Virus genome (UHGV): UHGV-1430915
DNA: 64,000 nucleotides
Source: a virus
Direction: 5' to 3' (one strand)
A program made the position numbers and the translations under genes. The notes under the pieces were generated by a model that was not told the origin of the DNA, searched no databases, and saw nothing but the letters and a program-made list of their open reading frames with translations. Positions 1-64,000 of the stretch are shown here, in pieces; positions within the stretch are counted from its first letter, which is position 1, and every line of letters begins with the position of its first letter.

Positions 1-195
1 AATCCAAAAAACGCAGTATTGAGTGTTCCCGCTGGCGGCGGCATAATACCGGATCTCAGCTACTTCGTGCAAATTATTGTCATCGTCCAGGCCCACCAGA
101 TTATAAGCCTTGTAAAATCCACGATCACGGCGGCAGTTCTTGACATCAGAAAAAGAAAAGTCCGCATTATCAAAATTAAAGGTAGTAGTTTTCAT
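1..195 (-). CDS. hypothetical protein (N-terminal part; gene runs past window start)
   Basis: Minus-strand frame open from ATG at 195-193 (MKTTTFNFDNADFSFSDVKNCRRDRGFYKAYNL...) to position 1 with no stop; SD-like GAGGATAAAATC directly upstream. Missing from the ORF track because it has no stop in the window. Confidence 0.35.
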   Translation of the reverse strand, partial: MKTTTFNFDNADFSFSDVKNCRRDRGFYKAYNLVGLDDDNNLHEVAEIRYYAAASGNTQYCVFWI

Positions 196-259
196 GATTT
201 TATCCTCTTAGTGTCTTTTGTGCTTTTAGTGTATTTGGTGTCGGACTATATGTCAATAC

Positions 260-457
260 TTATTTTTTATTAAACCAGTGGTTGATCTGGCCTTTTGTCA
301 GGGCGCAACGATTAAGCTGTTGCCGGGTATAGCTCTGACCGCGACGGAATTTATAAAGGCCTTGCCCGTTGTTGATGGTTACGTCCACCTGGCAAACCAT
401 TTGATCGGTGACGGCCTGGTGAGTGTTGCGACGTACTTTAATTCCGTAGGCGTTCAT
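260..457 (-). CDS. hypothetical small protein (65 aa)
   Basis: ORF track; ATG at 457 preceded by the same GAGGATAAAAATC SD context as the gene at 195. Confidence 0.4.
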   Translation of the reverse strand: MNAYGIKVRRNTHQAVTDQMVCQVDVTINNGQGLYKFRRGQSYTRQQLNRCALTKGQINHWFNKK

Positions 458-717
458 GATTTTTATCCTCTCTGTTAATTAGTGTGGTGTTGTTCACCTT
501 GCGAGGGTAAGAATAACAGAACTATCCGAGCTGTCAACCATTAGTTAGAATTATTTTTTGGGCAGAATTCTCCAGCAGCCGCCACTGCCAGGTTAACCAT
601 CATTTTTGTACCTCCTCTTCAGTTGTTGCCTACCCTATAGCATAGCCCTGCCAGGCTGGCCCCGCCAGGTTGCAACGGTTAGCGCATCAGGTTAGAATTT
701 TTTTTTTTTGAAAAGTG

Positions 718-746
718 TTGACAGCGGCCCCGCCAGGTGGCACAAT
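718..746 (+). promoter_or_regulatory. sigma70-like promoter, rightward (TTGACA-17-CACAAT) with upstream T12 UP-element-like tract
   Basis: TTGACA at 718-723, 17-nt GC-rich spacer, CACAAT at 741-746; T-run 698-709 lies where an UP element would sit. Confidence 0.45.
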
Positions 747-781
747 ATACCTATCGAAAGGACGGCAGGCACCGGTGACGG

Positions 782-840
782 GGGAGACAATCACCGGGGA
801 TGGGCGCTGCATAAAATGAGAACGGTTATCATTATCATTT
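782..840 (+). repeat. conserved leader unit copy 1 (GGGAGACAATCACCGGGG ... GAGAACGGTTATCATT)
   Basis: 18-mer GGGAGACAATCACCGGGG at 782-799 is identical to 916-933; a TTATCATT-containing tail follows in both copies. Confidence 0.6.
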
Positions 841-861
841 AAAAATTTATGCAAAAAATCC

Positions 862-892
862 TTGCTTTCTTTGTCCTGTGTGATACTATAAT
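862..892 (+). promoter_or_regulatory. sigma70-like promoter, rightward (TTGCTT-16-TACTATAAT)
   Basis: TTGCTT at 862-867; TACTAT at 884-889 overlapping a perfect TATAAT at 887-892; A-rich upstream. Confidence 0.45.
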
Positions 893-915
893 AACAAGCC
901 GGGGCAACAGGGGCC

Positions 916-972
916 GGGAGACAATCACCGGGGGTGCCCGTTATTCTGCAAACGAGAATGATTATCATTCAA
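916..972 (+). repeat. conserved leader unit copy 2
   Basis: Second copy of GGGAGACAATCACCGGGG (916-933) followed by GAGAATGATTATCATT; sits just downstream of the 862-892 promoter, as copy 1 sits downstream of the 718-746 promoter. Confidence 0.6.
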
Positions 973-1010
973 AATTCTAAATGAGAACTTTTCGCATTTC
1001 ATAAATTTAG

Positions 1011-1022
1011 TTAGCATGCTAA
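1011..1022. promoter_or_regulatory. perfect 12-bp palindrome TTAGCATGCTAA (candidate operator)
   Basis: Exact dyad symmetry read directly in the AT-rich non-coding region. Confidence 0.3.
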
Positions 1023-1090
1023 TTACCTACCGTGACAATTCTATATAAAATAATACCTCCTTAAATATTTCCATATACGAATTTTAAAAA

Positions 1091-1267
1091 TCCATTTCCG
1101 AAAACGAAAAATCGATTTCGTCCCCAAAAATTTCAGGTCGAGCTCCGGAACGATTTCCAGAAAATCTGATTCAGAAAACGAAAAACAGATCGAGTACTAA
1201 GAAATTTATCGAGAAAAATTTTCAGAAAATTCAATCTTTGAAACGAAAAACAGATCGAGTACTGAGA
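1091..1267. repeat. three tandem ~65-bp direct repeats (iteron-like)
   Basis: Core GAAAACGAAAAACAGATCGAGTACT at 1174-1198 and GAAACGAAAAACAGATCGAGTACT at 1240-1263 are near-identical, with similar upstream CAGAAAAT segments; a degenerate copy GAAAACGAAAAATCGATTTCGTCC lies at 1100-1123. Confidence 0.6.
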
Positions 1268-1421
1268 GAGATGTATCAAAACCTACTGAGAATAATGGGC
1301 TTATTGTTATAAAAGGTCAAAGGTAAGCTGGGAAAGTTCTGGTAGAAGGGTGAGGGTATGTGCGGAAAATCTGGAATAGTAACTTAAAGTACGGTGCGAA
1401 CGATAGAATGAGCAGCACATC

Positions 1422-1529
1422 TTATCGCGCCTGTCTTGAAAAATCCATTTTAGTTTTCGATCCATTTTCTGATTTTCTAAGAATTTTAAAATATCCGACT
1501 AGGTAAAATATCAAAAGGAGGAAATCCAT
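1422..1529 (-). CDS. candidate micro-ORF, 35-aa hydrophobic peptide (MDFLLLIFYLVGYFKILRKSENGSKTKMDFSRQAR)
   Basis: ATG at 1529-1527, 8 nt after a perfect SD AAGGAGGA (complement of 1538-1545); hydrophobic N-terminal stretch; below the ORF-track size cutoff. The SD can pair with codons 3-5 (TTCCTCCTT) in a hairpin. Confidence 0.3.
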   Translation of the reverse strand: MDFLLLIFYLVGYFKILRKSENGSKTKMDFSRQAR

Positions 1530-1549
1530 TTTAGAAATCCTCCTTATAC
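1513..1549 (-). terminator. hairpin (8-bp stem AAGGAGGA/UCCUCCUU) downstream of the leftward operon ending at 1575; doubles as an SD-sequestering structure
   Basis: Inverted repeat read on the minus strand with a U-rich 3' flank. Confidence 0.3.
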
Positions 1550-1574
1550 TTGATGTGCCAGGGATTTTCAAGTA

Positions 1575-1904
1575 TCAATTGTCTTTGTTTTTAGGCTTGT
1601 GCATACGTAGAGGTATGGTCTTTATAACATTCCATCTACCCAACCCTTCCCAGTTCCAATTGTGAGCGTGATACCCGGTTATGCATGCACTGCTGGCGTG
1701 ATCATAAGCATAAGAGAACGCTATGCGAACCAGGTGGGGCCAGTCCCTCCACGGCTGTGGACCGTAAGCCTTTCTCCAACACCGACATAAACTAATTGTC
1801 TCAAGAATAGGTAGAATAACAAATCCATATACCGCCACCAAAATGGTCAGAGCAATGATTGTCAGGAATACATACCCTGCAGTTGAAATAATGATCTCTG
1901 TCAT
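1575..1904 (-). CDS. hypothetical membrane protein (109 aa)
   Basis: ORF track; N-terminal hydrophobic stretch IIISTAGYVFLTIIALTILVAVYGFVILPI; ATGA start/stop overlap with the upstream gene. Confidence 0.5.
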   Translation of the reverse strand: MTEIIISTAGYVFLTIIALTILVAVYGFVILPILETISLCRCWRKAYGPQPWRDWPHLVRIAFSYAYDHASSACITGYHAHNWNWEGLGRWNVIKTIPLRMHKPKNKDN

Positions 1905-2104
1905 TTGTCATCCCCTTTCTTACGGATATAGATGTGAGAGCCTGCTTGTACATAAATTTCCCGACCATCTTCTGCAAAGATGTGGAATATACGGTCGCCT
2001 TCGTATTCAATACGGGATATCTTCATAACGGTCTTCCCACCCGGAATGCGGATCTCATCACCAACAGCAATGTTCCATGCAGATTTAAGCTTAAACATCT
2101 GCAC
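1901..2104 (-). CDS. hypothetical protein (67 aa)
   Basis: ORF track; SD AGGAGGG upstream of ATG at 2104. Confidence 0.5.
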   Translation of the reverse strand: MQMFKLKSAWNIAVGDEIRIPGGKTVMKISRIEYEGDRIFHIFAEDGREIYVQAGSHIYIRKKGDDK

Positions 2105-2336
2105 CCTCCTTTGGGAGCTCTAACTCTGGCATAGCCATATACGCCACAACAGGGTTGTAATCAAAGTAGAAATGACCGTTAATTATCCCAGTTTTGTGGG
2201 CATAGTCACCAGATCCCGCAAGAACAATTTCGCAAACTCCGAAATCCACCTTGCCACTCTCATCTGCCATGGCTACAATATACTTTCCTAGAGGCATGTT
2301 TTTAACGCCGTCTACAAATGTCCACCCTTTGTTCAT
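2091..2336 (-). CDS. hypothetical protein (81 aa)
   Basis: ORF track; tightly packed in the leftward operon. Confidence 0.45.
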   Translation of the reverse strand: MNKGWTFVDGVKNMPLGKYIVAMADESGKVDFGVCEIVLAGSGDYAHKTGIINGHFYFDYNPVVAYMAMPELELPKEGADV

Positions 2337-2356
2337 ACTTTATCTCCTGCACTTTC

Positions 2357-2689
2357 TTAAGGTAACCAGTAAACAATTTCGCCTTTCAGTTCCATGTCGT
2401 TACCGACATAGATTTTCCAGCCATCTATTTTAGCCACTGCAGGAGTGAAGTCCGTAGAACCACTAACCTCTTTCCAAGTCCCGTAGTCAGGTTGCCAGAT
2501 ATAGAATCCACCTTCCTTGTCCCATGCTCCATATACCACATCGAGCAGGTTGCCCATTGCAACAATAGTAGGCCGTGGGAATAATACATCTACAGATGCG
2601 CCACAATTTCGGGTAGATTTTAAATTACAATCCCAAAAGATGTCTGCCAGTGTGGCGGCGATAGCTTTACGTCTTTCTAATGTTACCAT
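2357..2689 (-). CDS. hypothetical protein (110 aa)
   Basis: ORF track. Confidence 0.5.
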   Translation of the reverse strand: MVTLERRKAIAATLADIFWDCNLKSTRNCGASVDVLFPRPTIVAMGNLLDVVYGAWDKEGGFYIWQPDYGTWKEVSGSTDFTPAVAKIDGWKIYVGNDMELKGEIVYWLP

Positions 2690-2699
2690 GGTACGATAC

Positions 2700-2891
2700 T
2701 CACTTGTTGTTAAGAAGTTCTAAAACTTTCTGTTTTACTTTATCAATGTCTGTTGATTCAAAAACTGTGCGATATCCCCAACTTTGCCCATAGGAATGAC
2801 TGCAATCCCCGTAACACCATTGCTCAACTTGATAGTATTCAAGGAATGGGTGCTGTCTGACTATGATACCGTCTCGATTAAAAATTACCAT
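2700..2891 (-). CDS. hypothetical protein (63 aa)
   Basis: ORF track; consensus-like promoter immediately upstream (2923-2950). Confidence 0.45.
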   Translation of the reverse strand: MVIFNRDGIIVRQHPFLEYYQVEQWCYGDCSHSYGQSWGYRTVFESTDIDKVKQKVLELLNNK

Positions 2892-2922
2892 AATTTATCC
2901 CTCTCTGCTAGTCTATGTTTGT

Positions 2923-2950
2923 ATTATATACTGCAGTTTTCAGATGTCAA
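2923..2950 (-). promoter_or_regulatory. sigma70-like promoter, leftward (TTGACA-16-TATAAT)
   Basis: Complement of 2945-2950 is TTGACA and complement of 2923-2928 is TATAAT. Confidence 0.5.
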
Positions 2951-2954
2951 CCTT

Positions 2955-3149
2955 TTACAGGTTACTCCAGTATAATCGGCATTTGCATTTTGGGCAATGA
3001 GGTTCTTTTATGTAATAACCATCAGTCTTTGGAACACTTTTTGGTGCAGTTTTAAGATTGTACCGAGTAAAGCACCGGAAGCAGGTTACCTCTCCTACCT
3101 GTTGATCGTTTATCCACTCACCAGAGTAAAGCTCTTTCTTGTTTCTCAT
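2955..3149 (-). CDS. hypothetical zinc-ribbon protein (64 aa from MRNKKELYSGEW...)
   Basis: CxxC ... CPKCKC cysteine pairs; start moved to ATG at 3149 (SD GGGAGA upstream) so it does not overlap the gene ending at 3152. Confidence 0.45.
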   Translation of the reverse strand: MRNKKELYSGEWINDQQVGEVTCFRCFTRYNLKTAPKSVPKTDGYYIKEPHCPKCKCRLYWSNL

Positions 3150-3151
3150 AA

Positions 3152-3346
3152 TTATCTCCCTAGTCCTCTGCAATCTTCTACCAGAATCTCCAGCCAGAAA
3201 GCACACGGGAACACTTTGAGGATTGAATCTTTACTCGGCTCGGAAGTTCTTTTTCCATAGGGCAGGTAGAAATACCCTCCTGCAGATTCAAACATGGCTC
3301 CTTCTGTTGTATCTATCACAGCTAGAATTAGGATTTTAGTCTCCAT
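3152..3346 (-). CDS. hypothetical protein (64 aa)
   Basis: ORF track. Confidence 0.4.
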   Translation of the reverse strand: METKILILAVIDTTEGAMFESAGGYFYLPYGKRTSEPSKDSILKVFPCAFWLEILVEDCRGLGR

Positions 3347-3400
3347 AGTGCTCCCCTGTATTAATCGTTGTGGTGACTATACCACCTTAAAATATAGCTG

Positions 3401-3871
3401 TCAACACCCTTTGTACTCCACCACGATAATATCTATATCAAAAGTGGCAAGGTTAATAATGTCCTCTACATGTTCCCACTTCAAACCGCCTATGCCGCAC
3501 CCGATCTTAGGGATGTAGAATGGTAAAATCGACCCCTCAAATACTTCATTGACTCGCTCAAATCCTTTCAGTATTGAGAAATATTCAGCATTAGGTCCTG
3601 GATAGAACTGAGTATACAGATTTATTCCGTAGACAATACCTCTCGGAGATAAGTGCTCCCAACGGGAGAACGCGCCCAGTTTACTTAGGCAACCGTGCAT
3701 AGTCATTTTATCAGCTTCCAATGCTTGAGGGAATTCACGAGCAATCTGCTTTGCTACACCCTTCCCCATTGTGTGGAAGCAGTTACAACCGTGGATCAGG
3801 TGACCAGCACCGCTCTTAAAAAGGGAGATTAAATCTCCCTCTACAGTATCAATAATCACGATATTCCAGCT
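3401..3871 (-). CDS. macro-domain protein, Poa1p-like (ADP-ribose-processing)
   Basis: Motif LIHGCNCFHTMGKGVAKQIAREFP matches the Poa1p-type macro signature (IHxCNCxxxxGxGIAxQ...P) and is preceded by an IIDTVEGDLIS strand. Start likely the in-frame GTG near 3871 rather than the track ATG at 3940, which would overlap the upstream gene. Confidence 0.5.
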   Translation of the reverse strand, partial: SWNIVIIDTVEGDLISLFKSGAGHLIHGCNCFHTMGKGVAKQIAREFPQALEADKMTMHGCLSKLGAFSRWEHLSPRGIVYGINLYTQFYPGPNAEYFSILKGFERVNEVFEGSILPFYIPKIGCGIGGLKWEHVEDIINLATFDIDIIVVEYKGC

Positions 3872-4274
3872 CCTCTTCCACAATTTCAAAAAACTCAGTC
3901 CAGCACTGTGGCATATTGGAGTTACCGAAGTGGCTTTCATAGTAAAGGTTTTTACCGCTCGGAAGATAGAAATCTGTTACCTCATAAAATCCACAATCGT
4001 CGCACTCTCCCTCTTCAAACTTGGCCTTAATCTTAATACCAAGGAAGGTGAAAAGTTTATGGATATCTTCGGTCTCGAACTCCCAACTAATGTTGTTTTC
4101 CGCATCGGTGTAAAACTGGATCAGTAGGCCATCATCCATTTTTCCAAAATATTCTGTGAAGTAGCTCCCTTCCCAGAAGTCTTTGTGACAAATAATATCC
4201 ATGCGCTTGCCCATAATAAAGGTGTGGGCGTTTCGTGCATCGTCACGAATCAGTTTTGGCATTTCATAAATCAT
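3849..4274 (-). CDS. hypothetical protein (141 aa)
   Basis: ORF track. Confidence 0.5.
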   Translation of the reverse strand: MIYEMPKLIRDDARNAHTFIMGKRMDIICHKDFWEGSYFTEYFGKMDDGLLIQFYTDAENNISWEFETEDIHKLFTFLGIKIKAKFEEGECDDCGFYEVTDFYLPSGKNLYYESHFGNSNMPQCWTEFFEIVEEELEYRDY

Positions 4275-4339
4275 CGTAGTTCTCCAGGATCAATAGGTGG
4301 TGCTACAGGAAGATCATAAAACATGGCGATCACATTCTC

Positions 4340-4537
4340 TTACGCAGGAATTGCTTCAAACAGGCCGTTATCGATACCATCTTTCAAGTAAAGATTATAC
4401 TCTATGTCGGTATCTGTGTAAAGGGCAGCATCCAGCATTCTATCTGTGAGTCCATCCATTGGGTGGAGAAACCACCACCCACGCCAGTCAAAGTAACAAC
4501 CTGGTGCATCTTCTCTCACACGGATTCGATAAATCAT
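4340..4537 (-). CDS. hypothetical protein (65 aa)
   Basis: ORF track. Confidence 0.4.
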   Translation of the reverse strand: MIYRIRVREDAPGCYFDWRGWWFLHPMDGLTDRMLDAALYTDTDIEYNLYLKDGIDNGLFEAIPA

Positions 4538-4633
4538 GGGCAGTGGCCTCCTGTTAGTTACACATCCCAGTTTTCTTCGTTCATCACATCCTCCAGCTCT
4601 ACAAGGTTATAATTGCACACCTTACAACCTGTG

Positions 4634-5050
4634 TCAACAGAAAACTTCAACAAATTCTTCCACAGTTTTAATGTCGTGGGAAAAAGGTTTACGGCTATAA
4701 CGAGCAATAGCACTGTCAACCACCGCCCGGTACTCCAAATCTTCAGAATATTTCATGAAGCATTGCAATGTCTCTGGACAGATAGCCAGATAGCTCCACC
4801 ACCCCTCTTCAGATTGGTAGTCAAATCCCATACTCTCTAGCCACGAAGCGTATACACCTGCACCTTCCAGCCAGTGAGTATTTTCATCAAGGAACTTGTT
4901 CACAGTCATGTGAGCTTCTAAGCATTTATCCAACTCTTTTCCGTTAACCAGCCACGCACTGACAGTGGCGCATCCAAGGTCCACAGATTGGGTTGATAGA
5001 TTGTATTGGTCATAGTTCTCAGGTTTAACAATGATATCTTCTAATGTCAT
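4634..5050 (-). CDS. hypothetical protein (138 aa)
   Basis: ORF track. Confidence 0.5.
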   Translation of the reverse strand: MTLEDIIVKPENYDQYNLSTQSVDLGCATVSAWLVNGKELDKCLEAHMTVNKFLDENTHWLEGAGVYASWLESMGFDYQSEEGWWSYLAICPETLQCFMKYSEDLEYRAVVDSAIARYSRKPFSHDIKTVEEFVEVFC

Positions 5051-5068
5051 TTTTCAGTCCTCTCTATA

Positions 5069-5097
5069 CAAAAATGCCCCACCCTTTCGGGTAGGGC
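5069..5097 (-). terminator. rho-independent terminator (minus strand), GAAA-loop family
   Basis: On the minus strand GCCCUACCC-GAAA-GGGUGGGGC then a U-tract; the stem has a G.U wobble only on the minus transcript (C.A mismatch on plus). Confidence 0.6.
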
Positions 5098-5112
5098 TAT
5101 GTTAACTAGATG

Positions 5113-6339
5113 TTAAAAAGGTATGTCATCATCAAAGGCGTACTGTGCCGGATTCTGATCCATCGGGTCGTCTTCCGCATCATCTACAGGAGGAGCGTCT
5201 ACAGTGTTTTGCTGTGGGGCGGCTTCCTGTTTGGCAGCTTGAGGCTCTTGATGGTCAGTGGCTCCAGCACCGTTCTTGATCCAATCATACAACGGTTCAG
5301 CAAGATTAGTCAAGACATCTTTTGCCTCTGCAGTAATTGCTACTGCAAAATCATCAACTTTCGTTTTCTTGTCAATACGGCGACAAGCGTTCAATACCGC
5401 ATTACCAACACTGGCACCTACTTCATCTTCAGTTCGGTTAGTGGCTTGAGCGTACTCTTTCTTAAGCTCGATGGTGACCACGTGCAGTGTTTTAGCCACA
5501 TCTAAAGGGCTGTCAATCTTAAACCCGCGATCCAGGATGATCTGCAATGCATTGATACTGTGCCCTGTCTCTACACCGATGGGGTCGTAAGAGGATTTAC
5601 GCTTACCACCAGAACCTTGTGTACCGTTCTCTGCTTTAGGCGGGTAGGCCTTGAAGCCGCTGATAATATTCCCGGTATCTTTGTCAACAATAGCCGCAAC
5701 ACGACCGCCAACCACCAGGTCTTTAAGCTGCTCATCGGAGACAACCATAGCACCTTCGCCAATCTTGTGGTCATTGACAGTAACCACGTTACCAACAATC
5801 TGAGTCACATCACCATAGATGCGTAAAACGTCCTGATTGGCATTCTGCTGAGGTTTCTGCTTCTGGCCTTGTGATTGTGTGCCTTGTTGCTGTTTTTGTT
5901 GCTGTGGAGCTGCTGGAGCCTCTCCTGCCCCCAGCTTAACCATTTTAGCCAATGAGCCTTTGTAATAGGTCTTACCGTTATGCTCATTTGCCTTTAAAGG
6001 GATATTTACGATCCATCCTGGCGTTACTGTTTCCCACTTGTCATCAATTTTAACAGAGACGGAATCTTGATGACCTGGTTTGAGCAATTTATCACCCATG
6101 CTGATCCAAACTTCTTCACCACCTTGGAGTAGGTTATCAGAAGAATCCAGCTCAGAAATCAGTAAAGAGATGGTGTGGCTGGACTCAATTTTCTTACCTT
6201 GCCACACAGTGGTTTTAATACCTGTTGTGGGATCAGCACCTTTGATTGGCTTGATGCTGACACGTTTAATCATACCGTGAGCCAGTAAAACAGTTTCACG
6301 AGGATTCATCGGGTTGGCAAATTGTTGAATAACGCTCAT
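5113..6339 (-). CDS. replication/recombination-associated protein with an E. coli SSB-like C-terminal tip (DDDIPF); candidate ssDNA-binding protein
   Basis: C-terminus ...PAQYAFDDDIPF; Q/P-rich low-complexity linker in the middle; start set to ATG at 6339 (SD AAGGAGA, TAATG overlap with the upstream stop) rather than the track start at 6486. Confidence 0.5.
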   Translation of the reverse strand: MSVIQQFANPMNPRETVLLAHGMIKRVSIKPIKGADPTTGIKTTVWQGKKIESSHTISLLISELDSSDNLLQGGEEVWISMGDKLLKPGHQDSVSVKIDDKWETVTPGWIVNIPLKANEHNGKTYYKGSLAKMVKLGAGEAPAAPQQQKQQQGTQSQGQKQKPQQNANQDVLRIYGDVTQIVGNVVTVNDHKIGEGAMVVSDEQLKDLVVGGRVAAIVDKDTGNIISGFKAYPPKAENGTQGSGGKRKSSYDPIGVETGHSINALQIILDRGFKIDSPLDVAKTLHVVTIELKKEYAQATNRTEDEVGASVGNAVLNACRRIDKKTKVDDFAVAITAEAKDVLTNLAEPLYDWIKNGAGATDHQEPQAAKQEAAPQQNTVDAPPVDDAEDDPMDQNPAQYAFDDDIPF

Positions 6340-6749
6340 TATTTGTCTCCTTGTTCTTCGTTGGTGTTTGCTGTGTGTGCAAACCCTGCTTGAATTAATT
6401 TGTCCTGCACTTGAGCCAACAGGCCCATTGCAAAACTTGTCGTCCCAGAAAGGGCCATTAGCATATCTCGTTGCTGAGCTACCCAACCTAAGGCATAATC
6501 CAAACGACGATATTTTTCTTCTTCGCGCAGAGCCTGGAATAACTGTTCAGCCTCTGGTTGTTGTGTGAGCTCCTGAAGTCTCCCCATGAAAGAAGAAAGT
6601 ACCAGCAGAAGAGACACTTGATCTTTGCTTAACCCTAAGAAAAATTCTTGAGGTTGTTCTTGCTCGTTCATCGCAACCGACGTTTGATCGTTCATTTGTT
6701 CCATTGTGGAATCTCCGATTTTATTTGAACAACATAAAGGAGACACCAT
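6339..6749 (-). CDS. hypothetical protein (136 aa)
   Basis: ORF track; translationally coupled to the downstream gene. Confidence 0.5.
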   Translation of the reverse strand: MVSPLCCSNKIGDSTMEQMNDQTSVAMNEQEQPQEFFLGLSKDQVSLLLVLSSFMGRLQELTQQPEAEQLFQALREEEKYRRLDYALGWVAQQRDMLMALSGTTSFAMGLLAQVQDKLIQAGFAHTANTNEEQGDK

Positions 6750-6786
6750 TTTAGCATCTCCTTCTGTAAATTACAACAGGTATTTG

Positions 6787-7032
6787 TTAGCCAATTACTT
6801 CGAAAGTACCCCAACTCCCGTTCAGCAGGCAGGTGATCGGATCACCATCATCGTCAATTATTTCAAAGTTTTCAACATCCAGAATATGGTCATCGAACAC
6901 AATACTTTCGTCACCACCACCAGAAACAACAGTGTATTCCTTACCTTGAGTCAAGTTTTGACACCCTTTGCCACCAAAACCTACTTCAACACAACGTACT
7001 TTCTGTCCTGCGCGAGCAACTACTTCAGCCAT
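6787..7032 (-). CDS. hypothetical protein (81 aa)
   Basis: ORF track. Confidence 0.45.
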   Translation of the reverse strand: MAEVVARAGQKVRCVEVGFGGKGCQNLTQGKEYTVVSGGGDESIVFDDHILDVENFEIIDDDGDPITCLLNGSWGTFEVIG

Positions 7033-7049
7033 CTTAAGGTCTCCTGATA

Positions 7050-7370
7050 TTAATCGTCAAGTTCAAAATAGATTTTAACAGCTTCATCAAAGATTGGAAT
7101 CCCGATGTTGTTGATAAGCTGCCAAACTACCATATCTTTTCCTGGATCTGGGAGAATGTCAACCTTTCTCCATGCGCTGTATATCCAGTTCGGACCGCCT
7201 TCTGCACTAACTGGTAGATTTTCACCAGCTTCCTGTAGATACTTATACAGCAAAAGATATTCTGGGTACTCTAGAACACTATCTTCTGTAGTATACAGCA
7301 GTTCACGGTATACTTTCAAGAATCCTGTTGGGTTGATGTTTTCAGTCTTCATTTGCTGCTTCTCCTGCAT
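7050..7370 (-). CDS. hypothetical protein (106 aa)
   Basis: ORF track. Confidence 0.5.
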   Translation of the reverse strand: MQEKQQMKTENINPTGFLKVYRELLYTTEDSVLEYPEYLLLYKYLQEAGENLPVSAEGGPNWIYSAWRKVDILPDPGKDMVVWQLINNIGIPIFDEAVKIYFELDD

Positions 7371-7746
7371 TCATCAGATCTGCCATAGCGTCACCAACGA
7401 AGAGGACAACCACGTCGTTGACAGCGTCAGCATCATCTTTATTGATGTTGCTGAATTTGGGGCACACTGCAATGACCATATAGACCCCGTTGCCCAACTG
7501 AACAGTGCGTGTAGTGCACATCAGTGTGGTGCTTGTGCCTTCTTTAAAGGCAAATCCTTGCAGACGTTCTTCCAGAGAGTCACCTGTTGATTTCAACAAG
7601 GCAAGATCTCCCAGTGCGTAGGTAGTGTCCTCATAGGTCAGTCCAGAGGTCAATGTTGTCTTTCCATCAGAGACTATAATAACTCCATCGGCACCGTCAA
7701 GCTCAGAGGCTTCAAAGATATTAATATCCCAAATGTTTTTCATCAC
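7342..7746 (-). CDS. hypothetical protein (134 aa)
   Basis: ORF track. Confidence 0.5.
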   Translation of the reverse strand: MMKNIWDINIFEASELDGADGVIIVSDGKTTLTSGLTYEDTTYALGDLALLKSTGDSLEERLQGFAFKEGTSTTLMCTTRTVQLGNGVYMVIAVCPKFSNINKDDADAVNDVVVLFVGDAMADLMNAGEAANED

Positions 7747-8015
7747 GCTTCCTCGTCATCTAAGTAATCATCAAGAGAGGTGAAGATTTCACCGAAGTAT
7801 TCTAATACCTCCAGCTCTCTGGTGGTGCAACAAACATAATCTTCCTGGTCATCCTTGATAGTAGCCTCCTTACCTAGCACATCCACTTCAAATTCATCGT
7901 TTAGCAGGACGGCCCCTGTGTAAATTTTGTCTGCTGTGCAGTCCCGAAAAGCAGAGTCCTTCTCCAGATAGTCTGGCTTAACCTTGGCTTTAATTCGTTG
8001 ATATTGTTTGGTCAT
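7743..8015 (-). CDS. small acidic protein, paralog A of a tandem pair (90 aa from MTKQYQ...)
   Basis: Shares ...KPxx...AF(R/K)DCT...IY... and KDD(Q/E)xDxV(C/W)CT blocks with 8079..8333; start moved to ATG at 8015 (SD AAGGAGA) so it falls downstream of the promoter at 8047-8075. Confidence 0.5.
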   Translation of the reverse strand: MTKQYQRIKAKVKPDYLEKDSAFRDCTADKIYTGAVLLNDEFEVDVLGKEATIKDDQEDYVCCTTRELEVLEYFGEIFTSLDDYLDDEEA

Positions 8016-8046
8016 TGCTGTGGTCTCCTTTCGTTTTGATAGGGCC

Positions 8047-8075
8047 ATTATATTAGACCCCATCTCTATTGTCAA
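8047..8075 (-). promoter_or_regulatory. perfect-consensus sigma70 promoter, leftward (TTGACA-17-TATAAT)
   Basis: Complement of 8070-8075 is TTGACA, 17-nt spacer, complement of 8047-8052 is TATAAT. Confidence 0.65.
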
Positions 8076-8078
8076 GTA

Positions 8079-8333
8079 TTAATGCTCAGGTTTTACAAAA
8101 ACTACTTCGTTAACAGTGCACCAGACAGAATCCCCTTCATCATCTTTAAAGGTAAGACACTGGGCCGAGTTTTCCAACTCATCAAGTTCTTCTTGTGATA
8201 AATAGGTCCCTTCTTCCAGAAGGGCTTTTACCAGAGGGTTCTCACAAAACTCTGCTTCATAAATTGCACCGAGTGTGCAATCTTTAAAAGCTCGGTCATT
8301 TGCAACGCATTCTGGCTTCAAAGTGATTTGCAT
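8079..8333 (-). CDS. small acidic protein, paralog B of a tandem pair (84 aa)
   Basis: ORF track; motif sharing with 7743..8015. Confidence 0.5.
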   Translation of the reverse strand: MQITLKPECVANDRAFKDCTLGAIYEAEFCENPLVKALLEEGTYLSQEELDELENSAQCLTFKDDEGDSVWCTVNEVVFVKPEH

Positions 8334-8384
8334 CTTAGCAGTCTCCTCAATTATTTAAAAATCAAATCTCTGTTTGTGTGAAGT

Positions 8385-8413
8385 ATCTTATATCCAATCT
8401 TACTTCTTGTCAA
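8385..8413 (-). promoter_or_regulatory. sigma70-like promoter, leftward (TTGACA-17-TAAGAT)
   Basis: Complement of 8408-8413 is TTGACA and complement of 8385-8390 is TAAGAT; same -10 variant as the plus-strand promoter at 27527-27555. Confidence 0.5.
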
Positions 8414-8781
8414 TGGCTATTTTCAATCATCCACACAGGGTCGAGGTAAATTTGTTGGCGTTTTGCCCAATGACAAACTTCATTGTACATCTGAATCTCT
8501 TTGTCTGTCAATTCACGAATAGGCTCATCTATACCCTCATTTTTGTGGTAATCCCAGTCGGCATCGATTTCCCACAACCATGACTTACGATCTTCACGCT
8601 TACGCACACAGAAGTCCCCAGGACGGCCTGCCAGTGCATTTAAGAACTCGTTCTCCGCTCGCTCCTGAAGAATACTAAGGAGCAAAACGTTGGAGCATGA
8701 CCGTAAAATATGCTTCAGCTCACAATCATCGATCTCAACTTCAATACGTTGCTTGACTGTGTGGGTACCTTTTACTAACAT
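8410..8781 (-). CDS. hypothetical protein (123 aa from MLVKGTHTV...)
   Basis: ORF track frame; start moved to ATG at 8781 with strong SD GAGGAGG, removing overlap with the gene ending at 8792. Confidence 0.5.
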   Translation of the reverse strand: MLVKGTHTVKQRIEVEIDDCELKHILRSCSNVLLLSILQERAENEFLNALAGRPGDFCVRKREDRKSWLWEIDADWDYHKNEGIDEPIRELTDKEIQMYNEVCHWAKRQQIYLDPVWMIENSH

Positions 8782-8791
8782 TCTACCTCCT

Positions 8792-8986
8792 CTATACAAA
8801 CTCTGCAAGGGTTGTGTTGTTCACCGCACCGCAGTAGATGGAATATCCCAACCCATTAGGGTGCAGAAACCACGGCACACCTTGGTCATCCTTCACGTAT
8901 ACATCTCCATTTTCCGTGAAGGGCCAATACTCTTCCCCAAGGGTAAAATACCTACTCATACCTTCAGCCAGATACTTTACTTTCAT
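8792..8986 (-). CDS. small protein, member 1 of a tandem three-gene paralog family
   Basis: Shares the F..G..Y.V ... KDD(Q/R)G..W(F/Y)L ... G ... pattern with the two genes upstream. Confidence 0.45.
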   Translation of the reverse strand: MKVKYLAEGMSRYFTLGEEYWPFTENGDVYVKDDQGVPWFLHPNGLGYSIYCGAVNNTTLAEFV

Positions 8987-9210
8987 AGATCCTCTTCAAC
9001 AACTACAAACTTGGCAAGTAGGGTGGTCCCATAGATATGATACTCACCATTTGACAGATGGGAGATATACCAGGAGATACCGTCCTCGTCTTCGATCATA
9101 TTGTTCCTGCGATCCTTATCGTAATAAACCTTGTAGACCTTACCTTCTTCAAAGAATGACAGGTCTGTCATCTTTTCTTCTACAAACGTAGCTTTAACCA
9201 AAGTTGTCAT
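8983..9210 (-). CDS. small protein, member 2 of the tandem paralog family
   Basis: EEGKVYKVYYDKDRRNN...DGISWYISHL matches the family pattern; stop/start overlaps with neighbours. Confidence 0.45.
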   Translation of the reverse strand: MTTLVKATFVEEKMTDLSFFEEGKVYKVYYDKDRRNNMIEDEDGISWYISHLSNGEYHIYGTTLLAKFVVVEEDL

Positions 9211-9491
9211 TGATCTGTCTCCTTCTTGTTGAGCCGGAACACTGCAATAATAGCATTTCCAAGATGCAGTGTCAAATCATTCCCCAGATACCATAACATT
9301 CCACGGTCATCTTTAATGAAAGGGTAACAATCCGGTGCCTTCCAGACATTATACACTTTGCCGACCTGAAAGAAATCAGGCCCTGTTGGAATTTTAGTAC
9401 CGGGCCACACTTGGGACACCTGAACGCACTCTACCTGCATAATGACAGGGATAGTCATGGAGGTAAATGTTTTTGTTGGTTCTACTACCAT
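9207..9491 (-). CDS. small protein, member 3 of the tandem paralog family
   Basis: QVGKVYNVW...FIKDDRGMLWYLGNDL matches the family pattern. Confidence 0.45.
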   Translation of the reverse strand: MVVEPTKTFTSMTIPVIMQVECVQVSQVWPGTKIPTGPDFFQVGKVYNVWKAPDCYPFIKDDRGMLWYLGNDLTLHLGNAIIAVFRLNKKETDQ

Positions 9492-9542
9492 AAAAGTCTC
9501 CTCTCTTTGTCTAACAACACTTCCGTGTGTTGATAGTTTACA

Positions 9543-12320
9543 TTAGTGACAATCGCCCCAGTTACGACCGCACAAGTATTCACCTGTGATCTGGAACGGA
9601 ACGCCCATCATTTTAGAAGCCTGCCAGAAGCAATGCACCACCATTTCGCCCACAGGGCTCCAGATAAGTTCAAGCTTTCCGTCATCGTTCAAGATAGGAT
9701 CGTATACCGTATTTCCGTCCTTGTCAACCACTTCGTTTCCGTCCTCATCTTTGTGTGCCTTTTTGTACTTATGACCGTCGAACACATGAAGTTTAGCCTC
9801 TTGTTGGGCTTTAAATGTTTCCAGCTCTTCAATTGTGTCGAAGGTGTATACAGTTTTATACTTAGGGGTGTCAGGCACTTGAAGCTGATATTCGTCATGG
9901 TAATAAATAATACGACGAACACCTTCATCATACCATCCACGCTTCACCATTTGGTGGTGCATGAGGATTCCGACCAAGTCGCACAACGATGCACCGCCAT
10001 TTTGCTGATATGCATTAAGCAAAGAGTGTTTAGAGCGGGTCCAAATGGCATGCCCGTCAAAAGAGTAGATAAATTTCTTACCTGTTGCTTCCCAGAATTT
10101 CTCCAGATCCTCTTTGCGCCCCTTAAGACCTGGGTTGGCATCCCAGAGAGCATCAATTACTCTCTGCCCCAGTTCTGGAGAGATATCCAGCATATCTGCA
10201 ACTTTATCTTTTTGTGCCCCATACATAACCCCATACGTGATAGGTTTACCATCGTTACGAGACACCTCTCTACCTGCTACTTTTGTATATGCCTCAGCAT
10301 TGTTTTGGTGCGCGTCCCCGTTACTTACAACATCATAATACAGGCCGTTGTCAAACTCAAATGCACCCCAGGCCCCGATGAGCTGCTCTAAGTTGGACCC
10401 GTCAATACCGATCTCAAAGTATCCAGGAGGAACACCCCACAGACTACGCATCTCTTTACCCATAACCACTTTAGGAGATGGTTTAGGCATGTTTGCACAA
10501 ATACTATGTTTCTGTCTGGAAGTGTTTGTTAATCCAGAACTTTTAGCAGGAAGCTTGTGGTCAATCTTCAAACGTGGATGATTAAGAAGACCAGTATCAA
10601 CCTTATCTTCCTTGATTGGATCAAGGACCGATCTGCGGTTTCGCAATGATAACCACAAAACGATATCTTTAGCCATCTCTCCGTTCAATTTTTCAAGATT
10701 CGGGCACAGGTGTCCAAACGTATCTTTCAGTTGCGGAGAAGTAATAAGCGCTCTGGCTTTTCTACGTATCTTCCCAAACACTTCCTTTTTAATCCTTTCT
10801 GAGTTAGGGAAGCTTCGGAACTTATGCACAGTTGTCTGGAACTTGGCATCAGTTTTGTTCCAGAAGTTGATAATTAGATCACAATACTCTGACTCCAAAA
10901 GCTCGTCCATATATGCATATACTCGTGCATCAACATCTGCATCAGGTAAAGCTTTCTTCTTGCTGTCTTTAGTTACATCTTTAGTTCTCCACATTGTTGG
11001 GAGCCAACCAGCACTGATCAGGTATCGCTTGATGTCGTCCTGATTGCTGATTTTCATAGGTATCTTGCAGTCAGGCATTCGCTTCTGCTGTAGGTCACTT
11101 ATCGCCTGATCCATCAGCTCTTTAGGTAAAGGGTGTGGTGTAGAAGTTCCTTTGATATACCCCCTCAAGAAATCAGCCATCTTATCGGGGTCTTTACAGC
11201 CCATCTCTTCACACCATTTTATCCCCATCTTACTTACATCCCCTGTGGAGGTAAATGCTCGCTTAGGAGGAGCTTTGAACTCTAAAGCACTCATGTCCAC
11301 AGGGTAGCCAAGCTTGTCTTTTAACCATTTCCAACCATTATTGGAGATTGTCCCATCCTGGTTAAACGGCTTTTCAGGGAACTTAGGCCGCTGAGACATT
11401 GATAACTCTTTTAAAGGAAGTTGTGGTTCAACACGATCAGCGATCTCTTTCATCCACGCATCGCAACGGTCACGTAAAGCAATAGCCCCATCTATGTCGA
11501 AATACACCCCCTGTCGAGCCTGCAGCTCCATCAGGAAGTGCTGTAACATGCCTCGGCGTAATGCGTTCTTCCAGGTGATCTTCTTGAAGCCTTTCGGCTT
11601 CTCTTTGGCAGGATCGTACATAAAGTTCTGCATGTCAGATTTGCCGTAGAATACACCTTTTGATTCCGCTACCAACTCCTTCCAGAGCAACTCCTGAATG
11701 ATAACGTCCTCGAACACACGATCCACATACTTCCACAGCGGAAGCTCACGCCAGTCATCGATTTGAACTTTCTGGTTACCAAGGGCATAGCCCCATGCCA
11801 TAAGACCATGAGGTCCAACAGGCTGCATTTTCTTAGTAACTGGATTGAATACTGCGTCCGGACAACCTTTTGGCAAAGGGCGGTCAGGCCACAAGATTCG
11901 ACTCATCGCTAACGTATCAAACAGATTAACCTGGTGGTCGTTGATAGTTCCCATGCATTTAGGATCACGGAACATATCAAAATGAATACCGGATAATCTC
12001 TCCATCAGCATAAAGTCGTAGCTGTAGCAGTTATGACAGTTCAAAGCTGTAGGTGACCAGTCTGAGTTACCTGTAAGCCAACCCTCCAACTCTGAAAAAT
12101 CTGCTATGCGAACATCAAAATCTGTATAAAGGGTCTTCTTTGCCAGAATGAAGTTCTTAGCTTTCTCCACATCCTCTTCAGAGTAGTGTGTGTGGTCATT
12201 TAGAGGAAGGAACAGCATAAAACGGTTCTTATTCAACTCTTTAAACAAACCGCAGTGATAATAAAGATCTGGATCTTCCAGCAGGCCAGAGGCCTCAAAA
12301 TCGAAAGACCACATACTCAT
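9543..12320 (-). CDS. DNA polymerase, family A (T7 gp5-like, with 3'-5' exonuclease)
   Basis: Exo I motif FDFEASGL at residues 6-13 (the position it has in T7 gp5); motif A-like DGSNLEQL, motif B K..YG..YG, motif C YYHDE. Confidence 0.85.
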   Translation of the reverse strand: MSMWSFDFEASGLLEDPDLYYHCGLFKELNKNRFMLFLPLNDHTHYSEEDVEKAKNFILAKKTLYTDFDVRIADFSELEGWLTGNSDWSPTALNCHNCYSYDFMLMERLSGIHFDMFRDPKCMGTINDHQVNLFDTLAMSRILWPDRPLPKGCPDAVFNPVTKKMQPVGPHGLMAWGYALGNQKVQIDDWRELPLWKYVDRVFEDVIIQELLWKELVAESKGVFYGKSDMQNFMYDPAKEKPKGFKKITWKNALRRGMLQHFLMELQARQGVYFDIDGAIALRDRCDAWMKEIADRVEPQLPLKELSMSQRPKFPEKPFNQDGTISNNGWKWLKDKLGYPVDMSALEFKAPPKRAFTSTGDVSKMGIKWCEEMGCKDPDKMADFLRGYIKGTSTPHPLPKELMDQAISDLQQKRMPDCKIPMKISNQDDIKRYLISAGWLPTMWRTKDVTKDSKKKALPDADVDARVYAYMDELLESEYCDLIINFWNKTDAKFQTTVHKFRSFPNSERIKKEVFGKIRRKARALITSPQLKDTFGHLCPNLEKLNGEMAKDIVLWLSLRNRRSVLDPIKEDKVDTGLLNHPRLKIDHKLPAKSSGLTNTSRQKHSICANMPKPSPKVVMGKEMRSLWGVPPGYFEIGIDGSNLEQLIGAWGAFEFDNGLYYDVVSNGDAHQNNAEAYTKVAGREVSRNDGKPITYGVMYGAQKDKVADMLDISPELGQRVIDALWDANPGLKGRKEDLEKFWEATGKKFIYSFDGHAIWTRSKHSLLNAYQQNGGASLCDLVGILMHHQMVKRGWYDEGVRRIIYYHDEYQLQVPDTPKYKTVYTFDTIEELETFKAQQEAKLHVFDGHKYKKAHKDEDGNEVVDKDGNTVYDPILNDDGKLELIWSPVGEMVVHCFWQASKMMGVPFQITGEYLCGRNWGDCH

Positions 12321-12378
12321 ATACAGTTCTCCTTAAAGGGGAGGCGGTTGTACTACCCCTCCCACTCTTGGTTAAACA

Positions 12379-14457
12379 TTAAAAAGGTGTTTCGTCGTCT
12401 TCAAAACCCGGAACGTGGTTAGAGGACGGATCATCATACTGAAGATCTTCCTGTGTGTCAACAGGGTTAACAGCAGGAGTTATAACTTTATCAGCCACAA
12501 CCTTGCCCACAGGTGTTTCTACAACTGCATGCTCCTGATCCTCAAACATAGCTTGAGGTCTCCAAACAACCTCCCCACCTTCCCCGTCTGTAAACATCTG
12601 CATTTCTTTATCCCAATACCAATTGCTGGCATCGTGGAACTTGCCTGTGTGGGGATCCATAACTAGAGTGTCCGCAATACCTAAGGTTTTTGCTGGGCGG
12701 TTTTTAAGACCTACCAGCCGGACACGTCCACGGGAACGATCCACCATCTCCTCTGCCTCTACCCCGACAACCACCCAGCTAAGTTGCTCCAATCCGGCAC
12801 TACCGCGAAGGTTCTCTTTTCGTACAGGGTACCAGAAAGGTAACGGATTTCCATCCTTATCCTTCGGAGGTACAATCTCTGTGCGCTTCAGGTGAGCAAT
12901 CACCAAGATAAACACATTAAACTGCTTACAGAACGCGGCTAGTTGAGTCATAGCCATGTCAAGCTCTTTACGCTCATCCTTAACATTAAGCCCTGAAATC
13001 ACCATAGACAGGTGATCCAGCACAATGTAACGGCAGTGATACAGGCACACCATTTGTTTAAGCTTAGTGATCAGCTCATCTACAGGAATGGAGCCGAAAT
13101 GCTTGAACACTTTGATTTTTCCGGCCTTGGCCCAAGATTGATGAATCTCAGCGTGCTCCTGATCGGTCAGGAACTGACTGGGGTCTTCAACAAACTCTTT
13201 AACATCAAACCCCAGCTGGTTAGCGTACAGAGAGTTGATTGCTTCCTCAGGATCCTCTTCAAGGTGAATCAGGCACAGGCGATCATCCTCTTCATAATCA
13301 TCAGCTTTAGGGCATGTTGGATCCATCAAGTATCTTGCAATGCAATGTTCCAGCTTCTTGGCTACAGTTGTTTTACCACCGCCAGACGGGCCTGTCAGCA
13401 TCATCAAGGTGCCTTTGTGGAGTCCTTTCAGCATCTTCTGCAGTTTAGGGAACTCTGCACTGATATCTACGCCATTGGAAGTCTTCTTACGAAGAGATTC
13501 AATGGAGAAGTCTTCTAAATCAGATACAGCATCAGGCACATATTTGACTGGGTGACGGAACATGTTGACAATATCTTCCAGCTTTTTAGCCTTCAGCATG
13601 TCACGGATATCTTTTACACCATCAGGATCGTTTACCTCGCCAGGATATTCCACGTGGTAAACGTTGTCAGCCATCAAAAATGCTGCGATATTATGCGTAG
13701 CTTCAACACCTTTGATAACGTGTTTTTGCTTCTCTACCTCGTTAGCTGCATCGTTGTCCATTGCAAGGACTACTGTTCCGTAGCTACGGATAAATTTCTC
13801 ATTGTTCGCAAAAGTGTCTACTGCGTTTGCACACCCGCAGTTAATTCCAACAAAAGGCAGGCATGGTTTTCCTGCAAGATCGCCGCCGTTGATAACTGCA
13901 TCGATCCCATCCTGGACTTCTTTAGCCCACTGCTTCACCTTCGCTGGGGCTTTAGCATTGGTGAGAATTCCTTTTACTTGTACCTGATATGCAGCCTGCC
14001 ACGCTGCAATAACATCCCCTTCCCCCTCACAAACGTTAATCTGCTTGCGGTTGTTGGAGGATGCACACAGCTTTTGACCAAACATCTGGGAGTTGGCCTT
14101 TACTATGCCGACAACCGAGAAATGGCCCCTTTGCTCTTTAGGGATTGTCCAGTCACGCTTTTTAAAGCCAGATAGATTACCGTAGCGGTCGTAATACGGA
14201 AAGTAGGTGGCAGTAACAGTTACACCATCCTCTTGGGATAGCGATGATCGTACACCAAAATATTGTGCAGCCATCAGTCCAATATTTTGTTGTGGAACAG
14301 GGACAATTTTAGTATTTTCTAAAACAGTTTCTACAGTTTCAACTTCTTTTTCATCACGATAGTCTCGTTTCACACTTCCCCCACTTTTATACTTAGTTGC
14401 TTTCGGGTTTGGCTCACCGAAACGGTTGTATGCAGATGCCATGAATTTACTGCCCAT
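12379..14457 (-). CDS. bifunctional DNA primase/helicase (TOPRIM + DnaB-like; T7 gp4-like)
   Basis: TOPRIM acidic motifs CEGEGD and MDNDAANE; Walker A GPSGGGKTT; C-terminal acidic tail ending FEDDETPF. Confidence 0.8.
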   Translation of the reverse strand: MGSKFMASAYNRFGEPNPKATKYKSGGSVKRDYRDEKEVETVETVLENTKIVPVPQQNIGLMAAQYFGVRSSLSQEDGVTVTATYFPYYDRYGNLSGFKKRDWTIPKEQRGHFSVVGIVKANSQMFGQKLCASSNNRKQINVCEGEGDVIAAWQAAYQVQVKGILTNAKAPAKVKQWAKEVQDGIDAVINGGDLAGKPCLPFVGINCGCANAVDTFANNEKFIRSYGTVVLAMDNDAANEVEKQKHVIKGVEATHNIAAFLMADNVYHVEYPGEVNDPDGVKDIRDMLKAKKLEDIVNMFRHPVKYVPDAVSDLEDFSIESLRKKTSNGVDISAEFPKLQKMLKGLHKGTLMMLTGPSGGGKTTVAKKLEHCIARYLMDPTCPKADDYEEDDRLCLIHLEEDPEEAINSLYANQLGFDVKEFVEDPSQFLTDQEHAEIHQSWAKAGKIKVFKHFGSIPVDELITKLKQMVCLYHCRYIVLDHLSMVISGLNVKDERKELDMAMTQLAAFCKQFNVFILVIAHLKRTEIVPPKDKDGNPLPFWYPVRKENLRGSAGLEQLSWVVVGVEAEEMVDRSRGRVRLVGLKNRPAKTLGIADTLVMDPHTGKFHDASNWYWDKEMQMFTDGEGGEVVWRPQAMFEDQEHAVVETPVGKVVADKVITPAVNPVDTQEDLQYDDPSSNHVPGFEDDETPF

Positions 14458-15211
14458 TAATTCTTCTCCTTACTGCAGGCTCGTTTGCTAAGAATACAGC
14501 TCTTGCCCAGCCACGTGGTGTAAGGCTTCGAATCATCTTCGTCCTTGCACTCTTTCCACCTAGCTTAGCGTGTTGCATGGAATAACCACTAACCACATCA
14601 ACTATTTGCGGGACAGGTTTTGTGGCGGGGATTATAAATCCATTGCCTATCCAACCGCAAGTTATTTTTGGGTAGGCATCCCGTGGAGCTATAAATTCAG
14701 GAAACCAGGGGTTTACATCATCCTCCGGTAAATACCCGCCATAATCTGAAGGATGAAAACGGTAATCAGGTTTTCGCCACAGTGTGGACATAACTCCCAC
14801 AGGATTCTCTACATGCCACGGGCAATCGTAAATCTCTCCCAACTCTTCTGCAACCCGAGCATCTTTTACAGCATTAATTTGAATCAGAGGGTCCTTAGCC
14901 AGCTTTTTCTTAAAATGTGCAGCGCCTGATACTGCTAAATGCGTGCACGGAGGAAATGCAAGAATAAAGTCTGGAGCTGGGTACATGCAAAAAGTTTCTT
15001 GAGGGAACCACGGGTCAATCCAATAATCCACGTAGTGAATGTTGGGATGATCGGTTATCACCTCTGCATAACTGCCATGGTCAGCACCTTCTGCGTTAAA
15101 GCACAGGCACAGATATCCAGCTTTTGCCCAGTCAATAACTGCACCACCAGACCCGTCAAATAGACTCCACACAACACCTTTGTGGTAGTGTTCTTTGTAG
15201 ATAAATTTCAA
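14447..15211 (-). CDS. DNA (cytosine-5)-methyltransferase-like protein
   Basis: Motif I LFDGSGG, motif IV FPPCTHLAVSGA (PC catalytic dipeptide), motif VI VENPVG. Start is uncertain: the track GTG at 15241 lies inside the terminator hairpin, so TTG at 15211 with SD AGGAGA is preferred. Confidence 0.55.
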   Translation of the reverse strand: MKFIYKEHYHKGVVWSLFDGSGGAVIDWAKAGYLCLCFNAEGADHGSYAEVITDHPNIHYVDYWIDPWFPQETFCMYPAPDFILAFPPCTHLAVSGAAHFKKKLAKDPLIQINAVKDARVAEELGEIYDCPWHVENPVGVMSTLWRKPDYRFHPSDYGGYLPEDDVNPWFPEFIAPRDAYPKITCGWIGNGFIIPATKPVPQIVDVVSGYSMQHAKLGGKSARTKMIRSLTPRGWARAVFLANEPAVRRRINGQ

Positions 15212-15227
15212 TTTGCTGTCTCCTAAT

Positions 15228-15256
15228 GCAAAAAGCCCCACCCTTTCGGGCAGGGC
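15228..15256 (-). terminator. rho-independent terminator (minus strand), GAAA-loop family
   Basis: Minus RNA GCCCUGCCC-GAAA-GGGUGGGGC then U-tract; two G.U wobbles exist only on the minus transcript; near-duplicate of the 5069-5097 terminator. Confidence 0.55.
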
Positions 15257-15262
15257 CTAGTG

Positions 15263-15745
15263 TTAAACCCGGATACCTATTGTATACTCGGTGGATACCA
15301 ATGTCAAATCTAAATTTAAAATTTCTTGCATCTCATAGTATGCATCCAGAGTGAGATACATTTCCCCATCCTCTTCTACATACTTGTCGAGATGTTTGAG
15401 GCACTTTGGATAACTATCAAGGGCAGCTTTTAAGCACTCAAACTCCGTGCTGTTGATGAATCCTTCCATCTTGGCTACCCGTTCTGGAGTAACAATAGCA
15501 CTGTAGTGAGATTTAGCTTCCTGAATGCAATGGGTCCAAGCATCAACTTTCTCTTCAAAAAGCCCGAAGAATTTCTTTTTGGTGAGTTTCAGATTTTTTA
15601 AGTGCTTAAGCACTCGGTTGCCGATTACAGCCACATCACGAAACTTAAAGATAACTTTGTCGATATCCTCGCGGCCTATTTTCACAAAGCAGGCCTTGCA
15701 CATCTCGGGAGCAGCGTAGCCTACCTTCCACATAAAATCTGACAT
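15263..15745 (-). CDS. hypothetical protein (160 aa)
   Basis: ORF track. Confidence 0.5.
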   Translation of the reverse strand: MSDFMWKVGYAAPEMCKACFVKIGREDIDKVIFKFRDVAVIGNRVLKHLKNLKLTKKKFFGLFEEKVDAWTHCIQEAKSHYSAIVTPERVAKMEGFINSTEFECLKAALDSYPKCLKHLDKYVEEDGEMYLTLDAYYEMQEILNLDLTLVSTEYTIGIRV

Positions 15746-15757
15746 AACACTCTCTCC

Positions 15758-16153
15758 TTATTCCTGAAAAGCAACAATATCATATGCACTTGCAGATGAT
15801 CCTGGTGAAGAGTGACTCCAGTCTAGGTCATCAGAGTAGTCAGCATACTGTGCACCGCTACGTAGTTTGTATTTTACCCACTTACCTGGTGCAGGGTTTT
15901 CACCACCTTCCCATGTTTCCCAGCCTTCTGGTAGGCCATCCTGAGAGTAGTCGTCCACCTCACTAATAATCTTAGGGTTTGGCACCAAGATTCCTGCTGG
16001 TTCTTCCTTCTTAGCAAGTGTCCACACAATGTATGTGTCTGAACAGGAGCATGTCAGTAAAGTATACCCACTGTTCAGAACTTCTGAAAGCTCTTTTTCA
16101 GCATCTTCTAATTTGGTTAGGTGGTATTGGATAATCTTCACATCTGTAATCAT
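15758..16153 (-). CDS. hypothetical protein (131 aa)
   Basis: ORF track. Confidence 0.5.
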   Translation of the reverse strand: MITDVKIIQYHLTKLEDAEKELSEVLNSGYTLLTCSCSDTYIVWTLAKKEEPAGILVPNPKIISEVDDYSQDGLPEGWETWEGGENPAPGKWVKYKLRSGAQYADYSDDLDWSHSSPGSSASAYDIVAFQE

Positions 16154-16458
16154 CAGAAACCTCCTGTCTCTTCAGCAAATGCAGCCGCTGTTGTTGCTGC
16201 ATCCAGATAGGACTCTAGTTCACGTGCTGCCCGTTTGTAAATCGAGTGGCGCATATCGTTCGGCAGTTGGTGAAAATCCACCTCTTCTCCGTTGTGGTAA
16301 ACATGCACATCAGTAATCTGTCTAAATCCATAATAATCAACATCAGAATCACGGCACTCTGGATCTGGCAACTGGACAACTGCCTGAGCCTCTACAGTGA
16401 GCATATTGTCAAGTTCGAAATCGATTTCAAAAGTATATGGTTTATAACGCTTCATCAT
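16153..16458 (-). CDS. hypothetical protein (101 aa)
   Basis: ORF track; ATGA overlap with the downstream gene. Confidence 0.5.
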   Translation of the reverse strand: MMKRYKPYTFEIDFELDNMLTVEAQAVVQLPDPECRDSDVDYYGFRQITDVHVYHNGEEVDFHQLPNDMRHSIYKRAARELESYLDAATTAAAFAEETGGF

Positions 16459-16514
16459 TCGGTGTTCTCCTTATCTTGTGTTAAGAGTAGACCTCTCCTT
16501 CGATATTTTAAATA

Positions 16515-17858
16515 TTACTCTAAATCTTCTTCTGAGTCAAGCTTATCTTTCACAACTAAGTTCTGGGCAAGTTTGTAATAACGAAAGCCCCCACCACCTT
16601 GCCAGTTTACAGATTTAGAAATACCACTTTGATCTTCACCATCGATCACTTTTTGCAAGCGTGGAATAATATGGGTATGACAATGATCTCCTAGCTCAAC
16701 CGAGATCCAACGTCTTTTCATCTTGTGAGCTACAGCAGCAGTAGTCCCCGAACCGCCGAATGAATCCAATACTAAATCTCCTTCTCGCGTACACATTTCT
16801 AAAATCCGCTTCAAAAGCGCTTCAGGTTTTTTTCCATTTTTGAAACTAACGCCCCCTTCATTTGCTATTCCATTCCAACTAATGTCAGTCCAAACATCAG
16901 TTATTAGTTCAGCAGGCTGCATCTCACCGTCAATTTCCAAAAGCCTATTAGAATAAAAGACCATTTGCCTACCATTTGCGATATAAAAGCCTTCGACATC
17001 CTCATTTGGATGTACATAAACCTTATCCCTATCTTTCTTTGACTTCTCGATAGTTTCTTTTCTCTTTATTTTGGCACCACCGCCAATTGCAACGGATTGA
17101 AATACACGTTCTGCATTATCAATTGCAAATTGTGCTAATTCATCATCAAATGTATCAGGCAGTTTTTTCTTGGCTTCTTTTGTATCTTTATAGCCATTGG
17201 CCTTTGCAAACGCATCGGCAATACCGCACCACGTCCAACTTTTATAATGGTCATCTGGGTTTAATAGATATTTGTTATATCCCGTATCATACTCTTTAGG
17301 TATATAGATTTTGTTAAGTGGTTTCTTGGTACGATCTTTTGCATATACAAGCAAAAAGTTTGCTGTGGAGAAAACTGTAGTTCCTGTTGCCTTAAAGCCT
17401 GAAGGGCAATTTGTAGTCATCGATATGGTATTTAACTGATTTGCACGACCAAAAATCTCGTCCATCAAGACTTTTAAATAAGCCATTTCGCAGTCATCTA
17501 AGTGAACGAATATCACTCCATCATCGCTTAGCAGATTACGAATTATTTCTAATCTGTCCCGCATTAAGCCCAGCCAAATGGAGTGCTCCAGGCTATCATC
17601 GTAGTGCTCAAAATCCCTTCCGGTATTAAATGGCGGGTCTATGTAAACACACTTCACTTTGCCTGCATACTCTTGCTCTAGTGCCTTCAATGCCAGTAAG
17701 TTATCTCCAAAAATCAGTTTATTATCAAAAATATCGTTTTCGGTCACCTTTTTACTGGCGTGATAAGACTTGCTCGAATCTTCTAACAAAATGTGAGGCT
17801 CTAGCTTTTTGCGCTCGTTCTTACCTATCCAGGTAAGTTCTAATTTGGTTTTACTCAT
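16515..17858 (-). CDS. DNA amino-methyltransferase (N6-adenine or N4-cytosine; DPPF motif)
   Basis: Catalytic motif IV YIDPPFNTG; length and layout fit beta-class amino-MTases; target base cannot be told from sequence. Confidence 0.7.
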   Translation of the reverse strand: MSKTKLELTWIGKNERKKLEPHILLEDSSKSYHASKKVTENDIFDNKLIFGDNLLALKALEQEYAGKVKCVYIDPPFNTGRDFEHYDDSLEHSIWLGLMRDRLEIIRNLLSDDGVIFVHLDDCEMAYLKVLMDEIFGRANQLNTISMTTNCPSGFKATGTTVFSTANFLLVYAKDRTKKPLNKIYIPKEYDTGYNKYLLNPDDHYKSWTWCGIADAFAKANGYKDTKEAKKKLPDTFDDELAQFAIDNAERVFQSVAIGGGAKIKRKETIEKSKKDRDKVYVHPNEDVEGFYIANGRQMVFYSNRLLEIDGEMQPAELITDVWTDISWNGIANEGGVSFKNGKKPEALLKRILEMCTREGDLVLDSFGGSGTTAAVAHKMKRRWISVELGDHCHTHIIPRLQKVIDGEDQSGISKSVNWQGGGGFRYYKLAQNLVVKDKLDSEEDLE

Positions 17859-17919
17859 CGTTTGGTGCTCTCCTTAGTTTTTGTGGGGAGGAGTGCCTCC
17901 CCTTTATACTCACATCTTA

Positions 17920-18261
17920 CTACTCAAGGTCTTCAGAGTCAAGCTCAAAAAGAATCAAACTGTGCATGCCTGCAGAGAGATCAACACACCCTGCAACAAT
18001 AAGGGTTTGATAGTAAGGTTCAGCACCCTCAATATCTTCGTTAAAATCCACAACAAGGTAGTCACCTTTGTTAAAGGTGTATTTGTCCGATGTAAACGCA
18101 AAACCTGCCCAGTCCCCTACTGCAGGATCTTTATCAGTCACCTTTGTTAGCAGTAGATCTTTTTCACGAGATCTTTTAGTAAAATCGTGAATCACAACAT
18201 CCTTCTCTTCAGGAGTCGGATTGCCACACACGTAGTTAACGATATTTCTCCACAAACTCAT
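17920..18261 (-). CDS. hypothetical protein (113 aa)
   Basis: ORF track; 4-nt overlap with the helicase gene. Confidence 0.5.
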   Translation of the reverse strand: MSLWRNIVNYVCGNPTPEEKDVVIHDFTKRSREKDLLLTKVTDKDPAVGDWAGFAFTSDKYTFNKGDYLVVDFNEDIEGAEPYYQTLIVAGCVDLSAGMHSLILFELDSEDLE

Positions 18262-19628
18262 ACGTCCCCCTTTTCTGCTCTAGTTTCAAAATCTTTCCTG
18301 ACTTTCTCGTCTAAGCCAGGGAAAGTTGTATTATAAAACTCTACGACTCTCGGGTCAACAATAATATCCACCTCTCTTAATGGACGCAACAAGTTTATTC
18401 CTTGTATCGTCTTAACCCGACTCAAGGCAACATACGTCATTCCGGGAGAGAAAGCTCCGTTCTTTCCGAGGTCTAGGTTGTAACAATCTAACGTAAGTCC
18501 TTGACTTTTATGCGATGTTACTGCGTACCCAGATTTCAAAGGAAGTTGCTCATAAGACCCGATCACAACCCTCTCTATGAACTTCTCCATCTTCCTTTCG
18601 GCAATATTGTACCTCTGGGAAGGTTTGTACTCGTTATTCTCCCACAATCTTGGCTCAATTTCAACCTGTGTTCCGTCTTCTAGCTCAACTACTACGGATT
18701 TGGTCTTGAATTTTACCACTGTGGCACGTGTCCCGTTAACATAATACGGAACTTTGTGAGTAGGGTCAACATCGTTTGAGGTTATCATAACCTTCATCCC
18801 TATCTTCAGCCTCATTTCCTGCTCCACAGGTAGTGTGGAAGGGAACTTACCTTTCATTTTACCAATGTAGGTCTTCTCTGGGGCCTTGATGGCATCATAG
18901 AAACGTCTGTTCACCTCCTCTGCTTGCTTATTGGTGGCACAGATGGTCAAGGCATCTGTTGGGACACCACCATGATAGCAACGAGTGTTAAGCTCTGCTA
19001 CAACCTCTTTTATGCGACGACCTTCACGAACACAGTTCAACATTGTGGCGAAGCGAACAGATTCCTGACGGAACTGGTCTACTAAGGCTATGTTGTGAAG
19101 ATTAAGATCCTCCCAAGATTCTGTATAGCAACACAGGTCTGTGTGGTAGAAGTTGAAGTAGGCTTCTTTCTCCATAGAAGAGACAACTGGAGGTGCTTGG
19201 TAGAAATCTCCAAACAATAACACCTGAATGCCTCCGAAAGGTTTGTCATTTTTCCGAAGAAAGCGGAGTTTTCTATCCATCTCTATGAACTTGTCAGCAC
19301 GGATCATAGAGATTTCATCGATAATCAGGATGGTAAATGCCTTGCTTTTCAGAGGCTTTGCTGTTTTTGCCCTTATTGCTGTCCAGTCTGACTCCATGCT
19401 CACACCTGCGGCAAGATCGAAAGTTCGGTGCGCTGTTGCTCCATTAACGTTTAAAGCGGCTACCCCTGTCGGGGCAACCGTTATGCAAGAGTCTCCATAC
19501 ATGGACTGGATCATGTTGATAAGATATGTCTTCCCGGTTCCACCAGGTCCACTTACGAAGACATTCTCACCGCTCATGATTGCAACAAGGGCAGCATCTG
19601 TGCCTACATCGTACTGCCCTTTTTCCAT
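18258..19628 (-). CDS. SF1 DNA helicase, Dda/RecD/PIF1-like
   Basis: Walker A GPGGTGKT, Walker B IIDEISMI, C-terminal VTSHKSQG motif. Confidence 0.75.
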   Translation of the reverse strand: MEKGQYDVGTDAALVAIMSGENVFVSGPGGTGKTYLINMIQSMYGDSCITVAPTGVAALNVNGATAHRTFDLAAGVSMESDWTAIRAKTAKPLKSKAFTILIIDEISMIRADKFIEMDRKLRFLRKNDKPFGGIQVLLFGDFYQAPPVVSSMEKEAYFNFYHTDLCCYTESWEDLNLHNIALVDQFRQESVRFATMLNCVREGRRIKEVVAELNTRCYHGGVPTDALTICATNKQAEEVNRRFYDAIKAPEKTYIGKMKGKFPSTLPVEQEMRLKIGMKVMITSNDVDPTHKVPYYVNGTRATVVKFKTKSVVVELEDGTQVEIEPRLWENNEYKPSQRYNIAERKMEKFIERVVIGSYEQLPLKSGYAVTSHKSQGLTLDCYNLDLGKNGAFSPGMTYVALSRVKTIQGINLLRPLREVDIIVDPRVVEFYNTTFPGLDEKVRKDFETRAEKGDV

Positions 19629-20833
19629 TACGCCTCCTCGTAGATAATGTCGATAGTATTACCGTCGCGGTCAACCACGTACTCAATTGGGTCGCCATCT
19701 TTGCGCGATTCTGGAGCTACTACGATTTCGTAGCGGCATGCACGGCACTTGGCGCTGTTGTGTTGGTAAGGTACACTAACTACATCGGCAGGGTCAACCA
19801 TAACCGTCATCACAGTTCCGTAGCTCTTTGCATACTCTTTGCTGGCACAGTGCAGGCCATAAGAGCATGCAGCTTCCGGATCATCCTCTACAAAGTTACG
19901 AGGCATGGATACAAAAGCCCCCTGGTATTGTGGGACTTTACCACTGTGCCAATCCACCCACTTGTCGCCGTTAAACTGAACCCCTTTGTAGCAAATGATT
20001 CGACCATCTTCTGCAATCTGAATGTCGTTTGCCTGCATAAAATCGTAGAGCATGTTTACAGATTTTGCAGAAGGATTGCGTAGCAGGCGAACGAGGAATT
20101 TCACATAGCGGTCATCCAGTGTTCCGTCTGCATAATCTTTCTCAATTTTCTTTGCAATGGTGGATCGCATCTCTACACCGTAGTAGTAGAGCTTACCATC
20201 TTTCATGATCAGGTTGTCTGCAAGTGTGGTGAACTCATTCTTGCGTTCCAGCCAGACAAGGATTTCACCAATTGCCTCGTCATATTCCTGAACAGAGATA
20301 TGGTCGAAGACTTTCTGGTAAACTTCCTCACTTTCACTGCGGCGAATTTCAAAAATACCTTCGTTGCAGGTGATCTGGAGGAGTTCCCCGCAAATAACCA
20401 CCAAAGGCTCGATGCTTCGGGTCTGTTGCTGAGACACACTGCTCACCACCTCCAGCACCGGGTCTTTTACTTCTACTAAAGGTTCTTCTGACTTGATTGC
20501 TACCCCAGTGAACCCTACACCGTGAACAACACACAGTGGATATACCACACCCCAACGTTTAACGGAACCTTCTCCTAAATCTAAGATCATGGCGTACTTA
20601 CCGTTATCTTCCAGCCCATATCGAAATAAACGGGCCTCTTCACGGGTTTCAAAATCCTCACGGGTGTAGCAGACGCTGTCACGGTCAGGATCGAACAACT
20701 CTGGGGCACCTACTGCCAGTGTCCAGGTTGTGTTACCTTTCTCAATAGCGCATGTGAAACCCTTCTTCTCAAGCTCTGCACGGCGGTCACGTGCTTCTTT
20801 ACGAGTTTTGAAATGTTCGTAGATGAAAATCAT
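19628..20833 (-). CDS. hypothetical protein; possible rIIB-like partner of the upstream GHKL ATPase
   Basis: Sits immediately downstream of the rIIA-like gene; start moved to ATG at 20833 (SD AAGGAGA); no diagnostic motif seen. Confidence 0.4.
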   Translation of the reverse strand: MIFIYEHFKTRKEARDRRAELEKKGFTCAIEKGNTTWTLAVGAPELFDPDRDSVCYTREDFETREEARLFRYGLEDNGKYAMILDLGEGSVKRWGVVYPLCVVHGVGFTGVAIKSEEPLVEVKDPVLEVVSSVSQQQTRSIEPLVVICGELLQITCNEGIFEIRRSESEEVYQKVFDHISVQEYDEAIGEILVWLERKNEFTTLADNLIMKDGKLYYYGVEMRSTIAKKIEKDYADGTLDDRYVKFLVRLLRNPSAKSVNMLYDFMQANDIQIAEDGRIICYKGVQFNGDKWVDWHSGKVPQYQGAFVSMPRNFVEDDPEAACSYGLHCASKEYAKSYGTVMTVMVDPADVVSVPYQHNSAKCRACRYEIVVAPESRKDGDPIEYVVDRDGNTIDIIYEEA

Positions 20834-20843
20834 CTTGGTCTCC

Positions 20844-22826
20844 TTATTTGATGTTATTCTTTGTATCAATCAGTTCACGGTATTCAATCATAGCAGGAGT
20901 GTCCCAATATTTCAAGCCTACATGCTTCAAAAGTGGATATTTCTTTTCCAATCTTGCAATATAGGCCTTCCCGCACTTAACCCGGTTGGCGATTAAGATT
21001 TTGGCACGATGATTTAGCTCACCGTACTTCCACGTGGTGCTACCTTCCCACTTGTGGAAATGTGGCCGATAACTTCCAAAATCCTGCATGGGGATAATTT
21101 TACCTAACTGTCTGTACAGGCTGTCATATGAAGTTTCATTTGCTGCGCGAGTTAGTAAGAATTTCCAAGCATCCTCTTTCAACAAATGTTCCACATTCTT
21201 CTCTGTAACATATTGGCAATCAGGATCAGTCCAAAGCAGACGAGATTCCGACACCAGGTACAGATCTTCCCCTTCAGGAATCTGGAGTGCCGCACGCACA
21301 CGGTCATAATCTTGCTGGTAGATGTTGCTCATCTGCCCTAGCCAACAACTTCCGCGTTGGATATCCCCCTCATACGGTATGCAGTGCTTAATCTTCCTGA
21401 ACTCTGCCTTAGTAATACGCTCACGCCGGAAGTAACCATCCTTCTCAAGTTTTTTAACCCAATAGCCTGGTTCGTAACGGGTTTTGGTTTCACCTTTCTT
21501 CGTAGGTCGGCGTGGAAGCTCCGATAACAATTTGACCGTATCTGCAAAAAACGGATGGTGTGCCGCCTCTTTAAACTCTTTCACCAGATCCGTGTTACGG
21601 CAATAGAAAACGTTGCGTCCGGTAATCTCGCTTAAGTAGTTACACTTATTCCGGTTATATTTGCCGTCTCCGTCGTTAAATACTAAATAAACTCCCCGTA
21701 AGAATTCTACCTTTCCGTAGCAGGCGTAACCTATGCGGCCTTTATTTAAGCCGCCAGCGAAGATCTCGCAGTCCCCCAAATTTCCTAGCCCTGTTTCTTC
21801 CCAGCGGTCATACATAAAATTCTTACCGAAGATGTGCCCGAACACTCCACTGTTCTTCATCATCTCGCGTGCTTCTGAGGATGTTTTTGCTGTCTCCAGT
21901 TCTGCAACAACTTCTGCTCCACGAAGGCGAATGCCTTCTTTGACAAAAGCTTCCAAACGCTCTTGGAATCCACCATCGTCGTGACCTTCTATGGTCCATT
22001 CACGCCCTGGGTTAATATTGCAATCTCCGATAGGGATCTCTACACAAATTGCAGGATAATCTATTAGTGTCTCCAGGAACTTAGAACGGTAAGGTTGGTG
22101 ACCCATTACCACACGACTCTCGTCAGAGCTGGTATAACCCTTCAGGATGGTCATCTTCCAACCATCTTTTTCATAATAATACTGCGCCTCTACTTTGTCT
22201 CCCTCCAGCATCTTGCTCGTCATCGGGTCGGTGACAGTGAACGGAAATTTTGCATAGCGCAGGCATGATGCAATAGCGGTGCGATATTTCAGAACATGCT
22301 CTTTCTTAACATGAAACTGAACTTTTACCCCGTTGTGCTCTTCAGTCTTCCGCTCACGGATCTTGGTGACATTTGGGATACCCTGGTCCAAGAACAATAG
22401 GTATGTGCTTTCCACACCGTTGTGCACACTGATTACATCGAAAGTGTCCACCATGCTGAACGGGGCCTTTGAACCAACACCTTTATTGCCTACCAGAGCG
22501 TTGCTGTTGCGCTTGGTCGACTCACCGAGGTTCATGAAAGTGTTACGGACCATCTCTTCTGACATGCCTAATCCAACGTCCTGCACAAAGAAGTATGGTT
22601 CAAGGTCTGTAGGAGAGTGAATGATGATCGGTACATCACCTCGTCCAGACTCAACATGTGAGTCCACAGCATTGAAGATCGGTTCACGGCAGCTTGCCAG
22701 TACCTTATCTTCATAAATCCCTTTGATGATTAGCCCAAAAGTCTCTTTGTTCAGAGAAATTGATCCCCTGGTTACCTCCATATTCCCAGTTAGCACCGCT
22801 TTAGTTTCATTGCTGTTTACAATCAT
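20844..22826 (-). CDS. rIIA-like protein with N-terminal GHKL (histidine-kinase-like) ATPase domain
   Basis: N-box REPIFNAVDS, G1 box VQDVGLGM, G2 box GNKGVGSKAPF in the first ~130 aa; size and a downstream partner gene fit the rIIA/rIIB arrangement. Confidence 0.5.
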   Translation of the reverse strand: MIVNSNETKAVLTGNMEVTRGSISLNKETFGLIIKGIYEDKVLASCREPIFNAVDSHVESGRGDVPIIIHSPTDLEPYFFVQDVGLGMSEEMVRNTFMNLGESTKRNSNALVGNKGVGSKAPFSMVDTFDVISVHNGVESTYLLFLDQGIPNVTKIRERKTEEHNGVKVQFHVKKEHVLKYRTAIASCLRYAKFPFTVTDPMTSKMLEGDKVEAQYYYEKDGWKMTILKGYTSSDESRVVMGHQPYRSKFLETLIDYPAICVEIPIGDCNINPGREWTIEGHDDGGFQERLEAFVKEGIRLRGAEVVAELETAKTSSEAREMMKNSGVFGHIFGKNFMYDRWEETGLGNLGDCEIFAGGLNKGRIGYACYGKVEFLRGVYLVFNDGDGKYNRNKCNYLSEITGRNVFYCRNTDLVKEFKEAAHHPFFADTVKLLSELPRRPTKKGETKTRYEPGYWVKKLEKDGYFRRERITKAEFRKIKHCIPYEGDIQRGSCWLGQMSNIYQQDYDRVRAALQIPEGEDLYLVSESRLLWTDPDCQYVTEKNVEHLLKEDAWKFLLTRAANETSYDSLYRQLGKIIPMQDFGSYRPHFHKWEGSTTWKYGELNHRAKILIANRVKCGKAYIARLEKKYPLLKHVGLKYWDTPAMIEYRELIDTKNNIK

Positions 22827-23323
22827 TTATTGCGCTCCTTGTAGTAGATATGGCTCCCGAATTGAGCTGTCCTCTGCATCTTTTTTGCCCATTTCGGTCG
22901 TACTTTTGTTGTATGGTAGTGTGTTGCTCCGCCTGTTATATCCATAGCCATGTATGCAACATGGTTGTTATTATAGACCTTTAGAAGCATCTTTGCAAGA
23001 CTTTTAGCGTGATCCCATGAATCTTTTTCTGTCACCTTAAAAGTTTTGCCGTGGTTTGTCCACGAAAACTGGTTAGGTTGGTAGACAATCTTTCTTATAG
23101 TATCTGGGTATTTGGGGTGGGATTTCCTGTTTAGTGTGGCAAATCCGGATGCCAGCATACCCATCGTGCCATCCCCTCTAGCCTCCCTGTAGATATTGCA
23201 TGCTAGAATGTTTTCCTTAGTATCCGACGGCTTGCAAGTGTGATATACTTTTTGTTTTGGTGCTGCAACAACAGGCAGCGATAAAAATGCGCTCAAAATA
23301 ATAGCAAAGATTTTAATTTTCAC
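22823..23323 (-). CDS. secreted cell-wall hydrolase, SleB/CwlJ (Hydrolase_2) family; endolysin candidate
   Basis: Signal peptide MKIKIFAIILSAFLSLPVVAAP; catalytic-region motif NIYREARGDG...ATLNRK (EARG[DE] ... LNR). Confidence 0.65.
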   Translation of the reverse strand: MKIKIFAIILSAFLSLPVVAAPKQKVYHTCKPSDTKENILACNIYREARGDGTMGMLASGFATLNRKSHPKYPDTIRKIVYQPNQFSWTNHGKTFKVTEKDSWDHAKSLAKMLLKVYNNNHVAYMAMDITGGATHYHTTKVRPKWAKKMQRTAQFGSHIYYKERNK

Positions 23324-23334
23324 AATAGCTCCAA

Positions 23335-23360
23335 ATAGAAAATCCCCGCCGAAGCGGGGT
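23335..23360 (-). terminator. rho-independent terminator (minus strand), UUCG-loop family
   Basis: CCCCGC-UUCG-GCGGGG hairpin on the minus transcript followed by AUUUUCUAUUU. Confidence 0.55.
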
Positions 23361-23372
23361 GTGTCTTAGAAA

Positions 23373-23753
23373 TTAATCGTAGTGTGCCAAAATCTCTCCA
23401 TCGTTGCAAGTCCCCTCTACGAAGTTGTGAAGATTCATGCATTCATCTTGATAGAAGAATTTACCGCTTTTCAGCCGTAGACCAAACAACTCCGCATCTC
23501 CACGATGGCAAGCCTCTACAAGTTCATAGATTTCATACGGTAATTCCCCATCGTCATGGAAGAACCCCGCTTTATCGTTGACATAGATGAAGAAATAGTC
23601 ACTGCTGTCGCAAGCGTCCAGTATTTTAAACCAGATTTCATCCACATCTTTTTCTCGGATATCGATCACACAAGCGGAGCTGCATTCGTACTCCTTCTCC
23701 GGCTCCTCGGTCAATACCACCAAGTAGTTTCCCCGCTTACCTACTTTAGCCAT
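23373..23753 (-). CDS. hypothetical protein (126 aa)
   Basis: ORF track. Confidence 0.5.
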   Translation of the reverse strand: MAKVGKRGNYLVVLTEEPEKEYECSSACVIDIREKDVDEIWFKILDACDSSDYFFIYVNDKAGFFHDDGELPYEIYELVEACHRGDAELFGLRLKSGKFFYQDECMNLHNFVEGTCNDGEILAHYD

Positions 23754-23762
23754 ACAACCTCC

Positions 23763-24947
23763 TCAAGCTTTAGCTAAAATGGCGCTAAACTCTTCACCAA
23801 ACTCTTTTACAATCTTCATCAGGTTTGGGTATGCTTTGATCAGCTGAGCAACGATCTTGTCCCTGCCTTTACCAATAAGTAAGGCATTTCCTAAGGCGTT
23901 AGGTTTCATCATCGCCATAAAGACTGAGAATACAAAGTCTCGGTTCTCATCCTTGAAATTTTCCCAAAGGAAATCAAGGAAGTTTGCCACACAGCTGACG
24001 AGATCTTCGTCGGAGATACTTGCATTTTCCATCATATTACGAATAGCGATACAACCTTCAGACCCCAGAATCCACAAGATGTCTGGCTGCTTAGGACCTA
24101 CATATTCTTTGCAGCCTCCTGCCATAATCCGACCGATTTCTGGCAAGTTTCGTTTCTTGGTGTGGTAGGTCCAAATTTCTACCGCTGCAGTGTGACCAAT
24201 TGCACCTTGTAGAAGGACACGGGCCATAGCGTCAGAAATAATACCGCTGTCAAAATCGTGCAGGATGTCAGATGCAGCAACCCAAGATCGCGGTGTAGCA
24301 AAAGATGGACAATTAATCTCAGCCATGGCCTCATAATTATCGATGGCTGATGGGACTCTTTTCAGATATCCAATTACCGAGGAGTGCACCCCATTAAGGA
24401 ATGCATAGTCCTCAATAAACACCTCTGCACTGCTTGTAACTTCTACAATGATAAAGCGGTTAGCTAGAGGAGCTTCGAGCGCCGAAAGAACAGCACCGTC
24501 TGTAGCACGGTTACCTGCAGCTACAAAAACAGAGCCCTTAGGAAATGCATAGGTGCCGCACTTGTGGTCGAGCATAATTTGCATTGCAACCTTCTGCAGG
24601 TAGTTATCTGCATGAGTAAGCTCATCTAGAAAGATAATTCCGCTCCAGTCCGGATCTGCAGGCCAAAATTCTGGAATTGCAAACACTGTGCGTGTAGTCC
24701 CATCCGACTCTACAGGGATAGGTAGCCCAGATAAGTCAGCAGGATCTTTATCTGACAACCGCACGTCAACCAGGTTGTCATCTCGCTCACCGAACATATT
24801 ATCAGCAATCTGCTTCATCACCTGGCTCTTCCCCACGCCCATCGGTCCTAAAATCAGGACAGATCGGTTATGACGCTGGGCAAATTGAATAATAGCTGGC
24901 AACTCGCGGACAGTGATTTGACCACTTTCGAATACGTTTCTTGACAT
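23763..24947 (-). CDS. MoxR/CobS-type AAA+ ATPase (AAA_5)
   Basis: Walker A ILGPMGVGKS, Walker B IIFLDELTHAD, sensor region AAGNRATDG; 394 aa. Confidence 0.7.
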   Translation of the reverse strand: MSRNVFESGQITVRELPAIIQFAQRHNRSVLILGPMGVGKSQVMKQIADNMFGERDDNLVDVRLSDKDPADLSGLPIPVESDGTTRTVFAIPEFWPADPDWSGIIFLDELTHADNYLQKVAMQIMLDHKCGTYAFPKGSVFVAAGNRATDGAVLSALEAPLANRFIIVEVTSSAEVFIEDYAFLNGVHSSVIGYLKRVPSAIDNYEAMAEINCPSFATPRSWVAASDILHDFDSGIISDAMARVLLQGAIGHTAAVEIWTYHTKKRNLPEIGRIMAGGCKEYVGPKQPDILWILGSEGCIAIRNMMENASISDEDLVSCVANFLDFLWENFKDENRDFVFSVFMAMMKPNALGNALLIGKGRDKIVAQLIKAYPNLMKIVKEFGEEFSAILAKA

Positions 24948-25216
24948 TAGTAAAAGTCCTCTACTTGTGTGTAAGTGTTTTCAAAGTTTTCCAAAACAGA
25001 CATCACATCGGATCTGTCAATATCATACGCAACTCTCCAGCCATATGCAACCCTTTCTGCTGTTGCCTCTTCTGGCGCTAGTCGTCTGCTGGCATAAAAG
25101 AGTGTTGGAGTACACTTTCTTGCTTGCCCTCTAACTTTCCCATAATAATATCTGTGAATATCTTTGTCAAAATTTAATTCTTTTTCTGCACGAAGTTCGT
25201 ACTGCTGGTATAACAT
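24947..25216 (-). CDS. hypothetical protein (89 aa)
   Basis: ORF track. Confidence 0.45.
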   Translation of the reverse strand: MLYQQYELRAEKELNFDKDIHRYYYGKVRGQARKCTPTLFYASRRLAPEEATAERVAYGWRVAYDIDRSDVMSVLENFENTYTQVEDFY

Positions 25217-25260
25217 CTCTACTGCTCCTTAAGCAGCATCCTTGCCGCCATCCCTACCCA

Positions 25261-25641
25261 CTAAAATGCAGTCCGAATCCAGACAAGGTTCTTATCTGCC
25301 CAATCATAGAGGCAAGTCATTGCACTATTGAATTGCTCACACGGAGGGTAATCTTCTTCCATCTTGCGCATAGCAGAGCCTTGTGGGTAAAGCTCCCGTG
25401 CTGCAAACCACGCGTCGTAGTCATCAACGGTATCGAAGTAGTATACAACATCCTCCAACTCAGGATCGAACTTTGAACTATCAGGATCCAGCTGTTCAGG
25501 GAACTTGGAGCGTAACTTGCCAGCCACAATACTTGCCAACTCGCTAACATGTTTGTTGTCCCACTCTACCAGTTTCCCGTCTTCAGTTATGCGTCCTAAC
25601 CACTGATCATGAAGGTCAACTGTTGTCTTCCACTGGGCCAT
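25261..25641 (-). CDS. hypothetical protein (126 aa)
   Basis: ORF track. Confidence 0.5.
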   Translation of the reverse strand: MAQWKTTVDLHDQWLGRITEDGKLVEWDNKHVSELASIVAGKLRSKFPEQLDPDSSKFDPELEDVVYYFDTVDDYDAWFAARELYPQGSAMRKMEEDYPPCEQFNSAMTCLYDWADKNLVWIRTAF

Positions 25642-25643
25642 TA

Positions 25644-25901
25644 TCAGTCTACCTCTTCTTCTCGTTGCAGTTCAAGATACCCATAGGTCTGGATATCTTC
25701 AAAGGTGTGGAACTCTCCATCTGCCGCTAAGGCACGGACAACCTGGCATAGAGTTTTATAAGGTACTTTCTCCAAACCCATATTCAGCGCAGGAAAAACC
25801 TTATCTAAGTCAACAAAATATACAAACTGTAGCTCACCAGTTTCAAAAGGCGTATCTTCGATAAACATCTTCTCGGCATTAGTTAAGATTTGCACTTTCA
25901 T
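25644..25901 (-). CDS. hypothetical protein (85 aa)
   Basis: ORF track. Confidence 0.45.
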   Translation of the reverse strand: MKVQILTNAEKMFIEDTPFETGELQFVYFVDLDKVFPALNMGLEKVPYKTLCQVVRALAADGEFHTFEDIQTYGYLELQREEEVD

Positions 25902-26257
25902 TATTCTGCCTCCTCTTCTTTTTCTTCAGCATTAGTTTCAGTACCACCCCACTCTGGAGTTTCCACCTCGACAGTAAACTCACGCACTACACGGTAATTG
26001 CCCATGAAGCGCTCCACTTCTTCAAGGCTTATGGAGAGGCCATTGGCAACCAAGTCTGCAGCACCCTTCTCTACCAGGTAGTCCAGATTAGCTTCCAAGG
26101 CTTCAGGCTCAAACCCTGTCAATGCAATCATATAACCTTCCCCTTCATCAGGGAGGGCAATACAGCCCAACTGATTTTCTTTAAAAAAGCAGTGACCATC
26201 ACTATTGATTGGTTGCTCATTGCAGTAAATAGCTGCACGATAAGTAACTTTAGACAT
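25901..26257 (-). CDS. hypothetical acidic protein (118 aa)
   Basis: ORF track. Confidence 0.5.
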   Translation of the reverse strand: MSKVTYRAAIYCNEQPINSDGHCFFKENQLGCIALPDEGEGYMIALTGFEPEALEANLDYLVEKGAADLVANGLSISLEEVERFMGNYRVVREFTVEVETPEWGGTETNAEEKEEEAE

Positions 26258-26269
26258 TGATAGGCCTCC

Positions 26270-26548
26270 TTAGGCAACTGTCATTTTACATTCTTGAAAT
26301 TTTAGCACAAGACGGTGATTGTGTCTAGTGTCTAAAAAGATTTTTTCAACCATCAGGCACACGGTATAACCGTCTGTCTTGTTGACAACAAAATCCCCAG
26401 GGTGAGGGAGAATGTCCCCAGGATTGGGGAAACATAACCCGCTCAAGAAGGCATCATCGGTGGTGGACTTAATGGATTTCCACACACTATCTGCCTGAAC
26501 ATTCTCACCAACATAATATACACTACCACATGACTTCATCATAGTCAA
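26270..26548 (-). CDS. hypothetical protein (92 aa)
   Basis: ORF track. Confidence 0.45.
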   Translation of the reverse strand: MTMMKSCGSVYYVGENVQADSVWKSIKSTTDDAFLSGLCFPNPGDILPHPGDFVVNKTDGYTVCLMVEKIFLDTRHNHRLVLKFQECKMTVA

Positions 26549-27444
26549 ATCTCCGCGTAAATTAAACTGGAATCAGTATACTTCTTTAGTGGGTAAATAT
26601 CCTGTCCATAGATGCCGTCATTAAACACCTCATCTACCCAAAGGCTACACTTATATCCCATCATCTCTAAAACACCCATCTCTTCTTCGGTAAACTTATC
26701 ACCGCTCTTGCAAGATGTCAACACCTCATTCTGTACTCTTGCTACCTCGAAGCGATTATTGGCAATATCGCTATTGGCGATCAAATACTCACCTAAAGGG
26801 TGTGCGGCATTAAAGATGCACAGTGGGCGGTTGACGTAATAGTCTCCCGGTGTATAAAAATTGTTGAGATCCTTCACCAGAACATTCTTATCAGTCACTT
26901 CATTTATAACATCATGCATATCACACATCTTTATATGTTTGAGGATTCCATCCCCCATCACAAAATAAAAACTTGCTGAGACACTCTCGGCATAGATCTT
27001 ACTAGATCCGTTGTAGTTGTATTTTACGCGAATGCTTACAGGGGTTTTGCCTGTCGCGTTAGCCATCATCCAAAGGAACGGAAGTTCAAACTTCTCCTCT
27101 GAGGAAACAAAAGGTGAAGTTGCCAGAGATCGGAAACCACCAGAGAAGTTGAAAGTTACAGAGCCGCTCCGGCGATATGATACCGCATATTCTACTTTTA
27201 TATCGACATAGCCGTTGGAGTAAGTGTGGCCTCCATTATCCAGATATGTCCATTTATCAGATCCGGATACCAGCCTACGCTCAATAACCTTCATTACTAT
27301 AGGAATTAGCGGGTTGGTACAAACCGATTTTGAAGTAGCTTTATCATCCAAAGCCTCGTAAATTGCAGAAAGGATATCGCCTGCTGAGAGATTGGTTGTG
27401 ATATCTTGTTTCCACCTGGTGCTAAAACTGTTAAGATTTGCCAT
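26545..27444 (-). CDS. hypothetical protein (299 aa from MANLNSF...)
   Basis: ORF track frame; start moved to ATG at 27444 with SD AGGAG; first gene of the leftward block at the strand-switch point. Confidence 0.5.
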   Translation of the reverse strand: MANLNSFSTRWKQDITTNLSAGDILSAIYEALDDKATSKSVCTNPLIPIVMKVIERRLVSGSDKWTYLDNGGHTYSNGYVDIKVEYAVSYRRSGSVTFNFSGGFRSLATSPFVSSEEKFELPFLWMMANATGKTPVSIRVKYNYNGSSKIYAESVSASFYFVMGDGILKHIKMCDMHDVINEVTDKNVLVKDLNNFYTPGDYYVNRPLCIFNAAHPLGEYLIANSDIANNRFEVARVQNEVLTSCKSGDKFTEEEMGVLEMMGYKCSLWVDEVFNDGIYGQDIYPLKKYTDSSLIYAEI

Positions 27445-27526
27445 GATTAGGTGCTCCTGTGTTCGTTTTCTTTCGAATGGGTGCACTATATCGTGGATTT
27501 AGAGTAAAGTCAACACGTTTTTGAGG

Positions 27527-27555
27527 TTGACATCTTCCCAAGCACTTGATAAGAT
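27527..27555 (+). promoter_or_regulatory. sigma70-like promoter, rightward (TTGACA-17-TAAGAT) at the divergent strand switch
   Basis: TTGACA at 27527-27532, 17-nt spacer, TAAGAT at 27550-27555. Confidence 0.55.
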
Positions 27556-27586
27556 TTCTCCACCTACAGAGCACAAGAGACAACTC

Positions 27587-28576
27587 ATGAATCTTGAAAA
27601 ATATTATACACCAGAAGAGTTAGAGCGCCTGCTCAAAAAATATAGACGCAAACAGAATAATGCACGGAAACGAGATATAGAGTTCAACCTGTCATGGGAA
27701 GAATACCTCCTATTTGGTAAAAAACTTTTAGGAGATGGGGTATGCGACTATACCCTTATACCTTTCGACATGCACACAGATGAAAACGGACTGGGAAATC
27801 CTTTCTACCCATCTCTAGAGCGGATAGATGATGAAGGTCCTTATGCGGTTGATAACTGCTGTGTGGTGGGATTGAGATGCAACTCTCTAAAGGACTGTCT
27901 GGTAGATAAAAAGACCGCAGTCTTGATTAAAGACAAAACTGATCGAAAAATTGTCCAGCAGATGATGCTCCACCTGAGCGAAGAGCGCATGGAGAAATTG
28001 AAAGGTGATTACACTTTTGAAGATTTCATCTTGCAATATGGGACGGAAGAGGATAAACTGGCACTCTTTGACGAAGAATGGGAGGAAGATATGTCACCAA
28101 TGCAGGATTTTAAAAACTTCATGGCTAATCGTGGAGCCAACAAGCACATTTCTGACATCGTAAATGAGCCTATAACAGAAGAGATTGAAGAAATGATGCA
28201 ACAGGATCACGAAGAGGAAAAAGAGCCTCAAGGGGGCGAAGAAGAGCTTACAGAAGAGGTTCCTGCACTGCCTGACGATGTTGAGATTGCCAAAGCTTAC
28301 ACTTTCTATTGCCAGACGTTCTACGATGCGGGTATGAAAGTTGATTTGTCATTCAGCCAGTTTAAGAGCACATACATCCGAAAATGTTGTGCTTTAACTG
28401 GTGAGCGTCTCGGGGTCGGACTTAAACCACTATTAGTGACCGACTGGAATAAAGGTTTCACCAAGGGTAACTTTATGGTAGTATCTCCAATTATGGAGAA
28501 GGCTATGACAGACCTTATGAAGACAACTCGCATGACAATGACCGAGTTGGCTGGTATTTTCAAGCACGTTAAATAA
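27587..28576 (+). CDS. hypothetical protein with a degenerate His-Me/HNH-like cysteine-rich segment
   Basis: Start set at ATG 27587 (MNLEKYY...); segment GDGVCDYT...SLERIDDEGPYAVDNCCVVGLRCNSLKDC resembles an HNH/EndoVII zinc-finger spacing but lacks the catalytic His. Confidence 0.4.
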   Translation: MNLEKYYTPEELERLLKKYRRKQNNARKRDIEFNLSWEEYLLFGKKLLGDGVCDYTLIPFDMHTDENGLGNPFYPSLERIDDEGPYAVDNCCVVGLRCNSLKDCLVDKKTAVLIKDKTDRKIVQQMMLHLSEERMEKLKGDYTFEDFILQYGTEEDKLALFDEEWEEDMSPMQDFKNFMANRGANKHISDIVNEPITEEIEEMMQQDHEEEKEPQGGEEELTEEVPALPDDVEIAKAYTFYCQTFYDAGMKVDLSFSQFKSTYIRKCCALTGERLGVGLKPLLVTDWNKGFTKGNFMVVSPIMEKAMTDLMKTTRMTMTELAGIFKHVK

Positions 28577-28588
28577 TGACAGGGGCCA

Positions 28589-30070
28589 ATGGCCCCTTCT
28601 GGAGTTTTAATGGATAGCAGAAGTTCAGAAATCATTGCCGCACAAAAAGATGACGCCTTGCGAATGCTGCAGGCAGCACGCATGTATCTTCTTGAAAAGC
28701 TGCCGTTTTATGGCACACTGTTGTCAGGGTTGCAGTTCGTAGAAAACCACACATGGTGCTCCACTATGGCAACAGACCATAAACGCATCTACTACAGCCC
28801 TGAGTTCATTATGGGGTTGGCAGATGAGCGTAAAACCATTCTTAAAGCATCTCTGACTGACAAGCAGTTTGAGATGGCTGAGGTTTTCTATTCCCCAAAA
28901 TCTGTGAAAGAGGTGGCCTTTCTTCTGTCACATGAGGTGGGGCATATTATCTGTGATCATCTGGTCCGTGGTAAAAGCTTTGAGCCGGAACTGTTCAATA
29001 TTGCTTGTGATCACGTTATCAACACAGGTCTTGTGGTTGACTTTAGCAAGCCTCCTTGTGTTTTCTTCCCGAAGGGGAAAAGTACTGAGTTCGTAAAAGG
29101 TAAGCCTTTTGGCTTCTTAGCTAGTTGCTACTGTGACATGAGGTTCCATGGATGGATTGCTGAGAACGTTTATGCAGTTCTTGATAAGCAAAGAGATCAG
29201 AATAGCGGTAAAAGTAAGAACGGTAAAGGAGAGAACTCTCAAGGAGATAAACGACAAACCGATGATCACATGAGTGGGAACGGTGGAACTAGTGATGATC
29301 TTGGAAAGGCTATGGGGTATGATCAGCCACAGCCAGTGATCAGTCAATCTGATAAAGATCAAGCCATGCAGGACTCTGGTGACATGTTGGAAGCAGCAAT
29401 GCAAGCTTCCGGAGGTCGTTGCCCAGAGGCGGTGCGTGAGTTTGTCAAGAACAGAGGTAAGCCTGTAATCAATTATATAGACATCATTAAGCAACGTATG
29501 TTGTCCAAACGAAAGGCTGAACTAACCTACAGAAAACCTGGTCGCCGATCTGGGTCTTTGACCAGCACAATGCGAAAAGTTGGGGCTATAAAAAAGAATC
29601 AGCACGTTGTTGTTCCTGGTCGTAATCCGGAAAACACTATAGATATTGTGGTGGCTTTAGACGTTTCTGGGTCGATCTCACAAAGAACTTTAAAGAAAAT
29701 GTTCAATGAGATCACTGGGTTGTGCAATCTATATAAAGAGTTCAAGGTTACGATGTTCTGCTGGTCAACCGAGGTTGGAGAGGTTAAAGTATACACTCGT
29801 GGGAACATCGACGAGATGATCAACTATGAGGTCCACTCAACATGGGGCACAACAGCCGCTTGCGTGTTCAAGTATCTGGACGCTAACATACCAAATGCAA
29901 AAGATGTCATCGTCCTGACCGACCTATACTTTGAGCATAACTTTGAACAAAAGGCTGTTGACAACAAGTGGAAAAAGTACGATACTTTATGGGTTCTCAC
30001 CGAAGGGTATAATAAAAATTATATCCCAAGCTTTGGGAAAACTGTAGAATTGATCGAGTACGCTAAATAA
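28589..30070 (+). CDS. VWA-domain protein with N-terminal putative metallopeptidase (HExxH) domain; DUF2201/CobT-like, typical MoxR partner
   Basis: HEVGH zinc-binding motif; MIDAS motif VVALDVSGSIS. Confidence 0.65.
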   Translation: MAPSGVLMDSRSSEIIAAQKDDALRMLQAARMYLLEKLPFYGTLLSGLQFVENHTWCSTMATDHKRIYYSPEFIMGLADERKTILKASLTDKQFEMAEVFYSPKSVKEVAFLLSHEVGHIICDHLVRGKSFEPELFNIACDHVINTGLVVDFSKPPCVFFPKGKSTEFVKGKPFGFLASCYCDMRFHGWIAENVYAVLDKQRDQNSGKSKNGKGENSQGDKRQTDDHMSGNGGTSDDLGKAMGYDQPQPVISQSDKDQAMQDSGDMLEAAMQASGGRCPEAVREFVKNRGKPVINYIDIIKQRMLSKRKAELTYRKPGRRSGSLTSTMRKVGAIKKNQHVVVPGRNPENTIDIVVALDVSGSISQRTLKKMFNEITGLCNLYKEFKVTMFCWSTEVGEVKVYTRGNIDEMINYEVHSTWGTTAACVFKYLDANIPNAKDVIVLTDLYFEHNFEQKAVDNKWKKYDTLWVLTEGYNKNYIPSFGKTVELIEYAK

Positions 30071-30085
30071 GAGAGGATGTTATTT

Positions 30086-30346
30086 ATGGCAACAGAAGTA
30101 GTAATTAAAGCTGAACGCCCAGTTAAAAAAGCTATCAACACGTTTCCTGTAGGGACCATTGTGAGCATGATTACAGAGTCAGGTCGTGTATCTACACTGC
30201 TGATCGTGAAATCTGCATGCTCATCTTGTGTGTGGGCATATGATCTTGACGAGAAAGAACTGAAAGATTTTGTTGGAGAGCTGAAAGCAACAGAGCTTGA
30301 CGCTCGTATCGAAGTGTTTGGTGAAACTATGGAGGAAGAACAATGA
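30086..30346 (+). CDS. small protein, member 1 of a plus-strand tandem paralog trio
   Basis: Start at second ATG (30086, 9 nt after SD GAGAGGA); shares AE(R)P...F.(V/C)G(T/E)(I/V)V ... pattern with the next two genes. Confidence 0.45.
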   Translation: MATEVVIKAERPVKKAINTFPVGTIVSMITESGRVSTLLIVKSACSSCVWAYDLDEKELKDFVGELKATELDARIEVFGETMEEEQ

Positions 30347-30606
30347 CCACAAAAATAACCATTGCAGAACCGAAAGCTAACACGCAGCCTATCGAAAAGT
30401 TTAAATGCGGTGAGGTGGTAACATTCACACCTGACAATGAAGATGCTAAGATTTTCGCCATGGTCACAGCCGAGTGGATGTGTGACAACACCACACAGGT
30501 TCTGCGTTTTGACACCTATCTTACAGATGAAATCAGGAACGATAAGATCGTGACTGGTGTGGATACTGAGATTATTTTCTACAAGAGCTTTTTAGAAGGT
30601 TTCTGA
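30343..30606 (+). CDS. small protein, member 2 of the plus-strand paralog trio
   Basis: ORF track; ATGA overlap with the upstream gene. Confidence 0.45.
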   Translation: MTTKITIAEPKANTQPIEKFKCGEVVTFTPDNEDAKIFAMVTAEWMCDNTTQVLRFDTYLTDEIRNDKIVTGVDTEIIFYKSFLEGF

Positions 30607-30607
30607 T

Positions 30608-30841
30608 ATGGCGAAAATTCGTAAATTATCCAGCAATCAGGTTGTGAAAGACTTTGAATCTGGAGAGATTCTGTATGTTCGTGATGCAGATGACGAAGGT
30701 GAAGATCTTGTTATGCTAGTAGGACACGCTGAAGACGGATGCATCCAAGCCGTTTTTCTTGAAACAGCCATGGTGCACTGGATAGAGCTGGACCTGAAAG
30801 CACGAAAACCTAAAGCAGAAATCCTGATTTACGAAGATTAA
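30608..30841 (+). CDS. small protein, member 3 of the plus-strand paralog trio
   Basis: ORF track; FESGEILYVRDADDEGEDLVMLVG matches the family pattern. Confidence 0.45.
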   Translation: MAKIRKLSSNQVVKDFESGEILYVRDADDEGEDLVMLVGHAEDGCIQAVFLETAMVHWIELDLKARKPKAEILIYED

Positions 30842-30857
30842 CAAAAAGGAGAGAGCC

Positions 30858-31307
30858 GTGTTGAGCAAACGTGAATGCGACAGCATTAGCCTGAATTCTT
30901 ATAAGAAACAATGGTTTGGGGTGGAAGTTTGCCGACTGCGGCTAGGCTCCTACCTGAACTTCGTTTATTATGAGAGTGATAGTCGTATTGTTTCTTATGA
31001 AGTGTTCTACACCAAGAACACCTTCGAACTGCGCCGTAAAGTGGATGGTGGGAGAACTACCCCCCAGAATAATTGGGAAACTATCCTACCTACGGATGTT
31101 ATAGGAAGTCCCCTGAATGTATCTGAAGATGAAAATCTTATGGTTCATGCTATGATGGGACTTGACAGCTTAGAGCTGGCGATCTATGATATGTCCATCG
31201 AAGCAGTTAAGCTGGACTACATCGAAAACACTTTAGAGGAAGGTATCAAGAAGTTCCTCAGTGAGAAATTAAAAGACCACTTTCATAAGGAGCTATACCT
31301 GTTATGA
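30858..31307 (+). CDS. hypothetical protein (149 aa)
   Basis: ORF track. Confidence 0.5.
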   Translation: MLSKRECDSISLNSYKKQWFGVEVCRLRLGSYLNFVYYESDSRIVSYEVFYTKNTFELRRKVDGGRTTPQNNWETILPTDVIGSPLNVSEDENLMVHAMMGLDSLELAIYDMSIEAVKLDYIENTLEEGIKKFLSEKLKDHFHKELYLL

Positions 31308-31549
31308 AGACCCGTAAAGAACGTAACAAAATTTTACCTGGAGCTCTCGAACACCTGATGAAGTGCAGATCTATTTGGCACTCTGCCAAGGAAGGGCAGA
31401 AGGTGGTTGTGGTTAGTGACAATACCAACCCGTTTGGAGATTATACCACTATGATGGCTCCATATGTCCGTGATGGCGTTGTGGAAGTTGTCCCTTACAA
31501 TGGTCTGCATGAACGGCACTTTGAAAGCACTTTACTGGTGGAGCTATAG
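31304..31549 (+). CDS. hypothetical protein (81 aa)
   Basis: ORF track; ATGA overlap. Confidence 0.45.
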   Translation: MKTRKERNKILPGALEHLMKCRSIWHSAKEGQKVVVVSDNTNPFGDYTTMMAPYVRDGVVEVVPYNGLHERHFESTLLVEL

Positions 31550-31551
31550 TC

Positions 31552-32118
31552 ATGGCGGTCAATGTGGCTTACAACACAGGAAAGCTTGACAGAGACATTG
31601 GGTGTCTTGTCCTTTCAGATACAGAAGAGTATTGGGGTTATGGGTTGCTGTCAGACCCACACCCGAGCAACCTTGTATCAACAGTGCTATACCGCTACGA
31701 CCCTGTGCCAACGGTACACGACAAAGACATTCACGACCTTCGGATCAAGTGCCTAGAAGATCTGCTGGACAATGGTTGCAACGATCTGCGGGTAGCCAGG
31801 GAGAAGCTTACAAATATTCACAAAGAGGAAGTGATGAGCACTCTCAATAAGAGATCAGTGCACAAAAAGATGATGCTGAATTTTGCAATGGGTATCTACA
31901 TGGATGGGTATAAGGGAGGTGATCCGATTCTCAAGCTTCGCTGCCCAACACTGTGGGAAAGGGTGGTTGACAGCAAGGACGGTGCTGCCCTGCTTGAGCT
32001 ACACACTGCAGGTTGGATATGGCGGTATGTTGATGGATACCCTTTATGGGCATGTGGGCCTGGGGAATTTGTTGACAGGCCTAGTGCGGTGGTGGACTTG
32101 CTATTGCAGTTTGAATAA
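31552..32118 (+). CDS. hypothetical protein (188 aa)
   Basis: ORF track. Confidence 0.5.
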   Translation: MAVNVAYNTGKLDRDIGCLVLSDTEEYWGYGLLSDPHPSNLVSTVLYRYDPVPTVHDKDIHDLRIKCLEDLLDNGCNDLRVAREKLTNIHKEEVMSTLNKRSVHKKMMLNFAMGIYMDGYKGGDPILKLRCPTLWERVVDSKDGAALLELHTAGWIWRYVDGYPLWACGPGEFVDRPSAVVDLLLQFE

Positions 32119-32173
32119 AAGTGGGATATAAGGTGTTCATGCACCTACCAACAATACAACAAGAGAGACTGAA

Positions 32174-32449
32174 ATGACGAAAGAAGAAGCTGACGTATTA
32201 GATTTTGCACTGGAGGCTACGCAAGAGGCTCTGGTGTTAGCTTGGAAAATGAACCAGCGTGCTGCAGAATGCAACCGCCGAATCAATGAGATTCTAGGCA
32301 TGTCTATGTATGATTTCACTATGCATGCTGGAGAGATTCCTGAATTAACTGCAGAGATGAATGATCTTGACAATAAGATTAATATCATTCTGAAGACAGC
32401 AGAAACAACTCACCAAACCGCCCGTAAATTTATCAACGAGAAGGTGTGA
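32174..32449 (+). CDS. hypothetical protein (91 aa)
   Basis: ORF track. Confidence 0.45.
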   Translation: MTKEEADVLDFALEATQEALVLAWKMNQRAAECNRRINEILGMSMYDFTMHAGEIPELTAEMNDLDNKINIILKTAETTHQTARKFINEKV

Positions 32450-32916
32450 ATATGGACTACAGCTACTGCGGGGAAGAAGTTCCTTTTAATTACGGCAATC
32501 TTACCACGAGCAATCCATATGAGACTCGCCACGGCACGCACATCATTGCCATCGACTTTGATGGAACGTTTAATGCGAGCCCTTTCATCTTCTCCCGCCT
32601 GATCAGGGATCTGAAGAAGGAGGGGTGGACAGTCTACCTTGTGACTTTCCGATTCATTACTCAAGACAATGTAGACATTGAGTATTGGCGCAAGGAGCTC
32701 GATGTTGGTGTGTTCTACACAGGCGGTGTGCAGAAGGCAGCCTACTTGGCGCAGTTTGATATCTACCCAGATATCTGGATTGATGATTCTCCGGCATGTA
32801 TTCCGGCTAAGAATCAGTTAGAGTTTGCAATGAAGGAGATCGAGTATAAGTCTGCGGCTAAGCGGAACGGATGGCCCTTTATTATTGAAGATTACCCAGA
32901 TCCTGAACCGGAGTAA
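32446..32916 (+). CDS. HAD-superfamily phosphatase-like protein (possible 5'-nucleotidase/polynucleotide phosphatase)
   Basis: Motif I IAIDFDGTF (DxDGT), motif II LVTFR, Lys in GGVQKAAY, motif IV IWIDDSP. Confidence 0.45.
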   Translation: MNMDYSYCGEEVPFNYGNLTTSNPYETRHGTHIIAIDFDGTFNASPFIFSRLIRDLKKEGWTVYLVTFRFITQDNVDIEYWRKELDVGVFYTGGVQKAAYLAQFDIYPDIWIDDSPACIPAKNQLEFAMKEIEYKSAAKRNGWPFIIEDYPDPEPE

Positions 32917-32920
32917 GAGC

Positions 32921-33091
32921 CATGAGGCGAAGATATCATTACCTGATGTGGAAGTTATATCAAAATGCTGCCAAAGCCTATCATATCATGTTTGGCAATG
33001 ACGATCACTACATCATGTTACATCTCACCGCTATTGAGCATCACAATGAGTGGATTCATGCAATCGTGGCAGGTGATAAAGACTTTAAGTA
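32921..33091 (+). CDS. candidate small ORF (56 aa, MRRRYHYLMWKLYQNAAKAYHIMF...)
   Basis: Fills the gap between neighbouring plus-strand genes, GGAG upstream; below the ORF-track cutoff. Confidence 0.25.
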
Positions 33092-33142
33092 AAATATACC
33101 TCAAAAACGTATAGTGCGGCTTTCTAGATGGAGACTGATTAA

Positions 33143-33523
33143 ATGTGCAAGTGTAAATCCTACAATTGGAAAGTGAAAGGTGCCAAGCACCAAAATGTTA
33201 TCGTTGATGTGCCTAAAAAGCTCCGTGACGGCAAAAAACGTGTGTGCCTTGATAAGTGCATGGCTAAGCCTGTCATGAGTCTATGGGCGGCGGGATTGAA
33301 AACTCTAAACTGCTGCTGTGGTCATAACAAAGATGTTCCAAGTATCATTATCCCAGAAGATGCAGACCCTAAAGCTTATGCCAAAATACTGACCCGCTAC
33401 CCCAGCACCTTCCTGATCGGAAAATGGTGTCACGATGAACTTCAATGGTGGGTAGCATACGGTAGTATAGGTACTGCTTTTGGCTTCCCAGCTTTGTCAG
33501 AGCGCTATGTCAAAGTGTCATAA
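33143..33523 (+). CDS. hypothetical cysteine-rich protein (126 aa)
   Basis: ORF track; clusters CKCK, CLDKC, CCCGH suggest metal binding. Confidence 0.45.
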   Translation: MCKCKSYNWKVKGAKHQNVIVDVPKKLRDGKKRVCLDKCMAKPVMSLWAAGLKTLNCCCGHNKDVPSIIIPEDADPKAYAKILTRYPSTFLIGKWCHDELQWWVAYGSIGTAFGFPALSERYVKVS

Positions 33524-33627
33524 TAGAATTTAAGGCCTCAAACGAGGCCTGTGCCTTCATAAATTTCCCCACCCTGTGCGATTGCCTTCCTGAATAAAAT
33601 ACCCTCTCAGATCTCTTAAAATTAAGC

Positions 33628-33656
33628 TTGACACCAACACCAGATCTATATATAAT
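33628..33656 (+). promoter_or_regulatory. perfect-consensus sigma70 promoter, rightward (TTGACA-17-TATAAT)
   Basis: TTGACA at 33628-33633, 17-nt spacer, TATAAT at 33651-33656, after a hairpin AGGCCTCAAACGAGGCCT at 33533-33550. Confidence 0.65.
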
Positions 33657-33684
33657 TCTCACCAACCAAACAGAGGAGATCGTC

Positions 33685-34092
33685 ATGGATAATCTTGCAG
33701 ATGTAAATGTCGAAATTGTTAAACTAAAGTTCTTGGGCTTTCGAGACCCTTATTCTTTAACAGCCATACTAATGGATACTCACTTCACACCAGGTAAAGA
33801 GTACACTGCCTTCCGTTATATTTGCGGAGATCACGAATCGGCTTATAGTGTGAATACAAACCTCGGCGAGGGATATTTCATCAGAGATATCACAGATCAC
33901 TTGTGGGGTATGTGGGAGTTGGTGGGGGAAGAGAATAAATCCCTTCCTAAAGAGATTTGGGTGCACACCTTCCACACAGGCAAGTTTGGAGGTACGGAAC
34001 ATAAGTCTATCCACTATGATGAAGAAAGTGCCATCAAGCAACAAGCTGTGCTTGGTGGATCTGTAGAAAAATTTGTTAAATGCGAGGACTGA
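33685..34092 (+). CDS. hypothetical protein (135 aa from MDNLADVNVE...)
   Basis: Start moved to ATG at 33685 (SD GAGGAG) downstream of the 33628-33656 promoter; the track ORF start at 33628 would overlap the promoter. Confidence 0.5.
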   Translation: MDNLADVNVEIVKLKFLGFRDPYSLTAILMDTHFTPGKEYTAFRYICGDHESAYSVNTNLGEGYFIRDITDHLWGMWELVGEENKSLPKEIWVHTFHTGKFGGTEHKSIHYDEESAIKQQAVLGGSVEKFVKCED

Positions 34093-34095
34093 GAA

Positions 34096-34296
34096 ATGGC
34101 TGATTTTTGTAAAGATTGCTCTGAAGAGTTGTTTGGCTTTGACTGCAAAGATTTGGAAGGTCTGATCACTGAGGATCAGTGGAAGGAAGGCTATGCAGCA
34201 CCTGTTATTTGTGAAAGTTGTGGCTATACCTATGTTGACCATAAAGGTAAGCGCGTCAAGCCGTCTGAAGATGGGGCATGTTGGGAGTATTACTAA
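34096..34296 (+). CDS. hypothetical zinc-ribbon protein (66 aa)
   Basis: CKDC ... CESCGY cysteine pairs. Confidence 0.45.
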   Translation: MADFCKDCSEELFGFDCKDLEGLITEDQWKEGYAAPVICESCGYTYVDHKGKRVKPSEDGACWEYY

Positions 34297-34300
34297 CTAT

Positions 34301-34334
34301 AAAAAGAAAGGGGCCAAACGGCCCCCTTTTTTTA
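34301..34334. terminator. bidirectional rho-independent terminator between convergent gene blocks
   Basis: GGGGCC-AAAC-GGCCCC hairpin with an A-tract on one side and T7 on the other; closes the plus island and the leftward structural operon. Confidence 0.65.
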
Positions 34335-34346
34335 TTTACCCCCTTG

Positions 34347-37300
34347 TTAACGAGAAAAGGTTGCGTAGGCTTCTAGACGATACTGCTGGTCACCAGGGAA
34401 CATAACACCTATAGAGGCTGTCCCTAGAATCCTGCCTTCCTTTCCAGACTCCATTCTAAACCCTACCCATCCTGAACTCCTTGCAGCCTCGATGTTGTCG
34501 CTATACCCGAAAGTGGCAAGATCGTCAACACCAGCCCCAAACAGCAACTGAAGCTGACTTCTCGGAAGCCCTATAATTTCAGGAATATACGCACCAAAGT
34601 ACACCATCTGCCCTACCTTAGGACCGCTGCCGTACTCCATCGGTTTGCTTGTAGAGAAAGTCTTCATACCAGAAGTACCTGCCGGATTAGGGTATGCCCC
34701 GTTTGTTGCTGTACCTATCCACATTCTCCACTGAGGTGCCATCTGTCTGACAGTAAACGATGTTGAAGACGTTTTGCGGCCTGCATCATCTGTAACTACA
34801 AACTTTATGGTGACATTCCCAGTAGCTTTAAATGTTACCAGTCCTGTGGTGGCATCTACTGTTGCAATGTTGGTATTACTACTTTCCCAAGTCTTTCTAA
34901 TCCCGGCTACGTTGGAAGGGGTAATAGAAGGTTCCTGCATCTGCAGTTTACCACCAACAATCCCTATGCCGTTGCCCGGATTATACAGCGCACCAACCTC
35001 GTCTATAATGTTCCCTGCTTTGAGACTATACTTCCTTGAGAAGTTGTAGGTTCCGTTATAAGCGTGTGTCCCTGAGAAGGTGACATCTGCCTTCCCGTAA
35101 GAGATGCAAACCAAAGCATACTTCCTGTCAGGCAACGTTTCTCCAGTTTCTGGGTGAGTTTTACCTACCTGGAACACACTCGGGTCAGTGGAGTCGTGGC
35201 TATCACTGACGGAGCTTGGACCACCCATCAGCTGTGACAAGCAATTCCTTACCCATGTCCAGTTATTATCACTGGAGAAGTCCACAGTCAAATCAAACAC
35301 AACCCACTCATTCGGCTTCCACACAGGTGTTGCAATGGACTTGCCTACACCACCTCCTTGGAGGGTTGCCGACTGTTCGGTGATCAGGGCCGCATAGGCC
35401 AGAGTTCCTAAACTCAGAGTCTGGCTTGCTGTCCTCACTACCTTAGAATCAGCATCTGTGAAGTTGTTGATGATCTGGAATGTGCCATAAGTGTTTTTAC
35501 AGGTAATTCTGGCGTTCAGTGTGTCAATCTTCCTCACATCTGCCATAGCAGTGTTAGACACAGAGAAGTCAGAAGCTTTAGCTGAGTTTGCCGCAACAGC
35601 AGGATCAACGTTAAGAGTTGCGTTGAACTGGCAGGCAGGGGTAACCAGCAGCTTGTTATCACCTATTTGCTTCCATGAAACACTTTGAACAGGGAGATTC
35701 CATTTAATACCTGAGAAAACCTTAGCAACCCTTGGACCCAAAGCTCCAGTCCTGTTGTCTTTACAGCACATAGACATGGTGATCGTTGACGGAGTGGCCT
35801 GACCAAATAATTGCTGTGCTTTTGCAGAGGACATAGTGTAGAAATTGTCCTTGACAAACTCATCAGCGGCTAAAGATCCATCAGCCCTCCACCACTGAAC
35901 CTGATACCCTGTTTTGTCCCAACCACCGACCTGCTTCAAGTCCTCCCAGGAGATTTCTAGATCCCCAGTGGTAGGGTTGATTGCAGCAGTTCCCGGTGTT
36001 CCGGGTGACCACAATGGAATATCAAACCACGCTGGTTTAGCCGACTGCACTGCGTTAGGTCCTATTGCAGCAGCAAGTTGTCGACCCATCAATACGCGGG
36101 TATCTTTCACAAAACCCCACTCGATCATAGACCCAGAGTAACCTTCTTTCTTGTAGGCAGGAGATCCGTTCAAATGGATAAGTCGGCTTGTGCCAAAGTT
36201 ATATGCCCCGCCACCGTTATCATCTGCAAAATTGTATATGATTCTATCCCTAATATCTTTCCATGCCCTACCGCCAATCTCGTAGTCATGGTCATAGCAT
36301 CTTTGCAGCGTTGTCCAGCAAATGATTGCCATCCTTCTACCATTGCTGAAGCCGAAAGCCTGATCGTTAAGCTCTCTCCACAAATAGCAGTTTGTGGTCC
36401 ACATAGCTCTGTGGATGTTGAACCAGTTTATAGACCTGGCCGCGTTGTTATAGTCAGTGCCTTCTAGAGTAGGCCACACTGCATTAACCAGCATGTCCTC
36501 TGTCCCTGCATCTATCAAGAATCCTCTAACTTTCTTACCCATTCCTACTCTGTCCTTGGCAATCCATGTGCCAAATAGTTTCAGTTTAGGACCGATTACT
36601 GCATCCTCTGGATGCTCAAGAGAGACATACTTCAAGTATATTGTAGGATCACCGTAGGTGCCATCACAAACAGCTTTGTGCATGTTCTCACCAAGGTCCA
36701 GACGGATACCTGTAAGAGTTTTGGTAGTATCCGTGAGCTTATCTGTCAAATCAAACTCGTACCACCACCATCCGGCCCCAAGTAAAACTTTCTTGCAGCG
36801 CTTAGAGTCTGTGTCAGAGATTCTTTTATCTCCAGCATAGGGTGAGTCTGCAAACTTGTAGTGCAGAGCAACTTCAAAAGGATGTGTAGATGTTCCGTCT
36901 TCTGCAAGGACTGGCTTCCCGATCAGATCGCACTTAATAATCATCACGACACGTCTGTACCCATTAGCAACTGGAACGTCGAACGGATATCTCTCACCAT
37001 TCATATTCGCATGCACGGCTGCGAAATTTATATATGGGTCAACAGCGTTACCTAGAGTCTCAGGTCCCGGGATTATCTTGTACTTCTTGACCTGCCCCAT
37101 AATATAGTCGCTACCGTAGGTTGCAGCCTCGAAGCAAGAACCTGTATCAGGTAGTTCAGCAGGCCCCCAGAAATATGCGCCATAACAGTTATAAAACCAC
37201 TTGTTAGGGTCGTAGTTGTTCTTAAAGGTCTGAACCTCATTAGCCTGTTTCAACAAGAAAACCTGCGTATCTGTAAAGATTGCAGGATTCACCCTTGCCT

Positions 37301-39983
37301 GTCGATCAGCATATCCAGGTTGGTTAAACCACTGATTGCAAGAATAGTCCCTCATATAGTCATAATCAGAGTATTTGTTGTTTGCATCCTCGTTCCAACA
37401 CAAGTTCAGGTTGGTGCCGCCCATGCACACAATATATTCTTCAACATATTTATCACTTCTGGTAGGAACACCTATGAACCATCTGTTAACAGGCTCATCC
37501 CAAGCGGTGCGCTCATCTTTAACGCAGATCGCAATCCAGTCATGTGTCCCTGTTTTCTTGCACACATCTCGCTTCATACCGTAGTAGAATTCTTTAGTAT
37601 TTGGCTCAGGTGCGCTTATTAGGTAGCTCCACGCCTGGTCCGCATAGGTTCCATTGGTACGAGGGTCATGATCAAAAGCATACATGATGATCCTTTCCCC
37701 GCCAAGATGTTCACCAAGAGTAACTTTGATGTTCACATCCCCGTAACCGTTGCGAACAACATCCATATTATCAATAGAAATACCTCTAGGAGTGTAGGCA
37801 ATTTTCAGTGAGTTATCCTCACTGGTGCCACCAAGGGTAATCCCTATATTGTTTGTTGTCCCGTCGGCATATCTTACCGTTGCTTCCCAGCGTATTCCGA
37901 AATATCCTACGTCATGGCTGACAATTTTTAGTGTACGAGCACCTGGGTGAGGTTTTCCAGGATCAGGCCACGGGTCTGAGTGTTCGTGAACAGTCAACGA
38001 TGTCCCATTTTGTTCGTTGATCTGCAGCATTTTACCACCTCTGCCGTTGGGGTTGAACTCCCATAAGGCCTGCGTCTGCACCAAGTTATTGTAGGTATTT
38101 CGTCGCTGATCATAAATCTCTTGGGTAACATCATAAGTTACTGATCCAGCATCCATTCTATGGAGTCTGACCATATACGATGTATCCCCTTCTACTGCAG
38201 GTTGAGCCCCATTCAGACCAAAGTACACAGTGTCATTAACATGGAACTGTTTGTTTCTACCGACAGTATGCCACTTACCGTCAGAAGGATACGCAGGAAC
38301 TATGGTGTTCCAGTTCAAAGTCCTTGTCGTGTGAGTTCTGCCTGTGCCATGCTTGTCATGATAGGTTATTTTTACAGAGTACAGGCCACGTCTGTTAACA
38401 TTCCTGTTATACTGAGTAACAACAACTTCGTTGGCCCCGCCGTGGTTCCAGTTGGTGGAGAATTGGTAATTTGCATCTGTAACAACCGTACCTGCAGCAT
38501 TTACCAGTTCAATCTTGTCAATAATGAACGTAGCTCCCTCTGGCTGAGGCTTCAATTTCATCTTGACTGTGTCACCAATGTAAATATTGCTAACGCTGCT
38601 AACACCGTTAACGTCAAAAATATCATCAACACCCCAACTATCTACTGGGACATTTTTATACCAATTCTCAGGTACCTCCGTGAACCCTTGGCTATTAAGC
38701 CTGCCGCCAAACAGGTTATTAGAGCCTGCAAAACTTCCCCTTGGGATACCTGACCACCAAAGTTTACCATTAACAACAGTAAAGGTTCCTAAAAAACCTT
38801 CTCTGTGAATGCCTTGGAAATAAACACTCTCTGTCCAGCTAACTGGCAAACGTTGCTCAACATATTTAGCCGTAGCAACGGCCTGGTAATGAATAAAATC
38901 GGCACGGGGGTTATTGTTTGCAGATTGTGCGCCAATATCGTTGCACAGGTTTCGAGAGAAGCCACGATACTGCTTGGTGCCGTTGTTGAAGAAAATACCA
39001 CTGGTGCCATAGCCACGAGCCATTATTACTTCATGGGTGTAGGTGATATTTAATGGACGCCAGGTATCATCTCCCCAAACGTTTTGCCCGTAGAATACGT
39101 TAACAAGTTGTTGGTCATCAGGTCTGTGCATTCTTTGTGTTGCAACCACTGCCCCGTTCGGACCGCACATGAACCCTTTCCACTCCTCATCTGCAGGAAT
39201 TCCTCTCAAATCGTCACGGGTAATCTGAGCAGGAGGCCAAACAAGGTCGTTTCTGCTGTTGTTCCTCAGAAAGTCGTATCCCGCAATCCAGAAACCTCTA
39301 GGACCACCGAAAATAACAGAGTTATCATGCACCTCACAGTTGATGCTTGGGTTTTTCCAAGGACCTGTTTCAGGATTTTCCGATGTTTCACCAATCTTTA
39401 CAGGGGTTGCATGCTGGTTTTTATCCACATGCAAAGATCCGTAGGTGTTGTTACCAGATCCGTACAGGTTCAGTATGCCAGTGCCTTCTGCCTCTGCAAT
39501 AACCCAGACAGTGTTGTTAATACCACCCATCACCTCAACAAGGCGCTCTGGGTGTGTGTCGAGGTGCAACCCTTTAACAATCTGCTCAGGAAGAGGTGTC
39601 CACTCGTTTACGCAAACATCATTACCACCTGCCGCAGTGGATCCGATAAGACCTGCAGTGCAGCCGATGTAGAAAAACTGGTTATCAAAAGTCCGGATCA
39701 CAAACGCACGGTCTGCTCTCCACACATGATCAACATTCCAAGCTGTCTCGCTCGGGTAGTTTATAGGGCTACGATCCCCAGTGCGACACTCCCCGAACTT
39801 GTTATAACCCGTAATATTAAGCTGACCATTGTCAAAAAGTATAGCTAAGCTATTTACATAAGCTACTGTAGTGCTTGTACCGTCACTGTTGTCTATTGGG
39901 TATGACAGAACAGCAAGTTCCTTAACTCCACCCCTCTTATCGAGGAAATGACGACCAAGTTTTAGCAAAGGGATTGGAAGCAT
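34347..39983 (-). CDS. very large tail fibre/structural protein (1878 aa) with C-terminal Ig-like (Big_2-type) region
   Basis: Size and position at the end of the fibre cluster; segment NIATVDATTGLVTFKATGNVTIKFVVTDDAGRKTSSTSFTV resembles bacterial Ig-like domains. Confidence 0.55.
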   Translation of the reverse strand: MLPIPLLKLGRHFLDKRGGVKELAVLSYPIDNSDGTSTTVAYVNSLAILFDNGQLNITGYNKFGECRTGDRSPINYPSETAWNVDHVWRADRAFVIRTFDNQFFYIGCTAGLIGSTAAGGNDVCVNEWTPLPEQIVKGLHLDTHPERLVEVMGGINNTVWVIAEAEGTGILNLYGSGNNTYGSLHVDKNQHATPVKIGETSENPETGPWKNPSINCEVHDNSVIFGGPRGFWIAGYDFLRNNSRNDLVWPPAQITRDDLRGIPADEEWKGFMCGPNGAVVATQRMHRPDDQQLVNVFYGQNVWGDDTWRPLNITYTHEVIMARGYGTSGIFFNNGTKQYRGFSRNLCNDIGAQSANNNPRADFIHYQAVATAKYVEQRLPVSWTESVYFQGIHREGFLGTFTVVNGKLWWSGIPRGSFAGSNNLFGGRLNSQGFTEVPENWYKNVPVDSWGVDDIFDVNGVSSVSNIYIGDTVKMKLKPQPEGATFIIDKIELVNAAGTVVTDANYQFSTNWNHGGANEVVVTQYNRNVNRRGLYSVKITYHDKHGTGRTHTTRTLNWNTIVPAYPSDGKWHTVGRNKQFHVNDTVYFGLNGAQPAVEGDTSYMVRLHRMDAGSVTYDVTQEIYDQRRNTYNNLVQTQALWEFNPNGRGGKMLQINEQNGTSLTVHEHSDPWPDPGKPHPGARTLKIVSHDVGYFGIRWEATVRYADGTTNNIGITLGGTSEDNSLKIAYTPRGISIDNMDVVRNGYGDVNIKVTLGEHLGGERIIMYAFDHDPRTNGTYADQAWSYLISAPEPNTKEFYYGMKRDVCKKTGTHDWIAICVKDERTAWDEPVNRWFIGVPTRSDKYVEEYIVCMGGTNLNLCWNEDANNKYSDYDYMRDYSCNQWFNQPGYADRQARVNPAIFTDTQVFLLKQANEVQTFKNNYDPNKWFYNCYGAYFWGPAELPDTGSCFEAATYGSDYIMGQVKKYKIIPGPETLGNAVDPYINFAAVHANMNGERYPFDVPVANGYRRVVMIIKCDLIGKPVLAEDGTSTHPFEVALHYKFADSPYAGDKRISDTDSKRCKKVLLGAGWWWYEFDLTDKLTDTTKTLTGIRLDLGENMHKAVCDGTYGDPTIYLKYVSLEHPEDAVIGPKLKLFGTWIAKDRVGMGKKVRGFLIDAGTEDMLVNAVWPTLEGTDYNNAARSINWFNIHRAMWTTNCYLWRELNDQAFGFSNGRRMAIICWTTLQRCYDHDYEIGGRAWKDIRDRIIYNFADDNGGGAYNFGTSRLIHLNGSPAYKKEGYSGSMIEWGFVKDTRVLMGRQLAAAIGPNAVQSAKPAWFDIPLWSPGTPGTAAINPTTGDLEISWEDLKQVGGWDKTGYQVQWWRADGSLAADEFVKDNFYTMSSAKAQQLFGQATPSTITMSMCCKDNRTGALGPRVAKVFSGIKWNLPVQSVSWKQIGDNKLLVTPACQFNATLNVDPAVAANSAKASDFSVSNTAMADVRKIDTLNARITCKNTYGTFQIINNFTDADSKVVRTASQTLSLGTLAYAALITEQSATLQGGGVGKSIATPVWKPNEWVVFDLTVDFSSDNNWTWVRNCLSQLMGGPSSVSDSHDSTDPSVFQVGKTHPETGETLPDRKYALVCISYGKADVTFSGTHAYNGTYNFSRKYSLKAGNIIDEVGALYNPGNGIGIVGGKLQMQEPSITPSNVAGIRKTWESSNTNIATVDATTGLVTFKATGNVTIKFVVTDDAGRKTSSTSFTVRQMAPQWRMWIGTATNGAYPNPAGTSGMKTFSTSKPMEYGSGPKVGQMVYFGAYIPEIIGLPRSQLQLLFGAGVDDLATFGYSDNIEAARSSGWVGFRMESGKEGRILGTASIGVMFPGDQQYRLEAYATFSR

Positions 39984-40031
39984 TGTGTTCTCCAGATAAG
40001 AAAACCGCCCCGTCAGGAGCGGTCAGATATA

Positions 40032-41777
40032 TTAACGTTGTGCAATAACCACATCCACAATATCACCAACACCACAATATGTCAATTGTAGCAAGGTGAC
40101 ACTGTTGGCTTTGTTGTTAATAACAGGAGTAGCCGACAGTATGGCATATTTATCGTGTAAAGTCACGTTGTGGCCTACAGCATCCTGAATGACATAGATG
40201 ATTGCAGTGAACGGGTAAGGTTTATCTTCAGCCGATGTTCCAGGCCATTGCCCTATTGTAAAATCCCCTTTCGCGTGGACAACATACATATTGGCCTGCC
40301 CGTTAGGTGTCCATGTCCCACTAGCTGCGTCAGCCTCCTCTAAGTCAAACTCCACCTTCCCTGCATGGAAAGCAGGGGCAGTAATAGTTTTACCAGCTTC
40401 AATTTCTTGAGAGGTGGTTATCTTGCCACTGGAGTTAATGCCATTACAGACAAAGTTGACATTAGAGAAGTCTGGCAGCCACCCAGTCACTGTACCTGAT
40501 ATTTCAAGGTTGTGAAGGTAGGTGGTGCCAGTCCCTGCTGCGTTTAAACTAACATCTCCATTTACCTGCAAGTTTCTGGTAACGTTGCAGTTTTCAGAGT
40601 TTGCAGTTGTTGCAGTTAAAGTGGTGGTTGTCAGCTCGGTAATTACACCTTTGTTGGCTGTAAGTCCTTCTCCTTCAAAAGTGGCACGCTCATTCACCCT
40701 CAGAGTATTTAAAGATATGTTCTGGACAGATGCTGTGCCACGAATGACTATAGATCCGCCAACCTCTAAATCTCCATTGATCAGTGCATCTCCCGTGCTT
40801 TCAATATAGCTAGGGTAGATCATGGTGCCATCTACAGAGTAGGTTATCCCTGTAACGGTGCCTGTCACCTCAAGGTTCTTAACCCTGGTGGTCCCATCAA
40901 CCTGCAATGTCGGTTCGGTGGCTGCCTTCATGGCATTACCGCGAATGTACACGTAGTCAAAAAAGTTATTACCTAGACCATCAAAATGCACATCGTTGTT
41001 ATTAGCCACTGGTTTCCCAGAAGTTATAGTGTCAGCTATAACTCTGTGAGTTGATACTTCATGAGGTTGCAGCTCTGTGCTTCTCCAGTCTGCATGCTTA
41101 GGATCGCTCCACGCAAAAGTCAGTGTAGAAGTATTTGCCGTAAGGATTAGGTTCCTGAAGCGTGCAGTAGAATCTGCTCCATTAACAGGTCCGTGTAAGG
41201 TAAGGGTACCCCCAACTATAGTGTTAGCAAGTTCTGTAAGACCTTTTACCACCAAAGATCCTACAGTAACTTTCATCCCCTCCATGGCTTTAAATATGCT
41301 ATCCACATAGTCAACAACAAACTCTGTGTTTGCTATAGACTCGGACTTATCATCCATTGGAGGTGTAGGTACTCTCGGGTCACCTTCGAACCTTGGGCTG
41401 TTAAGTTTTGCGTAGTATTTTGCCATTACTGCAGAATCGGTGTATAATCTCCAGTTCGGAGATTGTGAAGGATCTGCTGGCATTCTAACTGGGTTAGATT
41501 TTGATGCTGCGGGAGCGTACCACCACTGAGGGCCTGTGTCTCCTTTAAACTCATAAAGTTGGTTAAAGACTGTTGTGGATGCACCATACGCCCAAGGGAT
41601 CGGTGGCGTTTTAAAATAAAGGTTGTCAAGCATGGCTTTTCGTACCGTAGGGATAGTGGTCCCATCCTCTACGACAACTTCATCCACAGCGTTACCGTTG
41701 ACAACCAAGTGCAAACGTTCAGAATCAACAATTACTTGATCTACCGCCTGCTCAAAGCTTGTCATGTCTTGCGCCAT
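40032..41777 (-). CDS. tail fibre/tail spike protein (581 aa)
   Basis: Fibre-like N-terminal anchor region, Thr/Gly/Asn-rich beta-type sequence, position in fibre cluster. Confidence 0.5.
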   Translation of the reverse strand: MAQDMTSFEQAVDQVIVDSERLHLVVNGNAVDEVVVEDGTTIPTVRKAMLDNLYFKTPPIPWAYGASTTVFNQLYEFKGDTGPQWWYAPAASKSNPVRMPADPSQSPNWRLYTDSAVMAKYYAKLNSPRFEGDPRVPTPPMDDKSESIANTEFVVDYVDSIFKAMEGMKVTVGSLVVKGLTELANTIVGGTLTLHGPVNGADSTARFRNLILTANTSTLTFAWSDPKHADWRSTELQPHEVSTHRVIADTITSGKPVANNNDVHFDGLGNNFFDYVYIRGNAMKAATEPTLQVDGTTRVKNLEVTGTVTGITYSVDGTMIYPSYIESTGDALINGDLEVGGSIVIRGTASVQNISLNTLRVNERATFEGEGLTANKGVITELTTTTLTATTANSENCNVTRNLQVNGDVSLNAAGTGTTYLHNLEISGTVTGWLPDFSNVNFVCNGINSSGKITTSQEIEAGKTITAPAFHAGKVEFDLEEADAASGTWTPNGQANMYVVHAKGDFTIGQWPGTSAEDKPYPFTAIIYVIQDAVGHNVTLHDKYAILSATPVINNKANSVTLLQLTYCGVGDIVDVVIAQR

Positions 41778-41786
41778 GATTTCTCC

Positions 41787-42053
41787 TTAAGCTTTTTGCT
41801 CTTCGTTTTTAACGTGGTCAGGGTGCTGGCAACCCCACCGGAGCGAGATGAATTTGCTAATAAGCTGGGGGCAAGCTACCGAAGGTGCGTATATCCACGC
41901 ATACCATTCAGGAAGCGTATCATTATACCCCATATGAATAAACACCCCAGTCATCACTGCCATGCCTATGTTTGACCATAGCTTAGATTGGGACACTTTC
42001 GTAGGGTCATCAGATGCCGCAACCAACCCCCATAAAAACTGAGTTAATTTCAT
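41787..42053 (-). CDS. small hydrophobic protein (88 aa)
   Basis: Hydrophobic segments (FLWGLVAA, IGMAVMTGVFI); sits between fibre genes. Confidence 0.4.
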   Translation of the reverse strand: MKLTQFLWGLVAASDDPTKVSQSKLWSNIGMAVMTGVFIHMGYNDTLPEWYAWIYAPSVACPQLISKFISLRWGCQHPDHVKNEEQKA

Positions 42054-42062
42054 TTACCCTCT

Positions 42063-43109
42063 TTAAGCATAAGATATCGTGATCCATTGACCGTTTACAA
42101 ATTTTTGAATAGCACCAGTCCAATAGTCACCTTGATACGGGTGTTTATAGGCGTAATTGCCGGAGCACATTACATGCCCAGGGTATACTCTTGATTCTCT
42201 GTAGGTGGTTCTGAAACGGTTTGCTATCCTTACATCTTCAACACCCATACTAGGCATAGGGATAGTAAGGTTACCACTGCTATCTGCGCTACTACCATTT
42301 ACCCTGCGGACCACGTTTCTCCCACCAACTGTTGCATATTGACCTCTGGCGGTTTTATCGTTACAATCTACTCTTCCACCTATTTGAGCGCTGCCGCAGG
42401 ATTGTTGTCCATTAACAGTGGCTCTTGGTATCGTTACCGCATTGGCATTTGCAGAGGAGCTTTTTGCATCATTGCATTCAAGATTTCCTTGGATAGCCAG
42501 TCTTGCACGGTTGGCAGTTATAGCATTGAGCTTCATAGCCGAAAACACAGGCTGCCCACCAGAAGGTTGAAATCTCCAACGGAAACCGTCTATTTGGTGA
42601 GAAGGATCATCAAGGTCTGTGCCGTCAGCGCCACCGATGTTGTCCATAATCCAGAAATCCATCATCGTCTTGTCTGGAGTTATGGTGGTATATATCGCCG
42701 CATTGTCTGTTGACGCAGATGCAAACTCAATTCTTTGAAGACCTAAAGTTTGAGTCTGGATCATTGTGTCTCCAGTCTTGTCAACATAAAGGTCATCCAT
42801 TTCTTCAGGCGAGTATACATTGAGAACTTTACGTGCAGCAGCTTTGTCTGGAACGTCTGCCAGATTATTAGTGACCCTTAAGAATCTATTATCCCATCCA
42901 GGGACAACATCTTCTGTTAAATGCTTTAGCCACGCAGAGAGCATATGGAGTTCAAAGTTAACAACTTCACATGCTATCCTTTGTGTCATATCCCAACCTT
43001 TCAATCTCTCTTCTTTGTTCGGTTGAGATTTGTTCAACTCTCCTGTATTTTCAAGCACAACATCCTGATTGGCCCAAATATCAAGAGGGATAACTGGTTT
43101 AGTCATCAC
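42063..43109 (-). CDS. tail fibre protein, paralog 1 (GDTM motif)
   Basis: KTGDTMIQTQTLGLQRIEF fibre motif; N-terminus PLDIWA and C-terminus VNGQWITISYA shared with 44122..45162. Confidence 0.55.
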   Translation of the reverse strand: MMTKPVIPLDIWANQDVVLENTGELNKSQPNKEERLKGWDMTQRIACEVVNFELHMLSAWLKHLTEDVVPGWDNRFLRVTNNLADVPDKAAARKVLNVYSPEEMDDLYVDKTGDTMIQTQTLGLQRIEFASASTDNAAIYTTITPDKTMMDFWIMDNIGGADGTDLDDPSHQIDGFRWRFQPSGGQPVFSAMKLNAITANRARLAIQGNLECNDAKSSSANANAVTIPRATVNGQQSCGSAQIGGRVDCNDKTARGQYATVGGRNVVRRVNGSSADSSGNLTIPMPSMGVEDVRIANRFRTTYRESRVYPGHVMCSGNYAYKHPYQGDYWTGAIQKFVNGQWITISYA

Positions 43110-43196
43110 GTTCTCCTGAGAAAATTCCTTAAGGACTATTTTAACACTTTAGAGAACAAAATGCAAGAACGGCATCCTTGCCGTTCTGACCTTTGT

Positions 43197-43511
43197 TTAC
43201 CTTTTACTATGCTCTACAAGCATGTGTAAAATCTTTTGCACATCAGCTCTGATACCGGAGACATCTGTCCTGACATCTTGCTTAAGGTCGTTAATATCGG
43301 CCTCTAGCTTACTTAACCGGGTCTCGATAATGGAATCAAGTCTATCTTTTGTAACCATGCTATTTTTCACTAAAATGAGGTCTTTCTCCAGCTCATCTAA
43401 CCTCTTGGAAATGCCTTTCCATTTGGTGTGCCACTGGTTGAAAGCCCATACACAGATCGGGACAACGGTACCCATGCAGATACCGTACAATGCCGCCAAA
43501 TCCAACTCCAC
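43197..43511 (-). CDS. small membrane-anchored coiled-coil protein (104 aa)
   Basis: N-terminal TM-like segment LYGICMGTVVPICVWAF followed by heptad-like LDELEKDL...LSKLEADINDLKQDV. Confidence 0.4.
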   Translation of the reverse strand: MELDLAALYGICMGTVVPICVWAFNQWHTKWKGISKRLDELEKDLILVKNSMVTKDRLDSIIETRLSKLEADINDLKQDVRTDVSGIRADVQKILHMLVEHSKR

Positions 43512-43522
43512 AACACCTCCTC

Positions 43523-44107
43523 TTAGAGGGTAGGTCGTTCCGGGAAGAAAATGTCAGGGGCTTTAGATGTATCTATTTCAAGAAGTTTTACCCTGTACAT
43601 TTTCAAATCTCTGATGTTGCGTTTCTGGTCATCAGTAAGATCATATTCAAGGTCAATCATGTCTTGATAGGCACCAATTCTAGCAGTAGCCCAAGCAAGT
43701 TCTGTCTCTATGACACCCTCTGCCTGTTGAACAAAGAACTCATTGTCTGCGACAAATTCATCACCAACTAAACGCAAAGCGTCGTGGTGGAGCATAATGT
43801 TTTCTGGTACCTCTTCTTTTTTGGCGATAACCACACGAAGACCTGGAGCAGGCCACAAGGCATCAGGCTCTTCTGTAGATGTCTTAAGAATACCCTTCTC
43901 GTCAACAAGTAGGAAGATACAGCCAGGATTTTCTTGTCGCAATGTTCGTGATTGGACATACCAATCGCCATCATCGTTACGTAAAAAATATCCAGTGTAT
44001 GCCGTGTAATCCTCCACCTCTTGAGGGGTAAGCTCCTTGGTCTCGTTGTTAGTGAAGTATTCGCCAGATCCCGGCTGGTAAAGTTTAAACTCTTGAAGTA
44101 TTTTCAT
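43523..44107 (-). CDS. hypothetical protein (194 aa)
   Basis: ORF track. Confidence 0.5.
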   Translation of the reverse strand: MKILQEFKLYQPGSGEYFTNNETKELTPQEVEDYTAYTGYFLRNDDGDWYVQSRTLRQENPGCIFLLVDEKGILKTSTEEPDALWPAPGLRVVIAKKEEVPENIMLHHDALRLVGDEFVADNEFFVQQAEGVIETELAWATARIGAYQDMIDLEYDLTDDQKRNIRDLKMYRVKLLEIDTSKAPDIFFPERPTL

Positions 44108-44121
44108 GCTAGTCCTCCGAT

Positions 44122-45162
44122 CTACGCATAATTAACAGTGATCCATTGACCATTTACAAGTTTTTGTAAAGGTCCTGCCCAGTAGGTTGAACCACGCATC
44201 TCTTTTTTATCACCAAAATGCCAACCTGTGACAACGTAGCCGTTGCGAACTGGAGATTCAGAAACACCATCAACAAGTCTTGCACCGATTCTGATATCCT
44301 GTACCCCTGTCTGCGGGATGGTGATCGTTACATCGCCGTTACCGTTAGCTGTCACTCCATTCACAGAGCGCACCACATTTCTGTTACCGACAACACAATG
44401 CTGGCTTCTTACAACCATACTGTCACAACTTGCGCCGCCATTAACATAAACGGACCCAGCTGTCAACTGACTAGCCACATTACAGTTGGTGAATGTTGCT
44501 GTGCTGCTAATGGTAAGGTTGTTACACCGCATGTTATCGACAACTTCAACATTACCTACCACTTTCAACAGCGCACGGTTAGCCGTGATCGCGTTCAGGT
44601 ACATCAAAGTGAACTCTGGATTAATGTCTGGCTGAGTTGGCTGGAATCTCCAACGAAACGCATCTACTGTAGATGTGCCACCATCATCAAACGCCCCAGT
44701 GTTATCACTTAACCCAAAGTCGAGAGTTGTCTTATCTGGACCAATAGTTGTCTCTATCCAAGCCTTATCTGTCTCGGCAGCTTTAAAGTTGATACGCTGC
44801 AAACCTAAGGGGCCTGTCATTGTATCGCCTGTAACTTTTACATACCTGGCGTCTGCCTCTTCCTTAGTAATAATCCCAAGGTTTCTACGGGCAACAGGAA
44901 TGTTCAAAAGATCACTTAGGTTATTATCACGTACCAGATAACGGCCTTCTTGGGCTGGGATCTGCTCGTCAGCAATATATTTTGCCCAAGTCCCGAGCAT
45001 ATTGAAAATATAGTTAAGTTCTTCACATGACGGCTTTTGACCAAGATCCCAACCTTTTCTCCACAAATCATCAATCGGGCGTAGCCTGTTCTGTCTGTGG
45101 GTGTTAGGCAGAACCTGATCCTCCTCTGCCCAAATCTCTAATGGAAAACTAGGTTTTGACAT
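44122..45162 (-). CDS. tail fibre protein, paralog 2 (GDTMTGPL motif)
   Basis: VKVTGDTMTGPLGLQRINF; conserved N- and C-termini with 42063..43109, divergent middle. Confidence 0.55.
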   Translation of the reverse strand: MSKPSFPLEIWAEEDQVLPNTHRQNRLRPIDDLWRKGWDLGQKPSCEELNYIFNMLGTWAKYIADEQIPAQEGRYLVRDNNLSDLLNIPVARRNLGIITKEEADARYVKVTGDTMTGPLGLQRINFKAAETDKAWIETTIGPDKTTLDFGLSDNTGAFDDGGTSTVDAFRWRFQPTQPDINPEFTLMYLNAITANRALLKVVGNVEVVDNMRCNNLTISSTATFTNCNVASQLTAGSVYVNGGASCDSMVVRSQHCVVGNRNVVRSVNGVTANGNGDVTITIPQTGVQDIRIGARLVDGVSESPVRNGYVVTGWHFGDKKEMRGSTYWAGPLQKLVNGQWITVNYA

Positions 45163-45174
45163 TTTATCTCCTGA

Positions 45175-47247
45175 TTATGAGAAGTCTGGCGGAACAACAT
45201 CTTCTACATACCCTTTTAGAGCAACCTGCCCCATGTGCAGAACGGTAGAATCTCTGGCGGTAACAGTGATGCTGTCAGACATTACTTGCGGGTATGCCCA
45301 CACATACTGTTTTACCTCAGGGTATCTGTACTCTATAGTTGCCATGTTTCCGCAAATACATCTCCATAAAAATTCTTGGTAATTCCTGGTTGGGTCGTAG
45401 CCATATACCGGAGCAAGCTCTTTGCTAGGAACGAACCCTGCAAGGTATTGTATTTCAGACGGCTTCCAACCTAACTTAACGATAGGTATGTTTACAGACT
45501 CTTTTGCCTTTTCAATACCTCCCTGCATCACCCAATCGTAGCACTCAGTGCAGAAGAAATCAAGAGCACCTGCTTCCTTTTTATATTGGTCAGCAAGGTT
45601 CAGTTTTTGCGTAAGCTCGGTTTCCATAATGGTGGGGAAAAACAGTAAAGCTGTCATCTGAGCCGATGCAGCGTGTGCTTTTATTGCCTTTGAAATAGCT
45701 GCAATACGAGCGCCAAGCTTACCACGACAAAATGCTACATACTTGTCATAAACACCGCCAGTTTTAGGATCGTCAATAGTCCCAATGTCTAGTGCATATT
45801 CACCAGTCTCATCATAAAACGCCTGCTTTGTAGGGTAGTCATAAATACAAGGCTTACGAGTATCGGTATTGAACCACCACCACGGTTCACCAATCTGCAT
45901 AATCACTGGCAGGTTGTTTCTCATAGCGGCTGATGCAAAATTCTTAAATACTGCAGTAAGGAAATTCATACCCTCTTCAATGGTTGGAGACAGGAGGTAA
46001 CTACAAGGTGTATAGCCTGTTTTAGCATAGTTATCGTTCCAGTCTCTCTGGGTCCATTCCAACGGACAGGCATCGCTATAAAGCTCAAAGCTTACAGACT
46101 GCATAACGTCGAAGTCATGTCGTTTGGCATTGTACATAAAATCATCATGCCATTTATAAGCTGCAGCGTTTAGAGCCCCTGTTTTGTTTATAGACCATTG
46201 GGTTCCTGACCATGTGTAGTCATAATAATGGCTCATACCAACATAATGATTTATGGTTCCGGTATAGCCCAGACGCTTGATATTGCTCAACACCCTTAAA
46301 GGGGATACGTTCCACATATCGTCATATGCTGTGCAGATCCCGACGTCGTGCTCTTTCACCTGGATATTGTTAAGTTGCATCATTTTCCAGCCTGTGTCCG
46401 GCTGAAGCAGATCTAGACGCAGCTCACACTCTACATTTTCCGTTCTTGGGTCTGTGCTATTACTTACCCAATCTTTAGGCATAAGCGGTATTAAAATCCT
46501 TCTCACCTGCCGAGGATCAACACCCATCATGTTGTTGTTCTGGTCCATCCCGACGCAGTCCTCGAAATCAATATGAATTTCTGCAACATTCTTATCCTCT
46601 GAGATGCTGACAGCATATTGAGCTAAAGGAACATAGATGATTGTACCATCAACAAGGTCTACAGTCATAATCATCTTTTCAGGGGTGGAGAAGTTGCTGG
46701 CATTGGTTATTGACATTCTGAACCAAAGCTTGGTGTTTCTCATCTCGTAGTGATCATCAAATCCAATGCCGAAATGGTCATACTTGTCAACTGTTTCCCA
46801 AATGCACCCAGCCATGCCTCCATATGTTCTTGACACTAAACGGTTAATACAGCAGTTATTATCCGCAACAATACAGGTGCTTTCAGTCTGCTGTGTGGTT
46901 GTAACCCAGTATCTTGGGTGAAACATTCTCTCCTCAACTGTATCCCAAGATATTCTGTCAAGATTCTCATCTGAAACTATTGTACATTTCGCTCTTTGTG
47001 TTCCAATCATAACCCCTTGGGAGTTTGATGAAAACTCCATAAAGAAGCTCCTTGGCAACCTGTTTGGCAATTTGTCAACAATTTCTACAGGGATCTCGAT
47101 ACTGGTTGCCCCAACCGGGATAGTTACATCGCCCTCAACATGATCATAATCCCTACCCGGAACTGCAGTATCCTGAACTGTGCGGTAATGAAACCGTGCA
47201 GCCATTGTAGAGTAATCACGGTAAGGTTTAAAAACAGCTGTTGCCAT
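45175..47247 (-). CDS. tail fibre/baseplate-associated structural protein (690 aa)
   Basis: Position downstream of the Baseplate_J-like and gpI-like genes; ATGA overlap with the upstream gene. Confidence 0.45.
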   Translation of the reverse strand: MATAVFKPYRDYSTMAARFHYRTVQDTAVPGRDYDHVEGDVTIPVGATSIEIPVEIVDKLPNRLPRSFFMEFSSNSQGVMIGTQRAKCTIVSDENLDRISWDTVEERMFHPRYWVTTTQQTESTCIVADNNCCINRLVSRTYGGMAGCIWETVDKYDHFGIGFDDHYEMRNTKLWFRMSITNASNFSTPEKMIMTVDLVDGTIIYVPLAQYAVSISEDKNVAEIHIDFEDCVGMDQNNNMMGVDPRQVRRILIPLMPKDWVSNSTDPRTENVECELRLDLLQPDTGWKMMQLNNIQVKEHDVGICTAYDDMWNVSPLRVLSNIKRLGYTGTINHYVGMSHYYDYTWSGTQWSINKTGALNAAAYKWHDDFMYNAKRHDFDVMQSVSFELYSDACPLEWTQRDWNDNYAKTGYTPCSYLLSPTIEEGMNFLTAVFKNFASAAMRNNLPVIMQIGEPWWWFNTDTRKPCIYDYPTKQAFYDETGEYALDIGTIDDPKTGGVYDKYVAFCRGKLGARIAAISKAIKAHAASAQMTALLFFPTIMETELTQKLNLADQYKKEAGALDFFCTECYDWVMQGGIEKAKESVNIPIVKLGWKPSEIQYLAGFVPSKELAPVYGYDPTRNYQEFLWRCICGNMATIEYRYPEVKQYVWAYPQVMSDSITVTARDSTVLHMGQVALKGYVEDVVPPDFS

Positions 47248-47933
47248 TAACCCTCCTGTCTAGTTGCGTTTACTGTAATACTTTCACAATAAATGGTTGT
47301 AGTGTCCCAATCAGGTCTTACGTCAGGAACATATAACAAAGTAGCCAGCCCACCAACCCCGAACTGATTTTCTTCCCACACTGATCCAAAGCCGAGAGCT
47401 GTAGAGTCCCCTTCAAAACCAAAAGCTTGCCCTTGCGACTCCGTAAGACGCAAATGACAAGGCAATGGCAGCATATCTAAGATTTGGTCGATAGACTGCA
47501 ATATGTCAAAGCAAGTTTTTCTAATGTTTATGTCAAACCTGAAATTGTCACCTTTCCACGTATCGAAATTATCTCTTCCGAACAACTGTCGTAAGGTGGA
47601 GATGACATCTTCGCGAGTACCACCTCTTGATGATGCTGCCTGCTGAATAATCAGCGTAGCACGAAAATCCGCGTCTGAAAGACCATTCCTAAGAATACCA
47701 AGTTGATTACCAACTTCGTCAAGGTATCTCCCGCTGGCATTGTTAAGCAATCTTCCTTCAGCCAAGCCTACCAGCATTTTATCAACATTCTCCAACCTTT
47801 TAAGGTATACGGTTAAGAATGTGACTAAATTAACCTTCTCAGCCAGAAAATCCCCAGGGAGGTAATCAAGACCTCCCTGAACAAAATCTGGCAGAGTGTG
47901 GATGTGGTTGACATCCGACTTAATCTCTGCCAT
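47247..47933 (-). CDS. baseplate-associated protein (228 aa; possible gpI-like)
   Basis: Position immediately downstream of the Baseplate_J-like gene; translational coupling. Confidence 0.35.
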   Translation of the reverse strand: MAEIKSDVNHIHTLPDFVQGGLDYLPGDFLAEKVNLVTFLTVYLKRLENVDKMLVGLAEGRLLNNASGRYLDEVGNQLGILRNGLSDADFRATLIIQQAASSRGGTREDVISTLRQLFGRDNFDTWKGDNFRFDINIRKTCFDILQSIDQILDMLPLPCHLRLTESQGQAFGFEGDSTALGFGSVWEENQFGVGGLATLLYVPDVRPDWDTTTIYCESITVNATRQEG

Positions 47934-47944
47934 ATCTCACCGCC

Positions 47945-49435
47945 TTAAATAGTTTGTTGGAAAGTTATATTACTTTCGTCTAGATCAAACACCTCAGTCA
48001 TGTTTGCAACAATATCGTTTGTGGTGTAAGCTTCATCAGAGGCCCCCACAGGTTTGACTTGAATTACAAGTCTGTTAAATCTGCCTATTGACACAGCAGC
48101 CGATGCAGCACCAACCAATTGGATATTGTACAACGTATCTGCAACATCCAGTCCGTTAACAACCTGCAAAAGAGCCTCTACAATGGCATCTTTTTCGGTT
48201 GTGGAAAGCGCAGCACCTGAGTAGGTAATTCTTACATCTAGGCGGTAGGTATTTGCCTTGGAGTAATAAATCCTTTCAGTCTGACCGTCTGATGTGGTAA
48301 TATCGTAGAAGATATTCCCATAAGTTCTGTTTGTGCAAGCTATGGTTTGATACAGCGCCTGACAGATATCCTCTGTTGCACCGCCAAACACCACCACTTG
48401 AAACTTATAAGGTGGTATACCTTTCGCATCCGTTTTATCGGTGTTGTTAGAGAACACTCTTACTTTCTCAACACCTTTCACCTCGCTTACAGCGCTAAGG
48501 ATTGCAGGACGAGTAGCTTTAGATGTCAGCTGTTTAGTGCTGGAAGCTCTTAAGCGATACTCCGAGTCCTTCTCAACATCCCTGCCCTCATTGAATCTTT
48601 CTCGGTTGGTAAGCTTGATAAATCCGCTGGGAGTAGGCGACATTGTTGTCACGGTTTCTGCCTCTCTCGACAGCTCACCAGCCTCGTTAGCGATAACATC
48701 CAGGGTGATAGTTCTTTCACCTACAATCGGAGATACTCTGAAATCTACTCTGCTATTAAGCCCAACTTGATCAAGATTCGAATTGTACCCTATCCACAAC
48801 GTTCCTGTCAACATATCGATCTGAATTAAGTCATCGTTCAACAGGGTTGTATTATCGACAATGAATTGCTTAATCTCACCGTAAAAGCTTGGCAAATCAG
48901 AAGAGTCCAGAGCCTTATCGGTTAAAACCAGACTTTTTGTTTTGATACTTCCGTCTGTCTGGTTGGTAATTTGAAAGTTGTATTTCCCAATTCTTAGGTC
49001 TGGAGCGTTTATTCTGTGAGCAATAAGATTTCCCGCCACCTGCACATCGTTGCTAAGAACAAAGTTGCCACTGTCCAGCGTATAAGTTTTGGAATCATAA
49101 ATCATATTGTACGGCACAGTTGTGTTAATTGTCAACTGGCAGGTACCTGACGATTTAGAACGACCTCTTCGGTAAATACCTTGCCTTCCAAGAAGTTCAT
49201 CAAGGTAAATACCTTCTGCCCCATACAGCGTCTGCGATGCGTACACAGATGCTGCCATAAGAATAAGTTGATACTCTCGCTCGTTGAAGATAGTGGTCAG
49301 CTTATCTGCAACGGAGTTACTCTGTACGTTGAAGTTTTCGCCAAAAGCACGGATCAGGCTTTGCTTAGTTTCAACGATTAGGTCATTTAGGGTTGGTATA
49401 ACGAAACCAGCCTCTGTCAATCCATACTTAGCCAC
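47945..49435 (-). CDS. baseplate J-like protein (gp6/gpJ family)
   Basis: N-terminal pattern YGLTEAGFVIPTLNDLIVETKQSLIRAFGENFN...AEGIYLDELLGRQGIYRRG is typical of the Baseplate_J family. Confidence 0.5.
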   Translation of the reverse strand: MAKYGLTEAGFVIPTLNDLIVETKQSLIRAFGENFNVQSNSVADKLTTIFNEREYQLILMAASVYASQTLYGAEGIYLDELLGRQGIYRRGRSKSSGTCQLTINTTVPYNMIYDSKTYTLDSGNFVLSNDVQVAGNLIAHRINAPDLRIGKYNFQITNQTDGSIKTKSLVLTDKALDSSDLPSFYGEIKQFIVDNTTLLNDDLIQIDMLTGTLWIGYNSNLDQVGLNSRVDFRVSPIVGERTITLDVIANEAGELSREAETVTTMSPTPSGFIKLTNRERFNEGRDVEKDSEYRLRASSTKQLTSKATRPAILSAVSEVKGVEKVRVFSNNTDKTDAKGIPPYKFQVVVFGGATEDICQALYQTIACTNRTYGNIFYDITTSDGQTERIYYSKANTYRLDVRITYSGAALSTTEKDAIVEALLQVVNGLDVADTLYNIQLVGAASAAVSIGRFNRLVIQVKPVGASDEAYTTNDIVANMTEVFDLDESNITFQQTI

Positions 49436-49506
49436 GTCACTCCTCCGGTATGAAAATCTCTACAAGGTATTTTACCAAATTTTGTAACAATAGTCAATCT
49501 GAGCAT

Positions 49507-49531
49507 AAAAATAAACCCCGCCGAAGCGGGG
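49507..49531 (-). terminator. rho-independent terminator (minus strand), UUCG-loop family
   Basis: CCCCGC-UUCG-GCGGGG followed by a U-rich tract on the minus transcript, just downstream of the gene ending at 49541. Confidence 0.6.
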
Positions 49532-49540
49532 CTTTAAAGG

Positions 49541-52500
49541 TTAGTCGTGAGACTCGTTCCAAGGTCCTTGGAAACTAGAGTTTGAACGACTTACTACAAC
49601 GGTAGGACAGGATATTGTGATGCCTGTCACGTTCCCTGTTGACCATGGCGTGTAAATTTCAACGATAATGTCTATGGTTTGTTCTCCAAGGCCTGTTATT
49701 CCGATAGCGCACATACCATCATTGTCGTTTCCGTACTTCTTACCAGCAAGGAGCTGATGACCAGCTATCCACGCATTCAGTTGAGAGTTGGCACGCGTAC
49801 CGTTCAGTTTAAAGAAGAATGTTACGTTCTTACCTTGGCCTTGCACGTTGTCCACATATCTCCACCTCCAACGGCAAACCCTTTGCTGGGAGTTATATAC
49901 TGGAGCACAATCTCCGTAAGTCCTGTGTGCAACAATCGCACCTTCGAACTGGTTAGCACGGATAACGGAAGCTTCTACACGTCCACGGAATGTACCTCCT
50001 GTTGCATCTATGGTGCCTCTAAAGCTACCATTATTGGCATAAACATCCCCACGGAAAGTGCCACTGGTAGCGTTAACTGCCCCTGTGAAGTTACCTGCAC
50101 TAGCGTTGATGTTACCTTTCACCCACACATCCATAAACTGGGCGTGTCCGTTCTTGTTAATATACCAACCGTATTTATGGTACCCGTTGCCATCGTAGTT
50201 GTTAGACGAAATTTCTTGTGCAATCTTGGCAGAAGAGATCGTCCCGTTCTCTATAAAAGCATCTTTCAAGAACGCTTGGTTGTTCTTGATTGCGAAAGCA
50301 AGGGTTGCTGTTCCATTTCCGGGGTTGTATACCGCAAAGTTGTTTGCACTAACCATGAAGTATGATTGAACTTGGCCTCCAGAGCCTTCCATGCCCAATT
50401 GGATACCTGCCACATACTTATTCCCTGCAGAGTCTACCTGTATTTTTGTGCCCCATTGAGCATTTACTTTGCCCTCTAAGTCTGTCACAGCCTTAGATGT
50501 TGTAGCTACTGCAGCTCTAAGCTCTGACACATCACCGACATCATCAATGATCTCCTGCTTAGCAACAGCAAGTTCTTGACGAATAGCTGACGCTGTGCCG
50601 TTAATAAGATCCACGGTTGCTTTGTTGGTATCGGAGATTGTAGCGTCCAGTGCTGTTTTTGTGGAGGTCAGCTTACCATCCAAATCCTTAATCGCCTGTT
50701 TGTTGGTAGAAATTTCTCCACGTGCAGAAGTTATCTGCTCCGACAGTGCAGAGGTTTTCTGATTCAACAAATCTGTGGTGGCCTTGTTGGTATTGGCAAT
50801 CAAGGTATTGAGATCAGTTTTTGCGGTAGTTATCTTACCATCAAGGGTGGTATAGTTCTTAGATACCGTAGCGTTTGTCTGACTGATCTTTTGATCCAGA
50901 GTTTCAGATGTCCTGTTGAGAAGATCCACTGTCGCCTGGTTGGTGCTTAAGATGCTTGCATCAAGTTCCGTTCTCTGGGTATTGATCTTGCCATCTAGAG
51001 TTTTATCTCCGGCAAGGTATCCGCTCTCCACACCACTTATTTGTTCTACCAACTCCCCTTTGGCTGCAACCAATTTCTCGTCTAAAGCCTCTGTCTTTTT
51101 GTTCAGAAGATCAGTGGTTGCTTTATTGGTTGTCTCGATCAGGGATGCCAGTCTTCCACTTTCAGTGTTCAGATCGTTGGTGAACTTGTTCTGTGCAGCA
51201 ACAAGTTTCCTATCCAGAGCTGTGATATTACCATTGACATCCTCAAACTTCTGAGTTGTCTCTGTAACTACCGCACCTATCCTATCTCCAAGTTGTTGGA
51301 ATGCCTCATCTACCCTTCCGTCCATGTACTTGTTAAGCTCTGTGACACGATTTTCAACCTCCTCGATAGAGGAATCTAAAGTGCTCATCAACTCTTTATA
51401 AGTTTCTGTCTTTTTAAATTCAGCATCTATCTGAGGCATCAAATCTTCAATAGAGGTGTAGCAGCGTGCAGCGCATTCTACAAACTGAGAACTACCAAAA
51501 GCGTTTGTGGTTCGAATATACCAATAATAAATCTTATCGTTCTGCAGACCTTCAGATGTCCAAGTTGAACCAACACCCATACGGGTAGCTTTTGAAGTAA
51601 CGGTTGCATCACTTGTGTCCGGCAACCTTGTCATACCAGATGTCCAAAAATCATACTGGGTGCTTACACTTGCTAAGTCCCTGCTGTGCGGAATCAAGGT
51701 GATAGCAAAGTATCCCTGCTTAACTTCTACAGAAACAGGAGCTTCAGGTGCTTGAATGTTGAACTCGCAGTAGGCTTCTGGAGATACACCACCCTTATAA
51801 GATGTTGCAGCCACGGTTGCTGTGTATGACCCTTTGGTCAATCCTTCTACGCGGACAAACTGCTCGACTGTTTGTGCTGTCCAAATAATCTCTCCGTTCT
51901 TTCTTACCTGCACAATATTTTGAGCATAAGTTCCAACGTTGTCCCAAGCCAAAACACCATGAGTTACTTCCCCAGCTTGAAGAACAGAGTATCTGAAGTT
52001 TTGCGGTTGAGCTACACCGGACGGGGATATCGGAATATCCACATCTCCAGAATCCGGAAGTTGCCCTGTGGCATCATTCCACTCTTTAGCATCTTGACGG
52101 AGTTTTACCTTGACACCGCCCTTTTTGGTGAACTCCCATTCAAGAACCCTCATTTCTTGGCCCACTATACCAATACTTGGAAGGTCCATCGTAACGTAAC
52201 GCCCAGGCTTAAATTTAAAACCCCGCATATTGCAGGTTACTTCAATAATCCTGCCAGCTCTGGCACGTCTTAAGAATATTGCGGAAACACGCTGAGCCTG
52301 ATAAGGACTGGTAACAAAACGATAATCTATATCAATTATCTTTCTTTCTCCGTCCTTCTCTACCCATTCAGGTACGAACACCGACGGGAAGTCTGTTTCA
52401 GAATACCCTTTGGTTGGACTGGTGAATCTTCCGGTTATTGTGTTTGATCTTTTGTCGAAGGAGGCTTCAGGATAGATCTTAACCTCACCGCAAACACAGT

Positions 52501-53392
52501 CCTCACTCAGTGTCATTGTTGCCGGGCCATAGTATGCACCTACCAGCAGACCATATTTGCCAGCCACATAGCTAAGGTCTGCACCACAAGCCTTCAGCAT
52601 CTCTGCCATAATACTTGCTGGTGCTTCGTCCATGTCGAACTCGCCATTAATGGTGTAACGGCGCTCACTGGTTCCGTCCGCGTTTTTTACAGCCTCGTCG
52701 CATATGTTGGCAGCTTCCTTGAAGGACTCCCAGTTGATGGTTTCGTCAGGACATTTAAGGTACGTTCTTAGATAGTCCAGAATCACCAAGGCAGCGTTAT
52801 TGGTATACACCTCTTTACTGATACGAGGATCATAACATTTTTTACCAACCTTGACGAGTGTAACGTTTGGCAACCCAAAAGGAAACTTGTTAGGGTCAAA
52901 CTTAAAGCTGGCACGTAGCCAACTGATCCCTCTACCTATCATGTCTGGTGACCACGAAGGGCAGTGTGTGCCCATGAAAGGATCAGAGGTTTTTCTGTCG
53001 TTATGTAGCTCCCAAGATACCAAATCCCCATATGAGGAAATAGGATTACCGTCGATAAGTATATCTTCTACACCTTCCAGAGGATGATTGGCAAGAACAA
53101 TAGCACAATGAAGGGTTCTGTCCCTGTCCTGCTCCAAAAACGCAAGCAATCCAGATGTGCGTGTCTTCCCATACACTACAGAGCAAGGTGCAGCAGAAGA
53201 TCTGAGAAGCTTTTGTCTATCTTGCTGACTTCTGTAAGATTTGTTACCTTCGAAAATCTTATCCAGGGTTCTGGTGGTAACAGTGTTCAGGCTGTCAGCC
53301 AGAGCTGCCTTGGATGCGTTCCAGTCATAGCTCGAAGATCTTGCAGAAGCAACGATGTTATCAATCATTGCAATTGGCATTAATACCTCCAA
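49541..53392 (-). CDS. central tail fibre/host-specificity protein (lambda gpJ-like), 1283 aa
   Basis: Long central coiled-coil heptad repeat region (ATTDLLN.KT.ALD.KL...) and a C-terminal segment (SYFMVSANNFAVYNP...AFLKDAFIENGTISSAKI) resembling the conserved J-protein tail. Confidence 0.55.
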   Translation of the reverse strand: MEVLMPIAMIDNIVASARSSSYDWNASKAALADSLNTVTTRTLDKIFEGNKSYRSQQDRQKLLRSSAAPCSVVYGKTRTSGLLAFLEQDRDRTLHCAIVLANHPLEGVEDILIDGNPISSYGDLVSWELHNDRKTSDPFMGTHCPSWSPDMIGRGISWLRASFKFDPNKFPFGLPNVTLVKVGKKCYDPRISKEVYTNNAALVILDYLRTYLKCPDETINWESFKEAANICDEAVKNADGTSERRYTINGEFDMDEAPASIMAEMLKACGADLSYVAGKYGLLVGAYYGPATMTLSEDCVCGEVKIYPEASFDKRSNTITGRFTSPTKGYSETDFPSVFVPEWVEKDGERKIIDIDYRFVTSPYQAQRVSAIFLRRARAGRIIEVTCNMRGFKFKPGRYVTMDLPSIGIVGQEMRVLEWEFTKKGGVKVKLRQDAKEWNDATGQLPDSGDVDIPISPSGVAQPQNFRYSVLQAGEVTHGVLAWDNVGTYAQNIVQVRKNGEIIWTAQTVEQFVRVEGLTKGSYTATVAATSYKGGVSPEAYCEFNIQAPEAPVSVEVKQGYFAITLIPHSRDLASVSTQYDFWTSGMTRLPDTSDATVTSKATRMGVGSTWTSEGLQNDKIYYWYIRTTNAFGSSQFVECAARCYTSIEDLMPQIDAEFKKTETYKELMSTLDSSIEEVENRVTELNKYMDGRVDEAFQQLGDRIGAVVTETTQKFEDVNGNITALDRKLVAAQNKFTNDLNTESGRLASLIETTNKATTDLLNKKTEALDEKLVAAKGELVEQISGVESGYLAGDKTLDGKINTQRTELDASILSTNQATVDLLNRTSETLDQKISQTNATVSKNYTTLDGKITTAKTDLNTLIANTNKATTDLLNQKTSALSEQITSARGEISTNKQAIKDLDGKLTSTKTALDATISDTNKATVDLINGTASAIRQELAVAKQEIIDDVGDVSELRAAVATTSKAVTDLEGKVNAQWGTKIQVDSAGNKYVAGIQLGMEGSGGQVQSYFMVSANNFAVYNPGNGTATLAFAIKNNQAFLKDAFIENGTISSAKIAQEISSNNYDGNGYHKYGWYINKNGHAQFMDVWVKGNINASAGNFTGAVNATSGTFRGDVYANNGSFRGTIDATGGTFRGRVEASVIRANQFEGAIVAHRTYGDCAPVYNSQQRVCRWRWRYVDNVQGQGKNVTFFFKLNGTRANSQLNAWIAGHQLLAGKKYGNDNDGMCAIGITGLGEQTIDIIVEIYTPWSTGNVTGITISCPTVVVSRSNSSFQGPWNESHD

Positions 53393-53817
53393 ACATCAAC
53401 AACGATAGAGTCTTTCATGTCGAACATAAAGATCCCCTTATCACCTTTCGCCCAAATCTGGTTGTTCCAGAACACACCCGCGGTGAGCCCGTTCAGACCT
53501 TCGAAAATAACAATATCGCCACGCTGAACCTGTTTAGGAGTATCCAGTCGAGTCAAAAAGAGATCAAAAATAGTAGGCAGGTGGGTGGTTTTGAAACGGA
53601 GCATGCACCATCTCTTGCTTTCCAACTCTGTTTTATACGTTCCTTCAAAGTTAGAAAGAAAATCTGTTCCATATTGGGCATCAACACATTTAGCCGCAAA
53701 AGTGCAACAATCGTGGAATCCCCATTCAAACTGGACGGTAGCTTCTTCGTCAAACACTTTCCACAATCTTTCTTGCCAGTCTACTAAACGAGGGTGTGTG
53801 CTCATTAAACCTCCCAA
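53380..53817 (-). CDS. tail-tip protein, possible NlpC/P60-like (gpK-like) fold
   Basis: FEWGFHDCCTFAAKCV and RGDIVIFEG segments resemble the NlpC/P60 Cys region; position upstream of the J-like gene. Confidence 0.3.
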   Translation of the reverse strand: MGGLMSTHPRLVDWQERLWKVFDEEATVQFEWGFHDCCTFAAKCVDAQYGTDFLSNFEGTYKTELESKRWCMLRFKTTHLPTIFDLFLTRLDTPKQVQRGDIVIFEGLNGLTAGVFWNNQIWAKGDKGIFMFDMKDSIVVDVWRY

Positions 53818-54371
53818 ATGATCGGGCGGCTTGCCACCTGATCCACATATTTAAAAAATCTGTCATTATCGTTTCTTGAGCTATGGCTCTCCTCTGTGTA
53901 TCGATAAGGAAAACCTCTTAACCAGCTGTTGAAGATGGAAGATATGGATATGGACAAAGCACTATTCTCCCCTGTCTGAATAGCCATGTCTGTTATAAGG
54001 CCGTCAAACAAGCCATTGGTTGTAACAGGTAAACCATTCTCCATAGCTGTGATATACAACGTGGCACGACAACCCGAATACTCTGTCTTCAGCAGATCAC
54101 CTACATACTTGGGATCAAATCCGTTCAATGTTGCTACCACAGATCCGAAGTTGGTGGCATCTTTCTCAGAAACAGCAGTCAATGTTGCTGATCCACCTAT
54201 CCCTATAAAATGTTGCCCCTCAATCACCACAACACCAGTTCCTGAGCACACCCTGACAGTCCCTGTTGGTAGCTCTAGCTTTGCAGCAATTAAGATCTCA
54301 ACACTATCAAGCTCCAGCTTTTCAAGAAATAAATTATCTAATGGCGCTCTAATCATCTTAGAAATCCTCAA
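53805..54371 (-). CDS. minor tail protein (188 aa)
   Basis: Position in the tail-tip operon; overlapping stop/start with neighbours. Confidence 0.4.
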   Translation of the reverse strand: MRISKMIRAPLDNLFLEKLELDSVEILIAAKLELPTGTVRVCSGTGVVVIEGQHFIGIGGSATLTAVSEKDATNFGSVVATLNGFDPKYVGDLLKTEYSGCRATLYITAMENGLPVTTNGLFDGLITDMAIQTGENSALSISISSIFNSWLRGFPYRYTEESHSSRNDNDRFFKYVDQVASRPIIWEV

Positions 54372-54948
54372 AGAAGTTGATAACTATATTATCACCTTTT
54401 TGCATAGCATCGACTTTTTGCTTAATTTTATAAATATCTCTGATATGAAACCTACCCTTTGGGGATTGAGTTATTATCTTCATAGTGTCCCCTGCGGCAA
54501 TAGGTTTTCTAAGTCTTGGAGATATGCTTATAACAGCAGACCCAACACCATCGCTGCGCACTGGAGCTGTTACCACTTTCAATTCATCGTTAACAGATAT
54601 TTTATCCCCAGCTCTGGCTATGTCTCTGTTTGGCTCCCATCCGACCGTCTTCAAAAAATCGTCGTTACCAGTAGGCCCAAGGGCGATTGGCTCATTATCT
54701 GTTACTGAGTGACCGTACGTTTTAATAAGAAAAATGTTCCCGTCTTTATACACCTGATCAACAAAGCTCTTAAGCTCTAGCAACTGTGACTCGCTGATAT
54801 TGGAAACCGTCAAAGTGCCTTTCCAGTTAGGTGTGGCATAGGTCACTTTTTGCGTTTTACCTGTAAACGGACTTTTAAACGTAACAATATCTGCCAGCAG
54901 CTCCAATCTAATATCTGGAAGGTATCTAGGCCTTTCCCATAAAAACAT
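54358..54948 (-). CDS. minor tail/distal tail protein (196 aa)
   Basis: Position in the tail-tip operon, first gene after the terminator at 55012-55040. Confidence 0.4.
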   Translation of the reverse strand: MFLWERPRYLPDIRLELLADIVTFKSPFTGKTQKVTYATPNWKGTLTVSNISESQLLELKSFVDQVYKDGNIFLIKTYGHSVTDNEPIALGPTGNDDFLKTVGWEPNRDIARAGDKISVNDELKVVTAPVRSDGVGSAVISISPRLRKPIAAGDTMKIITQSPKGRFHIRDIYKIKQKVDAMQKGDNIVINFFEDF

Positions 54949-55011
54949 TGTGCCTCCAGGTTAAACAATCATGATAGTTATTTTACCAGATTTTGAGTTA
55001 ATACGCAATAC

Positions 55012-55040
55012 AAACAAAAAGCCCCCGCCGAAGCGAGGGC
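55012..55040 (-). terminator. rho-independent terminator (minus strand), UUCG-loop family
   Basis: GCCCUCGC-UUCG-GCGGGGGC then CUUUUUGUUUG on the minus transcript; the stem is fully paired only on the minus strand. Confidence 0.6.
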
Positions 55041-55047
55041 AAAACAG

Positions 55048-58000
55048 TTACTTCAGTTTCTCTTGCAACCCAGTAACAACATCTGTCAATTTTTTAACCT
55101 GCTCCTCAAGGGCGGTTATTTTATCGTCTTGTTCCCTGCAAACCTGGACAAGCAAGCCTGTTACAGCTGCGTAGTCAACGTTATAGAACCTTTCTTCTGT
55201 TATCAAAGGAGTTCCATCTTGATCAGGGTTTGGGATTTCCTTCCTTTTCACGAAAGACCCTACTGCCTCTGGCAATGCTTCCATGACCTCTTGAGCAATT
55301 ACCCCCGCGTGAGGCATACCATTCTCTTTTAAAGTGTAGGTATAGCCCTTCATCTTACGGATAGCTTCCAGCGCGTTAGGAATAACCTCTATATTGTCCT
55401 TCAGGTCTCTATCAGAGCTCTGGCTCACAGTGGTGCACTCTACTACACCGTTGACAGCAAAATATCTTGACTTAGCCTCGTCTGACCTAGTGCCACAGTG
55501 GAATACCCAGCTAGAAGATGCAGCGTTGTCGTTTACCTGAAACTCAAGCACGTTCTTCCTGTCTGCGTTACCCCAATAGAACATTCTGCCTGTATTGGTA
55601 GGTAAGTTATCGGCGTTGCTAGAAAGACTATTAGCACCGACATGAATTTCCAGTTGATTACTGGTTTCACCAAAAGTGTAATTAGGTCTTAACTGAATGC
55701 CTTTACCAGCATCGTGTCTCCATTCTTCCCAAGTAAAGACATCGCCAACGTAGTTACCAGCACGAGTATATCTGTCACCAAAATAGGTGATATATTCCTG
55801 CACACAACCTTGAGGTCTGTTAGCTGTGTTTTTGTAAACAAGCAGTGTACCAGCGTACGGAGCAGGGTAGTGGCGATCTATTACAAGTGCGTCAGCGTTT
55901 GAACCTTGGTGATAGAAACCTTCACGGCTACCATCGTAGGCATTAAGGTCTTCTGTCCCCAGACCTTGACCACGGTGCTGAATAACTTTGTTCCACGCCC
56001 TGTGGTTACCACCCTCAATAGATCTGGTGTATAACTGATCAAGGCGACCAGCCATTTGGAAGGCATAGTTTCCAGAAAACGCCACAGACAACCCACCAAC
56101 AACCATCGAACCTTCTGGTCCGTTGACGTTGCCAGCCATTATTTTTGACGGGTTATTAGGTCCGAACTGGTTGTTCCAGTCTCTACCAGTATGACATACA
56201 AAACCACCTGGGGCTGAGAAAGTACCATCTTTGTTGAAGTTGTAGAATCTATGAGCTGTTCCCACAACATCTCGAACAATAACTTGACCAGCTTCTGGAG
56301 TAGACCTGAACTCTGCTTGGCCTTTAAGGCCAGCACCATTACCACATTTAGAGGTAAACGTGCCGTTAGTTAGATCCTCTGTTCCGTCAGATGCACACTG
56401 GAATCCCGCGTTAGAGAATAATGCCTTTCTAGGACCGCCGTAGCACAAATAGTCAAGACCGTCTGCCCACAGCTCGACTTTAGGCATGTTCGTTTTGCTC
56501 ATCACTGCATAGCGTTCAGGAGTCCCCAGGTAGTGCCACATAGTTCCACCACCAGTGTAGAAACCTGATGTTCCTTTGAACTCAACCAGAGGTCTGGTGT
56601 TTGTTACATCATCACCTTTGATTGCAAGACTCAAATCTGCAGATTCCAGAGGAGCACAGAACTTGACACCATCTTGGTTACCTGTCACGTTGCCTACTTG
56701 CCAATCAACCTCCCTGGTTGACACTTCTATTACAGTAGCGCCAGCATATACTGTAACAGGGAATGCACGTGCCTCTACATAGAATGCAACATACTCCTGC
56801 TTACCTCTGGTTGGAGACACACATCCGAGGATTGCTCTCTCGTTTTGGTAGAAATTAATAACCCCTTGGAAAGAATCACCTCTGTCTGTCCAGCCACCAG
56901 TTCTGTAGTGACACTGTAGTGTAGCACAGTTCATTGGGTCGCCGCCAGAAGAAGATCTGGTGACAATGGTTAAATCTGTCCCGATAGTTGCTGCAAAGTT
57001 GGGGTCAGTTCTGACGATAATAGGATAATACTTACCGTCCTGCATAGCTGCAGTTCTAGGCAGGTTTACATATGGTCTAGCGCCTGCTGCCAGAGGGATT
57101 CTGAATTGTGCTTGAGCATCCCCTACAGTCCTGGCACTGGTACCACCACAAGCTATCGGTAGTGGTTCCCATTTGGCTTTCCGGTTGTTATAAACACCCC
57201 ACTCAAGCGTCCCTTCACCTTGCTCGTCCATACCGCCATCCCAGATGACCATCTTGGCGGCTTTCTTAGATCCCCAGAAACCTCTTTCTGCTCCTGAACT
57301 GCGGATCCATTCTCCAAGTCCCCAGTTTGCCAGCTGACCGTTCAGATCACCAACCTGCATATATTTAGGACAATCTAAGACCCCATCCTCACGGAAGCCT
57401 AAATATCTATGAGTTTCAGATCCTTTTGCACCTTTGTGCAGGTGGATTGTTAACCACGCCTTATTGTCGTTTCTTACCTCGGAATAGATCCTATACCCAT
57501 GCTCAAGGACACCGTCAGCACTGTATTTGTCCCCGTTAACAATGCCAGATGCCGACTTGACATCAGCAGAGCTTTGAGATAGGTAAAGGTGTCCGAAGGT
57601 AGGAGAATTCCTAGACCCAAGACCGATGTGCGATCTAAAGGTCTCATCGTTACGAGGTCTGACCATCGGCTGCCATGCAGTCCACTGGTTTGTGTTGGCC
57701 TGATAGGTTCTCAAATACCAAACATCTACGTTAGAGAATGGGTAGTATTCCTGACGACAGCCTGTGCCGCCGTTAGCATTGTTCTGCCAAACAATTAGGT
57801 GACCCGCACCAGAACCCGCAGGGTAACCATTTGCCTCAGTTGCATTAGCAGTCATCGGCTGGTAGTATACACCATCCTGATTACCAGTCAGGTTATTGAT
57901 ATTGAAATTTGCCTCAAGGGCTGCACGTTGCTTATAGAAAGCTCCTAAGTTAATGCGTGCACCTGCGGCATCTTTGGCCCCTGTACCACCCTGCTCTATA

Positions 58001-58854
58001 GCAAGAGGCTGCCACGAGGCTGTTTGTTGGTTCCACATACCCCAACGGCCTGTTGCATCAAGCTGCAAGTACCCTGCTGTGTTTACATCATCCCCAGCAC
58101 GGATAACTGTTCTTGTTGGATTATTTGCCTCCAGGCGTTTAAATTCGTCACGAAGTGCTATTCTTTTTGTTGTTACCACACCGTTGGTTACTGCAATGGT
58201 ATACATGGCTCCGGAAGTAGCGCCACGGAAAATACCATCAACAGTTGTAGTATCACGACGAGATACCACACCGTTCAGAAATTTTTCACCAGCTGCTACG
58301 GAAGGATAGTTAGTGGTTCTTCCCTCTTCAATAACTGCAGGGCCAACAAAGTTGACAAGGTGAACAACATCACCTACAGTATGCACTGTGCCAAAATCTA
58401 CCCGCTGCGCAAGTGCTTTAGCATCATTGGCTGTCTTAACCGTAACATCCATTACATCCTGGACAGACTGCCCTTCGGCTGTCATAATCATAGACGCACC
58501 AATGGTAGACTCCAGCTCCTCCCTTAAGGACGGGTCTGTATACACCATCCAGGCAGCGTCAGTAATCCCACCGTCAGAGTATGGTGAAGACAGTGCAGGA
58601 ACAGTGTGTGGAAATTCGCCTTTCCAACGCAGGTAGAGGTCTTCCTCTTCGAAGTAGGCAAAATCCATTGGGCCGTTTAACTTACCACCTTCCTTAAAGG
58701 AGATTACATGAGAAACAGTCCCATCCACATGGACAACATCGCCAATTTTCACACGACGGGTCAGGTCTGGTTGTTGAACAACCAGGTAATCATCCTCTGT
58801 CACTGCGGTAGTGGCAGGAAGAGATTCAATTCTGACAACTTTAATATCAGCCAT
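55048..58854 (-). CDS. L-shaped-type tail fibre with C-terminal intramolecular chaperone (peptidase S74-like) domain
   Basis: C-terminal ~120 aa begins SDRDLKDNIEVIPNALEAIRKMKGYTY...AGVIAQEV and ends in a coiled-coil, matching the self-cleaving chaperone domain of T5 pb1/endosialidase-type fibres; N-terminus homologous to 61489..62157. Confidence 0.7.
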   Translation of the reverse strand: MADIKVVRIESLPATTAVTEDDYLVVQQPDLTRRVKIGDVVHVDGTVSHVISFKEGGKLNGPMDFAYFEEEDLYLRWKGEFPHTVPALSSPYSDGGITDAAWMVYTDPSLREELESTIGASMIMTAEGQSVQDVMDVTVKTANDAKALAQRVDFGTVHTVGDVVHLVNFVGPAVIEEGRTTNYPSVAAGEKFLNGVVSRRDTTTVDGIFRGATSGAMYTIAVTNGVVTTKRIALRDEFKRLEANNPTRTVIRAGDDVNTAGYLQLDATGRWGMWNQQTASWQPLAIEQGGTGAKDAAGARINLGAFYKQRAALEANFNINNLTGNQDGVYYQPMTANATEANGYPAGSGAGHLIVWQNNANGGTGCRQEYYPFSNVDVWYLRTYQANTNQWTAWQPMVRPRNDETFRSHIGLGSRNSPTFGHLYLSQSSADVKSASGIVNGDKYSADGVLEHGYRIYSEVRNDNKAWLTIHLHKGAKGSETHRYLGFREDGVLDCPKYMQVGDLNGQLANWGLGEWIRSSGAERGFWGSKKAAKMVIWDGGMDEQGEGTLEWGVYNNRKAKWEPLPIACGGTSARTVGDAQAQFRIPLAAGARPYVNLPRTAAMQDGKYYPIIVRTDPNFAATIGTDLTIVTRSSSGGDPMNCATLQCHYRTGGWTDRGDSFQGVINFYQNERAILGCVSPTRGKQEYVAFYVEARAFPVTVYAGATVIEVSTREVDWQVGNVTGNQDGVKFCAPLESADLSLAIKGDDVTNTRPLVEFKGTSGFYTGGGTMWHYLGTPERYAVMSKTNMPKVELWADGLDYLCYGGPRKALFSNAGFQCASDGTEDLTNGTFTSKCGNGAGLKGQAEFRSTPEAGQVIVRDVVGTAHRFYNFNKDGTFSAPGGFVCHTGRDWNNQFGPNNPSKIMAGNVNGPEGSMVVGGLSVAFSGNYAFQMAGRLDQLYTRSIEGGNHRAWNKVIQHRGQGLGTEDLNAYDGSREGFYHQGSNADALVIDRHYPAPYAGTLLVYKNTANRPQGCVQEYITYFGDRYTRAGNYVGDVFTWEEWRHDAGKGIQLRPNYTFGETSNQLEIHVGANSLSSNADNLPTNTGRMFYWGNADRKNVLEFQVNDNAASSSWVFHCGTRSDEAKSRYFAVNGVVECTTVSQSSDRDLKDNIEVIPNALEAIRKMKGYTYTLKENGMPHAGVIAQEVMEALPEAVGSFVKRKEIPNPDQDGTPLITEERFYNVDYAAVTGLLVQVCREQDDKITALEEQVKKLTDVVTGLQEKLK

Positions 58855-58889
58855 TCTTTCTCCTGAAAGGGGGCAAACAGCCCCCTATG

Positions 58890-61487
58890 TTAAAGGTACA
58901 ATCCACGGTATTGAGCATAAAGGCCCAGACCGCGAAGGATTTCGCCAGAGTGATAGCCTACCGGATCAGAAACTGCCCAGCAGCCATTTAAAACATTATC
59001 CCCATTAATAAAGTGGTGCTTTTGCAGTAGCTTCATACAGGCTTCTACAACAATATCTATTTGGGGTATTGTTTCTGAATACCCGCACAGACCTAGCCAG
59101 CAGCAACCTGCAAGCCATTCACCTACCACCCACATCCTATCTCCTCTATCTTGATAAGAGTATCCACCAGAGGTGTTAAAGTCTGTAGGCAAATTTCCTG
59201 AATGGGATGACTGGAATCTGTTGAGGAACCATGCCCATTTCTGGCAGAACAGGAATAGTCTTTCATCAACAGGCTCTTTATGTTTCTTGAGCTCATATAT
59301 TGTGCGGCACGCAGCAACAAAAGATCTTGACTGGAGTTTAGAGTTATCTACCATCTCCCACCAACCAGTCAACCCTTCATTACCTCTCTGCCATACATAA
59401 CGTGAGGCAACTGGACCCTCTGTCTTAAATGTATTGTTATACCAGACTTGAGAGTCATACAGAAAGCCTATTGTATTTGACAATCTATGGCGGTCTATGT
59501 TTTCTGCACCCATGCAGTAGACTGCTGGGTATTGCATACCAGGATAGGGCCAACTTGGCCTTTCCTCTAAGAGATAATTTTCCTTATCTATCACCTTTCC
59601 GGCAGGGAACACACCGGGAGTGTGCCTGTATGCACCTTGCTTGTAGTTTCTGACATAACAATCGCCAACCTTAGCGGTTGATTCTGTCTTGCTTGCCATC
59701 CATACACTAAACCAGATCAGGTAAGCATCCCTATCAGCAATATAAAATTGCGGCAGTGTGTTGACGCAATACAGATCAAACAAGCCATTTCCTATCTGCC
59801 TGTCGCTCAGACTGAAATCTACAGAGGTGATCCCTTTGGTGTTAGCAAAGAAAGGTTTAATCTCCTCTTCGGTGTGATGAGGTTGTGTAGGGTCTAGTTT
59901 AAAATCTCCCAGAGTAAGAGTTTCTGTTATCCATTGTCCATTAGTGGCATATAGATCAGCATACCATAACCAACGGTCTTTGTCAAGAAATTTGACCCTT
60001 ACCATCTCATCATCTGATCGATAAGTCACTGAGTTTAAAGAAATCTCTCTTCCAAAATTGAAAGTTACTTTGCCTTTTACTATATTGCAACGGGTGAAGT
60101 TGTCAGAGTGGTTGTAAATGTCGGTATCATACTGCATACTAACACTAGCGCCACCGCTTACGGCAATGTTTTCCTCTTTTGGCAAGAGATATGGGTTACC
60201 GTCTTTACCAACCACCTCTACAAAATCAGTAACCTTGGCAACTGTTTCTGTTACCTCTGCTCCTCCAAAAGGGACACCTATTCTGTACTGTTTTTTGTTA
60301 TTGTTGCCATCATTAAGGATGAAATGTGGCTGGAACAGAACCCCTTCTCCTCCTAAATTCATAACAATTTCAGCATCTCTGCCTACTTTGTATGTAGTCC
60401 CTTTTTGGATTATTTCGCAAGGCTGACGAGCGTTCATTCTAAAATTGATATACCCGTCACTGTCCCTGCTCATGACAGGAACTGTTCCTGCGACGAGACA
60501 AGTACCATCCGTGAACGGTGCCTTAATCAACGTAGTCTTTCTGAACAGCTTGTCGTAGGCGTTTATATCGCTGAAATTAAGCAACTTATTGTAAGACTGT
60601 TTAAACGCGGTGTAATACTTTTCCTCGCCTGTTAAGGTATAGAGTTGATAACAAGCGTCACACCACATCTCTTCCCCGTCTAACTCTGGGGCTTGATTGT
60701 CTGCAACCACGTTTATAGGATTTACAATTACAGGGGATCCAGCAGGTATCACCGATCCGCCTTGCTCTTGAGGCAATCTCACACAATAGGTAACCTTGTG
60801 GTTGCCTGTAACGCCCTTATCTTGCAGTTGGATTGTGCCGAACTCTGCAGACGTATGACCACTGTCGGCTATGCTACCGTTGGCCCAATAGCGGTTACCA
60901 TCCCATGCTATATACCACTCAACCCACCAACTTAATCCGGAAGTTGTCCAATTAGGATTAACATCTGTGCCGCCGTAAACATCAGAGTCTACCGTGTTTC
61001 TTCCTAAAACACCGTTATACGCCTGAAAAGCCTTGTCCAAGTATTCTCCCCATGTCGGGGATCCTGCTGGGATTTTTCCTCTACCTTTGTTAAAAGACAC
61101 AACCACATCTTTAAACCCACCATGTGATGGAACACCATCTGTGGATAACGGGTAGTGGGATAATCTTTGCATTTTACTTTCTACTGCATATACGCCCAGA
61201 AGATGACTGTTGTAGGCTTCCCAAGCCTCTTTGGCCCTATCTAAATAAAAATCACTTTTTGATGCCCTGTATGCCTCAATGTATCCCAGAATCAACACAG
61301 CTTGGGACTCATGCATTGCCCAATCATTATTTATCTTACTTCCTGACCAACCTGACGCTATAAGTCCATCCTGGTTTACCAGTTTGTTCTGTGTAGGGAG
61401 GTTGGTAATACCTGTGTTGTTATCGAGGCACTTCCTGTGCCCCTCGATCATCTGAAATACGTTATCAATGTTGTGTTGAATACGCAT
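58890..61487 (-). CDS. large virion structural protein (865 aa), function unknown
   Basis: Position between fibre genes; aromatic-rich. Confidence 0.45.
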   Translation of the reverse strand: MRIQHNIDNVFQMIEGHRKCLDNNTGITNLPTQNKLVNQDGLIASGWSGSKINNDWAMHESQAVLILGYIEAYRASKSDFYLDRAKEAWEAYNSHLLGVYAVESKMQRLSHYPLSTDGVPSHGGFKDVVVSFNKGRGKIPAGSPTWGEYLDKAFQAYNGVLGRNTVDSDVYGGTDVNPNWTTSGLSWWVEWYIAWDGNRYWANGSIADSGHTSAEFGTIQLQDKGVTGNHKVTYCVRLPQEQGGSVIPAGSPVIVNPINVVADNQAPELDGEEMWCDACYQLYTLTGEEKYYTAFKQSYNKLLNFSDINAYDKLFRKTTLIKAPFTDGTCLVAGTVPVMSRDSDGYINFRMNARQPCEIIQKGTTYKVGRDAEIVMNLGGEGVLFQPHFILNDGNNNKKQYRIGVPFGGAEVTETVAKVTDFVEVVGKDGNPYLLPKEENIAVSGGASVSMQYDTDIYNHSDNFTRCNIVKGKVTFNFGREISLNSVTYRSDDEMVRVKFLDKDRWLWYADLYATNGQWITETLTLGDFKLDPTQPHHTEEEIKPFFANTKGITSVDFSLSDRQIGNGLFDLYCVNTLPQFYIADRDAYLIWFSVWMASKTESTAKVGDCYVRNYKQGAYRHTPGVFPAGKVIDKENYLLEERPSWPYPGMQYPAVYCMGAENIDRHRLSNTIGFLYDSQVWYNNTFKTEGPVASRYVWQRGNEGLTGWWEMVDNSKLQSRSFVAACRTIYELKKHKEPVDERLFLFCQKWAWFLNRFQSSHSGNLPTDFNTSGGYSYQDRGDRMWVVGEWLAGCCWLGLCGYSETIPQIDIVVEACMKLLQKHHFINGDNVLNGCWAVSDPVGYHSGEILRGLGLYAQYRGLYL

Positions 61488-61488
61488 C

Positions 61489-62157
61489 TTAGATAGCTCC
61501 TGCGATGATCAGTGCCCCGTACCAAGTTAGTCCATTATCATATGTTTCCAACTTGAAAATGTCTGTTGCACCAGCTGTAAATGTTAGGATAGGATCTCTT
61601 CCGTAGGCCCATTTAACATTGTCAGGCCAATAAACTTTGTTACCACCAGAGGTCTGCGTTATGCATACAGTTATAGTTCTTGCCACTCCGTCGAGCCCTT
61701 CTGTTTGATTTTCAAAAGAGATTGTGGTGTTTGAAGTGAGCCGAACTTTAAACGTGTCTGCAACGTCAAGATCCATGTCAAGTTGACCACCAATAGAGCC
61801 GTAATCAACTATCCTACCTGAAGAAGTTGCAGCAAGCTCTCCAAAAACAGACCATGCTTTTGCAGACACACCTCCGGCACCCTCTACAGTGGAATCTGGG
61901 AGGATTATTTTAGGATAATCTCCATTCCATGTGTAGTAGCGCTTAGTTTCCGGATCATAAGCAAAATCCTTCTTGCTCTTAAGATAGCCGCCCTCTGTGA
62001 AATAAACTATTTTAGTAATGCTAAGATCATTGACAACATCATCAATCTTAGCCTTTCTTGTCCCGTCAGTCTGGTTGACAACCAAGAAGTCATCACTCAA
62101 GACTGTTTCTGCATCTTCAAGATCTGGGATTGGTATTGTAGGATAAGCTACAGCCAT
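61489..62157 (-). CDS. tail fibre-related protein sharing the N-terminal anchor domain of the L-shaped fibre
   Basis: MAVAYPTIPIPDLEDAETVLSDDFLVVNQTDGTRKAKIDDVV aligns with MADIKVVRIESLPATTAVTEDDYLVVQQPDLTRRVKIGDVV of 55048..58854. Confidence 0.5.
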   Translation of the reverse strand: MAVAYPTIPIPDLEDAETVLSDDFLVVNQTDGTRKAKIDDVVNDLSITKIVYFTEGGYLKSKKDFAYDPETKRYYTWNGDYPKIILPDSTVEGAGGVSAKAWSVFGELAATSSGRIVDYGSIGGQLDMDLDVADTFKVRLTSNTTISFENQTEGLDGVARTITVCITQTSGGNKVYWPDNVKWAYGRDPILTFTAGATDIFKLETYDNGLTWYGALIIAGAI

Positions 62158-62166
62158 GATTTCTCC

Positions 62167-62883
62167 TTAGTTAACATCAATAGCACGACCAGACTGGTTG
62201 GCAATAGCCTCATCATTAGAGGTAGCAATAACACCAGAATATTCGCGCTCATCTGGAGCAAGCGTCCAGGTATTGCGGTTAATGGTTTGTTCTGCATCAG
62301 TCATCAGCAGGTCTTTATCCTGAGTCAACAGAGAACCTACAGGGATCGGGTTTTCCATCTCAGGACCAGCATACTGGTTCCACCATGTAGCATCCCCGGT
62401 TCTAGGCAATCTGAAGTTGATCAGGTAGTACAGTTTATTAGCCCACTTAATCCAACCTTCATCATCACACAGAGAGGTTGCCCCGTCATCAGGCTGTGGG
62501 TAGGTAAACTGATCAAGACCTACGAAAGCCAGTCTTACAATCTCGTTCTCCTTGGTAACAACCTCAAAGAACGCTTGGTATGTTCTCGATCTTCGATCCA
62601 TAGTAGACTGGAAGTTTATGATGTTTAGCACATCTGGCTCTTGTCTTGCCACTTCCATAATCTTGTTATCAAGAACAGTCTTCATGACCTTCTTACTGAG
62701 AAAGTCCATATAGGGGAAGCCAAACAACTCATCAAAGTACCAGCTCCCCTTCCAGGTATTAAACCTCATCCACAGGCGCTGGCGCAGACTTACCTGGTTT
62801 GAATCTATCAACTCAAGACCTTTGTCTATCGCCAAATCACCTGTCTGTGGGTCCATCAATATATCACTATAAAGCGTAGCCAT
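62167..62883 (-). CDS. hypothetical structural protein (238 aa)
   Basis: ORF track; position in the structural operon. Confidence 0.45.
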   Translation of the reverse strand: MATLYSDILMDPQTGDLAIDKGLELIDSNQVSLRQRLWMRFNTWKGSWYFDELFGFPYMDFLSKKVMKTVLDNKIMEVARQEPDVLNIINFQSTMDRRSRTYQAFFEVVTKENEIVRLAFVGLDQFTYPQPDDGATSLCDDEGWIKWANKLYYLINFRLPRTGDATWWNQYAGPEMENPIPVGSLLTQDKDLLMTDAEQTINRNTWTLAPDEREYSGVIATSNDEAIANQSGRAIDVN

Positions 62884-62895
62884 GTAAGCCCTCTA

Positions 62896-63573
62896 TTAGT
62901 GCGGTCCACTTGTCTCGCCGTCAGGGCAAGAGTGGGTATGACCTTTATATTCTGCATAGAATGAGTCCAAATCCACACCAGCAGCCGTTATAATTCTACC
63001 TGATGGGTCTATTGTGGCACCATTCATTCTGATATTTCCATCCACAGCAGCTCGTAAATTGGCAGCCCCGTTAGTGAAAGAAAACTCCCCGCTACTGTCG
63101 CACCGTAATGTCCCACCAGGTGTTTGAAGCTCAAAATCACCAGAAGGCGTTAGCTTAAAATAAACCCTATCATTCCATAACTCTACATTATCAGGATCGA
63201 TCTGCAAAGCATTCGAGTCTGAATGAACAGAGGTTATTGCCCACCCTGGAAATAGGCCGTGAGTTTGTTGATCATCGTTATTGTTTTCATTTCTCTCTGA
63301 AAACTGCAACCCTACAACATCCCCAGCCTTAATTGGTAGTGTTAACCTTGCCTTCCCACTGTTTGCAGACATCACCTGGATTGGAACATCATAGATAAGA
63401 GGATATCTCTCAACATCTCCGTCATCAAACGTGGTTTCAGCTATCGGCTGCACGGCTGCAGAAGGGATACTGTAATCTACACTGACAACTCTGGCCCTGA
63501 TACTGGTGTGATAGTCCCTCATTATTTTTTCTATAAAGGATCTTACAGCAGCATCTTTCCTATTTATTGCCAT
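62896..63573 (-). CDS. possible baseplate central spike (gpV-like) with C-terminal HxH motif
   Basis: C-terminal YKGHTHSCPDGETSGPH resembles the metal-binding HxH apex of gpV-type spikes. Confidence 0.3.
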   Translation of the reverse strand: MAINRKDAAVRSFIEKIMRDYHTSIRARVVSVDYSIPSAAVQPIAETTFDDGDVERYPLIYDVPIQVMSANSGKARLTLPIKAGDVVGLQFSERNENNNDDQQTHGLFPGWAITSVHSDSNALQIDPDNVELWNDRVYFKLTPSGDFELQTPGGTLRCDSSGEFSFTNGAANLRAAVDGNIRMNGATIDPSGRIITAAGVDLDSFYAEYKGHTHSCPDGETSGPH

Positions 63574-64000
63574 TATACCTCCTCAGTTTTGTCAACAACT
63601 CCACCTATTGTTTCCCCAAGGCCAAGCTCTGTAGTGTAATCACCACCTTCTATGGTGCCCTTATGATGGACTGTGATCACCTTATAGAAGCCTGTGTATT
63701 GCCTACTTTTAAGATAAATGGTGGACTCTGGGAGGATAGCCCCGTTAAGACATGTGGTTACAGTAAGACCAACATCCTCTCTCGGGTTTTTCTTTTTCTT
63801 ACTTGTGCCACCTTTCGCAGCAGCTTTAGCTTTTCGTTTTTTAGCAGGTTCTGGGTTTTTAGGTGTGGGTGATCCGTGCATCCCAGACTCTGCACTTATT
63901 TCAAACACAGAGTCCTTGAACCTTTTTCCAACCTTGGTCCAATATAAAGCCCCGTCCTGAACGCTAAATGTTGAGTTTGTCAGCCTTGCAAACCTGCGGA
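63573..64000 (-). CDS. hypothetical structural protein, C-terminal part (start beyond window end)
   Basis: Frame stays open from 63908 to the window edge; the track start at 63908 is a GTG; Lys/Ala-rich basic segment KKRKAKAAAKGGTSKKKK. Confidence 0.4.
   Translation of the reverse strand, partial: RRFARLTNSTFSVQDGALYWTKVGKRFKDSVFEISAESGMHGSPTPKNPEPAKKRKAKAAAKGGTSKKKKNPREDVGLTVTTCLNGAILPESTIYLKSRQYTGFYKVITVHHKGTIEGGDYTTELGLGETIGGVVDKTEEV

What the first reader, a model, noticed from the sequence alone, without database searches (positions are those of the whole stretch)
55048..62157. Long fibre with self-cleaving chaperone domain shares its anchor domain with a separate 222-aa protein
The 1268-aa fibre ends in an SDRDLKDNIE-initiated chaperone module that is normally removed autoproteolytically. 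Its first ~100 aa are homologous to the N-terminus of 61489-62157. This suggests two proteins compete for or share one virion attachment site, or that there are modular fibre variants. The 865-aa protein between them is unassigned.
Basis: partly seen in the sequence, partly recalled or inferred. Interest (0 to 1): 0.45.

Follow-up and report, generated by a model that had tools for sequence, protein, structure and literature searches.

The report
Phage fibre and adaptor-enzyme share anchor
In this rV5-like E. coli phage, a long self-processing tail fibre and a small adaptor protein carry the same virion-anchor module, and the adaptor most likely mounts the neighbouring anchor-less sugar-cleaving enzyme on the tail, as part of a two-gene cassette found in about 1% of sequenced phages.

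Summary
The window is an rV5-like myovirus (Vequintavirus), and the three ORFs correspond to rV5 gp41, gp42 and gp43.

- **The fibre (1268 aa):** it ends in a Peptidase_S74 chaperone that starts exactly at SDRDLK (Ser1147/Lys1152). Its first ~105 aa are 38% identical (E 3e-18) to the N-terminus of the 222-aa protein. No other gene in the window shares this region.
- **The fibre is a mosaic:** N-terminal anchor, then a body like the phage T5 L-shaped fibre, then the S74 chaperone. The S74 domain on rV5 gp41 was published in 2013.
- **The 222-aa protein:** it is best read as the enzyme's adaptor, made of an exchangeable N-terminal anchor and a conserved C-terminal module.
  - The module and the enzyme family occur in 525 and 527 of 50,697 phage genomes, with matching taxonomy.
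  - They were adjacent in 13 of 14 foreign contexts examined.
  - In a T7-like phage the adaptor carries the T7 fibre's tail-binding domain.
- **Recurring anchor sharing:** in phi92, phage 4MG, an Erwinia phage and a metagenomic phage, the adaptor's anchor again matches a neighbouring fibre's anchor.

Direct adaptor-enzyme binding is inferred, not shown. I rate it a new member of a known kind, of moderate interest.

The parts
55048..58854 (-). 1268-aa long tail fibre precursor (orthologue of rV5 gp41). It is a mosaic of an N-terminal anchor, a T5-type L-shaped-fibre body and an S74 chaperone.
   Evidence: ORF; phrog_6578 full length; 97% DNA identity to rV5-like phages; domain mosaic from tblastn.
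58450..58854 (-). Fibre N-terminal anchor, aa 1 to ~135. It comprises a leading ~45-aa peptide (58720-58854) and a PF18668 Tail_spike_N domain.
   Evidence: 38% identity to the N-terminus of the 222-aa protein, E 3e-18. PF18668 at 40.8 bits. Matches N-terminal modules of solved tailspikes 9occ, 9d84, 4qnl and CBA120 TSP1/3/4. Also matches phi92 gp140/gp143 and the 4MG colanidase N-termini.
55417..58353 (-). Fibre shaft and receptor-binding tip, aa ~168-1146, homologous to the L-shaped/long tail fibres of T5-like siphoviruses.
   Evidence: tblastn gives 33% identity over aa 168-1263 to the NBSal005 'long tail fiber' (E 1e-137), plus vB_Sen_I1 and Bf23 ltfp. Some Vequintavirus alleles match only aa 1-1047, so the distal tip is swapped.
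55051..55416 (-). C-terminal intramolecular chaperone / autoprotease (Peptidase_S74), aa 1147-1268. Predicted catalytic residues are Ser1147 (codon 55414-55416) and Lys1152 (codon 55399-55401). Predicted cleavage is between S1146 and S1147, giving a 1146-aa mature fibre and a 122-aa released fragment.
   Evidence: PF13884 at 60.6 bits; alignment to S16 gp37 6f45 and weakly to the MYRF ICA domain 7dc3; register identical to the annotated phi92 gp143 chaperone start; positions computed.
58890..61487 (-). 865-aa anchor-less tail enzyme (rV5 gp42 / phi92 gp141 family). Predicted (α/α)6 barrel (helices ~59-95, 269-306, 663-860) interrupted by β-rich, CBM-like insertions (~110-265, 330-615).
61489..62157 (-). 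222-aa adaptor (rV5 gp43). N-terminal anchor aa 1 to ~105 (61843-62157) and conserved C-terminal module aa ~110-222 (61492-61830). The stop codon lies 1 nt from the enzyme's ATG.
   Evidence: The C-module is shared with the small proteins upstream of enzyme homologues in the foreign contexts. 3,191 relatives exist; in 112 of 134 top C-module hits the module sits at the extreme C-terminus. Detected in rV5 virions (PMC3606486).
62167..62883 (-). Context only: 238-aa baseplate sheath-initiator-like protein (phi92 gp139 position) immediately upstream, showing that the trio sits inside the baseplate operon.
   Evidence: phrog_4233/phrog_120; synteny with Bas59, PaulScherrer, phi92 and 4MG.

Best explanation
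The three genes encode two baseplate appendages that use paralogous N-terminal anchors.

(1) The 1268-aa protein is a long fibre. An N-terminal anchor (a ~45-aa peptide plus a Tail_spike_N domain) is fused to a body and tip like the phage T5 L-shaped fibre. A C-terminal S74 intramolecular chaperone helps the trimer fold and then cuts itself off between S1146 and S1147, using Ser1147 and Lys1152.

(2) The 222-aa protein is an adaptor. Its N-terminal half is the same anchor. Its conserved C-terminal module holds the product of the translationally coupled downstream gene, an 865-aa (α/α)6-barrel glycan-active enzyme that has no anchor of its own.

The adaptor and enzyme form a mobile two-gene cassette. 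When it settles in a phage, the adaptor carries an anchor copied from, or matched to, a resident fibre, so the enzyme is mounted on the same kind of site as that fibre.

Shown: the domain architecture, the homologies, the fold-level assignment, the genome-wide co-occurrence and adjacency, the swapping of anchors, and virion presence (from the literature).

Inferred: physical binding of the adaptor's C-module to the enzyme, the site of attachment on the baseplate, enzymatic activity and substrate, and actual autoproteolysis in this phage.
For: Anchor homology: 38% identity, E 3e-18, unique within the window; both proteins pass PF18668.

S74 domain and dyad register. Cryo-EM of a Vequintavirus fibre of this class lacks peptidase density (PMC12143355).

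Fibre body: homologous to T5-like long tail fibres.

Cassette:
- In 12 of 12 first-sampled contexts the small protein carrying the C-module lies immediately upstream of a 900-1170-aa protein (from a few bases of overlap to a 12-nt gap as annotated or called). Eleven of these 12 are full-length enzyme homologues, with E between 1e-34 and 1e-163. phi92 and 4MG add two more.
- Genome-wide, the enzyme occurs in 527 phage records and the C-module in 525, with near-identical genus counts and adjacent coordinates wherever both are listed.

Anchor exchange:
- The adaptor of T7-like phage ISAO8 carries PF03906, the T7 tail-fibre N-terminal domain.
- Adaptor N-termini match a sibling fibre in phi92 (gp140 vs endosialidase gp143, E 2e-6), 4MG (vs colanidase, 47%, E 4e-28), Fifi318/L004 (E 5e-14), L003 (vs a 1493-aa S74 fibre, 56%, E 1e-11), SE131 and Vibrio D509.

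Virion presence: rV5 gp41, gp42 and gp43 were all detected in virions by MS (PMC3606486).
Against: - There is no direct evidence of adaptor-enzyme contact.
- The mirror-tree test for co-divergence of the C-module and the enzyme was not significant (Mantel r 0.14, p 0.25).
- In Roseobacter phage CRP-603 the C-module protein is followed by a large protein outside the enzyme family.
- The C-module occurs in 2-5 internal copies in some long proteins, so it is not exclusively a terminal dock.
- The adaptor structure model is poor (pLDDT 50), and the enzyme model is only moderate (pLDDT 65.5), with catalytic residues not mapped.
- The 14 contexts were chosen by me from 'spread' hit lists, not exhaustively.
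- E-values for the short N-peptide matches come from very small search spaces.
Confidence: 0.62

Rival explanations
1. Competition or alternative occupancy. The 222-aa protein and the long fibre compete for one and the same baseplate site, so individual sites or virions carry one or the other. This would give heterogeneous, bet-hedging particles.
For: The two anchors are homologous, and the pairing is conserved across lineages. That would be expected if both recognise an identical receptor site on the wedge.
Against: Both proteins and the enzyme are detected in rV5 virions (PMC3606486). Cryo-EM of phi92 and Bas49/Bas54 shows several distinct fibre sets per wedge with six-fold occupancy, and phi92 fibre II joins the base of fibre I rather than replacing it (PMC13450770, PMC12143355). 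The anchors are only 38% identical, which fits paralogous but distinct sites.
Confidence: 0.12
2. Branched fibre. The adaptor (with its enzyme) does not bind the baseplate but docks onto the long fibre's N-terminal region, or the reverse. This would resemble the CBA120 TSP1-4 complex or the T5-like DT57C LtfA/LtfB fibres, with the homologous N-modules mediating fibre-fibre contacts.
For: PF18668-type N-modules belong to tailspikes that form branched complexes (PDB hits to CBA120 TSP1/3/4 and G7C gp63.1). [quoted passage not shown] RBPseg notes that the proximal domains of this fibre class contact other baseplate fibres (PMC12143355).
Against: In T7-like ISAO8 the adaptor carries the T7 tail-binding domain and there is no second fibre to branch from. 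phi92 gp140 keeps only the ~40-aa peptide and lacks the PF18668 domain. There is no interaction data.
Confidence: 0.18
3. The 222-aa protein is an independent small fibre, lectin or decoration protein, or only an assembly chaperone for the enzyme. On this view its adjacency to the enzyme reflects co-transfer or co-regulation, and the enzyme attaches to the virion by other means.
For: The C-module can occur as internal repeats in long proteins. There is no co-divergence signal. In CRP-603 the module sits next to an unrelated large protein. There is weak fold similarity to the Pa223 capsid spike (PMC13450770).
Against: Co-occurrence is near-perfect (525 vs 527 genomes), the two genes are tightly juxtaposed, and no enzyme homologue has an anchor. 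The protein is a virion component with a bona fide anchor (PMC3606486), which argues against a pure chaperone. In ISAO8 no tail-fibre gene other than the adaptor was seen in the 12-kb region fetched, which suggests the enzyme has no other route to the tail.
Confidence: 0.08

Closest known systems
rV5 gp41/gp42/gp43 and phi92 gp143/gp141/gp140 (Vequintavirinae and Stephanstirmvirinae multi-fibre 'Swiss army knife' baseplates)
   Same: These are direct orthologues or homologues: 84-99% protein identity for the fibre and 96-99% for the enzyme and adaptor among the listed rV5-like phages, against 35% (enzyme) and 41% (C-module) to the phi92 group. Gene order within the baseplate operon is the same. 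The S74 domain on rV5 gp41 and a 'P22-like' N-terminus on gp43 were already noted in 2013, and all three proteins were found in virions (PMC3606486).
   Different: The papers I could read do not link gp43 to gp42, do not describe the gp41/gp43 shared anchor, and state that which genes build which fibre is unclear (PMC8594841). phi92 fibre II remains unassigned (PMC13450770). The original phi92 paper (Schwarzer 2012) was not available to me.
Phage T5 L-shaped tail fibre pb1 and T5-like LtfA, with their C-terminal intramolecular chaperone
   Same: The fibre body (aa ~170-1263) is homologous at 32-34% identity over about 1,000-1,100 aa. The C-terminal S74 chaperone has the SDxxxK motif.
   Different: The N-terminal attachment region is replaced by a Tail_spike_N-type anchor, so the fibre is mounted on a myovirus baseplate rather than on a siphovirus collar. 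The receptor is unknown here.
K1F and phi92 endosialidase C-terminal intramolecular chaperone domain (Peptidase S74)
   Same: Same Pfam family. The Ser-Lys dyad and the start of the released domain are in the same register as the annotated phi92 gp143 chaperone domain.
   Different: The domain sits on a fibre rather than an endosialidase β-propeller spike. Cleavage has not been demonstrated for this protein.
Adaptor-mounted tailspikes: G7C gp66/gp63.1, K1-5 and SP6 gp37 adaptor, the CBA120 TSP1-4 complex, and the anchor-branch receptor-binding proteins of Klebsiella phages
   Same: The logic is the same: a protein with a virion-binding N-terminus carries an enzymatic receptor-binding protein, and N-terminal modules are exchanged between phages. 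The anchor here belongs to the same Pfam family as the CBA120/G7C N-modules.
   Different: The cargo is an (α/α)6-barrel enzyme, not a β-helix trimer. The adaptor is a small dedicated protein with its own conserved C-module (no Pfam family, no PDB sequence hit). The pair travels as one cassette across myo-, podo- and jumbo phages. Interaction has not been shown.
(α/α)6-barrel glycoside hydrolases and epimerases (GH8, GH48, GH76, GH88, GH105, AGE superfamily)
   Different: No sequence-level membership in any GH family (best Pfam hit is GH76 at E 0.005, below cutoff, in a homologue). The barrel is split by large β-insertions. The catalytic residues and substrate are unknown.

Membership tests
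Peptidase_S74 intramolecular chaperone / autoprotease (CIMCD) | Significant match to the family profile at the C-terminus of a fibre or spike | tested here: met
   PF13884 at 60.6 bits (cutoff 22), residues 1147-1198. phmmer hit to the S16 gp37 chaperone 6f45, E 1.4e-5.
Peptidase_S74 intramolecular chaperone / autoprotease (CIMCD) | Catalytic Ser-Lys dyad in S-D-x-x-x-K spacing at the domain start | tested here: met
   S1147-D-R-D-L-K1152. It aligns with SSDRRIK of 6f45 and with the annotated phi92 gp143 chaperone start SDGTLK.
Peptidase_S74 intramolecular chaperone / autoprotease (CIMCD) | Autoproteolytic release of the domain from the mature trimer | not testable with these tools
   Indirect only: cryo-EM of the Bas54 S74-bearing fibre shows no peptidase density (PMC12143355). 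Orthology to this fibre is inferred, because S74 occurs in only one tail protein here.
PF18668 Tail_spike_N (TSP1/Gp66-type N-terminal module) | Profile match above the gathering score at the N-terminus | tested here: met
   Fibre 40.8 bits (aa 46-103) and 222-aa protein 40.4 bits (aa 51-104), cutoff 25. PDB hits to CBA120 TSP1/3/4, G7C gp63.1 and 9occ gp13.
PF18668 Tail_spike_N (TSP1/Gp66-type N-terminal module) | Mediates attachment to the virion or to another fibre | not testable with these tools
   Inferred from position, from the conserved pairing with sibling fibres, and from virion MS (PMC3606486).
T5-type L-shaped / long tail fibre (pb1, LtfA) | Homology over the shaft and receptor-binding tip | tested here: met
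   tblastn: 33% identity over aa 168-1263 to the NBSal005 long tail fibre (E 1e-137); also vB_Sen_I1, HASG4 and Bf23 ltfp.
T5-type L-shaped / long tail fibre (pb1, LtfA) | T5-type N-terminal attachment region | tested here: not met
   Matches to T5-like fibres begin at aa ~168-271. Residues 1-134 instead match myovirus spike anchors.
Adaptor plus enzymatic receptor-binding protein (two-component tail appendage) | Adaptor carries a recognised virion-binding N-terminal module that is exchangeable between phages | tested here: met
   PF18668 here. PF03906, the T7 tail-fibre N-domain, in ISAO8. Different N-termini with the same C-module in the foreign contexts.
Adaptor plus enzymatic receptor-binding protein (two-component tail appendage) | The cargo enzyme lacks its own anchor and is encoded next to the adaptor | tested here: met
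   No anchor in any enzyme homologue tested. Adjacent in 13 of 14 foreign contexts. 527 vs 525 genomes.
Adaptor plus enzymatic receptor-binding protein (two-component tail appendage) | Physical adaptor-cargo complex in the virion | not testable with these tools
   Both are virion proteins in rV5 (PMC3606486).
(α/α)6-barrel glycoside hydrolase / epimerase superfold | (α/α)6 barrel fold | tested here: met
   [not shown]
(α/α)6-barrel glycoside hydrolase / epimerase superfold | Sequence membership in a defined GH family with its catalytic residues | tested here: inconclusive
   No Pfam hit for the window protein. A homologue hits GH76 at E 0.005, below cutoff. The profile hits epimerase and GH76 hairpins only at E 0.003-0.2. 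Invariant acidic residues exist but were not mapped to an active site.

The most novel reading that the evidence does not exclude
The adaptor-enzyme pair (rV5 gp43-gp42, phi92 gp140-gp141) is the still-unidentified second fibre set ('fibre II') seen at the base of fibre I in phi92-type baseplates. It would dock there because the adaptor carries the same ~40-aa N-terminal peptide as fibre I.

More generally, this would be a mobile cassette present in about 1% of sequenced phages. It would give any tailed phage an (α/α)6-barrel glycanase by copying a resident fibre's anchor onto a universal docking module.
Probability: 0.3. Interest if true: 0.6.

Novelty: new member of a known kind. Interest (0 to 1): 0.42.

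Why it matters
rV5-like and phi92-like phages are prized for their broad host range, yet both the BASEL study and a 2026 phi92 cryo-EM study say it is unclear which genes build which fibre.

This analysis gives a concrete wiring diagram for three of the genes:
- one self-processing long fibre;
- one adaptor-mounted glycan enzyme;
- both using the same anchor type.

It also supplies a candidate for phi92's unassigned fibre.

If the conserved C-terminal module really is a portable dock, the adaptor-enzyme cassette would be a ready-made part for host-range engineering: swap the anchor to fit a chassis phage and keep the dock and enzyme. It would also improve annotation of roughly 500 phage genomes where these genes are labelled 'hypothetical', 'tail fiber' or 'sialidase domain protein'.

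Tried and rejected
- **Mirror-tree / Mantel test** of co-divergence between the adaptor C-module and the enzyme (11 pairs): r 0.14, p 0.25, not significant. The family is star-like at 25-35% identity, so the test has little power.
- **Profile of the C-module against PDB sequences:** no hit.
- **Word-indexed homologue searches:** only 4-7 hits each, which limited alignment depth.
- **Search for natural adaptor-enzyme fusions** among 160 retrieved proteins: none found.
- **An N-terminal anchor fused to the enzyme** (suggested by the longer PHROG profile): rejected. The extra length in P0004, P0005 and P0011 is internal or C-terminal.
- **Other anchor paralogues in the window:** none.
- **CRP-603** breaks the pairing.
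- **Sources not held:** the RBPseg supplements, the original phi92 paper (PMC3457257) and the Pa223 paper (PMC12400505). Orthology of RBP_11 to this fibre and any earlier remarks on gp140/gp141 could therefore not be checked.

Full report
**What the window is.** The 7.1-kb region is 97% identical in DNA to Escherichia phage EI-SP-GF and about 90-93% identical to many other rV5-like myoviruses (Vequintavirus), with 116 records covering at least 80% of the query. In the best-annotated relative, BASEL phage Bas59, the three genes lie inside the baseplate operon directly after the central spike and a baseplate protein. They are labelled 'sialidase domain protein', 'lateral tail fiber protein with glycosidase domains' and 'lateral tail fiber protein'. 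By length, order and domain positions they correspond to rV5 gp43 (222 aa), gp42 and gp41 (1272 aa). All three were detected in rV5 virions by mass spectrometry. In 2013 gp41 was already noted to end in a K1F-endosialidase-like chaperone domain, and gp43 to have a tailspike-like N-terminus (PMC3606486).

**Checking the observation.**
- The ORFs are exactly as stated.
- Pfam places Peptidase_S74 at residues 1147-1198 of the fibre (60.6 bits against a cutoff of 22).
- 'SDRDLKDNIE' starts at residue 1147, which gives a Ser1147/Lys1152 dyad.
- The motif aligns with 'SSDRRIK' of the solved phage S16 fibre chaperone (6f45).
- It is in the same register as the annotated start of the released C-terminal domain of the phi92 endosialidase ('INT|SDGTLK' against 'SQS|SDRDLK' here).
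- The predicted mature fibre is therefore 1146 aa, with a 122-aa released fragment.
- The N-terminal homology is solid: residues 7-105 against 8-105, 38% identity, E 3e-18.
- Both proteins exceed the Pfam cutoff for PF18668 Tail_spike_N.
- A six-frame search of the whole 64 kb finds this module in these two genes only.

**Anatomy of the fibre.** tblastn against 50,697 phage genomes shows a three-part mosaic.
- Residues 1 to ~134 recur at the N-termini of unrelated spikes in related myoviruses. Examples are the colanic-acid-degrading spikes of 4MG, EspYZU12 and GEC_vB_MG, and a 624-aa lateral fibre of the phi92-like phage PaulScherrer.
- Residues ~170-1263 are homologous to the long (L-shaped) tail fibres of T5-like siphoviruses: 33% identity over about 1,100 aa, E 1e-137.
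- Some Vequintavirus alleles match only residues 1-1047, so the distal tip and chaperone are replaced. This agrees with reports that LL12 gp41 lacks the S74 domain (PMC7229145) and that Bas49 carries a lectin-like head where Bas54 has S74 (PMC12143355).
- The latter study fitted the S74-bearing Vequintavirus fibre into cryo-EM density at the baseplate wedge and saw no density for the peptidase domain, as expected if it is cleaved off. That this fibre is the orthologue of the one here is my inference, because S74 occurs in only one tail protein of this window. The supplements that could confirm it are not held.

**The 'unassigned' 865-aa protein.**
- It has no Pfam match and no sequence relative in the PDB.
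- An AlphaFold model built on eight sequences has moderate confidence (pLDDT 65.5; most helical blocks and the central β-domain score about 80-93).
- Foldseek matches the inserted β-domain to carbohydrate-binding modules.
- A 12-sequence profile weakly touches epimerase and GH76 helical hairpins.
- Twelve aligned homologues keep invariant acidic residues such as E60, D270, D502 and D609.

I conclude that it is a glycan-active (α/α)6-barrel enzyme with β-insertions. Its family, catalytic residues and substrate remain open. It is the homologue of phi92 gp141 (35% identity to the phi92-like group; PMC7229145). None of the homologues tested carries any N-terminal anchor. They all start at the same conserved N-terminal helix, and the extra length in longer members is internal or C-terminal.

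**The 222-aa protein as adaptor.** This is the main new result. The protein's two halves behave as independent modules.

An exhaustive HMMER search finds 3,191 relatives. Among the top 150:
- 12 share only the N-module, always at the N-terminus of proteins 110-1481 aa long;
- 134 share only the C-module (aa ~110-222);
- in 112 of those 134 the module lies within 15 residues of the C-terminus of mostly small proteins (median 267 aa).

I examined gene context in 14 foreign genomes:
- three contigs reached through distant enzyme homologues;
- nine diverse phages reached through the C-module: phi92-like PaulScherrer, jumbo 121Q, SE131, Rosemountvirus zoltan, Vibrio D509, Erwinia Fifi318, N4-like Philippe, T7-like ISAO8 and Roseobacter CRP-603;
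- phi92 and 4MG.

In every one of the 14, the C-module protein lies immediately upstream of a 900-1170-aa gene, typically overlapping it by a few bases and never more than 12 nt away. In 13 of the 14 that gene is a full-length homologue of the 865-aa enzyme (phmmer E between 1e-34 and 1e-163). CRP-603 is the exception.

Across the whole phage collection the enzyme occurs in 527 records and the C-module in 525. Per-genus counts are almost identical: Escherichia 243/240, Salmonella 101/99, Vibrio 62/58, Erwinia 33/33, Campylobacter 23/23, Cronobacter 12/12. Coordinates are adjacent wherever both are listed. No fused adaptor-enzyme protein was found.

The N-terminal halves of these small partners differ from phage to phage. 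In the T7-like podovirus ISAO8 the N-terminal half is the canonical T7 tail-fibre N-terminal (tail-binding) domain (PF03906, above cutoff). No other fibre gene is annotated in the 12-kb region fetched from that phage. Work on the related Atoyac phages singled out this 'tail fiber plus glycosidase' gene pair as variable and a likely host-range determinant (PMC7857530).

**Why the anchor is shared.** The sharing seen in the window is not a one-off.

| Phage | Adaptor region | Sibling protein and region | Identity | E-value |
|---|---|---|---|---|
| phi92 | gp140, aa 9-46 | endosialidase gp143 (cryo-EM 'fibre I'), aa 5-42 | 39% | 2e-6 |
| 4MG | aa 1-103 | adjacent colanidase spike | 47% | 4e-28 |
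| Fifi318 / contig L004 | first ~140 aa | 502-aa proximal fibre subunit | 31-32% | 5e-14 |
| metagenomic phage L003 | first 41 aa | 1493-aa S74-bearing long fibre just downstream of the enzyme | 56% | 1e-11 |
| SE131 | N-terminal part | small protein downstream of the enzyme | 51% | 5e-8 |
| Vibrio D509 | N-terminal part | small protein downstream of the enzyme | 27% | 4e-7 |

The phi92, L003, SE131 and D509 E-values come from small search spaces. L003 repeats the window's three-gene architecture in an unrelated phage.

The fibre bodies differ completely between these phages (T5-like fibre, endosialidase, colanidase), yet the match between adaptor and fibre anchor persists. The simplest reading is that the adaptor uses the same kind of attachment site as a resident fibre. 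When the cassette moves, it acquires that fibre's anchor.

phi92 gp140 keeps only the leading ~40-aa peptide plus the C-module. The minimal shared element is therefore the peptide with the consensus 'MAD..T[IV]K[IV]SDLP..T.V...D[FY][LF]V..Q.D.T[RK]K'.

It is partly right. The chaperone call is correct, and the idea that two proteins use one type of attachment site gains comparative support. However, the 222-aa protein is better explained as the mount for the 865-aa enzyme than as a free competitor or a fibre variant, and all three proteins coexist in virions. Sequence alone cannot tell whether the two anchors bind identical sites (competition), neighbouring paralogous sites, or each other (a branched fibre, as in CBA120 or DT57C). 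I give these rivals 0.12 and 0.18, and 0.08 to the view that the small protein is functionally independent of the enzyme.

[quoted passage not shown] The 2026 phi92 structure assigns fibre I to gp143 and fibre III to gp147. [quoted passage not shown] A gp140-gp141 complex that shares fibre I's N-terminal peptide is a natural candidate. This is a hypothesis (probability about 0.3), not a result.

**Caveats.**
- Adaptor-enzyme binding is inferred from gene linkage and domain logic only.
- A mirror-tree test showed no significant co-divergence (Mantel r 0.14, p 0.25).
- The C-module sometimes occurs as 2-5 internal repeats in long proteins, and once sits next to an unrelated large protein.
- The adaptor model is poor (pLDDT 50) and the enzyme model only moderate.
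- I chose the 14 contexts myself, although the genome-wide counts back them up.

**Verdict.** The finding is real and sits in a well-known phage family. Its headline feature, the S74 chaperone on gp41, was published in 2013. What I could not find in the papers available to me is the shared anchor and its explanation: a conserved, mobile adaptor plus (α/α)6-enzyme cassette that matches its anchor to a resident fibre. This fits the established principle of modular, adaptor-mounted receptor-binding proteins. I rate it a new member of a known kind, with interest 0.42.

Noticed in passing
window 49541-54948 (- strand): A lambda/siphovirus-style tail-tip module sits inside this myovirus baseplate cluster. 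It comprises a Dit-like 196-aa protein, a 188-aa tail protein, a 145-aa DUF6950 protein, and a 1283-aa J-like protein with Ig_J domains, a long coiled coil and a Phage_Tail_Tip domain. It is absent from the corresponding phi92, PaulScherrer and 4MG loci.
   Followed up: partly
window 45175-47247 (- strand): A 690-aa protein with Calx-beta, NCTSP_N and the TIM barrel of the N4-type non-contractile tail sheath protein. It is the phi92 gp142 / rV5 gp34 homologue that BASEL links to recognition of enterobacterial common antigen.
   Followed up: no
window 42063-45162 (- strand): Two short-fibre genes (348 and 346 aa) flank a Caudo_TAP-type fibre assembly chaperone (194 aa). rV5 gp30 and gp33 are reported as 42% identical paralogues (PMC3606486).
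   Followed up: no
phage database hits: About 18-25 GenBank records named 'Campylobacter phage' (MG0656xx, host C. jejuni) are 85-97% identical to these E. coli rV5-like and phi92-like proteins. The host attribution looks doubtful.
   Followed up: no
[not shown]
   Followed up: no
proteins P0014, P0016, P0021, P0022: The adaptor C-module occurs as 3-5 internal or tandem copies in some long proteins (450-2036 aa), so it can also act as a repeat unit rather than only as a terminal domain.
   Followed up: partly
L015 4876-9005 (Roseobacter phage CRP-603): A 471-aa protein ending in the C-module is followed by a 902-aa protein that is not a member of the enzyme family (HMM E 0.07). Either it is a very divergent cargo or the module can pair with other partners.
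   Followed up: partly
window ~26000-34000: The GC skew and AT skew change sign here, and the large ORFs switch to the + strand (27521-33000). This marks a divergent transcription block between the two minus-strand structural regions.
   Followed up: no
L003 12085-17921: In the metagenomic phage carrying a distant cassette, the 1493-aa S74 fibre (Phage_fiber_2, Gp34_trimer) is followed by two Gp38-type adhesin genes. That combines a self-cleaving chaperone with T-even-style tip adhesins.
   Followed up: no
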